Part shown: positions 1-32,050 of the stretch, piece by piece
Numbering within the stretch: position 1 is the stretch's first letter
Layout: every line of letters starts with the position of its first letter
Assembly (NCBI GenBank): GCA_964373435.1
Contig: CAYJUS010000002.1
Coordinates: forward strand, 1 to 32,050
Length of the DNA: 32,050 bases
Direction: 5' to 3'
Source: an uncultured Candidatus Saccharibacteria bacterium
GTDB taxonomy: Bacteria > Patescibacteriota > Minisyncoccia > JAHCSD01
Made by a program: the position numbers and the translations under genes
The notes under the pieces: generated by a model
What the model was told of the DNA's origin: nothing
The model's database searches: none
The model's input: only the letters and a program-made list of their open reading frames with translations

Positions 1-22
1 CGAAGGAGGTGGCGAAGGAGGA

Positions 23-162
23 TGACCACCGTGTATATATTTTTATAGGATTTCCGACCCCGAACCAGAGCTCGCTACGCTCGCACGGTACGGGGCATGC
101 TTGGCACCCCCACCCCCCGTCGTACTATATTGTCAAGGAAATAGTGAGTAGCGGGGTGGGGT
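23..162. repeat. Intergenic repeat module, copy 1, upstream half (GC-rich hairpins)
   Basis: Near-identical to 3441-3578. The shared core is tccgaccccgaac[c/t]agagctcgctacgctcgcacggtacggggca[t/g]gcttggc, followed by a ccccacccc...ggggtgggg hairpin. Confidence 0.8.
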
Positions 163-198
163 AAAATAAAAAGACCCCGATGATTTAATCTGGGGTCT
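163..198 (-). terminator. Rho-independent terminator of the GNAT gene
   Basis: Hairpin gaccccga/tctggggtc, followed on the minus strand by a T-run (plus-strand aaaataaaaa at 163-172). Confidence 0.7.
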
Positions 199-207
199 CG
201 TGTGTCT

Positions 208-675
208 TTAGGGGCGGGGGAGCATCCTTTCTACGTAGTGGAATGCTTTTCCGATTTCAAACCCATTTTTCTTAAAGAAAGATTGCGTTTTCTTATTGTT
301 CGTTCGCACCAGACAATAGACGTGGTTACAACCCACATGTTCCAATTGAGAAAGCGTCTGTTCTAAGAGTCGGCGTCCCAATCCAGTCCCACGATGGGTA
401 TCTACCGTCGTAATACAATGAATGTATCCGTCTCGTGAATCGGGGTTATAGGCAGTGATGCTAAATCCCGCAAACTGACCGTCAACCTTGGCAATCAGGA
501 GGATTCCATTAGGACTGTTAATCCAGCGGGAAAGCGTTTCTTTACTATAGAACTGCGGGGAGCCAGTTCCTGTTTGCAGTTCGGGAGTTGAAAGACCAAA
601 TTCAATTACGGCATCCAAATCTTCGTCTTGCATTCGGGTTACGATTGGTGCTTGAGGTATTTCCCGTTGTTTCAT
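208..675 (-). CDS. GNAT-family N-acetyltransferase
   Basis: Acetyl-CoA binding motif HRGTGLGRRLLEQ and GNAT-like length. The ORF is open to 738, but the ATG at 675 is preceded by gaaaggaa and gives a typical 155 aa product. Confidence 0.8.
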   Translation of the reverse strand: MKQREIPQAPIVTRMQDEDLDAVIEFGLSTPELQTGTGSPQFYSKETLSRWINSPNGILLIAKVDGQFAGFSITAYNPDSRDGYIHCITTVDTHRGTGLGRRLLEQTLSQLEHVGCNHVYCLVRTNNKKTQSFFKKNGFEIGKAFHYVERMLPRP

Positions 676-776
676 TGGGTGTTCCTTTCTTTGAAATAGC
701 GTAATATCATTATACCAAAATAAATCAATTTTGTCCATTTTTTTGTGTAATTTAATATTTTAATACAATGAGTTAA

Positions 777-905
777 GGAGTAGGGTAAAGGAGTTAAGCC
801 AGTGTTGGAATATAAATATACCCCTCATATTCCCGAATCTTGGTTCTAATAACAGTGCTAAGCCCCTGCAAAAATGTTGACAGAATAAACTGGGTGTGAT
901 AATAT
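777..905. repeat. Intergenic repeat module, copy 1, downstream half including promoter
   Basis: Aligns with 3568-3692: g.gt.gggta..gagt.ttaagcca...ataaatatacccct...cagtgctaagcccctg...tgttgacagaataaa. Confidence 0.8.
877..905 (+). promoter_or_regulatory. Sigma70-like promoter, TTGACA-17-TAATAT
   Basis: TTGACA at 877-882, a 17-nt spacer, TAATAT at 900-905. The same arrangement is conserved in the second module copy. Confidence 0.65.
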
Positions 906-960
906 ACGATGTTCTATATCGGAACAAGATTTTAGTTCCTTGAAAGGGGAGTAGACGCAA

Positions 961-1197
961 ATGAAGGTTGCTGGAGTGCTTGTTTGCGTTGCTTCAGTCC
1001 TTGGGGCTATCGCTGTCTGGCTGTTTCTTCTCATTACAGGTATCCTTGGTCTTGCAAACGCACTGACCGCAGACCCTATCGTGGGAAGCGATGTCGGCTG
1101 GAACATCGTCAAGATCGTTCTTGCCGAAGCTGCAGGCGGAGCCGTTGGATTTGTCGGTTTCCTCATCGGCATGGCTCTCATCGGACTCAGTGACTAA
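961..1197 (+). CDS. Small hydrophobic Gly/Ala-rich membrane protein (hypothetical)
   Basis: 78 aa with two predicted TM stretches. GGGGAG lies 9 nt upstream of the ATG. Confidence 0.6.
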   Translation: MKVAGVLVCVASVLGAIAVWLFLLITGILGLANALTADPIVGSDVGWNIVKIVLAEAAGGAVGFVGFLIGMALIGLSD

Positions 1198-1224
1198 ACA
1201 TTACGGAAAGGAGGAACAAGCAGT

Positions 1225-1671
1225 ATGTGGGGTGCGATTATCGCAACGATCATCGGAGGTGCCATCTACCTCTTCGGAGACAACGTAGCACCAGAGAGTG
1301 CGTTCCTGGGCGGCACGAATTTCCTGTTCTACTGGTATCTCGTTCTCGGCATCATTGGAATGGTATTCGGGCTGCTGATCGCCCTCGGTATCATGGGCAC
1401 AGGAACAATTGTTGGCGGAAGTAAGTGGGGCATCGCTGGCGGTCTTCTTGGGGCTGTTGGCGGTGGTACATTAGGACTTTTTGTTCTTGCCCTCATTTTC
1501 GTTACGAGTGCCATGCGAGTTGCGGGAGCATATCTCTTACACGATTCCGTTGCTCTTATTGAAGGCGGCGTATATGAATGGGAGATAGCGAAGGTAGTCA
1601 TCGGTGGTCTCCTCGTAGGACTTCCTCTTCTCTTTCGTTCAAGCTCCAGCTCAAGTTCTTCAAGTAGCTAA
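1225..1671 (+). CDS. Gly-rich multi-pass membrane protein with C-terminal poly-Ser tail (hypothetical)
   Basis: 148 aa with about 4 hydrophobic segments. AAAGGAGG lies upstream. It ends in RSSSSSSSSSS, encoded by mixed Ser codons. Confidence 0.65.
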   Translation: MWGAIIATIIGGAIYLFGDNVAPESAFLGGTNFLFYWYLVLGIIGMVFGLLIALGIMGTGTIVGGSKWGIAGGLLGAVGGGTLGLFVLALIFVTSAMRVAGAYLLHDSVALIEGGVYEWEIAKVVIGGLLVGLPLLFRSSSSSSSSSS

Positions 1672-1871
1672 TACACAAACGCAATATAGGCTTCTGGCTT
1701 TGGTCGGGAGCTTTTCTTTTTATGCAGAAAAGACTAATTCAGGCACATTATTTTCTCTAACTCAGGTTCTAATACTCTCTACGAGCCCCGCTTCGACTCA
1801 CTACGTTCGCTCAGCGTAAACTGCCATTTAGCACGAAGCGAGGCAAAAGCCTCGTTTTTCGTTTTTTACCC

Positions 1872-1901
1872 TTGACAAGGTATTTAACCATCGTATATAC
1901 T
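1872..1901 (+). promoter_or_regulatory. Promoter of the toxin-antitoxin operon (TTGACA ... TATACT), start codon about 8 nt downstream
   Basis: TTGACA at 1872-1877 and TATATA/TATACT at 1894-1901. There is no SD before the ATG at 1910, so the transcript is likely leaderless. Confidence 0.55.
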
Positions 1902-1909
1902 TTAGATAT

Positions 1910-2188
1910 ATGGCTAAAACGGTAATTAATATTAAATCCGATAGAGAAGTGAAGCATCATGCCCAGAAGCTCGCGGAAGAGCTGGGGCTTTCTTTAAGCG
2001 ACGTGATCAACGCCTCATTGAGGAATTTTATTCGGACAAGAGAAGTTTACTTTTCTTCGATTCCTCGTATGGTTCCTGAGTTTGAGCGGCTCGTTGGGCG
2101 AATTGAGAAAGACATTCAGAGGGGAGAGAACCTCTCTCGTACCATTTCCTCTCAGGAAGAATTAGAGAATTACCTCGATTCTTTATGA
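1910..2188 (+). CDS. Type II antitoxin, RelB/DinJ family (ribbon-helix-helix)
   Basis: The N-terminus INIKSDREVKHHAQKLAEELGLSLSDVINASLRNFI matches the RelB/DinJ pattern. It overlaps the downstream toxin gene by 4 nt (ATGA). Confidence 0.8.
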   Translation: MAKTVINIKSDREVKHHAQKLAEELGLSLSDVINASLRNFIRTREVYFSSIPRMVPEFERLVGRIEKDIQRGENLSRTISSQEELENYLDSL

Positions 2189-2445
2189 AGCTTCGGTTCC
2201 ACAAACATTTCGAAAGGAAATATAAAAAACTTCGGAAAGGAGAACAAAAACGAGTCAAAGAACGACTCATTTTATTTTTGCAGGACGAGTTTAACCCTGT
2301 TTTAAACAACCACCCCTTACAAGGACGCTATAAGGGATATCGCAGTATTAATATTACGGGGGATCTCCGCGCGATTTACAAGCGAGCGCCAAACGATGTT
2401 CGTGTTTTTATCGCAGTAGCAACCCATCCCCATCTTTATAATTGA
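2185..2445 (+). CDS. Type II toxin, YafQ/RelE-family mRNA interferase
   Basis: 86 aa, basic, with HPLQGRYKGYRSINITGDLRAIY...THPHLY as in the YafQ/RelE superfamily. It is coupled to the antitoxin gene. Confidence 0.8.
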   Translation: MKLRFHKHFERKYKKLRKGEQKRVKERLILFLQDEFNPVLNNHPLQGRYKGYRSINITGDLRAIYKRAPNDVRVFIAVATHPHLYN

Positions 2446-2480
2446 TTTTTGGCACCGCGTTTTCCCAGAAAAGCGTATCC

Positions 2481-2503
2481 GACCCCCCGACGGGGTCTTT
2501 TTG
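2481..2503 (+). terminator. Rho-independent terminator after the TA operon
   Basis: Hairpin gacccc-ccgac-ggggtc followed by ttttt. Confidence 0.7.
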
Positions 2504-2584
2504 TATGCGTTGGGGATTGACGGCTATAGAAGATTATGGTAGTATATCGGGTCCATCAATTGTTCATTGAAAAAGGAGTAAGTA

Positions 2585-3391
2585 ATGAGATACCTGTGGT
2601 GTTCGCTCGTTTTTGTTTTGACCCTCGGTTTATTCTTCACTTCATGCGGTGGCAGTGCCGAGGAAGAGACCATCCGTTATCAAGTTAACTTTGTTGCTAG
2701 CGAAGATTATGTCTGGAAGTCTCATCCCCAAGAAGTTGAAGAATGGGCGACATTACTGTCGGAGTCCCTTGCGTTACTACCAGAAGACATGCAGGACATA
2801 ATGACCGCTAACGGCGAGAAGAAGCTGAATTTTCACATCTATCCTTATACGAACGAGGATGGCGAAGACATTGCTGGACAAGCTGGAGGAGGAGTGGGAG
2901 GAGACATTGCATTTTATGCCCCCGCTTTTGAAAAAATGAGCCGTGCAGAGAAGACCCTCACAATTATTCACGAGCTTGGTCACATCTATCACGATGCCAA
3001 CCCAGACTTTGATGTTCCTTCGTTCCTTGAAGTTGTTCTAGACAAAGAGAGGCGTTTCGTAGAGGCCCCTCCCGTCATCCACGCTTTCAGAAGCATGGGC
3101 TGGAAGGGCGAGATAGAACCAACAGAGAACGGGGCAAATGTAGATTTTACCAACAGAACCCTTTTGCTTGGTAAATATGACCCACGAGAGGATTACGGCC
3201 ACAGTTTTGTCCTTTTCGTCTTATGGGGCGAGAAACTGAAGGAATGTTGTCCGATTCGCTATGAATTCTTCCAGGGGGCATTCGGCGAGGAGTATCCTAC
3301 GTTCCAAGGAATCACTGAATCAAAATTGTTCAAAGGGACTCTCATACAGGAGATACTTAATCAAGGAATTAACATTGAGGTAATTCCTTAA
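2585..3391 (+). CDS. Putative secreted lipoprotein, HExxH zinc metallopeptidase-like
   Basis: Signal peptide ending in a lipobox-like FTSC, and a TIIHELGHIYH zincin motif. AAAAGGAG RBS. Putative promoter TTGACG-17-TAGTAT at about 2518-2546. Confidence 0.6.
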   Translation: MRYLWCSLVFVLTLGLFFTSCGGSAEEETIRYQVNFVASEDYVWKSHPQEVEEWATLLSESLALLPEDMQDIMTANGEKKLNFHIYPYTNEDGEDIAGQAGGGVGGDIAFYAPAFEKMSRAEKTLTIIHELGHIYHDANPDFDVPSFLEVVLDKERRFVEAPPVIHAFRSMGWKGEIEPTENGANVDFTNRTLLLGKYDPREDYGHSFVLFVLWGEKLKECCPIRYEFFQGAFGEEYPTFQGITESKLFKGTLIQEILNQGINIEVIP

Positions 3392-3397
3392 CAGAAT

Positions 3398-3422
3398 AAG
3401 CGGCATTTCGGTGCCGCTTTTG
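3398..3422 (+). terminator. Rho-independent terminator
   Basis: Hairpin agcggca/tgccgct followed by a T-rich tract. Confidence 0.65.
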
Positions 3423-3440
3423 TCATATTCTAAAAAATGT

Positions 3441-3692
3441 GTGACCACCTAATATATGTTTTTATAGAAAATCCGACCCCGAACTAGAGCTCGCTACGCT
3501 CGCACGGTACGGGGCAGGCTTGGCCCCCCACCCCCCGTCTCACTACTTTAAGATATAGTGAGTTGAGGGGTGGGGTAGAGTATTAAGCCAACGTAGGAAC
3601 ATAAATATACCCCTTGTGTGCCTTGATTGCAGTTCGAACATCAGTGCTAAGCCCCTGTTGTGTTTGACAGAATAAAAAATAAATGTTAATGT
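3441..3692. repeat. Intergenic repeat module, copy 2 (uninterrupted), including promoter
   Basis: Collinear with 23-162 plus 777-905. It ends in TTGACA (3664-3669), a 17-nt spacer and TAATGT (3687-3692). Confidence 0.8.
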
Positions 3693-3733
3693 ACCTAATC
3701 CCGTGAATATGAATCTTTGGTGGGGAGGTAGAG

Positions 3734-4231
3734 ATGCCCACTATCGGACTATTCGGAACATGCGGCAACAGTAAATGGCGAGAGCCGTTCATTAAAAAAT
3801 ACAAGCGGCTTAAAATTGATTTCTTTAATCCTCAAGTTGCTGATTGGAATCCGGAATGTGCGGAGGAAGAGGCACGGCATCTCGCAGAGGACGAGATAAT
3901 CCTTTTCCCCGTTACAAGGGAAACGTATGGAATGGGCTCCCTCTCTGAAGTAGGTTTTTCCATTCTTCAGGCAATCAGATTAGACGATCGTCGTGACTTC
4001 GTGATCATGATTGAAATGGAGCTCGACCCGAATTTGGATGACGAGATAACCCGCAAGGAATCATTGAGAGCAAGGGCTCTTGTAAAACAGCACCTCAAGA
4101 AACTGCGGTTCCGCAACGTCTATCTAGTAGATACACTAGAAGAAATGCTTGAAGTGAGCATACAACTTCATAAAGCGGTTACAATTAGAAAGCCCCTTGA
4201 GAGTTTCAATCCGCAAAATCGTAACAACTGA
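3734..4231 (+). CDS. Nucleoside 2-deoxyribosyltransferase-like (NDT/Rcl-fold) protein
   Basis: N-terminal IGLFGTCGNSKWRE and a central ETYGMGSLSEVGF with a candidate catalytic Glu resemble the Nuc_deoxyri_tr2/NDT pattern. GGGGAGG RBS. Confidence 0.45.
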   Translation: MPTIGLFGTCGNSKWREPFIKKYKRLKIDFFNPQVADWNPECAEEEARHLAEDEIILFPVTRETYGMGSLSEVGFSILQAIRLDDRRDFVIMIEMELDPNLDDEITRKESLRARALVKQHLKKLRFRNVYLVDTLEEMLEVSIQLHKAVTIRKPLESFNPQNRNN

Positions 4232-4242
4232 GGATGATAACT

Positions 4243-4268
4243 AAAGCCAGTCTCGCACTGGCTTTTTT
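4243..4268 (+). terminator. Rho-independent terminator
   Basis: Hairpin aaagccagt-ctcgc-actggc followed by tttttt. Confidence 0.8.
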
Positions 4269-4516
4269 CATTTCTCAAAAGCCATCTTCATCTCTCGAAA
4301 ATAGGTCCTGGTTCGAGAGGCTTACCAATAGGATACCTAAGGGACGCGACGTTCACACACGATGTAGGGCAGAAGGAATCACAATTAACCTCGCTTCCTG
4401 AGAGGGAATTCATCCGGATGCTCTACGAGATTCGGGAGGAGATCGGGCGAACCCGTTAAACCTCGGCACACGCAATGCGTAGCCGGGGTTTTCATTAATT
4501 TTTATTCTCTATTTTC

Positions 4517-4545
4517 TTGCTTTGCCCCCCCACTTATTTTATGAT
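4517..4545 (+). promoter_or_regulatory. Promoter TTGCTT-17-TATGAT directly abutting the response-regulator start
   Basis: TTGCTT at 4517-4522 and TATGAT at 4540-4545, with the ATG at 4552 and no SD. The TTG start at 4522 in the ORF track lies inside the -35 box. Confidence 0.55.
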
Positions 4546-4551
4546 AAAAGC

Positions 4552-4986
4552 ATGGAAGAATATAATAGGAATTCGTCTCACATACCAAAAGACGGGACCC
4601 CCATCCGTATTCTTATAGTTGAAGATGAAGAATTCCTGCGCGATGTGATTCACGAGAAGCTGGAAGAAGCGGGGTATAAAGTGTGGAGCGTCGGGGACGG
4701 ACTGGAAGGAATTGAAACAGTAAAGAAAGAAAGGATTCAGCTTGTGCTTTTGGACCTTTTAATTCCCGGGATTGACGGGTTTGAAGTATTGCGGCGGCTT
4801 AAGTGGGACAAGGAAACTTCTTCTATCCCCGTCATTATTTTCAGTAATTTGGGTCAAAAGGAGGATGTGGATCGCGCGTTGGGGCTTGGTGCCGAGGATT
4901 ATCTTATTAAAGCGCATTTTACGCCCGACGAGCTTCTCGCGAAAGTAAACGGAATAGTGCGTAAAACATATAGAGGAGGCCCATAG
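4552..4986 (+). CDS. Stand-alone CheY-like response regulator receiver domain
   Basis: The acidic pocket VEDEE, phospho-acceptor LLDLLIPGIDG, FSNLG and DYLIKA (Lys) are all present. There is no output domain and no kinase in the window. Confidence 0.85.
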   Translation: MEEYNRNSSHIPKDGTPIRILIVEDEEFLRDVIHEKLEEAGYKVWSVGDGLEGIETVKKERIQLVLLDLLIPGIDGFEVLRRLKWDKETSSIPVIIFSNLGQKEDVDRALGLGAEDYLIKAHFTPDELLAKVNGIVRKTYRGGP

Positions 4987-5007
4987 GCGCGCACCTTGAT
5001 TTTCGGG

Positions 5008-5036
5008 AAAAGCCGCGCGTGAAACGCGCGGCTTTT
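5008..5036. terminator. Bidirectional rho-independent terminator between convergent genes
   Basis: 12-bp hairpin aaaagccgcgcg-tgaaa-cgcgcggctttt, flanked by A and T runs. Confidence 0.75.
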
Positions 5037-5048
5037 TCGTTCCACCAA

Positions 5049-6266
5049 CTACGGTTTCCAGTGACGTATGAAGTTGAAAAAGAGGGGGAGAAAGGCCGTA
5101 AAAATCAAAAGAATCCGAAAATCATTGATCCAGAGCGCAATAAAAGCAAGAAGCGCAAGCGAAAGGGCTCTGCCCGCATTAATCATGACTTCGCGAAACA
5201 CGATCGCGCCAAACGGGTTTTCCGCGCTTATTGAGCGGTCGTAGAACGTTGCCATCAAGGGAACGTTGTAGCCCGCGCGCGCAATCCCATAGAACATGTT
5301 CGCAATTCCGGCAAAGAGAGGCGTCGTGGTTCCTGCCCGAATAAGCCATGCTCCAGACGTGGTAAGAGACCCAAGCCGCAAAAGCCGCATGCGGTCTTTT
5401 TTGTCAGTAAGATTTCCTAAATACCACGTTGCAATGATAGAAAACGTGGTTGCAAGAGAAACAATGAGGCCGAGCGATGTGTAGGAGAAATGAAGAATAA
5501 AGAGAAAAAGGGGCCAGAGCCGAGCATTTGACTCGTCCTCCGCGCCGCTTGCAAGAAACGCAACCCCTCCCTTTAATTCTTTGGGATTTACGAACCGTTT
5601 GAGAGTTTTCCAAAAGTTCTCCGAATGCATGGGAGGAGTGTTTTTAAGGAAGAAGAGAGGCAGGGCCGAGAAGATAACAAGCGGGAGCACAACGAGAAAA
5701 AGTGGAGGGTAGCCGAAGCGGGAGATGATATATCCTCCTGCGATGGGCCCCACGATAGATGCGAACGTCCCGCTTAGCGCAAGGCCGCTGAATGCACTTC
5801 CGCGTTTTTGGGTGGTGGAGGAAGTTGCAAAGAGGAGGTGGAAGCCGGGCCAAAAGATTGATGCACGAATTATGATTGCTGCAAGCGCAAAAAAGAGAAG
5901 CCAGTGGTAGCGCGGGAGGAGAAAGAGAAAAAGGTGATAAAGGAAAAGAAACGGGGTTGAGATAAGCGCGATTCGCTGAAAGCCGAAGCGCGAAGCAAGA
6001 TACGCTCCCACGGGAGAAAGGATTGCGAAAAACGCGAAAAAAATAGAGAAGAAAAGAAATACGAGAGAGGCCGAGTGAGCCATACCGCTTCGTTCGAAAA
6101 AGAGGAAAAGATAAATCGTCTCGAAAACTGAAATCATGCTTACCCCAAACGTTTTTAGTGCCTCTGAGAGATAGATATGAAGAAGAGTACGGTTGTGAGT
6201 AGACCGAAACGAAACGAGGCGAGATCTCATAAGATATTCAATTGCGTGAAGTCCGGGGGTTCGCAT
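5049..6266 (-). CDS. MFS-type transporter (about 12 TM)
   Basis: Hydrophobic throughout with two 6-TM halves. The start is uncertain; an alternative ATG lies at 6230. Confidence 0.65.
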   Translation of the reverse strand: MRTPGLHAIEYLMRSRLVSFRSTHNRTLLHIYLSEALKTFGVSMISVFETIYLFLFFERSGMAHSASLVFLFFSIFFAFFAILSPVGAYLASRFGFQRIALISTPFLFLYHLFLFLLPRYHWLLFFALAAIIIRASIFWPGFHLLFATSSTTQKRGSAFSGLALSGTFASIVGPIAGGYIISRFGYPPLFLVVLPLVIFSALPLFFLKNTPPMHSENFWKTLKRFVNPKELKGGVAFLASGAEDESNARLWPLFLFILHFSYTSLGLIVSLATTFSIIATWYLGNLTDKKDRMRLLRLGSLTTSGAWLIRAGTTTPLFAGIANMFYGIARAGYNVPLMATFYDRSISAENPFGAIVFREVMINAGRALSLALLAFIALWINDFRILLIFTAFLPLFFNFIRHWKP

Positions 6267-6370
6267 GGGCGTGTAAGCACAAAAGAGACTACGGGGGGTA
6301 TTATAATAAATGTGTTCTTGTAAAGCGAGGGGTTATGGTTTACTATGCGGGTAAAGAGAGTCTAGGATGT

Positions 6371-6985
6371 ATGAGAGAATTGGCGTTATTAAAACGAGGA
6401 AGCGCGCTCGTCGTGGTTGCGCATCCGGATGATGAAACAATTTGGATGGGGGGTACAATTCTTCGATTTCCTCAAATTTCCTGGACGATTTTTGTCCTCT
6501 GTCGAAGAAACGATCCAGATCGCTATCCGAAATTTATGCGGGTGGCGAAGTTTTATGGCGCTCGCGGAATAATCTCAAACCTTGAAGATGAAGGTATTAT
6601 GGATATTCAAAAATCCCTCCCCAAAATAGAGAAGCGTCTTAAGGCGAATATTACAAAAAGGCGATTTCGTTATATTTTTACTCATGGTGCGAATGGAGAA
6701 TATGGCCATCCGCGACATATTGGTGTGCATCGGGCAGTGAAGAGGCTTTTTGAGAGGGGAGTGCTTCGGTGTGAGGAATTTTTTACGTTTGCGTATCGCA
6801 CGATTCCTCCCAAGAGAATACGCAACGATTCCCGAAATGCGCACTTTTTCACGGCTCTTTCTCGCAAAGAACACGCCGAGAAGCGGGGCATCGTAAAAGA
6901 TGTATACGGTTTTAGCAAAGGATCATTTGAGAACATGAGCTCGCTTCCCGTGGAAACATTTATCCGGAGAGTAATTAACCAATAG
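6371..6985 (+). CDS. PIG-L/LmbE-family N-acetylglucosaminyl deacetylase
   Basis: VVAHPDDETIWMGG motif followed by HPRH. The ORF is open from the TTG at 6242, but that would overlap the divergent MFS gene, so the ATG at 6371 is preferred. Confidence 0.75.
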   Translation: MRELALLKRGSALVVVAHPDDETIWMGGTILRFPQISWTIFVLCRRNDPDRYPKFMRVAKFYGARGIISNLEDEGIMDIQKSLPKIEKRLKANITKRRFRYIFTHGANGEYGHPRHIGVHRAVKRLFERGVLRCEEFFTFAYRTIPPKRIRNDSRNAHFFTALSRKEHAEKRGIVKDVYGFSKGSFENMSSLPVETFIRRVINQ

Positions 6986-6991
6986 CGTTAT

Positions 6992-8143
6992 ATGAAGATC
7001 CTTCTTCTTTATGAATATCCGTTGACAGGCGCCAGCATGTCTATACAGGGAGACTTGCTCTGGCGCGGGCTTCTTGAAAATGGCGTGGATTGCCGACCCT
7101 GTCACTATGAGGGAAATAGACTTGAGAAGGAATGGTTTTATAAAACATTTAAACCCGACGCGGTGATTGGCATTGGATGGTGGGTTGATACCCCTACAAT
7201 CATTACGCATCCCCGGGAGTTTGGACTCGAGCCTGTTCCATGGCTTCTTGCAGATGGGTGGGTGGCAAATTATCATGACGTAATCGGAGGCCTCCCGCTT
7301 GTATTTACCACTTCTCGTTGGGTCACCGAAATCTACAAGCGCGATGGAGTGGATACGGCCAATTTCGAAGTGCTTCACGTGGGGTTTGACGCGAAACTTT
7401 TTAAACCCATTTCAAAGACCCATGAGGGCGTCAAAGAGGTAAGGCGCATGTTTGGCGTGAGGGATGATGAAAAAATGATTCTTACGGTGGGGGGAGACGT
7501 TACCTCAAAAGGAGCGCAAGAAATGATCCGGGCGCTTGCGAAAGTTGATAAAGAGTATCCGAACTGGAAATATGTATGTAAGTCAACATCGAGCGAGTGT
7601 GCGCGTGACCACCACAATGAGGAGATACGGGTTATGGAAGAAGTGGGGCTCGATAAAAATAAAGTCGTCTACGTGGAAGACGAGTATTACCGAGAATTTA
7701 TGCCCTATCTTTTAAATGCCTGCGATGTGTATGCCGCTCCCAGCAGAATTGAGGGGTTTGGATTAGTACAGCTTGAGGCAATGGCATGCGGTACGCCGGT
7801 TATCTCGATCGACGCCATGGGGCCAAAAGACACTATTGTTCACGGAAAGACCGGGTTCCTCGCAGGGGTAGGGGAGACCATTAACCTTGAAAGTGAGTTG
7901 GCTTCTTCTGACATGGGGTTCGAAGAAGAAAAGCGAATTTATTTTGATAAACCTAAGACCCTTGCGTATCGCGCCGATATTGACGATTTAGCAAAGTCTA
8001 CTCTTACCCTTCTTACTAATGATGAATTGAGAACACAAATGGGCAAAAACGCCGTAACACACGCTCGTGCTCACTTTCAATACCGAGATCTTGCGCGAAA
8101 ATGTATAGAAATTCTCGAAAAAAGAATACCGTCAAGGACCTAA
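6992..8143 (+). CDS. Glycosyltransferase, GT4 (GT-B fold)
   Basis: The C-terminal motif PSRIEGFGLVQLEAMACGTPVIS...GKTGFL is typical of GT4. Confidence 0.85.
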   Translation: MKILLLYEYPLTGASMSIQGDLLWRGLLENGVDCRPCHYEGNRLEKEWFYKTFKPDAVIGIGWWVDTPTIITHPREFGLEPVPWLLADGWVANYHDVIGGLPLVFTTSRWVTEIYKRDGVDTANFEVLHVGFDAKLFKPISKTHEGVKEVRRMFGVRDDEKMILTVGGDVTSKGAQEMIRALAKVDKEYPNWKYVCKSTSSECARDHHNEEIRVMEEVGLDKNKVVYVEDEYYREFMPYLLNACDVYAAPSRIEGFGLVQLEAMACGTPVISIDAMGPKDTIVHGKTGFLAGVGETINLESELASSDMGFEEEKRIYFDKPKTLAYRADIDDLAKSTLTLLTNDELRTQMGKNAVTHARAHFQYRDLARKCIEILEKRIPSRT

Positions 8144-9276
8144 AAGAACGGTACCCGTTTTTCTCTGACGCTCGTGTATGCAAAGATAAATGTACCGGCG
8201 GACCATCCCTGGTAGGAAGTTCCCGCGGGGTTTCCTCCCTTCCCGTCTAGCCATTCATTAAACCCCCACTCTCTGCCAACCCCCCTACTATTTGCTCGAG
8301 CAAGCAGCTCGAGTTCTTTTTTTGCTTTTAGAAATCGTTTTGTCTTTACAAGCGCCGCAACGTAAAATCCCCCCAAAAAGGGCCAGATTCCGGCATTGAG
8401 ATAATGGTAGGGCATGCGTGACTCTGCTTTTGAAAAATAGGGGCGCCATTCTTTGTCTTTTGGACGTATGGGAGGATATATTGCTTTACAGGGATAGGGT
8501 CTCGCAATTCTTTGTTTTTCAATGTAGGAGAGTATGCGTTTCGAAATGAGCGGGGTTGCAAGTCCCGAGACAATCGCGAGGAGATTTCCTAACGTGTCGA
8601 ACCAATGTTCTTCTTCTCTTTCCCCATCGTGGTTTTTCCAAATCCAGGGGAGGTAATACCCTCGTTTTTTATCATATAAAGATAGATACGCTTTAGCTTC
8701 TCCGTTTACTATTTTTTTGATATGTGTTGCGAGACGCCGTTTTCCAAACATTGTGAGCGCCGCGTAGTAGAGCGCCTGGGTGTTGATAACCCGGCCGTAT
8801 TTATGGGGAAAGGCATCCTGCCAATCCATGGTGGGCTGCTGTACGAGTAACGTATCTTCATTGGGGTCTTGATAACGAAGCCACTGGAATGTTTTATCTA
8901 TGCTTTTTTTGTGGCGGTCGAGGAGGGCTCTGTCGTGAAAAGATTTTGCATATACCTGATGACCAATGAGATACCAGAGACTTGAATCAATGGAATTATA
9001 TGTCACGCGTGACCCCCGTTCCCTGTTGTAGTCACCCACCGCATTCGGAATTTGCCCCAAGGATGATTGATGCGTTGTAAGAAGTACAATGCTTTTGCGA
9101 AAGGCCATTTTGAAACGATGTCCAACAAGACCTGCGCCGAGCGAGGAGATCATACTGTCGCGGGCCCAGAGAGCTTCGTATCCCCCTGGAAGTCCCGATG
9201 CGTAAAATCCGGAGCGCCTTGCGCAGTGTTCGAGCACAATGATTGCGTTGCGTTTTGCTTCTTCAATAACGTTCAT
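8140..9276 (-). CDS. GDE_C-like (amylo-alpha-1,6-glucosidase-type) six-hairpin glycoside hydrolase
   Basis: ALWARDSMIS and TMDWQDAFPHKYGRVINTQALYYAAL match the GDE_C pattern xWMD...GxxVExxALwYxAL. Confidence 0.65.
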   Translation of the reverse strand: MNVIEEAKRNAIIVLEHCARRSGFYASGLPGGYEALWARDSMISSLGAGLVGHRFKMAFRKSIVLLTTHQSSLGQIPNAVGDYNRERGSRVTYNSIDSSLWYLIGHQVYAKSFHDRALLDRHKKSIDKTFQWLRYQDPNEDTLLVQQPTMDWQDAFPHKYGRVINTQALYYAALTMFGKRRLATHIKKIVNGEAKAYLSLYDKKRGYYLPWIWKNHDGEREEEHWFDTLGNLLAIVSGLATPLISKRILSYIEKQRIARPYPCKAIYPPIRPKDKEWRPYFSKAESRMPYHYLNAGIWPFLGGFYVAALVKTKRFLKAKKELELLARANSRGVGREWGFNEWLDGKGGNPAGTSYQGWSAGTFIFAYTSVREKRVPFF

Positions 9277-11486
9277 AGTTTTTGATCACGCATACACTCT
9301 TCTATGGCGATTCGCGCACGGAGATAGGTAATGGTTGATTCCGCCCCCTGGTTGATATTAAGGGCGGTTTTCCCAAGGCCATCGTAGCATCCTCCCGTTG
9401 TCTCGTCATACACGTTTTGACCGAGGTGGTTCTTTCCCAAGAACCATTGAAACGATTTCTTTGTTCGTTTTCGGTACGCCTCTTTTTTTGTGATGCGATG
9501 CGCCAAGGCGAGCGTCTGTACGAGCGACGAGGCTTCCTCTGGCTGTTGATCAAATCGCGCGCGTTTTCCAAACCGTCGATACCAGCCGCGTTGCCCTATG
9601 GGGGAAAGGTAATCGGATTCAAATGAAATTTTTAGAAGAAAGGCCAAGCTCCTTTCTGCTATCTCGAGATAGGTTTTTTTCCCCGTTATACGATATGCCT
9701 CGAGTAACGCTTCCGGCAGTTTGCTATTTGAATATGTAAGGCGATCTTCAAACCATTGCCAGTTTTGGGAAGAAGCGCGTTGGAATTGCCGGACGAGCGA
9801 GTCAGCTGTTTTCCGAAGGATCATTTTATGTTTTGGTGACGAGTGAAGCCCGAGATAGCATGCGAGCCCCAGCGCCATAAATGCCCTTGCGCGGAGCGAG
9901 CGGGAAGTTCCGATTCGCGGCAGCGCTTTCTGAAAGAGTACCCCCGCTCTTTTTTTGATAGATTCGGGCAGAGCGCGACTTCCCAAAAGAAAACCGAGTG
10001 CCCATAGGGCTCTTCCTTCTGCGTCATCGCTGTATTCTTTTTCGTTAAGCATTCGTTCTCCCGAAACAATATTCGCAAACCTTCCGTTGGATCGTTGAAC
10101 AAACTCGATAAAGTTAAGATAGATGTTGACGAGATTCATGACTTTTTTCGTTTGGGATCGTTCCCATGCGGCTACCGCCACCATAAGCGCGCGCGCATTG
10201 TCGTCAAGACAGTAGCCGAAGCGTATGTCTGGCTTCGTATGTTTTGCGAATTGTATTACGCCAAAATCATCCGTAAGCCTTTCCAGATGCCGCAGGGTAA
10301 ATGGTGGTAATTTCTCTTTCTCTTCGAGATTCACATGCTTTTGGTAGAGATTAATATGACTGAGCGCCACATTGGGCCAGGTCATGTGGCGCGTTTCGAC
10401 ATACGCATTTTTTGCCATTTTCTGTCTTTTTCTCGGGTTTTGTAAAAGCGTGAGGAGCGCTCTTCGAATTGCACGTGAGTCGCGGGGGGGCACAAGGATT
10501 CCACGCGCACCCGTAACGAGGTGCTTTGCATAAAGGGATCTACTGCTTATTACGGGGCATCCCACGCCAAGGGCGTAGGAGAGCGTTCCGCTTACGGATT
10601 GCGTAGGGTCAAGCGTGGGGGAGAGGTAAATATCTGTTGCCAAAAGGCAGGAAACTATCTCGTTGAGACTCAGGTACTTATTATAAAATTTAACGTGATT
10701 TTTAAGGTCAAGCCGTTCAACTTCCCGCTTGAGAAAATTTCGGTACTCCTCTCCATCTCGTTTTCGTACTACCGGGTGGGTGGCCCCGATGACCATATAG
10801 ATAATATCGGGGTAGTGTTTCACAATTCGCGGGAGGGCTCGAATCGCATACTCAATTCCTTTCCCCCGGTTAAGATGTCCGAATGTGGAGAGAACAAATT
10901 TTCCCTCAAGCCCCATTATGCTTTTTGTTTCTGTGCTTTCTGCAAAAGAAACAGTTGGGATTCCGTGAGGAATGAGAGTTATTCTTGAGCGGTCAATCCC
11001 ATAATCCTTTTCCAGGATACGTTCTGAGAGCGCGTTCATTACAATCATATGTTCCGTATTTTCCGCAATAAATTGGACAAGGCTTTTAAGGTTTTGGCTT
11101 GGACGCGGGAGGACCGTATGGAAGGTAATGACCACCGGTTTTTTGATGATCTGGAGGAATGGGATAATATGGTTTCCCAACGTTCCTCCGAAAATACCAA
11201 ATTCATGCTGGATATGTACGAGTTTTACGTCGGTATCAGCGTTGAGTCGCTCTGCCGCCCAAACAAAGTCTTCTATTCTCGTTGCGCTGATATACCCCAC
11301 AACACACGCGTCATAATTGTACACATCAGTAGGGTCGTTGTTGATAGCTACAATGCGAGTCTCGAGCGCGGGGGCAATTTTTTTTGTTACGGCATCGGTG
11401 AGATCTTTTGTGAATGTCGCAATACCACATTCACGCGGGGGAAACGTCGCGAGGTATACAACGATTTTTTTATTTATTTTTACCAT
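9273..11486 (-). CDS. GT4 glycosyltransferase fused to a C-terminal alpha/alpha-toroid-like domain
   Basis: The N-terminal ~380 aa are GT4-like (STFGHLNRGKGIEY, PTLDPTQSVSGTLSYALGVGCPVIS). The C-terminal ~350 aa are helical repeats (LDDNARALMVAV, EGRALWALGF). A 4-nt overlap links it to the downstream gene. Confidence 0.7.
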   Translation of the reverse strand: MVKINKKIVVYLATFPPRECGIATFTKDLTDAVTKKIAPALETRIVAINNDPTDVYNYDACVVGYISATRIEDFVWAAERLNADTDVKLVHIQHEFGIFGGTLGNHIIPFLQIIKKPVVITFHTVLPRPSQNLKSLVQFIAENTEHMIVMNALSERILEKDYGIDRSRITLIPHGIPTVSFAESTETKSIMGLEGKFVLSTFGHLNRGKGIEYAIRALPRIVKHYPDIIYMVIGATHPVVRKRDGEEYRNFLKREVERLDLKNHVKFYNKYLSLNEIVSCLLATDIYLSPTLDPTQSVSGTLSYALGVGCPVISSRSLYAKHLVTGARGILVPPRDSRAIRRALLTLLQNPRKRQKMAKNAYVETRHMTWPNVALSHINLYQKHVNLEEKEKLPPFTLRHLERLTDDFGVIQFAKHTKPDIRFGYCLDDNARALMVAVAAWERSQTKKVMNLVNIYLNFIEFVQRSNGRFANIVSGERMLNEKEYSDDAEGRALWALGFLLGSRALPESIKKRAGVLFQKALPRIGTSRSLRARAFMALGLACYLGLHSSPKHKMILRKTADSLVRQFQRASSQNWQWFEDRLTYSNSKLPEALLEAYRITGKKTYLEIAERSLAFLLKISFESDYLSPIGQRGWYRRFGKRARFDQQPEEASSLVQTLALAHRITKKEAYRKRTKKSFQWFLGKNHLGQNVYDETTGGCYDGLGKTALNINQGAESTITYLRARIAIEECMRDQKL

Positions 11487-12516
11487 ATGCGTGGCGTTTT
11501 TTCGGGTCTTTCATCTCTTTTATAAGCTCTTTTAATTTTACCGAAGCGACCGCAATGCGTTTATCCGCCGCGCCGTAATACATATAAAGTGTGTCGCCAA
11601 AGACGGCGGTCCCGGTGGGGAAAACGACATTCGGTACGTGACCTCGTTTTTCCCACGGTTCTTCCGGCGAAAAAAGAGGTTCGTGGAGCCGCCCTATCAC
11701 CTTGCGGGGGTCTTCCCGGTCAAGAAGCGCGGCACAGGCGTGATATACTCGTCCTTCGTTTCTTGCTTCCACGGTGTGAAAAATGAGAAGCCATCCCTCG
11801 TCTGTTGCGATGGGGACGCATCCGCCTCCGATATTTCGCGTTTCGAACCAATGTTTGTTTTCGAGAACCACATATTCCGAAAGTTCCTTTAAGTGTTTCG
11901 TCCAAAAGGAAGCGGTAAGCTCTTTAAAATCAGAAAAGAAGATGAGTTGGATATCGGGAAGCACGCGGTGGAGAAGCGCAAAGCGACCCCGTATTTTTTC
12001 TGGGAAAAGAAAGATGTCTTTATGCCAAAGGAGCACGTCTTCTCCCATTTCTTTTTCATAATATGCAGCAAAAAAGGAATACGAATCTTTAAGACGAGAT
12101 TTCCGAAATATGCGGTCGGCTCTCCGGTATGGTATGCGGGGAGAAAGAACCCCTCGTTTTTTAAGCGTGAAAAGATCGTTCCCTGTCGCGTACGCGGTGA
12201 TCGCGTTTTTCCCGTCATGCGCAACATAAAAAAGGTAAAACGTATCTTCTATCTTCACAATCCTGGGGTCTTCAACCCCCTTGCTCTCATAGTCAAACTC
12301 CCGCTCTAGGATCGGTTTTTCCCAGCGCTCGACCACTTTCATCGGTCCCTCAAGGCGCGCATATCCGATGGATGAGCGGAATTCTTTGTCAAGCGCCCGG
12401 TAGAAAAGATGCACCGTTCTTCCTTCCTGCCAGCTTCCGGGGTTTAACACCGCGAAGTTCTCGAAATCGTGTTTTGTTGGCCTGAGTAGCACCCCTCGCT
12501 TTTTTACTATGAGCAT
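11470..12516 (-). CDS. GH130-family glycoside phosphorylase/hydrolase (DUF377)
   Basis: FAVLNPGS...LFYRA...IGYARLEGP...GVEDPRIVKIEDTFYLFYVAHDG is the GH130 signature. It overlaps the next gene by 17 nt. Confidence 0.8.
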   Translation of the reverse strand: MLIVKKRGVLLRPTKHDFENFAVLNPGSWQEGRTVHLFYRALDKEFRSSIGYARLEGPMKVVERWEKPILEREFDYESKGVEDPRIVKIEDTFYLFYVAHDGKNAITAYATGNDLFTLKKRGVLSPRIPYRRADRIFRKSRLKDSYSFFAAYYEKEMGEDVLLWHKDIFLFPEKIRGRFALLHRVLPDIQLIFFSDFKELTASFWTKHLKELSEYVVLENKHWFETRNIGGGCVPIATDEGWLLIFHTVEARNEGRVYHACAALLDREDPRKVIGRLHEPLFSPEEPWEKRGHVPNVVFPTGTAVFGDTLYMYYGAADKRIAVASVKLKELIKEMKDPKKRHAYGKNK

Positions 12517-12637
12517 AGTGGGTTTGTCATGTTTTCATCTGTGGTTTTTATAATACCGTTTTGGAGGGGGAGAGTCAATTTGGGCCATCTTCCGTTTGCA
12601 TACCTTCCCCCCTCCTGTTAGAATACAGGGTGGCGTT

Positions 12638-13900
12638 ATGCTAAATCAAATCCTCATTCTTTTAGGGCTTTTGATGCTCTCTGCGATTTTCTCGGGAACG
12701 GAGCTGGCTTTGGTTTCTTTGAACGACGTGAAAGTACGAGCCTTGCTTGAGAAAAAGAGGCAGGGAGCGCGCACCCTCGCGCGTCTTAAGAGCAAGCCCC
12801 AAAAACTTATCATCACGATTCTCATCGGAAACAACATTGTGAATATCGGCGCCTCGGCATACGTCACCTTTCTTATCACAAATCTCGTAGGATCAAAGGG
12901 AGTGGGAATTGCGACCGGAGTAATGACGTTCCTGGTGCTCCTTTTTGGAGAAATTATTCCCAAATCGTTTGCCGCACGGAACACAGAGACGATCGCGCTT
13001 ATGGTCGCACGTCCGCTTGAGGTGCTTCAGTTTGTCCTTTCTCCCCTGATTTGGATTTTTGACATATTAAGCAAAATTGTGCTCTTATTTACTCGAGGAT
13101 CGCAGCAATATGCTACGGTGACAGAAAGAGAACTGCGCATCATGGCACAAATGGGAGCGGAGGAGGGGACGATATTAAAACAGGAGCGTGAGATGCTGGA
13201 AAACGTTTTCAAGCTGAATGATATTACTGCAGAGGATGTAATGACTCCCCGCATGAGAATGTTTGCACTCGATCAGGAACTCCACCTTTCGGACGTCCTT
13301 CCCTCTATCACTAAAGCACCTTACTCACGAGTTCCTATCTATAAAAAAAACCGGGACAACATTACCGGAATTCTCTACTTAAGAGACCTGCTCGTGCATC
13401 TTGCCAACAAACACGAACGGAATATCCCCATAAAAGAACTTGCGAAAAAACCATTTTTCGTGCCCAAGGAAAAAAGCGTGGACGAATTGTTTAAGGATTT
13501 TCAGGAGCAAAATATCCATATTGCAATCGTGCTTGACGGGCGTGGGGGGACCGAAGGCGTGGTTACGCTCGAAGATCTTCTCGAGGAGCTGGTAGGAGAG
13601 ATTATTGACGAGAGCGATATTTCTCGAGAGCTTATCATGCGTGTTGATAAAAATACGATCCTTGTTGACGGGAGCACCGAGCTTAAGATGATTAACCGGT
13701 TTCTTAACGTGCGGATACCCGGGGAGGAGTTAGAGGAGATAAGCGAAGTGCTCCTTCGTGAATTAGGGAAGATCCCCCAAAAAGGCGAGATGCTCCATCT
13801 TGGTAACCTGGAGTTTGAGGTGATGGATGTAACCGAGAAGAAAATTAACCGAGTTAAAATCATAAAACTTCCGCATCAGCAGGCTAACCCCGTCGAGTAG
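12638..13900 (+). CDS. CNNM/DUF21-CBS-CorC_HlyC family transporter (HlyC/CorC)
   Basis: An N-terminal 4-TM DUF21 (FSGTELALVS), a CBS pair and a C-terminal CorC_HlyC domain (GNLEFEVMDV...RVKI). The ATG at 12638 is preferred over the upstream start. Confidence 0.8.
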   Translation: MLNQILILLGLLMLSAIFSGTELALVSLNDVKVRALLEKKRQGARTLARLKSKPQKLIITILIGNNIVNIGASAYVTFLITNLVGSKGVGIATGVMTFLVLLFGEIIPKSFAARNTETIALMVARPLEVLQFVLSPLIWIFDILSKIVLLFTRGSQQYATVTERELRIMAQMGAEEGTILKQEREMLENVFKLNDITAEDVMTPRMRMFALDQELHLSDVLPSITKAPYSRVPIYKKNRDNITGILYLRDLLVHLANKHERNIPIKELAKKPFFVPKEKSVDELFKDFQEQNIHIAIVLDGRGGTEGVVTLEDLLEELVGEIIDESDISRELIMRVDKNTILVDGSTELKMINRFLNVRIPGEELEEISEVLLRELGKIPQKGEMLHLGNLEFEVMDVTEKKINRVKIIKLPHQQANPVE

Positions 13901-13950
13901 AAAAGAAAAGTTGTTCCCTTGCGTCGTTTTTCCTCCGATCGCAACATATA

Positions 13951-13978
13951 AAAACCACCGCAAGCGCGATGGTTTTTT
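13951..13978. terminator. Bidirectional terminator between convergent corC-like and guaB genes
   Basis: Hairpin aaccaccgc/gcgatggtt, flanked by aaaa and tttttt. Confidence 0.6.
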
Positions 13979-13991
13979 GGTATTACAAATA

Positions 13992-15521
13992 TTACCACTG
14001 TTGAAATTCAAGATGGTGAGGATGGCCTTCTTTTATTCCCGCCTCGGTATTGCGGACGAAATACCTCTCGGGGCGTCTCCCTAGTTTTTGAAGTTCGGGG
14101 ATAGTGAGCGCGTTTAAATACGTCATTGCGTGGCGAACCCCGTTTTCAAGGGTTCTTACCACTCCCTTCGTCCCCTCCGGTTTGTATGAAACGTATCCTC
14201 TTTCGACTCCTTCCGAGGCGTAGTACGCGAGAAGTTCTGCTTCAATCTCTTCATCAAGATATCCTTCTTGAGCGAGAAGTTTCCGTTTTGCGTCGATTGA
14301 CGCCATTCCGCGGTGCCGCTTTACCTGTTTTCCGCCTATAAACTCAACCTCCGAAGGCGATTCTTTGGTTCCTGCAAGCATTTGGCCGAATATACCGGCC
14401 GAAGCCCCCGCGGCAATTGCTTTCACAAGATCACTTGAACCCGCGAGGCCGCCGTCGTTGATAATGGGTCGTTTCCATCGCCGTCCCGCGCGCGCGGCCC
14501 ACAAGAGCGCCGTAAGCTGGGGTACGCCAACACCGGTTACGTCTCGGGTTCTACAGATCGAGCCGTTTCCGACTCCCACGAGTACGCTATCCACACCCGC
14601 GCGAAAGAGGTCTTCTGCTCCGTCTTCGGTTGCAACCGAACCCGCAAGAAGGTCGCAGTCCGGAAAGTGTTTTCTGATTTCTCCTACCGCTTTGAGACAC
14701 ATCTCAAGGTGTCCATGCGCAACGTTAACGACCACAAGATCCGCACCCGCCTCAAGCACCGCCTCTGTTCGATCAAGATAGTTTCCCGCAATGCCGACGC
14801 CAGCAGCTACCGCAAGCCGTCCGTATCGGTCGCGCGTCGTATGAGGATTTTCCCAGTTCTTTACGTTTCGAAACGTAATCAGCCCGCGAACGACACTCTC
14901 GTCATTGACGAGAATAATGAGCTTATGAATTTTATCATCTTCAAAAACCGTATCCGCCTTTTTAAACGTTGCTTCGTAATCAAGCCCGGCAAATTCTTTT
15001 TCATCTACGATAAGTAATTTTTCCCGCGGAACCATAAGGTCACGCACGCGCATCCCTCCATCTTTTTTGAAGAGGGTATGGCGGTACTGCACAAGGCCCT
15101 TAAGGCCTCCGTTTTTGTCGGTAACCAGAATACTATGTACTCCTTTTTCGCGCATAAGGACCCGTAGTTCTCGGAGAGTTGCATCGGGTCGGACGGAATA
15201 GGGATCGCGAATCATGAGATCTTCTTTTCGTTTTACCGCTTTGATCATCTCGACTTCGCGTTCAATCGAACAAAATCTATGAAGGACTCCGATCCCTCCC
15301 AGCCGCGCCATCTCGATCGCCATATCTTCTTCGGTTACGGTATCCATGTAAGAGGAAACAATGGGCATCTTAAGCGTTATGGTGCGTGAAATAGTTGTCG
15401 CAAGGTTCGGATCTCTTCGCGATTTCGCTCTTGAACGGAGCGGAATAAGGGTAACATCTCCAAATGTATATGCATGGGGAATATCGATATAGGGATTCAT
15501 TCTATTTCTCGTCATTTTCAC
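13992..15521 (-). CDS. guaB: IMP dehydrogenase
   Basis: GGIGVLHR, a CBS subdomain insert, the catalytic loop GSICRTRDVTGVGVPQ and GGLAGSSD. The start is GTG 15521 or ATG 15515, downstream of GAGGTGG. Confidence 0.9.
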   Translation of the reverse strand: MKMTRNRMNPYIDIPHAYTFGDVTLIPLRSRAKSRRDPNLATTISRTITLKMPIVSSYMDTVTEEDMAIEMARLGGIGVLHRFCSIEREVEMIKAVKRKEDLMIRDPYSVRPDATLRELRVLMREKGVHSILVTDKNGGLKGLVQYRHTLFKKDGGMRVRDLMVPREKLLIVDEKEFAGLDYEATFKKADTVFEDDKIHKLIILVNDESVVRGLITFRNVKNWENPHTTRDRYGRLAVAAGVGIAGNYLDRTEAVLEAGADLVVVNVAHGHLEMCLKAVGEIRKHFPDCDLLAGSVATEDGAEDLFRAGVDSVLVGVGNGSICRTRDVTGVGVPQLTALLWAARAGRRWKRPIINDGGLAGSSDLVKAIAAGASAGIFGQMLAGTKESPSEVEFIGGKQVKRHRGMASIDAKRKLLAQEGYLDEEIEAELLAYYASEGVERGYVSYKPEGTKGVVRTLENGVRHAMTYLNALTIPELQKLGRRPERYFVRNTEAGIKEGHPHHLEFQQW

Positions 15522-15640
15522 CAGACCACCTCACAATAATTGATAAAGAACAGTTGGCATATGTACGCCACGGTATAGCATATTAAAATAATTGTTCAAT
15601 GTCAAGGGCGAGGGACGAACTACTCCATATTATCTGGTGC

Positions 15641-15670
15641 TTGACACCTTGCCACGGAATATGGTATAGA
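15641..15670 (+). promoter_or_regulatory. Candidate pyrEF promoter TTGACA-18-TATAGA (with TGn extension)
   Basis: TTGACA at 15641-15646, tgg at 15662-15664, TATAGA at 15665-15670. Confidence 0.45.
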
Positions 15671-15713
15671 AAGAAATCGTGTTCTTTACACATTCAATAT
15701 GAAAGGAGAGGCA

Positions 15714-16367
15714 ATGTCTCAAAGAAGGGTATGGGAACTGTTGCGCGAGACGCGCGCGATTTTGGAAAACGACCACTTTGTGTATGATTCGGGTCGGCAC
15801 GGGAGTGCATACGTCAACAAATATGCGTTTCTCCAGAATCCGGAAATCGCGTCGAAACTTTGCGAGTTTCTTGCGGATGAATTTGTGACAAAGAATGTTG
15901 AAGTTGTTGCGGGAAACGCAAGGGGAGGCATTGTTGTTGCGCAGTGGGTTGCGTATCACCTTAACTTGTTTCGCGACACGGTCTCCTCCGGTCGTAAAAA
16001 CCCTATCCTTGCGGTATTTGCCGAAGAAGAGATTCTCCCGAATGGAAAGAAAATCCGCGTCTTCCGCCATGGGTTTGGGAAGACAGTACGGGGGAAGCGC
16101 GTGCTTCTCGTTGATGACGTGTTAACAACCGGATCAAGCATCGTCCAGCTTTCGAAGGCGGTGGAGAAAAACGGCGGGTACAACGCGGGAATTGGGGTTA
16201 TTTGCAACCGAGGAAGCGTGAAAAAGATCGGGAGGAAAGATGTGGCAAGTCTTCTTTCGCTTAATCTTGATACGTATCTTCCACACCAGTGTCCCTCATG
16301 CAAGAATCATATTCCGATCAATACGGAAATCGGTTCCGGCGGGGAATTCCTTTCGGGGAGCGGCTGA
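15714..16367 (+). CDS. pyrE: Orotate phosphoribosyltransferase
   Basis: PRPP-binding loop VLLVDDVLTTGSS and adjacency to pyrF. AAAGGAG lies 6 nt before the ATG at 15714. Confidence 0.75.
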   Translation: MSQRRVWELLRETRAILENDHFVYDSGRHGSAYVNKYAFLQNPEIASKLCEFLADEFVTKNVEVVAGNARGGIVVAQWVAYHLNLFRDTVSSGRKNPILAVFAEEEILPNGKKIRVFRHGFGKTVRGKRVLLVDDVLTTGSSIVQLSKAVEKNGGYNAGIGVICNRGSVKKIGRKDVASLLSLNLDTYLPHQCPSCKNHIPINTEIGSGGEFLSGSG

Positions 16368-16370
16368 ACA

Positions 16371-17060
16371 ATGGCAAAGAAGAAAAACCGTATCATTGTG
16401 GCACTCGACGGGCTTAATACAAGAGAGGCGCTCGCCCTTGCCGAAAAGCTTTCGGGCAAGGTGTGGGGCTTTAAGGTGCACTCTCTCGTGGATAGATGCG
16501 GAACGCCTGTGATCCAAGTATTGAAACAGTACGGAAACGTGTTTGCCGACCCCAAAATTTACGATGTTCCGAGTAAGGCAGCGGAACGGATAAAACCGTA
16601 TGCGGATGCGGGTGCTGATTTCATAAGCATTCACGCCCAAGGGGGATCAAGAATGATGCAAGAGGCGGTGCGATCCGCGCGCGCAAGCGTTGTACTTGCC
16701 GTAACCGTGCTCACTTCGTACGACCAAGGGGAATGCATTGAGTTTTTCGGCCTCACCATCCTTCAAAAGTCGCTTCAGCTTGCGGTATATGCGCGAGATG
16801 CGGGATGCCGGGGCGTGGTGTGTTCCGGAGAAGAACTCCCGGTGCTGAACCGGAAAGAGAACGGCGTTCGGAATCTCCTCAAGGTGGTTCCCGCTATCCG
16901 TCCTACGTGGTACGAAGGGGAAGATACGGAACAGAGGCGAACCGTTATCCCAAAAGAGGCGATAAGAAACGGCGCAGATTTTATTGTTGTCGGGCGTCCC
17001 GTAACTTGCGCGAAAGATCCTCTCCGCGCTCTAATCAATATTGAAAAAGAGATTTCTTAA
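16371..17060 (+). CDS. pyrF: Orotidine-5'-phosphate decarboxylase
   Basis: IIVALDG, KVHS, and FADPKIYDVPS (the DxKxxD motif). Confidence 0.85.
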   Translation: MAKKKNRIIVALDGLNTREALALAEKLSGKVWGFKVHSLVDRCGTPVIQVLKQYGNVFADPKIYDVPSKAAERIKPYADAGADFISIHAQGGSRMMQEAVRSARASVVLAVTVLTSYDQGECIEFFGLTILQKSLQLAVYARDAGCRGVVCSGEELPVLNRKENGVRNLLKVVPAIRPTWYEGEDTEQRRTVIPKEAIRNGADFIVVGRPVTCAKDPLRALINIEKEIS

Positions 17061-17082
17061 AACCGCTACAGAGCGGTTTTTG
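17059..17082 (+). terminator. Rho-independent terminator after pyrF
   Basis: Hairpin aaaaccgct-acag-agcggttttt. Confidence 0.8.
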
Positions 17083-17106
17083 TGTATGGGATTTTATGTG
17101 CGGGGG

Positions 17107-17135
17107 TTGACTCATTTCTTGCGACCTGCTAGTTT
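17107..17135 (+). promoter_or_regulatory. Candidate promoter TTGACT-17-(TGc)TAGTTT
   Basis: TTGACT at 17107-17112 and an extended -10 tgcTAGTTT at 17127-17135. Confidence 0.4.
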
Positions 17136-17218
17136 TAATAGATATCCGTTCTTTTACATATCAACGTAATCTCACAGGGAAAGACGCCCTTAGGAAGGTA
17201 TCAAAGGAGGTGACCGTT

Positions 17219-19459
17219 TTGGCACGTATGCGATGGACTAACAAGGAACTCTATGACCTGCGGATTATTCTTGAAAAAAGCAAGTCGTGGGCTGAAGCGA
17301 GAGCATGGATTAAGGGGCGCTTTAACGGTAGCCGAACTTGGGGATCGATACGTATGAAAATAATAAGAGCCGCAGAGTTAAAAGGATTTATGGAGCGATT
17401 CCCCCTTAAAGATCGGCTTATGGTTAATAGGGAGAATGGCGAAGCAACCCTCCATTTTATTGAGTTGGATCGTGTTCTCACCGAACTCGAGCATCGTGTT
17501 CTCGAAATCCTTAAAAAGGGACCAACCACTCTCCCCCATCTTTCGCAGGAACTTGAGCTTAGCCAGGAAAGTATCGTAAAACTGCTCGGCAACCTTCGGA
17601 ATAAAGGATATGATGCATTCGAAGACCGGCGCACCAAAGAGGTTTCCCTCTCGCGCGACGCGTTCGGTTCGTTGGATCCCCTTGAAGTCGAGCCGGTTAC
17701 CTACCGCAACTCCATTAAATTTGCGGTTATCTCGGATACCCGCATCGGAGACAAATCGAGCCAGTTTTCTCTTCTCTATGACGCCTATCAAGATTTCGAA
17801 CAGCGTAAAATAGACTTCGCGATTCATACCGGAAACCTTGTCGCGGGTGATCGTCCCAAAGCACGGCAGGAAGAACTGTTCCTTACGACCGAACACGCAC
17901 AAATGCAGTTTGCGGTGGACCACTACCCGCGTGCTTCTTTTCGAACCTACGTGATCTCGGGACCCCTCGACCTTACGTGGAAGAAAAAGAAGGGGTATAA
18001 CATTGTTCGTGACATCTGCAAAGCCCGTGAAGATCTCATTTATCGTGGCGACGATGCCGCGCTCTTCGAGACAAAAGGAAACCAGGTGTATGTTGCGCAC
18101 CCGGGGAATGACGATACGCCGTATGCCAAGAGCTACAAGCTCCAGAAAATTGCGGAAAACCACGTGGGCTATCTTCGGAGTACCGGGAAACAAGGGAAAG
18201 AAATTCCCATGCTTGCGTTCATGGGCGGTTGGCACATCGAAGACCAGCTTTTCGGGCACTACGCGCATGGTGCCTATGCCGTTCCCTCGTTTATCTCCCA
18301 GAATAAGCAGCTTGCGAATAAACACATTGCTCCTGCGATCGGATATCTCATCGTCGAGATTTTCTTCGATGACGAGGGGAATATCAGTGACGTAAAGCCC
18401 GAGTATGTAACCCTGAATAAGTATCAGATTGACCGGGATTATCTCAATATTCCTTCGCTTCAGGATCTTGAAAACGGCTGTGAAGTTTCGCGGGAAGAGC
18501 GTGAAATCCTCGAACTTATTAAGTGGGGACCATTGAGCCCGGGAGAGCTCTCGCGGCGACTTAATAAGCCCAAAAAGAAGATCCTCGAGTACGTTGAACA
18601 CCTAAAGCAATGCGGTTATGACATTATGATCCCGGAAGAAACCGATCAGGTTACTCTCTCGGTTGGCCTTAAAGAAAAATATGTTCCTACGGGAGCATAT
18701 AAGCGCTTTGAGAAGAAATTCAAATTTGGAGCTATTTCCGACACGCACCTTTGTAGTGTTCATCAGCAACCGTCGCTTTGCGACAAAGCATACGAAATTT
18801 TTGACGCCGAAGATGTTGCCTTTATCGTAAATGCGGGCGACATAACTGAAGGCGGAGGTGGCGTGGGGTATCGCGGTCACGCAAATGACGTATTCATTTG
18901 GGGTGTTGACGAACAGAAAGATTACACGGTCGCGCGTTATCCCAAGAGCAAGAAGAAGAAAAAGACGAAATGCATTCCTGGTAATCACGACCTCTGGAAT
19001 TTTTCCGCGCTTGGCTACGACATTGTTAAACATATCTGCAATGAACGGCCCGACATGGAATATCTTGGTCAGAGCGGAGGCGTCTTTGAACACGAAGGAG
19101 TCCGCTTCAAGGTTCTGCATCCTGCCGGAGGCCAGGGGTACGCCAAGAGCTACAAGCCCCAGCGGTTGATCGAAGGAGATATTTCCAAACACATCCTTGC
19201 GCTTGAAGGAGAAGACGGGGACGTAGACATTCAGCTTCTTGGAAACTGGCACCACTACCACTTCATCCATTATATGGGAACGTATAGCTTCACCCTTCCC
19301 TGTCTTAAGACCTCCGACGATTTTCACGAAACACGCGGGCTTGTTCCGTTTCTCGGAGTTGTCGTGGTTGAGGTTACGCTCGATAAAGATGGAGACATTA
19401 TCGCGATATCGCCGAAATTTATCAATTTGGCGCCGTTTGCAAAAGAACGGGATTATTAA
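17219..19459 (+). CDS. Tandem [winged-helix + calcineurin-like metallophosphoesterase] x2 protein with N-terminal Myb/SANT-like domain
   Basis: The second half carries ISDTHL, NAGDITEGG, PGNHDLW, VLHPAGG and GNWHH. The first half has the degenerate equivalents ISDTRI, TGNLVAGD, SGPLDLTW, VAHPGND and GGWHI. AAAGGAGGTGA at 17203-17213 favours the TTG at 17219; the GTG at 17210 in the ORF track sits inside the SD. Confidence 0.75.
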   Translation: MARMRWTNKELYDLRIILEKSKSWAEARAWIKGRFNGSRTWGSIRMKIIRAAELKGFMERFPLKDRLMVNRENGEATLHFIELDRVLTELEHRVLEILKKGPTTLPHLSQELELSQESIVKLLGNLRNKGYDAFEDRRTKEVSLSRDAFGSLDPLEVEPVTYRNSIKFAVISDTRIGDKSSQFSLLYDAYQDFEQRKIDFAIHTGNLVAGDRPKARQEELFLTTEHAQMQFAVDHYPRASFRTYVISGPLDLTWKKKKGYNIVRDICKAREDLIYRGDDAALFETKGNQVYVAHPGNDDTPYAKSYKLQKIAENHVGYLRSTGKQGKEIPMLAFMGGWHIEDQLFGHYAHGAYAVPSFISQNKQLANKHIAPAIGYLIVEIFFDDEGNISDVKPEYVTLNKYQIDRDYLNIPSLQDLENGCEVSREEREILELIKWGPLSPGELSRRLNKPKKKILEYVEHLKQCGYDIMIPEETDQVTLSVGLKEKYVPTGAYKRFEKKFKFGAISDTHLCSVHQQPSLCDKAYEIFDAEDVAFIVNAGDITEGGGGVGYRGHANDVFIWGVDEQKDYTVARYPKSKKKKKTKCIPGNHDLWNFSALGYDIVKHICNERPDMEYLGQSGGVFEHEGVRFKVLHPAGGQGYAKSYKPQRLIEGDISKHILALEGEDGDVDIQLLGNWHHYHFIHYMGTYSFTLPCLKTSDDFHETRGLVPFLGVVVVEVTLDKDGDIIAISPKFINLAPFAKERDY

Positions 19460-19463
19460 CGAA

Positions 19464-19496
19464 AAAAGGTCCATACCAATGGACCTTTTCTTTTTT
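19464..19496 (+). terminator. Strong rho-independent terminator
   Basis: Hairpin aaaaggtccat-accaa-tggacctttt followed by cttttttt. Confidence 0.8.
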
Positions 19497-19501
19497 GGGT
19501 A

Positions 19502-19530
19502 TTGCTTTTTCGGCAGGACTTCGATAAGAT
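19502..19530 (+). promoter_or_regulatory. Promoter TTGCTT-17-TAAGAT for the HNH/AAA+ pair
   Basis: TTGCTT at 19502-19507 and TAAGAT at 19525-19530. The TTG used as ORF start in the track is this -35 box. Confidence 0.5.
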
Positions 19531-19582
19531 AGGAAAAACCCTTCAGAACGGCACTTTGACAACTTGTTCGAAGGAGGCATCC

Positions 19583-20026
19583 TTGGCAAGAAATAGAAAA
19601 CAAAAGAGAAACAGACATCGAAGAGACGACAAGAGAATCAGGAAAGACAGAAAAAATAACACACCGTCGACGGCCACACCGGTAGAAAAGAAAGAGTTTA
19701 AGGGCGTTCATCATATCAAACCTCGTTCACGAGGAGGTCCGGATGAGCCCTCAAACCTGTACTACTGGTCTACGAACCATACCGGTAAGCACCGCGCGTG
19801 GCATACCCTTTTTGCGAATCTTCTTCCCGAAGAAGCGTGCATGTTGATCGGGCTTTGGACGAGAAAAGACGGCGGCCTTGACTTGCGGTATTTCGGCTCC
19901 CGAAGAGGAAAACCCAACAAGCGAATTATTGCCTGGAAAGTCCTCTTTACAGATCTGACGCCAAAAGAAGCCGTAGAGGTGATAACCCGGGAGTTCATAC
20001 GGAAAGAATGGTTGTCCTCTCCTTAA
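19583..20026 (+). CDS. Small HNH-motif protein with Arg/Lys-rich N-terminal tail
   Basis: HHIKPRSRGGPDEPSNLYYWSTNHTGKHRAWH fits the HNH pattern HH-x-P-x-S-x-GG...N...H...H. AAGGAGG at 19571-19577 lies 5 nt before the TTG at 19583. Confidence 0.65.
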   Translation: MARNRKQKRNRHRRDDKRIRKDRKNNTPSTATPVEKKEFKGVHHIKPRSRGGPDEPSNLYYWSTNHTGKHRAWHTLFANLLPEEACMLIGLWTRKDGGLDLRYFGSRRGKPNKRIIAWKVLFTDLTPKEAVEVITREFIRKEWLSSP

Positions 20027-20038
20027 GGAGGTGATGAC

Positions 20039-21403
20039 ATGGATGAAGAAGGGAAGAAATCACGGCTGAAAGAGATTCGCGACGACATCAGAGATTACGT
20101 CATATCGGTAAACACTCAAAAGACCGCGGCGTGGCTTTCGGAAATCGAAGCCAACCTTAACCGGTTGGTTGTCGGCCAAGAAAGAGCGGTCGAGCACATG
20201 GTCAGGCGGCTCGGGATATTTTATTCGGGCATGAAAGATCCCAAACGTCCAATTGGATCCATGATTTTTTTGGGTCCTACGGGAACCGGGAAAACGCATG
20301 CGGCAAAGAAACTCGCGGCCCAGCTTCTGGGGTACGAGGAGAACGAGGGGGATCCTGCAACCATTATTGAGTGCGCGAATCTTCGCGCGCCACACTCTAT
20401 TCAGACACTCACAGGAGCTCCTCCCAGTTACATCGGCTATGGGGATCCGCCGGTCCTTTCTCAGGCGAACATAGAACGCGCGCATCTGAAGCAGATTATC
20501 CGGAAATACTACCAAACCGATATGAAGAAGCTTACCGAGATGGTAATGCAAAATCTCGGTGGAAGTCGGGGGCAGGCACGCGCGTGGGTAGAAGGCATTA
20601 TTCGGGAACACCACCGGCCGATTTCCGTAATCGTGTTCGACGAGATCGAAAAAGCTCATCGAAACGTCATTAACCTCCTTCTCAATATTTTTGAGGAAGG
20701 GAGGACCACGCTTGCGGACGGTTCCATCACCATTTTTTCGAACACCGTCTTTATCCTTACTTCAAACGTGGGATCGCAGGAGATTAAAAAACTTCATGAC
20801 GGGGTCCTTGGCTTTCCTCTTCCGCACCAGACCAAAACGAATCTCGATGAGAATATCTACGAAGTTTCGAAGCGCGCGCTTGAAAATAACCCCAAATTCC
20901 GCCCGGAGTTTATTGGGAGAGTTCGGGGAGACATCATTGTCTTTCGCAGTCTTACGAAGGTCCACTTCATCAAGATTCTTGATTTGATGCTTGATGAAAT
21001 ACAAAACCGTCTTTCCGGGAAGAGTGCCGAGACGCCACTCGTACTTATAAGCTACTCCAAGCCTTTTAAGAACTTCCTCATTGAAAAAGGAATTGATCCC
21101 AAGTACGGGGCGCGAAACCTTCGCGCAATGGTTGAAAAATACGTGACCTATTCCATAGGACAGGCAATAGTTTCTTCCGAACTTCGCATGGGAGACAAGG
21201 TTCGTTTCGAGATACGGGGGGGAGAGCCGGTCTTGAGGCGAAAGCCCCGTCCGAAAGGCGTTAAGCTCCCGGAGTTTGAGAGAAAGTCGAACGGCAAAAG
21301 GGTGGACATTGAAGCGGTTATCCGGAAGCGATTGGGGCTTCCTCCCGACACTCCTTCTCCCACAAACAAAGCTCCGTTTGTTCCCAAGTCGGATACGTCG
21401 TAG
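20039..21403 (+). CDS. Stand-alone Clp/Hsp100 D2-type AAA+ ATPase (ClpC-like second ring only)
   Basis: VVGQERAVEHM...DPKRPIGSMIFLGPTGTGKT (Walker A), VIVFDEIEKAH (Walker B), TSNVGSQE, RPEFIGR and GARNLRAMV. AAGGAGGTGA overlaps the HNH stop codon. Confidence 0.85.
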   Translation: MDEEGKKSRLKEIRDDIRDYVISVNTQKTAAWLSEIEANLNRLVVGQERAVEHMVRRLGIFYSGMKDPKRPIGSMIFLGPTGTGKTHAAKKLAAQLLGYEENEGDPATIIECANLRAPHSIQTLTGAPPSYIGYGDPPVLSQANIERAHLKQIIRKYYQTDMKKLTEMVMQNLGGSRGQARAWVEGIIREHHRPISVIVFDEIEKAHRNVINLLLNIFEEGRTTLADGSITIFSNTVFILTSNVGSQEIKKLHDGVLGFPLPHQTKTNLDENIYEVSKRALENNPKFRPEFIGRVRGDIIVFRSLTKVHFIKILDLMLDEIQNRLSGKSAETPLVLISYSKPFKNFLIEKGIDPKYGARNLRAMVEKYVTYSIGQAIVSSELRMGDKVRFEIRGGEPVLRRKPRPKGVKLPEFERKSNGKRVDIEAVIRKRLGLPPDTPSPTNKAPFVPKSDTS

Positions 21404-21437
21404 GGTTAAGATCCATATCCGTTTTTTTATATATAAT

Positions 21438-21470
21438 AAAGGGGCGCAACCCTGCGCCTCTTTTTATTTT
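21438..21470 (+). terminator. Rho-independent terminator after the AAA+ gene
   Basis: Hairpin ggcgca-accc-tgcgcc followed by tctttttatttt. Confidence 0.7.
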
Positions 21471-21496
21471 GCCAATCAGGCGCTATAATAGGTTTC

Positions 21497-22174
21497 GTGT
21501 CACTTATAGACCATTTGATTGAAGAACGGTATCTTAAAACACCTCGCATCATCGAGGCATTTCGCGCTATTGATCGGGCCGACTTTGTTCCCGACGATAT
21601 GAAATCGGAGGTTGAAATTAACGCCCCTCTCCCTATTGGGCACGGCCAAACCATTTCTCAACCCCTTACGGTTGCATTTATGCTTGAGCTTCTTGCTCCG
21701 ATGCCGGGCAATAACGTTTTAGATATAGGATATGGTTCTGGTTGGACAACGGCATTGTTGGCATACATCGTGAGCAAGAATCAGACAACAGGCAATAGTA
21801 AACAGGCAACGGGGGGAGATACAGGCAAAGTATTTGCGATTGAGCGGATTCCGGAGCTTGCTGATTTCGGGAGAAAAAATGTGACAAAATACAATTTTAT
21901 AGAAAAGGGGATAGTGGAGATGAAATATGGCGATGGGACAAAGGGATGGCCCGAACTTGCCTCTCGCCCTGAGCTCGTCGAAGGGTTTGACAGAATTCAT
22001 GCCGCAGCCTCGGCGCGTGAGATCCCTCGTGCATGGAAAGAACAATTGAAAATCGGGGGTAGGCTCGTAACACCGGTAGGAGGAAGCATCTGGCTATTGG
22101 TCAAAAAATCGGACCACAAATTTGAAGAGAAGGAATTCCCCGGGTTCGCGTTTGTGCCGCTTATCGAAGAGTAG
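21497..22174 (+). CDS. pcm: Protein-L-isoaspartate O-methyltransferase
   Basis: RADFVP, GHGQTISQP, VLDIGYGSGW (SAM motif I), GDGTKGW and GGRLVTPVG. A GTG start lies 7 nt after the TATAAT at 21484-21489. Confidence 0.85.
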   Translation: MSLIDHLIEERYLKTPRIIEAFRAIDRADFVPDDMKSEVEINAPLPIGHGQTISQPLTVAFMLELLAPMPGNNVLDIGYGSGWTTALLAYIVSKNQTTGNSKQATGGDTGKVFAIERIPELADFGRKNVTKYNFIEKGIVEMKYGDGTKGWPELASRPELVEGFDRIHAAASAREIPRAWKEQLKIGGRLVTPVGGSIWLLVKKSDHKFEEKEFPGFAFVPLIEE

Positions 22175-22179
22175 GGGAC

Positions 22180-22337
22180 GAGTTTTCGATGCGGGTCTCG
22201 AAAAAACGCGGTCGATTTTCCCAGCGAGAAAATCGCCGCTCGCGCTCGAGCTCGCTGCCGAGCACTCAAGGCTTTGAGTGCTCGGACCATGCTCGCTCGC
22301 TCTCCGCGACGTTTTTCGAGACCCGCATCGAAAACTC
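22180..22337. repeat. 158-nt nested palindromic element (outer arms of about 30 bp plus two internal perfect hairpins)
   Basis: The 26 nt gagttttcgatgcgggtctcgaaaaa (22180-22205) are perfectly complementary to 22312-22337, and the pairing extends imperfectly to 22211/22304. Inner hairpins are cgattttc/gaaaatcg and ccgagcactcaa/ttgagtgctcgg. Confidence 0.85.
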
Positions 22338-22384
22338 TTAGTGGGAAAGGAGAGAGAACGAAATTTGCGTAATTGTTTATATGT

Positions 22385-22418
22385 AAAGAAAAGCGCCACG
22401 TGTTAAGGGACACGTGGC
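22385..22418 (-). terminator. Rho-independent terminator of the 156-aa minus-strand gene
   Basis: Hairpin gccacgtg/cacgtggc with a T-run on the minus strand. Confidence 0.7.
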
Positions 22419-22450
22419 AAACCCTTGTCTGGCACTAGAGGGAAGATTAA

Positions 22451-22921
22451 CTAGGCGGCTTGGGGCTCCTCAGATGGAGTCATGGGCCACTCTTCCTTCA
22501 GGTAGTGGAGATGGTCTGTAGGCTGGTCGCGATATGAGTAGCCTGGGATTTTCACTGGTTTCCAGGCGAATTCCAAGTTTTCCGCAATCTCTTTCTCGAT
22601 TTTACCAAGCCTCCAGATGGTTCTCGTCTTCTGAGAAGACCGATCCCTAATCTCCAGGCCCTCGAGGGTAATCCTTATCCGGTGGATATTGCTACCCACT
22701 CCGGGCTCGTTGAAATGACCGTTAAGTCCCTCGAACGTGATAACCCTCCTGACCTTTCTTTCCTCGGCTCCCATTTGGCCGTTTCTCCATGGTCCCTGGA
22801 ATACCACCGCGGATTCCATATCAGTAGGCGCCCAATCCAGAGGATCGATGACGCCTCCTGCTATCAACCGCATATATACCTCTTGTGCCAGACGCTCCGA
22901 GTTCGTGAAGTGATGTCTCAC
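22451..22921 (-). CDS. Hypothetical protein (156 aa), no recognisable motif
   Basis: AGGAGG lies 6 nt upstream of the GTG start and the gene has its own terminator. It is the only minus-strand gene between plus-strand neighbours. Confidence 0.6.
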   Translation of the reverse strand: MRHHFTNSERLAQEVYMRLIAGGVIDPLDWAPTDMESAVVFQGPWRNGQMGAEERKVRRVITFEGLNGHFNEPGVGSNIHRIRITLEGLEIRDRSSQKTRTIWRLGKIEKEIAENLEFAWKPVKIPGYSYRDQPTDHLHYLKEEWPMTPSEEPQAA

Positions 22922-23023
22922 GACATCCTCCTTTCTCTGGGCTGTACCCAGTGGGAATCATGAGATGGACGGAGTACCACCCCACGTCATCCCCATTATA
23001 TCATATTATAATAATTTTGTCAA

Positions 23024-24082
23024 ATGAATTTCATCAAAGATGCAATCTTGCGGGAAATACGCGAGCACAAGCTGGTTGTAGTGGTGCTTGTTTTGGCGAA
23101 TGTGCTGTTTCTTGCGTTATTTATGTTTGGGTTTACAATTTCGTATATACATAAGAAAGTGAATACGCCGTTTGCGAGCGAGTGCCAAGACCAGGAGTTT
23201 ATCGTGCGAGAAGGCGAGGGAGCGAAGCAAATCGCACAACATCTTGAGCGAGCGGGCCTCATATCAGACGATTTTTATTTTATGTTTTACGTGAGCATGG
23301 GGGGAACTTCAAAGAATCTTCAGGCGGGGGAGTATCGGCTTCAAAGCTGTATGAGTATTCGCGAAATTGCGGACGTCGTTACGCGCGGGAAGACGGCAAA
23401 CGAGGTAACGGTAACCTTTCCCGAGGGACTGCGGATAAATGAAATAGAAGAAAAGTTACGGATAGCAGGCATCGGGTATCAGGTATCGGGGTTTACCGTT
23501 CGAAATTTTCAAAATGACTATCATTTTTTGCAGGATGCGCCTCTCCATGCAAATCTCGAAGGATATCTTTTCCCCGACACATATTTTTTTGACAAAGATT
23601 CGAGCGCGGAAGACATAATACGAAAAATGCTTGAGAATTTTGATAGTAAAGTCACCCGGGACTTAAGAGACGAAGCTGCACAGAGCGGGAAAACCCTCTT
23701 TGAGAGCGTTATCGTCGCCTCTCTCGTTGAAAAAGAAGTGCGAAACATGGAGGATAGAAAAATTGTCTCCGGCATTATATGGGAACGGCTTCGACGGGAT
23801 ATGCCTCTCCAGATTGACGCGACCGTCACATATCTCACGGGGAAACGCACGACCGATGTTACCTATCGGGACCTCGCGATAGATTCTCCCTACAACACCT
23901 ATCGCTATACCGGTCTTCCGCCGGGACCCATTTCAAATCCCGGCCGGGAAAGTATAGAAGCCGCTATCTTTCCTCGAGAAAGTCCGTATCTTTACTACCT
24001 CTCAAAACCCGATGGGGAGACCGTGTTTTCAAAAACCTTTGAGGAACACGTACGGGCAAAAGAGAGGTATCTTTCAAAATGA
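23024..24082 (+). CDS. mltG: Endolytic murein transglycosylase MltG (YceG-like)
   Basis: N-terminal TM, LQAGEYRL, ASLVEKE, LQIDATVTY and SPYNTYRYTGLPPGPISNPG. Confidence 0.9.
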   Translation: MNFIKDAILREIREHKLVVVVLVLANVLFLALFMFGFTISYIHKKVNTPFASECQDQEFIVREGEGAKQIAQHLERAGLISDDFYFMFYVSMGGTSKNLQAGEYRLQSCMSIREIADVVTRGKTANEVTVTFPEGLRINEIEEKLRIAGIGYQVSGFTVRNFQNDYHFLQDAPLHANLEGYLFPDTYFFDKDSSAEDIIRKMLENFDSKVTRDLRDEAAQSGKTLFESVIVASLVEKEVRNMEDRKIVSGIIWERLRRDMPLQIDATVTYLTGKRTTDVTYRDLAIDSPYNTYRYTGLPPGPISNPGRESIEAAIFPRESPYLYYLSKPDGETVFSKTFEEHVRAKERYLSK

Positions 24083-24088
24083 AGGGTC

Positions 24089-24117
24089 TTGACTAAGGAG
24101 GCGGGTTCGTGTAGCAT
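24089..24117 (+). promoter_or_regulatory. Promoter TTGACT-17-TAGCAT of the rplJL operon
   Basis: TTGACT at 24089-24094 and TAGCAT at 24112-24117. Confidence 0.55.
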
Positions 24118-24123
24118 GAAGAC

Positions 24124-24228
24124 GACCCTTAATTTCCACAGACAGCAGGTGTCCTGAGCCCGTCGAAGGACTTAATTTCCTGCCAAGGAAGGGGAAGGAT
24201 TTTTGTCTGTGGGAGCAGGCAATTTTTT
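24124..24228 (+). ncRNA. Ribosomal protein L10 leader-like structured 5' UTR
   Basis: A long helix pairs ccacagaca (24136-24144) with tgtctgtgg (24205-24213) and gcagg with cctgc, enclosing an inner hairpin. The position upstream of rplJ is as expected for L10(L12)4 autoregulation. Confidence 0.5.
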
Positions 24229-24747
24229 ATGGCAATTACGCGGCAAAAAAAAGAAGATGTAGTAAAGGATGTAGGGGAAAAGCTTTCAAAAGCGAAGGTG
24301 TTTTTGTTTATGGATTACCGGGGGATGAAAGTAAAGGACATGAATGCGATCCGGAAAGAATTCAAGAGAAACGGCATAGACTTTCAGGTAGTCAAAAAAA
24401 CGCTTCTTAAGCGGATATGTGGGGGACTTAACCTTCCGTTTGAACAAAAGATTCTCAAGGGGCAGATTGCCATCATCACCGGGTACGAAGACGAGGTGAG
24501 GGTTCCCCAGACGTGGTATCGGTTTTTCAGAGAATCAGGTAAGCCCGTCGCCCTCGGGGGATATCTTGACGGGAGCGAGATTACGAAAGACGAGATTATT
24601 GCTCTTGCGAAGCTTCCTTCGCGGGAGGACCTTATCGGGAAGGTGGCGTTTCTTATCGCTTCCCCTCTGACGCAGTTTATACGCGTGCTTAACGGCAACA
24701 TGCGAAACTTAACTTTAGTATTGGATCAAATACAAAAGACAAAATAA
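24229..24747 (+). CDS. rplJ: 50S ribosomal protein L10
   Basis: KKEDVVKDVGEKLSKAKVFLFMDYRGMKVKDMNAIRKEFK is the typical L10 N-terminus. rplL lies downstream. Confidence 0.9.
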   Translation: MAITRQKKEDVVKDVGEKLSKAKVFLFMDYRGMKVKDMNAIRKEFKRNGIDFQVVKKTLLKRICGGLNLPFEQKILKGQIAIITGYEDEVRVPQTWYRFFRESGKPVALGGYLDGSEITKDEIIALAKLPSREDLIGKVAFLIASPLTQFIRVLNGNMRNLTLVLDQIQKTK

Positions 24748-24830
24748 AACAGGTGCTAGATGCTAGGTAGGTACTAGGTACTAATTCATTTCTCTAATCC
24801 CTAATTCCTAGTTACTAGTCCTTCGTACAT

Positions 24831-25247
24831 ATGGTCGATGAAACAGAAGTTATCCAAGAGGTCGAGGTTCCGGAAAAATTTAAGGATATCGTAAAAAAAA
24901 TCGAGGAGATGAGCGCGCTTGACTTATCTCTACTTGTGAAAGTGCTTGAGAAGAAATTCGGGGTGAGTGCCGCTGCGGTTTCCGTTGCAGCTTCTCCCGT
25001 GTCCTTGGGCGAGGGGGCAGGAGAGGAAACGGGACCCTCTACATTTAATGTGGAGCTTATGGACGCCGGAAGCTCAAAGATTAACGTAATTAAAGTGGTA
25101 CGGGAAGCGACGGGAAAGGGACTAAAAGACGCAAAGGATCTGGTTGATGCTGCGCCCAAGGTCATTAAGGAAAGTGTTTCGAAAGAGGAGGCAGAAGAGC
25201 TGAAAAAGAAACTGGAAGAAGCGGGCGGGAAGGTAGAGTTGAAATAA
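24831..25247 (+). CDS. rplL: 50S ribosomal protein L7/L12
   Basis: An Ala-rich hinge, then [55 protein letters not shown]. Confidence 0.9.
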
Positions 25248-25267
25248 AGAGGACGATATAAGCGTCA

Positions 25268-25296
25268 CAAAAACCAGCTTTATTGCTGGTTTTTGG
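25268..25296. terminator. Bidirectional terminator between rplL and the convergent 677-aa gene
   Basis: Hairpin aaaaaccagc-tttatt-gctggttttt. Confidence 0.75.
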
Positions 25297-25317
25297 TATC
25301 CGATTGCACCATTGGGA

Positions 25318-27351
25318 CTAAAGGTCTATCTCATACACGGTGAAATCATTGAGGAGATATGCTTTGTTCTGCGCTTCGTTTATTATGGCGTCAGTCAGAT
25401 CATTGAACCTTGGACTTTGATATCGGTTGAGAACCTCGCCGTTTTTGGAAAACTTCAGGAGCGAAGAATCGTCCCGGTCAACGAGATAGACATATGTCAT
25501 ATCTTTTGATGCAATGATTTTCCCTTCGCTAAACCGAGGCGGGAGCTCCCAATTTCCGGAAACGGTGCCGTTCGAGAGTTTGAGTATTTTGTTTTCTACG
25601 CTTGTCACATAGATCGATCCGTCAATTGCAAACGAGGGAGCGGAGGAGAGGGGAATGGGTTCTTTTGTCCACTCTTCACTAAATACAAGGCGGGAATCCC
25701 GAAGTCGGTATTTAAGGATAACACCGTTTCCTCCCAAAAAATAAAGATATTCTTGATAGGAGCCAATATCTTTTACGTCGAATTCTTGGGGAGGGAGAGG
25801 GCCATCGAGACGATCATGTGATTCGGTGGCGGGATCAAAAATGCGCATTCCCGATCCCGGAACAAACGAAATGAAACGTTGAGATGAATAGAGAAAGACG
25901 CTTGGCGTGTTCTCGCGCAGTTCTCCGTCCGGAAGAAACACAAGTTTCTCCACTTCGCCATCCTTCACATACATAGTTGCCGTGGCGTCGCTATATGCAA
26001 ATAGCTTGCCGTTGTTTGAGAAGAGATATCGTGGAGCGGCGCCAAGGTTATTTGTTATTTTCCACAAAACCTTTGGTTCTTCTATGACAATGGTTCCCAG
26101 CATCGTATCCTCAAGCCCATCAATTTTTTTTGCGAGATTCGTAAGACGCGGATCGGAGGAGGAGAATGCGGAAGAGATGCTTGAGAGAAGGAGACGCGCC
26201 TCTGAAAGATTGGTACGTGCGCGGGCTTTATCCCGAAATATGAGGGCATTTTCCGCTTGAGCAACGTGTGACTCTATTTGTTGAAGAGAGTCCGTAAGTT
26301 CTTCTTTGTTTCGGGGACCGTCATGGAACGTGATCCAGAAAACCGCTCCCGTAATAAGGAGGAGGGGAATAAGAAGTGCGGTACGCGTGAGACGGGGGGC
26401 GGAAAGGATTTTCGCGGCAAAAAGGCGGACCCCCGTCTTTGTGATATGTCCATAGCGGGGAAACCGAACATATTGGGAAAGAATACTCCGAATACGGGAT
26501 GGAGATAGTATCAGGGCGGGAAGACGCGAGGAATCTATTTTTTTAAGAGAAAAGAAGATAGAACGCACCAGAAGTAGCGCGTGACTTCTTGCGCGGGGAA
26601 GGGATAGAAAGACGAGACGATCGGGCTTGAGATTTTGCGCGACGCCCGCGCGGGGAACGGATACTCGCTCCTGTTTTTTTCTTTCTGTTTTTTGGACATG
26701 GAGTAAAAGTAAAGCAAAGAGTACATCAACGGTCCGGCGGTTTTCTCGAAGGAGCTTTTCGAGTTTTTCAAGGGGGAACGTATTATATTTTATGAGAATA
26801 TGTGTAAGGTTTTCCGTTGGAAATATCTCAAGAAGCCCGGGGGTGAGAAGCACCAATACGTCGTTTTCCGCAACCGCTCCCGTAAATACATGTTCAAACG
26901 CGTTTCTTTGTTCCTTCGTTTTTTCAGTTTTTCCGATTTCGCTCACCACTCCTTCACGCAAAAGCAAGAGAAGGGGAGACCCCACCGCGCTAAAAAGAAA
27001 TACTTTTTTCGTCCAAAGTCCCAGTATGATATGGAGACAACCGAGCCACGAAGCCGTAGTTTCCCTTGCCATGTTTTTGAGGAGGATGTTTGTTCGCACC
27101 AGCGCCTCTTCAAATGCCTCTTCGTGAGCACCCGGAGACGTGCGATACCCTTCGATGAAGGCGGAGGCAAGGGAGTGAACAAGAATATCTCCGTCTTGAC
27201 TGGGGGAAGATAATTCGATTATGATAAAAAGACTTCCCTGCTTCCCTTTTCGGGTTTCGCGATGGGTGAATATGCGTGCCACGCGGCCGTCATCCCCCTC
27301 CCCCCATACCAGTTCTTCCGATTTTAGAGCGTAGAGATCCTTCTTTTTCAT
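25318..27351 (-). CDS. Membrane-anchored protein: degenerate PP2C/SpoIIE-like N-domain, one TM, C-terminal beta-propeller-like repeats
   Basis: The N-terminal block order resembles PP2C but the metal-binding Asp residues are replaced (AVGSP for GDS, LLTPGL for SDGL). TM is ALLIPLLLITGAVFWITF. The C-terminus has 6-7 strand-rich repeats (YLFSNNGKLFAY, YLYFLGGNGVILKY, and others). Confidence 0.5.
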   Translation of the reverse strand: MKKKDLYALKSEELVWGEGDDGRVARIFTHRETRKGKQGSLFIIIELSSPSQDGDILVHSLASAFIEGYRTSPGAHEEAFEEALVRTNILLKNMARETTASWLGCLHIILGLWTKKVFLFSAVGSPLLLLLREGVVSEIGKTEKTKEQRNAFEHVFTGAVAENDVLVLLTPGLLEIFPTENLTHILIKYNTFPLEKLEKLLRENRRTVDVLFALLLLHVQKTERKKQERVSVPRAGVAQNLKPDRLVFLSLPRARSHALLLVRSIFFSLKKIDSSRLPALILSPSRIRSILSQYVRFPRYGHITKTGVRLFAAKILSAPRLTRTALLIPLLLITGAVFWITFHDGPRNKEELTDSLQQIESHVAQAENALIFRDKARARTNLSEARLLLSSISSAFSSSDPRLTNLAKKIDGLEDTMLGTIVIEEPKVLWKITNNLGAAPRYLFSNNGKLFAYSDATATMYVKDGEVEKLVFLPDGELRENTPSVFLYSSQRFISFVPGSGMRIFDPATESHDRLDGPLPPQEFDVKDIGSYQEYLYFLGGNGVILKYRLRDSRLVFSEEWTKEPIPLSSAPSFAIDGSIYVTSVENKILKLSNGTVSGNWELPPRFSEGKIIASKDMTYVYLVDRDDSSLLKFSKNGEVLNRYQSPRFNDLTDAIINEAQNKAYLLNDFTVYEIDL

Positions 27352-27392
27352 ATTGATTTATCATACCATAACTACGCATACTGCGCATATCT

Positions 27393-27980
27393 ATGGATAA
27401 AACCTTGGAACAACTTCTTGGTTCAAAATCCCGGATTCGGGTTTTGCGGCTGTTTTTTCACCAGCCGGAGGAATTTTTTTCCTTGAAGAAGATTTCTCAA
27501 AAGACAAAAGTGAAGCCGCATCTTCTCCGGAAGGAACTTACGACTCTCAAGCAGATAGGATTTCTGAAAACAAAATACATGAAGATAGGAAAGAACCGCA
27601 AAAGGGAGCTTTTGGGCGGGAACAAGGAGTTTTCGCTCTGGAAGGAATTGCAGGGGCTTGTCCTTGCTTCTTCACATGACTTGGTTTCTGAGATTGCCTC
27701 CGACATCAAAAAACTGGGGGCGGTAAAATTGGCGGTACTTGGCGGAACATTCATAAACCAGCATAACGCCCGCGCGGACATGTTGATTGTCGTTCCGCGG
27801 CTCTCCCAAAGAAAACTCAACCATTTTATCGGAAACATCGAGGCAGAGAGCGGCACGGATATTAACTGTGTCGTTATCACTCCCGCTGAATTCATCTATC
27901 GGTATAATCTGTGCGATCGGGTGGTGCGGGACATGCTTTCCCCTAAAAACGTTCGCCTGATCAATAAACTTGACTACTAG
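27393..27980 (+). CDS. Winged-helix (ArsR-like) protein with minimal nucleotidyltransferase-like C-terminal domain (hypothetical)
   Basis: SRIRVLRLFF...FSLKKISQKTKVKPHLLRKELTTLKQIGFL, then VLGGTF...ARADMLIVV, which resembles a degenerate GSxxxG...DxD NTase fold. Confidence 0.45.
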   Translation: MDKTLEQLLGSKSRIRVLRLFFHQPEEFFSLKKISQKTKVKPHLLRKELTTLKQIGFLKTKYMKIGKNRKRELLGGNKEFSLWKELQGLVLASSHDLVSEIASDIKKLGAVKLAVLGGTFINQHNARADMLIVVPRLSQRKLNHFIGNIEAESGTDINCVVITPAEFIYRYNLCDRVVRDMLSPKNVRLINKLDY

Positions 27981-27987
27981 GGGCGTA

Positions 27988-28125
27988 CCCGGTGCTACAA
28001 CTTCGAAATATAACGTTTCCGTAAGAATCTTTAGGATATGCCAGACATGATATTTTCTAGCGAGCTACTAAGGGCACCCCGTTTTTAATCAACGGGCCGG
28101 TGGCATTCGAAGTTGTAGCACCGGG
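27988..28125. repeat. Perfect 20-bp inverted repeat enclosing 98 nt, with the 3' arm overlapping the tRNA-Val 5' end
   Basis: cccggtgctacaacttcgaa (27988-28007) is the exact reverse complement of ttcgaagttgtagcaccggg (28106-28125). Confidence 0.9.
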
Positions 28126-28195
28126 CGCATGGCTCAGTGGTTAGAGCGCTATCCTCACACGATAGAGGTCCCAGGTTCGACCCCTGGTGCGCCCA
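28123..28195 (+). tRNA. tRNA-Val (anticodon CAC)
   Basis: Hand-folded cloverleaf: acceptor GGGCGCA/TGCGCCC, D arm GCTC-AGTGGTTA-GAGC, anticodon arm CTATC-CTCACAC-GATAG, T arm CCAGG-TTCGACC-CCTGG, discriminator A. CCA is not encoded. Confidence 0.9.
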
Positions 28196-28340
28196 TTCCA
28201 AACAGGGAAAAAACAGGTTCGAATCCTGTTGCGGCGGGGTAGATACACCCCTCCGTTTCCTTGTGGAAGTTACGAATTGCAGGAATGTAACCACGTTTTT
28301 TCTACTGGCACGAACCAGTTTTTTGTTTTATACTATAGAC

Positions 28341-28487
28341 ATGTCAGAGCCAAAACTTTTGATTATCCTCTTTATTCTGGTTCTTATTTCCTTTGCGTTT
28401 TTGATGGGAAGCGGAATGACGCACCCGAAAGAAATTATCGATTTTCTTCGAGATACGTGGGACCTCAAAAAGGCACTTACTCCTTAA
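28341..28487 (+). CDS. Possible 48-aa single-TM peptide
   Basis: MSEPKLLIILFILVLISFAFLMGSG.... No SD is present and tatact lies just upstream. The longer track ORF from 28137 runs through the tRNA and is not credible. Confidence 0.3.
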   Translation: MSEPKLLIILFILVLISFAFLMGSGMTHPKEIIDFLRDTWDLKKALTP

Positions 28488-28506
28488 TCTTTTCTCGCAA
28501 CGTATC

Positions 28507-29055
28507 ATGCGGCTTCAAGAGAAAACAATCGTCATATTCATAGAAAATATGTATGAGGATCTTGAGGTATGGTATCCATATTATCGCCTGAAAGAAGAGG
28601 GGGCGGAGATTCATTTCGTAGGTCCCGAGAAAAAGGAATATAAAGGGAAATACGGATACCCCGCGAAAGCGGACTTCACGATTCAAGAGATAGATCCTCA
28701 GGAGATTGACGTGGTGATAATCCCCGGAGGATTTGCGCCCGACTACATGAGGCGTGTGCCCCGTATGATTGAGTTTGTGCGCGAGATGCACCAGCAGAAA
28801 AAAGTGGTCGCGGCAATTTGCCACGGAGGATGGATGCTGGTGTCCGCGCGCATCATCAAGGGGAAAAACGTCACAAGTTTCTTTGCGATAAAAGACGACA
28901 TGGAAAACGCGGGGGGGAGGTGGCAGGATACCGAAGTTGTTCGAGACAAAAATATCATTACCTCGCGGAATCCCGATGACCTTCCTGCGTTTTGCCAAAC
29001 GATTATCGAAGCACTCACAAAAAAGACCTTTTTTCAAAAATTAGTGGGGAAATGA
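28507..29055 (+). CDS. DJ-1/PfpI-family protein (intracellular protease/glyoxalase-like)
   Basis: Nucleophile elbow AAICHGGWML, IIPGG, and the typical length. Confidence 0.85.
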   Translation: MRLQEKTIVIFIENMYEDLEVWYPYYRLKEEGAEIHFVGPEKKEYKGKYGYPAKADFTIQEIDPQEIDVVIIPGGFAPDYMRRVPRMIEFVREMHQQKKVVAAICHGGWMLVSARIIKGKNVTSFFAIKDDMENAGGRWQDTEVVRDKNIITSRNPDDLPAFCQTIIEALTKKTFFQKLVGK

Positions 29056-29071
29056 TACAATAAACAAGAAC

Positions 29072-29110
29072 AAAAAAACATCACCCTTCGGGGTGATGTT
29101 TTTTATTTTT
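29072..29110. terminator. Bidirectional terminator between the pfpI-like gene and the convergent ATPase gene
   Basis: Hairpin aacatcaccc-ttcg-gggtgatgtt, flanked by aaaaaaa and ttttttattttt. Confidence 0.8.
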
Positions 29111-29131
29111 ATTCGATAGCCGCCGTTTATG

Positions 29132-31900
29132 TTACACATTCGTCATTCTTCTCCTCACGAATTTATAGAGTTCTACCGCAAAAAAGACAGAAGAACTTAT
29201 AAGGAGTACAAGAATCCATTCGCGGATCGTGAGCGGATCAAACCGAAGAACGCGACCAAACCATTCTGCGGCCGCTTCCCCCCGGGGCGAGGATGGAAAT
29301 ACGGTGCGAATAAACAAGGGAAGATTAATGATTGTTACTTGGACAATGAGAGAGCCGATGATTCCCCAAAGAAGCCATCGGTTGGAAAGGGGATTTATGC
29401 GAAAGAGCGATTTGCGGAGAGATCGGAGGTTCAAGGCGTTAAAGATCTGAAAAAATGCCATCGAAGTAAAGGCGAGGGCCCGGGCATGTTCCCGGTTCTC
29501 TTCGCCTCCCCCCACCACTTGATAAAGGAATAAAGTTCCTCCTGCCATGAGAATTCCCGTAATGATGAGAAGCGGTACGATTTCGAGAGAAATAATATGC
29601 TCTTTTAAGCGGATGGGGTGTTTTTTCAGTTCGCCATGACTTGGCTCGAGCGCCAAAGGGGCGGTTACTGCGCCGTCTGTCACCAAATTAAGCCATAAGA
29701 TGTGAATGGGGAGGAGCGGAAGCCCCCACCCGAGTGCAAGTGCGGTCAAAATAGTGATATCTTCCGCTACGTTGGTGGTAACGAGAAAGAAGCTTACCTG
29801 ACGGATGTTCGTAAACACTACGCGGCCTTCTTCTACCGCGGAGACGACCGATGCAAAATTATCATCCATAAGAATCATTTCTGCGGATTCCCGCGCAATA
29901 TCGGTTCCCTGCTTGCCCATCGCAATTCCGACATCTGCCTGTTTTAGGGCGGGCGCGTCGTTGGTGCCGTCTCCGGTTACCGCAACCAAGTGCCCTTCTC
30001 CCTGGAGAAGTTTAGTGATGCGGAGTTTCGTGACCGGAGTCACGCGTGCAAAAATGGAAACTCCCCCGTGAATATTTTCAAGGAGTTCTTTATCGCTCAA
30101 CTTTGCCACCTCGTTTTCTGTCAGGAGAATTTCGGCACTGTTGTCTGTATCCGGAAGAGAGACAAGACCGATTGCGGTAGCAACGCTTAATGCGGTTCGC
30201 GGATGGTCTCCCGTAATCATGATTACCCGAATTCCGGCTTCTCGTGTTTTCGCGATGGCATCAGGAACCTCCTTCCGTATGGGATCCGAAAGCGCGATAA
30301 CACCCGCAAAGGTAAGGTCAGCAATATCGTCTTCAGAGAGGGCTTGTTTCCTAGCGGGCATTACCCGATATCCCACTCCGATCAATCGGTATCCTTCTTC
30401 CATGAGCGATTCTGCGCGCGAGAGAAAACGATCAAGCAGTGTATCGTTAAAGGGCCCCTCTCCTTTAGAGCTTAATACCCTGCTGCTTTTTTCAAGAATA
30501 CGCTCGAAGGCTCCCGCGACATACAGTTCTCTTTCTTGTGTTGATTCCGGATCTCCGCGTTCAATAAGGGTGGCGTGGAGTTTGATATTTTGATTGAAGG
30601 GGATTTCGTTTATCTCCCGTTCATGACTCGAAAGAATTTCTTTTGAAATTCCCGCGCGCATTCCGAGGACAAGAAGCGCGAGTTCCGTCGGACTTCCGAG
30701 AAGCTCGAGTTTTCCATCCTGAATAACAGAGGCATTATTTGCGATTGTTGCAATGTGGAGGACTTTTTTGAGGTGCGGTTCTTCAAGGGGGATAATTTGG
30801 TTTCCATCGCGGCTGAAGGTGCCCCGAAGGATGTCGGTGGCCGCGGGTTCAACGGTAATTTCCTCGTCCGAGAGAACCACCCTTAGCGCTTCCATCTTAT
30901 TTTCGGTGAGCGTTCCGGTTTTATCGGTAAGGATGATATCAACCGCGCCGAGAGTTTCGGTCGCAGGAAGCCGTCGGATGACGGCATTGCGCCGTGCCAT
31001 CCGCCAGGATCCCACCGCAAGAACAATCGCAAGGGCAGCGGGAAGTCCTTCGGGGATTCCCGAAACAAGAGATGCCATTGAAAAGAGAAGTATATCAAAT
31101 AGGGATATTCCCCGAAAAAGATAACCCAAAAGAAAAGTGGTAAGCGCTCCAAGAGAAGCAACCACCACCATGAAAAGGACGAGTTCCCCCGTCTTTTTTT
31201 CGAAGTGAGTTTTTGGCCGTTTGATTTTTCCTACCGCTTCCGCAATCTTCCCGAATTCGGTGTGTTTTCCCGTGGTGACAACAACCGCAATTGCGCGGCC
31301 CTGGACCGCGACCGTTCCTGCCCACACCATATTTTTTTTCTCGGCAATCGGTGTCTCTTTCGGTAGGAGATCCGTATGTTTCCCCTCCGGAAGAGACTCG
31401 CCCGTTAAGGGAGACTCATCCGTTTCAAAATTTTTCACCTCAACGAGCCGTGCGTCCGCAGGAATACTGTCTCCCATTCTGATAGAAAGGATATCGCCCG
31501 GGACGATTTCGGCGGCATCCACTTCGTGGAGACGTCCTTCCCTCACCACTTTTGTTTTATTTCGGATAAGTTTTCGCAAGAGCCGTATGGTGTGGTCCGC
31601 GCGATAGGTTTGCAGGAAGCCGATCGTGACGTTAATTATAACCACTATGAAGATAACTCCCGCATCTACCCAATTGTGAAAGAGAAGAGATAGAGCAGTT
31701 GCGCCCAAAAGCACATAGATCACAATGCTCTTAAATTGATTAAGGAGGAGGAACAGGGGAGGGGTTTCTTTTTCCTTCGGGATGATGTTTCTCCCCGTCT
31801 CTTTCAGTCGCTTTTCGACTTCTTCATAAGAAAGACCGCTCGGCTGGGTTCCAAGCGCTTTCATCACCTCTTCCGGGGTTTGAGTATATGGATACGACAT
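29132..31900 (-). CDS. P-type cation-transporting ATPase (type II, Ca2+/Mg2+-like)
   Basis: N-terminal cation-ATPase domain, TGES, DKTGTLT, MITGD, TGDGTNDAPAL and 10 TM segments. Confidence 0.9.
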   Translation of the reverse strand: MSYPYTQTPEEVMKALGTQPSGLSYEEVEKRLKETGRNIIPKEKETPPLFLLLNQFKSIVIYVLLGATALSLLFHNWVDAGVIFIVVIINVTIGFLQTYRADHTIRLLRKLIRNKTKVVREGRLHEVDAAEIVPGDILSIRMGDSIPADARLVEVKNFETDESPLTGESLPEGKHTDLLPKETPIAEKKNMVWAGTVAVQGRAIAVVVTTGKHTEFGKIAEAVGKIKRPKTHFEKKTGELVLFMVVVASLGALTTFLLGYLFRGISLFDILLFSMASLVSGIPEGLPAALAIVLAVGSWRMARRNAVIRRLPATETLGAVDIILTDKTGTLTENKMEALRVVLSDEEITVEPAATDILRGTFSRDGNQIIPLEEPHLKKVLHIATIANNASVIQDGKLELLGSPTELALLVLGMRAGISKEILSSHEREINEIPFNQNIKLHATLIERGDPESTQERELYVAGAFERILEKSSRVLSSKGEGPFNDTLLDRFLSRAESLMEEGYRLIGVGYRVMPARKQALSEDDIADLTFAGVIALSDPIRKEVPDAIAKTREAGIRVIMITGDHPRTALSVATAIGLVSLPDTDNSAEILLTENEVAKLSDKELLENIHGGVSIFARVTPVTKLRITKLLQGEGHLVAVTGDGTNDAPALKQADVGIAMGKQGTDIARESAEMILMDDNFASVVSAVEEGRVVFTNIRQVSFFLVTTNVAEDITILTALALGWGLPLLPIHILWLNLVTDGAVTAPLALEPSHGELKKHPIRLKEHIISLEIVPLLIITGILMAGGTLFLYQVVGGGEENREHARALAFTSMAFFQIFNALNLRSLRKSLFRINPLSNRWLLWGIIGSLIVQVTIINLPLFIRTVFPSSPRGEAAAEWFGRVLRFDPLTIREWILVLLISSSVFFAVELYKFVRRRMTNV

Positions 31901-31979
31901 GTTACCAGTATAACAAAATTTCCTCCAGAGGCGCTACCCAACGTGTTGTCTCGTGAACAGACATGCTATAATAATGGAT

Positions 31980-32050
31980 ATGGAGCAGGATTTTATTATT
32001 GACGTTGAGAACCTCTCTATTTCGTTTAACGGCGAGGATGTAGATCGGAA
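31980..32050 (+). CDS. 5' end of an ORF running off the window (possibly an ABC ATPase N-terminus)
   Basis: MEQDFIIDVENLSISFNGEDVDR resembles ABC nucleotide-binding-domain starts. TATAAT at 31967-31972 lies just upstream, and an alternative ATG is at 31974. Confidence 0.3.
   Translation, partial: MEQDFIIDVENLSISFNGEDVDR

What the first reader, a model, noticed from the sequence alone, without database searches (positions are those of the whole stretch)
17107..21470. Self-contained cassette: double wHTH-metallophosphoesterase protein + basic HNH protein + D2-only Clp ATPase, inserted between pyrEF and pcm
Seen in the sequence: a 4.3-kb block bounded by clean terminators (17059-17082 and 21438-21470) sits between unrelated housekeeping genes. 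It has two transcription units. The first encodes a ~747-aa protein with three putative DNA-binding modules and two phosphoesterase folds. The second starts after a strong terminator and a new promoter, and encodes an HNH-motif protein followed 12 nt later by a Clp-type AAA+ gene whose SD overlaps the HNH stop codon. Established knowledge: pairing nucleases or phosphoesterases with an ATPase is the common logic of many defence and conflict systems (for example HNH + ATPase in Septu, Mre11/SbcD-type phosphoesterase + ATPase). I know of no described system that combines a Clp D2 unfoldase, an HNH protein and a duplicated wHTH-phosphoesterase. Inference: this may be a nucleic-acid-sensing or -cleaving module, or a ClpP-linked regulatory proteolysis module.
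Basis: partly seen in the sequence, partly recalled or inferred. Interest (0 to 1): 0.85.

Follow-up and report, generated by a model that had tools for sequence, protein, structure and literature searches.

The report
Conserved Patescibacteria nuclease-like/HNH/mini-ClpC gene trio
The three genes are real and do travel together in many ultra-small (Patescibacteria/CPR) bacteria, but they form a fixed chromosomal housekeeping-type neighbourhood of unknown function rather than an inserted anti-phage cassette.

Summary
The sequence observation holds. There are three ORFs: 17210-19459, 19583-20026 and 20039-21403. Hairpin terminators lie at 17061-17082, 19464-19489 and 21438-21463.

- **Gene 1** is an internally duplicated HTH-metallophosphoesterase. 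One active site is degenerate and one is intact. The fold is closest to PolD-DP1/Mre11 nucleases.
- **Gene 2** is a small basic protein with a marginal, phage-type HNH motif and a family-specific helical C-domain.
- **Gene 3** is a ClpC-like D2-only AAA+ protein. It keeps the pore loop and the [LIV]GF ClpP-docking tripeptide.

The "inserted cassette / defence" reading is not supported. The block has the same composition as its flanks and matches no PADLOC system. I found no relative of gene 1 in viral or plasmid collections. In most related lineages sampled, the block sits in the same place, upstream of pcm and/or mltG. Compared with the closest fetched relatives, pyrEF is the indel.

The "functional module" reading is partly supported. 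Searches anchored on each of the three proteins converge on the same neighbourhood. The trio also occurs in reversed order (Clp-small-MPE) in another context. Each component can nevertheless be absent.

Best guess (about 0.4): a DNA-bound nuclease-like pair coupled to ClpP-dependent unfolding. I found no description of this trio.

The parts
17061..17082 (+). Hairpin plus T-run terminator after pyrF; upstream boundary of the block
   Evidence: Sequence read (aaaccgctacagagcggttttt). Not listed by the scan.
17210..19459 (+). Gene 1: tandem HTH-metallophosphoesterase (749 aa ORF; likelier start 17219 TTG or 17228 ATG)
   Evidence: The family has 483 clusters at E<=1e-30.
17231..17395 (+). N-terminal Myb/SANT-like helical module (aa ~8-62)
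   Evidence: Confident helices 11-61 in the AF2 model. Similar W-rich N-termini, judged by eye, in P0140, P0168, P0171 and P0136. No Pfam hit.
17477..17611 (+). wHTH 1 (aa 90-134)
   Evidence: Pfam TrmB 3.6e-6 and MarR_2 2.3e-4. PADLOC CasR/Csa3 wHTH, 5e-8.
17711..18412 (+). MPE1: degenerate phosphoesterase half (aa ~168-401). Motifs are DTR (17729-17749), GN (17825-17842), GPLD (17957-17974), HP and GGWH.
   Evidence: Internal repeat E 9e-35. D176, T177, R178, G208, N209, G251 and D254 are invariant in 8 homologs; residues 252-253 vary P/Q and L/T. Positions.
18491..18619 (+). wHTH 2 (aa 428-470)
   Evidence: Pfam HTH_5 8.6e-5, PF0610-like_N 4.1e-5 and HTH_24 4.5e-4.
18713..19426 (+). MPE2: intact phosphoesterase half (aa ~502-739). 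Motifs are DTH (18734-18751), GD (18833-18847), GNHD (18980-18991), HP (19115-19129) and GNWH (19241-19261).
   Evidence: Pfam Metallophos 3.5e-11. PHROG 'DNA repair exonuclease' 4.4e-12. Foldseek top hits PolD DP1 (5e-9) then Mre11. Invariant ligand residues.
19464..19489 (+). Terminator hairpin between gene 1 and gene 2
   Evidence: 11-bp stem and T-run.
19550..19562 (+). Conserved leader motif GGCACTTTGACAA between the -10-like box (TAAGAT) and the SD of gene 2
   Evidence: Aligned block in 8 orthologous leaders. Probably a generic 5'-leader feature.
19583..20026 (+). Gene 2: small basic HNH-like protein (147 aa from TTG 19583; ORF opens at 19502). HH 19709-19714, N 19754-19756, KHRAWH 19787-19804, C-terminal helical domain ending REFIRKEWL 19988-20014.
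20039..21403 (+). Gene 3: D2-only ClpC-like AAA+ unfoldase (454 aa). Walker A 20273-20296, pore loop SYIGY 20426-20440, family-specific insertion about aa 139-190, Walker B 20627-20653, LGF loop 20807-20815, Arg finger 20903-20920, sensor-2 GARNLR 21107-21124.
21438..21463 (+). Terminator hairpin after gene 3
   Evidence: 11-bp stem with 6 G-C pairs.
21497..22174 (+). pcm (protein-L-isoaspartate O-methyltransferase): conserved downstream neighbour, not part of the trio proper
   Evidence: Called PCMT by Pfam in relatives. The window ORF matches them at 52-69% identity.
23024..24082 (+). mltG/yceG: conserved downstream neighbour
   Evidence: Pfam YceG 2.4e-85. Synteny.

Best explanation
This is a lineage-conserved chromosomal gene trio of Patescibacteria (CPR), not an insertion.

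Gene 1 is a single-chain pseudo-dimer: a Myb-like module, then [wHTH + dead metallophosphoesterase], then [wHTH + live metallophosphoesterase]. Its fold is of the Mre11/SbcD/PolD-DP1 nuclease type. I infer that the HTH modules hold it on DNA and that its one intact di-metal site cuts phosphodiester bonds.

Gene 2 is a small basic partner carrying a phage-type HNH motif. It could be a second nicking site or only a structural or adaptor subunit.

Gene 3 is a minimal ClpC-type unfoldase with only the D2 ring. Its conserved pore loop and LGF loop imply that it threads polypeptides into ClpP.

Proposed working, all inferred: the MPE/HNH pair acts on DNA ends, nicks or protein-bound DNA. The Clp ring, together with ClpP, either removes proteins from that substrate or controls the amount of the nuclease pair by regulated degradation. 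The conserved pcm neighbour fits a setting concerned with damaged proteins.

Shown: the domain anatomy, motif states, internal duplication, conserved co-localisation and absence from the mobile-element collections searched. Inferred: DNA binding, nuclease activity, ClpP docking and any physical contact between the three proteins.
For: Anatomy:
- Searches show the duplication; MPE1 motifs are invariably degenerate and MPE2 motifs canonical.
- Nuclease-type affinity: Foldseek top hits are PolD DP1 (5e-9) then Mre11, PHROG 'DNA repair exonuclease' scores 4e-12, and NCBIfam PolD small subunit scores 1e-3.
- Clp: the best PDB match is B. subtilis ClpC D2, with LGF aligned to the ClpC VGF. A [LIVM]G[FY] tripeptide is present in all 51 D2-only relatives aligned.

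Linkage (table):
- MPE>small>Clp in the window, L001/2, L009, L010/11 and L018.
- Clp>small>MPE between glnA and glmS in L033/34 and L041.
- MPE>Clp in L014-16 and L017.
- MPE>small in L023-27.
- A second, remotely homologous MPE type fills the same slot (hhalign 82%, E 1e-5).

Not mobile: composition is flat, PADLOC finds no system, there is no MPE relative in IMG/VR or plasmids, and the position next to pcm/mltG/rplJL is fixed.
Against: - No direct evidence for nuclease activity, DNA binding, ClpP docking or protein-protein contact.
- In the window the three genes lie in two transcription units split by a strong terminator.
- Each component is dispensable at the locus: MPE>pcm alone in L003-8; Clp alone next to yebC-ruvC in L019/20; the small protein alone upstream of the hrcA operon in L022.
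- MPE type and Clp subtype occur in all four combinations, which argues against tight co-evolution of an interface.
- Much of the co-localisation could be inherited synteny.
- The HNH assignment is below Pfam's cut-off, and the AF2 model does not resolve that region.
- MPE folds also give phosphatases and nucleotide phosphodiesterases; LpxH and purple acid phosphatase score only about 100-fold worse.
- No ClpP gene lies in the 426 kb fetched.
Confidence: 0.4

Rival explanations
1. There is no joint mechanism. The genes are neighbours by inherited synteny in small, rarely rearranged genomes. Clp-D2 is simply the reduced housekeeping ClpC of these bacteria and works with ClpP in general proteostasis alongside pcm. 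The small protein is its adaptor or a stress-associated factor. Gene 1 acts independently, for example as a nuclease that feeds nucleotide salvage.
For: - Clp>pcm>mltG order is kept from the window to Terrybacteria, next to secE-nusG-rplK or rplJL.
- D2-only Clp also stands alone in housekeeping contexts, rpoBC-yebC-ruvC-Clp, and in Acidobacteria.
- A small-protein homolog lies just upstream of a perfect CIRCE followed by hrcA-grpE-hsp20-dnaK-dnaJ.
- Gene 1 is repeatedly flanked by nucleotide-metabolism genes: IMPDH, phosphoribosyltransferases and pyrEF.
- A terminator separates gene 1 from genes 2-3.
- MPE and Clp subtypes combine incongruently.
Against: - The trio recurs in reversed order in a different context without pcm or mltG (L033/34, L041). 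This is hard to explain by inherited synteny.
- The small protein sits next to the MPE even where Clp is absent (L024-27), so it is not simply a Clp adaptor.
- Two remotely related MPE types occupy the same slot beside small/Clp.
Confidence: 0.3
2. Gene 1 is a ligand-responsive transcription factor. Its HTH modules bind operators and the phosphoesterase halves sense or hydrolyse a nucleotide signal, one half being reduced to a binding site. This would resemble Nudix-type NrtR or PRTase-fold PurR. It would control the adjacent small-Clp (and pcm) stress genes or the neighbouring nucleotide genes.
For: - Two TF-type wHTH matches and one Myb-like module.
- A conserved dead enzyme half is typical of sensor domains.
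- Gene 1 lies directly upstream of the operon it would control, and next to IMPDH, PRTase and pyrEF.
- A related leader motif lies downstream of the -10 region of both gene 1 and gene 2. MPE-gene upstream regions score above controls (Mann-Whitney p = 0.008).
- JGI names one single-module member an 'Lrp family transcriptional regulator'.
Against: - MPE2 keeps a full catalytic motif set, and its best matches are nucleases.
- The leader motif also occurs upstream of unrelated genes, so it is probably generic.
- No palindromic operator was found.
- Single-module relatives occur in Bacilli and Odinarchaeia, whose gene contexts I did not examine.
Confidence: 0.15
3. It is an anti-phage or anti-plasmid defence (conflict) system: nuclease effectors (MPE, HNH) licensed by an AAA+ ATPase.
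For: - Nuclease plus ATPase logic resembles Septu, Dodola and SbcCD-like systems.
- The Clp gives partial hits to PADLOC DolB (3e-15) and PDC-M37B (9e-17).
- The HNH domain of gene 2 is of a type found on viral contigs.
- Subtypes combine in a mix-and-match way.
Against: - PADLOC hits cover only generic AAA+ segments, and no partner gene (DolA, PDC-M37A, PtuA/B) is matched.
- Chromosomal position next to pcm, mltG and ribosomal genes recurs in most lineages sampled.
- No compositional anomaly.
- No defence, integrase or transposase genes among the neighbouring window ORFs scanned.
- No MPE relative in IMG/VR or plasmids.
- The family is large and widely kept.
Confidence: 0.07

Closest known systems
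ClpC / ClpA (class I Hsp100 partners of ClpP)
   Same: The D2 module is best matched by B. subtilis ClpC (1.8e-52). Walker A/B, the Tyr pore loop, Arg finger, sensor-2 and D2-small domain are present. LGF aligns with the ClpC VGF ClpP loop.
   Different: There is no N domain, no D1 ring and no M domain, so the known adaptor sites for MecA, McsB and ClpS are missing. A 40-60 aa insertion between pore loop and Walker B is specific to the Patescibacteria type. The C-terminal tail is basic.
Skd3 / human CLPB (D2-only Hsp100)
   Same: Single D2-type AAA+ ring architecture. PDB matches 7ttr/8zrs at 1e-21 to 1e-24.
   Different: From my own knowledge, Skd3 has ankyrin repeats, lacks a ClpP loop and acts as a stand-alone disaggregase. 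Here there are no ankyrin repeats and an LGF loop is present.
Mre11/SbcD and PolD DP1 (nuclease-type metallophosphoesterases)
   Same: MPE2 has DxH, GD, GNHD, H and GxH motifs. The closest folds and profiles are DP1, Mre11 and a phage 'DNA repair exonuclease'. By established knowledge Mre11 works as a dimer; here two MPE halves lie in one chain.
   Different: There is no Rad50/SbcC or DP2 partner and no OB or capping domain was detected. One half is catalytically degenerate. HTH modules are fused in. The neighbouring ATPase is a Clp unfoldase, not an SMC-like ATPase.
Pseudomonas putida MPE in the Lhr-MPE-ligase-Exo repair operon (PMC7826289)
   Same: A bacterial binuclear MPE that is a Mn-dependent DNA endonuclease, encoded in a conserved operon with other DNA-repair genes (abstract seen).
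   Different: The subfamily is different, with no HTH fusion or duplication. Its operon partners are not a Clp unfoldase or an HNH protein. Homology beyond the superfamily was not tested.
Dodola (DolA + ClpB-like DolB) and Septu (PtuA ATPase + PtuB HNH) defence systems
   Same: Both pair an ATPase with a putative nuclease. DolB gives a partial hit (3e-15, aa 26-96).
   Different: No DolA, PtuA or PtuB match at E<=0.1. The context is conserved housekeeping genes rather than defence islands.
Phage HNH endonucleases / IscB HNH domain
   Same: An HH-x-P-x-S-R-G-G...N...H-x-x-W-H motif. Weak matches to Pfam HNH, PHROG HNH and IscB HNH. The same N-domain occurs on 8 IMG/VR contigs.
   Different: The score is below Pfam's cut-off and there are no zinc-binding Cys pairs. 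The protein carries an extra conserved helical C-domain (REFIRKEWL) that I did not find in the viral copies.

Membership tests
ClpC/ClpA-type ClpP-partner unfoldase | Two AAA+ rings (D1 + D2) with an N-terminal domain | tested here: not met
   Only AAA_2 plus ClpB_D2-small were found. Matches to ClpB, ClpA and ClpC models cover the D2 part only.
ClpC/ClpA-type ClpP-partner unfoldase | [LIV]G[FL] ClpP-docking tripeptide in D2 | tested here: met
   LGF (aa 257-259) aligns with the VGF of B. subtilis ClpC. A [LIVM]G[FY] tripeptide is present in all 51 D2-only relatives aligned. The requirement of LGF for ClpP assembly is stated in PMC10149685.
ClpC/ClpA-type ClpP-partner unfoldase | Intact ATPase and translocation motifs (Walker A/B, aromatic pore loop, Arg finger, sensor 2) | tested here: met
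   GPTGTGKT, VFDEIEK, SYIGY, PEFIGR and GARNLR were located.
ClpC/ClpA-type ClpP-partner unfoldase | Physical and functional coupling to ClpP | not testable with these tools
   No ClpP gene in the window or the fetched loci. TM7x, a cultured Patescibacterium, has clpP.
HNH endonuclease (PF01844) | Score at or above Pfam's gathering cut-off | tested here: not met
   21.2 bits against a cut-off of 21.4. The L018 ortholog scores 21.3.
HNH endonuclease (PF01844) | Catalytic His, Asn and metal-binding His of the beta-beta-alpha-Me motif | tested here: inconclusive
   HH(43-44), N58 and H70/H74 are conserved in homologs that include this region. The AF2 model is below pLDDT 50 there. Foldseek gave no hit.
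Calcineurin-like metallophosphoesterase superfamily | DxH / GD / GNH[DE] / H / GxH metal-ligand motifs | tested here: met
   MPE2 has DTH, GD, GNHD, H637 and GNWH681, invariant in 8 homologs. MPE1 has DTR, GN and G[PQ][LT]D, that is, degenerate.
Mre11-Rad50 / SbcCD | Adjacent SMC-like Rad50/SbcC ATPase partner | tested here: not met
   No such gene in the window or in related loci. The neighbours are the small protein, Clp, pcm and mltG.
PolD small subunit DP1 | Equivalog-level match and OB fold plus DP2 partner | tested here: not met
   NCBIfam NF003118 scores 17.7 bits against a cut-off of 445. Structural similarity is limited to the MPE core (TM 0.23-0.26 on the query).
Septu (PtuA/PtuB) | PtuA ATPase plus PtuB HNH detected by PADLOC models | tested here: not met
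   No PtuA or PtuB hit at E<=0.1 for any of the three proteins.
Dodola (DolA/DolB) | DolA partner and a full-length DolB match | tested here: not met
   The DolB hit covers aa 26-96 only (3e-15). There is no DolA hit.
Mobile or defence island | Variable genomic context, compositional anomaly, or presence on phages or plasmids | tested here: not met
   The position recurs next to pcm and/or mltG in most lineages sampled. GC is 0.47-0.50, like the flanks. No MPE relative in IMG/VR or plasmids, and only one generic hit in phages.

The most novel reading that the evidence does not exclude
The trio is a machine widespread in Patescibacteria that couples nucleic-acid cleavage with protein unfolding and degradation. 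A single-chain Mre11-like pseudo-dimer plus an HNH subunit would process DNA that carries bound or cross-linked protein, while a minimal ClpC ring feeds that protein to ClpP. This would be a bacterial counterpart of Mre11 plus unfoldase/protease repair of DNA-protein adducts. It would also define a new, adaptor-less way of targeting a Clp unfoldase.
Probability: 0.15. Interest if true: 0.8.

Novelty: new variant of a known kind. Interest (0 to 1): 0.5.

Why it matters
Patescibacteria make up a large share of bacterial diversity, yet most of their conserved genes lack a function. Three things follow from this locus.

- It defines a large uncharacterised HTH-metallophosphoesterase family (at least 483 clusters at 50% identity). 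The family has single-module and tandem pseudo-dimeric forms.
- It shows a minimal ClpC-like unfoldase that keeps the ClpP loop but has lost every known adaptor-binding domain. That raises the question of how its substrates are chosen.
- It shows a recurrent genomic link between these two families and a small HNH-fold protein.

If the link is functional, it would be a new way of coupling nucleic-acid processing to regulated proteolysis. If it is not, the locus still corrects a tempting "novel defence system" call and shows that nuclease-plus-ATPase logic alone is not enough for such a call.

Tried and rejected
- **PADLOC, Pfam, NCBIfam and PHROGs on the three proteins.** No named system matched; only generic AAA+ and HTH hits appeared in PADLOC.
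- **Word-indexed homolog search for gene 1.** It returned only 8 proteins, which wrongly suggested a rare family. The exhaustive HMMER scan corrected this.
- **CIRCE search in the window.** None was found, so I could not show HrcA control of the small-Clp unit.
- **RNA-thermometer idea for the small-gene leader (CUUU pairing with the SD).** Single-sequence folds were inconsistent and RNAalifold gave no consensus. Dropped.
- **Leader motif as a specific shared operator.** There is modest enrichment upstream of MPE genes (p = 0.008), but the motif also precedes unrelated genes. I treat it as a generic feature.
- **Structure of the small protein.** The HNH region was not resolved and there were no fold matches.
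- **Profile search of the small protein against PDB.** Only a non-significant IscB HNH match (E 0.49).
- **First metagenome scan with alignment A3.** It failed for lack of a conserved stretch and was repeated with A5.
- **ClpP search in fetched loci.** Nothing was found.
- **Literature searches.** No description of this trio was found. ClpI (PMC10149685) is double-ringed and therefore different.

Full report

Yes. Three same-strand ORFs occupy 17210-19459 (749 aa), 19502-20026 and 20039-21403 (454 aa). The likeliest start of the second ORF is TTG 19583, after a GGAGG, which gives 147 aa.

G+C-rich hairpins with T-runs lie at 17061-17082, 19464-19489 and 21438-21463. The stop codon of gene 2 is followed directly by GGAGG, and the ATG of gene 3 comes 12 nt after the stop.

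The flanking genes are:
- IMPDH (minus strand), pyrE and pyrF upstream;
- pcm, mltG/yceG, rplJ and rplL downstream.

The consensus scan listed neither.

**2. What are the three proteins?**

*Gene 1.* Pfam finds two winged-helix modules (aa 90-134 and 431-470) and one Metallophos domain (aa 504-641, 3.5e-11).

The two halves of the protein, each wHTH plus phosphoesterase, are 28% identical over 327 aa (E 9e-35).

In an alignment of eight homologs the second half keeps invariant metal-ligand motifs: DTH, GD, GNHD, H637 and GNWH681. The first half carries conserved substitutions: DTR, GN and G[PQ][LT]D. The chain thus has one dead and one live site.

An AlphaFold model (mean pLDDT 71) matches the PolD DP1 proofreading exonuclease best (5e-9), then Mre11. 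LpxH and purple acid phosphatase score about 100-fold worse. PHROGs gives "DNA repair exonuclease" (4.4e-12).

The N-terminal 60 residues form confident helices. Similar W-rich N-termini, judged by eye, recur as a Myb/SANT-like module in many family members.

*Gene 2.* It has a Lys/Arg-rich tail, then HH-I-x-P-x-S-R-G-G ... N ... K-H-x-A-W-H, then a helical domain ending REFIRKEWL.

HNH is called only marginally:
- Pfam 21.2 bits against a cut-off of 21.4;
- PHROGs 1e-3;
- NCBIfam IscB HNH 1.5e-3.

The same N-terminal domain (residues 43-96) occurs on eight IMG/VR viral contigs. The C-terminal domain did not match there.

The AF2 model resolves only the helical C-domain and has no fold match in the PDB.

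*Gene 3.* It consists of AAA_2 plus ClpB_D2-small and nothing else.

The best solved relative is the D2 ring of B. subtilis ClpC (1.8e-52). In that alignment "gvLGFplp" pairs with ClpC "kyVGFnvq", which I recognise as the ClpP-docking tripeptide.

A [LIVM]G[FY] tripeptide is present in all 51 D2-only relatives aligned. [quoted passage not shown]

Walker A/B, the pore loop SYIGY, the Arg finger and sensor 2 are intact.

A 40-60 aa insertion between pore loop and Walker B is specific to the Patescibacteria-type proteins. The ~400-aa Acidobacteria-type proteins lack it.

**3. Is it an inserted cassette?**

No.
- GC content (0.47-0.50) matches the flanks.
- Relatives with 64-70% identical gene 1 (L001, L002, L009) have CNNM, IMPDH(-), MPE, small, Clp, pcm, mltG (and rplJ-rplL in L001) in the same order but without pyrEF. 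Among these relatives, pyrEF is the indel and the block is part of the backbone.
- Candidatus Terrybacteria (GCA_001822935) has PRTase, a 672-aa protein, Clp-D2, pcm, mltG, secE, nusG and rplK.
- A MAG labelled Saccharibacteria has PRTase, IMPDH, MPE and Clp-D2.
- I found no relative of gene 1 in IMG/VR or PLSDB plasmids. The phage collection gave only one generic hit.
- PADLOC finds no system. The Clp hits to DolB and PDC-M37B cover only generic AAA+ segments, and no partner protein is matched.

**4. Are the three genes a unit?**

Partly. Three independent anchors lead to the same neighbourhood.

*Gene 1 homologs*:
- close relatives carry the trio;
- one 39% relative has MPE then Clp, with no small gene;
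- three 37-38% relatives have MPE then pcm, with neither the small gene nor Clp.

*Clp homologs*:
- relatives at 63% and 40% identity have small, Clp, pcm (with mltG nearby);
- Terrybacteria have big protein, Clp, pcm, mltG;
- 35% relatives stand alone after rpoBC-yebC-ruvC;
- Acidobacteria copies lie in unrelated contexts.

*Small-protein homologs from metagenomes*:
- the MPE lies immediately upstream in L023-L027, followed by mltG in L024, L025 and L027, with no Clp;
- in L033/L034 and L041 the order is reversed (Clp, small, MPE), between glnA and glmS, with no pcm or mltG.

That reversed trio in a new context is the strongest sign of selection for linkage.

The 672-aa Terrybacteria-type protein has no Pfam hit. 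It aligns to the gene 1 family by profile-profile comparison (82% probability, E 1e-5, 279 columns) and has the same plan of a degenerate half, a wHTH and a live half. Its motif I reads C-L-H instead of D-x-H.

Against a tight complex:
- MPE type and Clp subtype occur in all four combinations. For example, L010 has the Terry-type MPE with a 63%-identical Clp, while L009 and L018 have a 64-71%-identical MPE with a 36-37%-identical Clp.
- In the window a strong terminator separates gene 1 from genes 2-3.

**5. How big is the gene 1 family?**

The word-indexed search returned 8 proteins. An exhaustive HMMER scan of 1.84 billion representatives found 483 clusters at E<=1e-30 and 1685 at E<=1e-10.

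Of the top 148 hits, 61 are tandem (>=600 aa) and 84 are single-module (<500 aa). In the four single-module sequences I read, the plan is an N-terminal helical region, a wHTH and an MPE. By motif search, most single-module hits carry canonical DTH and GNHD.

Named members come from Terrybacteria and Parcubacteria. Single-module forms also come from Odinarchaeia and Bacilli. All are annotated only as metallophosphoesterase.

**6. Mechanism**

*Shown:* the anatomy, motif states, conserved linkage and non-mobile context.

*Inferred, best guess (0.4):* gene 1 is a DNA-bound single-chain pseudo-dimer with one nuclease-type active site. Gene 2 is its small HNH-fold partner. Gene 3 is a minimal ClpC that threads proteins into ClpP. 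Those proteins would be either ones bound to the DNA substrate or the nuclease pair itself, as a form of regulated turnover.

*Rivals:*
- inherited synteny of independent housekeeping genes, with Clp-pcm as general proteostasis (0.3). A small-protein homolog beside a perfect CIRCE-hrcA-dnaK operon fits this;
- gene 1 as a ligand-sensing transcription factor (0.15);
- a defence system (0.07).

**7. Comparison with known systems, and novelty**

The Clp works like ClpC or ClpA, but it fails their architectural definition because it has no N domain, D1 ring or M domain. In architecture it resembles Skd3, yet unlike Skd3 (my own knowledge) it has a ClpP loop.

Gene 1 is a member of the metallophosphoesterase superfamily. 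It is not SbcD/Mre11, because there is no Rad50 or SbcC partner. It is not DP1, because it scores far below the equivalog cut-off.

Four literature searches found no description of the trio.

I rate it a new variant of known kinds, with interest 0.5. It is a well-conserved, uncharacterised Patescibacteria module worth testing, and not the novel defence system originally suspected.

Noticed in passing
window 15699-17060 (pyrE, pyrF) versus L001, L002, L009: The close relatives go straight from IMPDH(-) to the MPE gene. Among the fetched relatives, pyrE-pyrF are present only in the window, so pyrEF rather than the 'cassette' is the indel at this locus.
   Followed up: partly
window 19550-19562; also window ~17147-17159, and L009, L011, L012, L018, L022, L014, L027: A conserved 13-nt leader block, G[CA][AT]C[TC]TT[GT]ACAA, lies 20-40 nt upstream of the start codons of the small/Clp genes. 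A related block lies upstream of several MPE genes. MPE upstream regions score above 174 controls (p = 0.008), but IMPDH, PRTase and CitMHS genes carry it too, so it is probably a generic 5'-leader feature of these genomes. No consensus RNA structure was found.
   Followed up: partly
L022 96-443 and 536-562: A 62%-identical homolog of the small HNH-like protein sits alone just upstream of a perfect CIRCE element (TTAGCACTC-N9-GAGTGCTAA) and hrcA-grpE-hsp20-dnaK-dnaJ. This is a single observation linking the small protein to heat-shock genes.
   Followed up: partly
L014 5850-7868, L010 1-1299, L025, L027, L033, L041 (alignment A6): A second, Pfam-invisible type of tandem phosphoesterase occupies the same slot. 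Its live half has an invariant Cys-x-His in place of the first Asp-x-His metal-ligand motif. The L033 and L041 versions add an N-terminal C2H2-like zinc-finger sequence.
   Followed up: partly
L009, L010, L014, L018 versus window: All four combinations of MPE type (window or Terry) and Clp subtype (window-like or Terry-like) occur at the same locus. This suggests in-situ gene displacement or sorting of paralogs. It remains unresolved.
   Followed up: no
L019 6336-8272, L020 6210-8287: In other Patescibacteria the D2-only Clp follows rpoB-rpoC-yebC-ruvC. By established knowledge, that is where many bacteria have ruvA-ruvB. No MPE, small protein or pcm lies nearby.
   Followed up: no
window 20453-20608 (Clp aa ~139-190) and 21236-21400 (aa ~400-454): The Patescibacteria-type Clp has a 40-60 aa insertion between pore loop and Walker B. 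It also has a basic, proline-rich C-terminal tail. Either could replace the missing adaptor- or substrate-binding domains.
   Followed up: partly
P0203 (Odinarchaeia), P0236 (Bacilli), P0168, P0171, P0176, P0184: Single-module relatives of gene 1 (300-440 aa) exist outside Patescibacteria; the four whose sequences I read combine a wHTH with the phosphoesterase. They include an Asgard archaeon and Bacilli. All are annotated only as metallophosphoesterase, or in one case as an 'Lrp family regulator'.
   Followed up: partly
L003 4593-9483: A gene-poor stretch of about 3.4 kb (4593-8030) is followed by a LAGLIDADG_2 ORF at 8869-9483. This looks like an rRNA operon with an intron-encoded homing endonuclease, a trait I know as typical of CPR bacteria.
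   Followed up: no
window 22451-22921 (-), 25318-27351 (-), 27393-27980 (+), 1225-1671 (+), 2585-3391 (+): Several sizeable ORFs have no Pfam match. They include a 156-aa ORF on the opposite strand between pcm and mltG and a 677-aa ORF after rplL. L001 has a 654-aa no-Pfam gene at the same place.
   Followed up: no
window 6242-12516: A carbohydrate cluster: PIG-L deacetylase, two GT4 glycosyltransferases (one with a weak 'GT4-conflict' hit), a GDE_C/invertase-like hydrolase and a GH130 phosphorylase. It is unrelated to the finding.
   Followed up: no
L033 3300-3698, L041 3255-3674: In the reversed trio, a conserved 132-139 aa ORF with no Pfam or PHROG match overlaps the start of the Clp gene. 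It may be a fourth component in that lineage.
   Followed up: no
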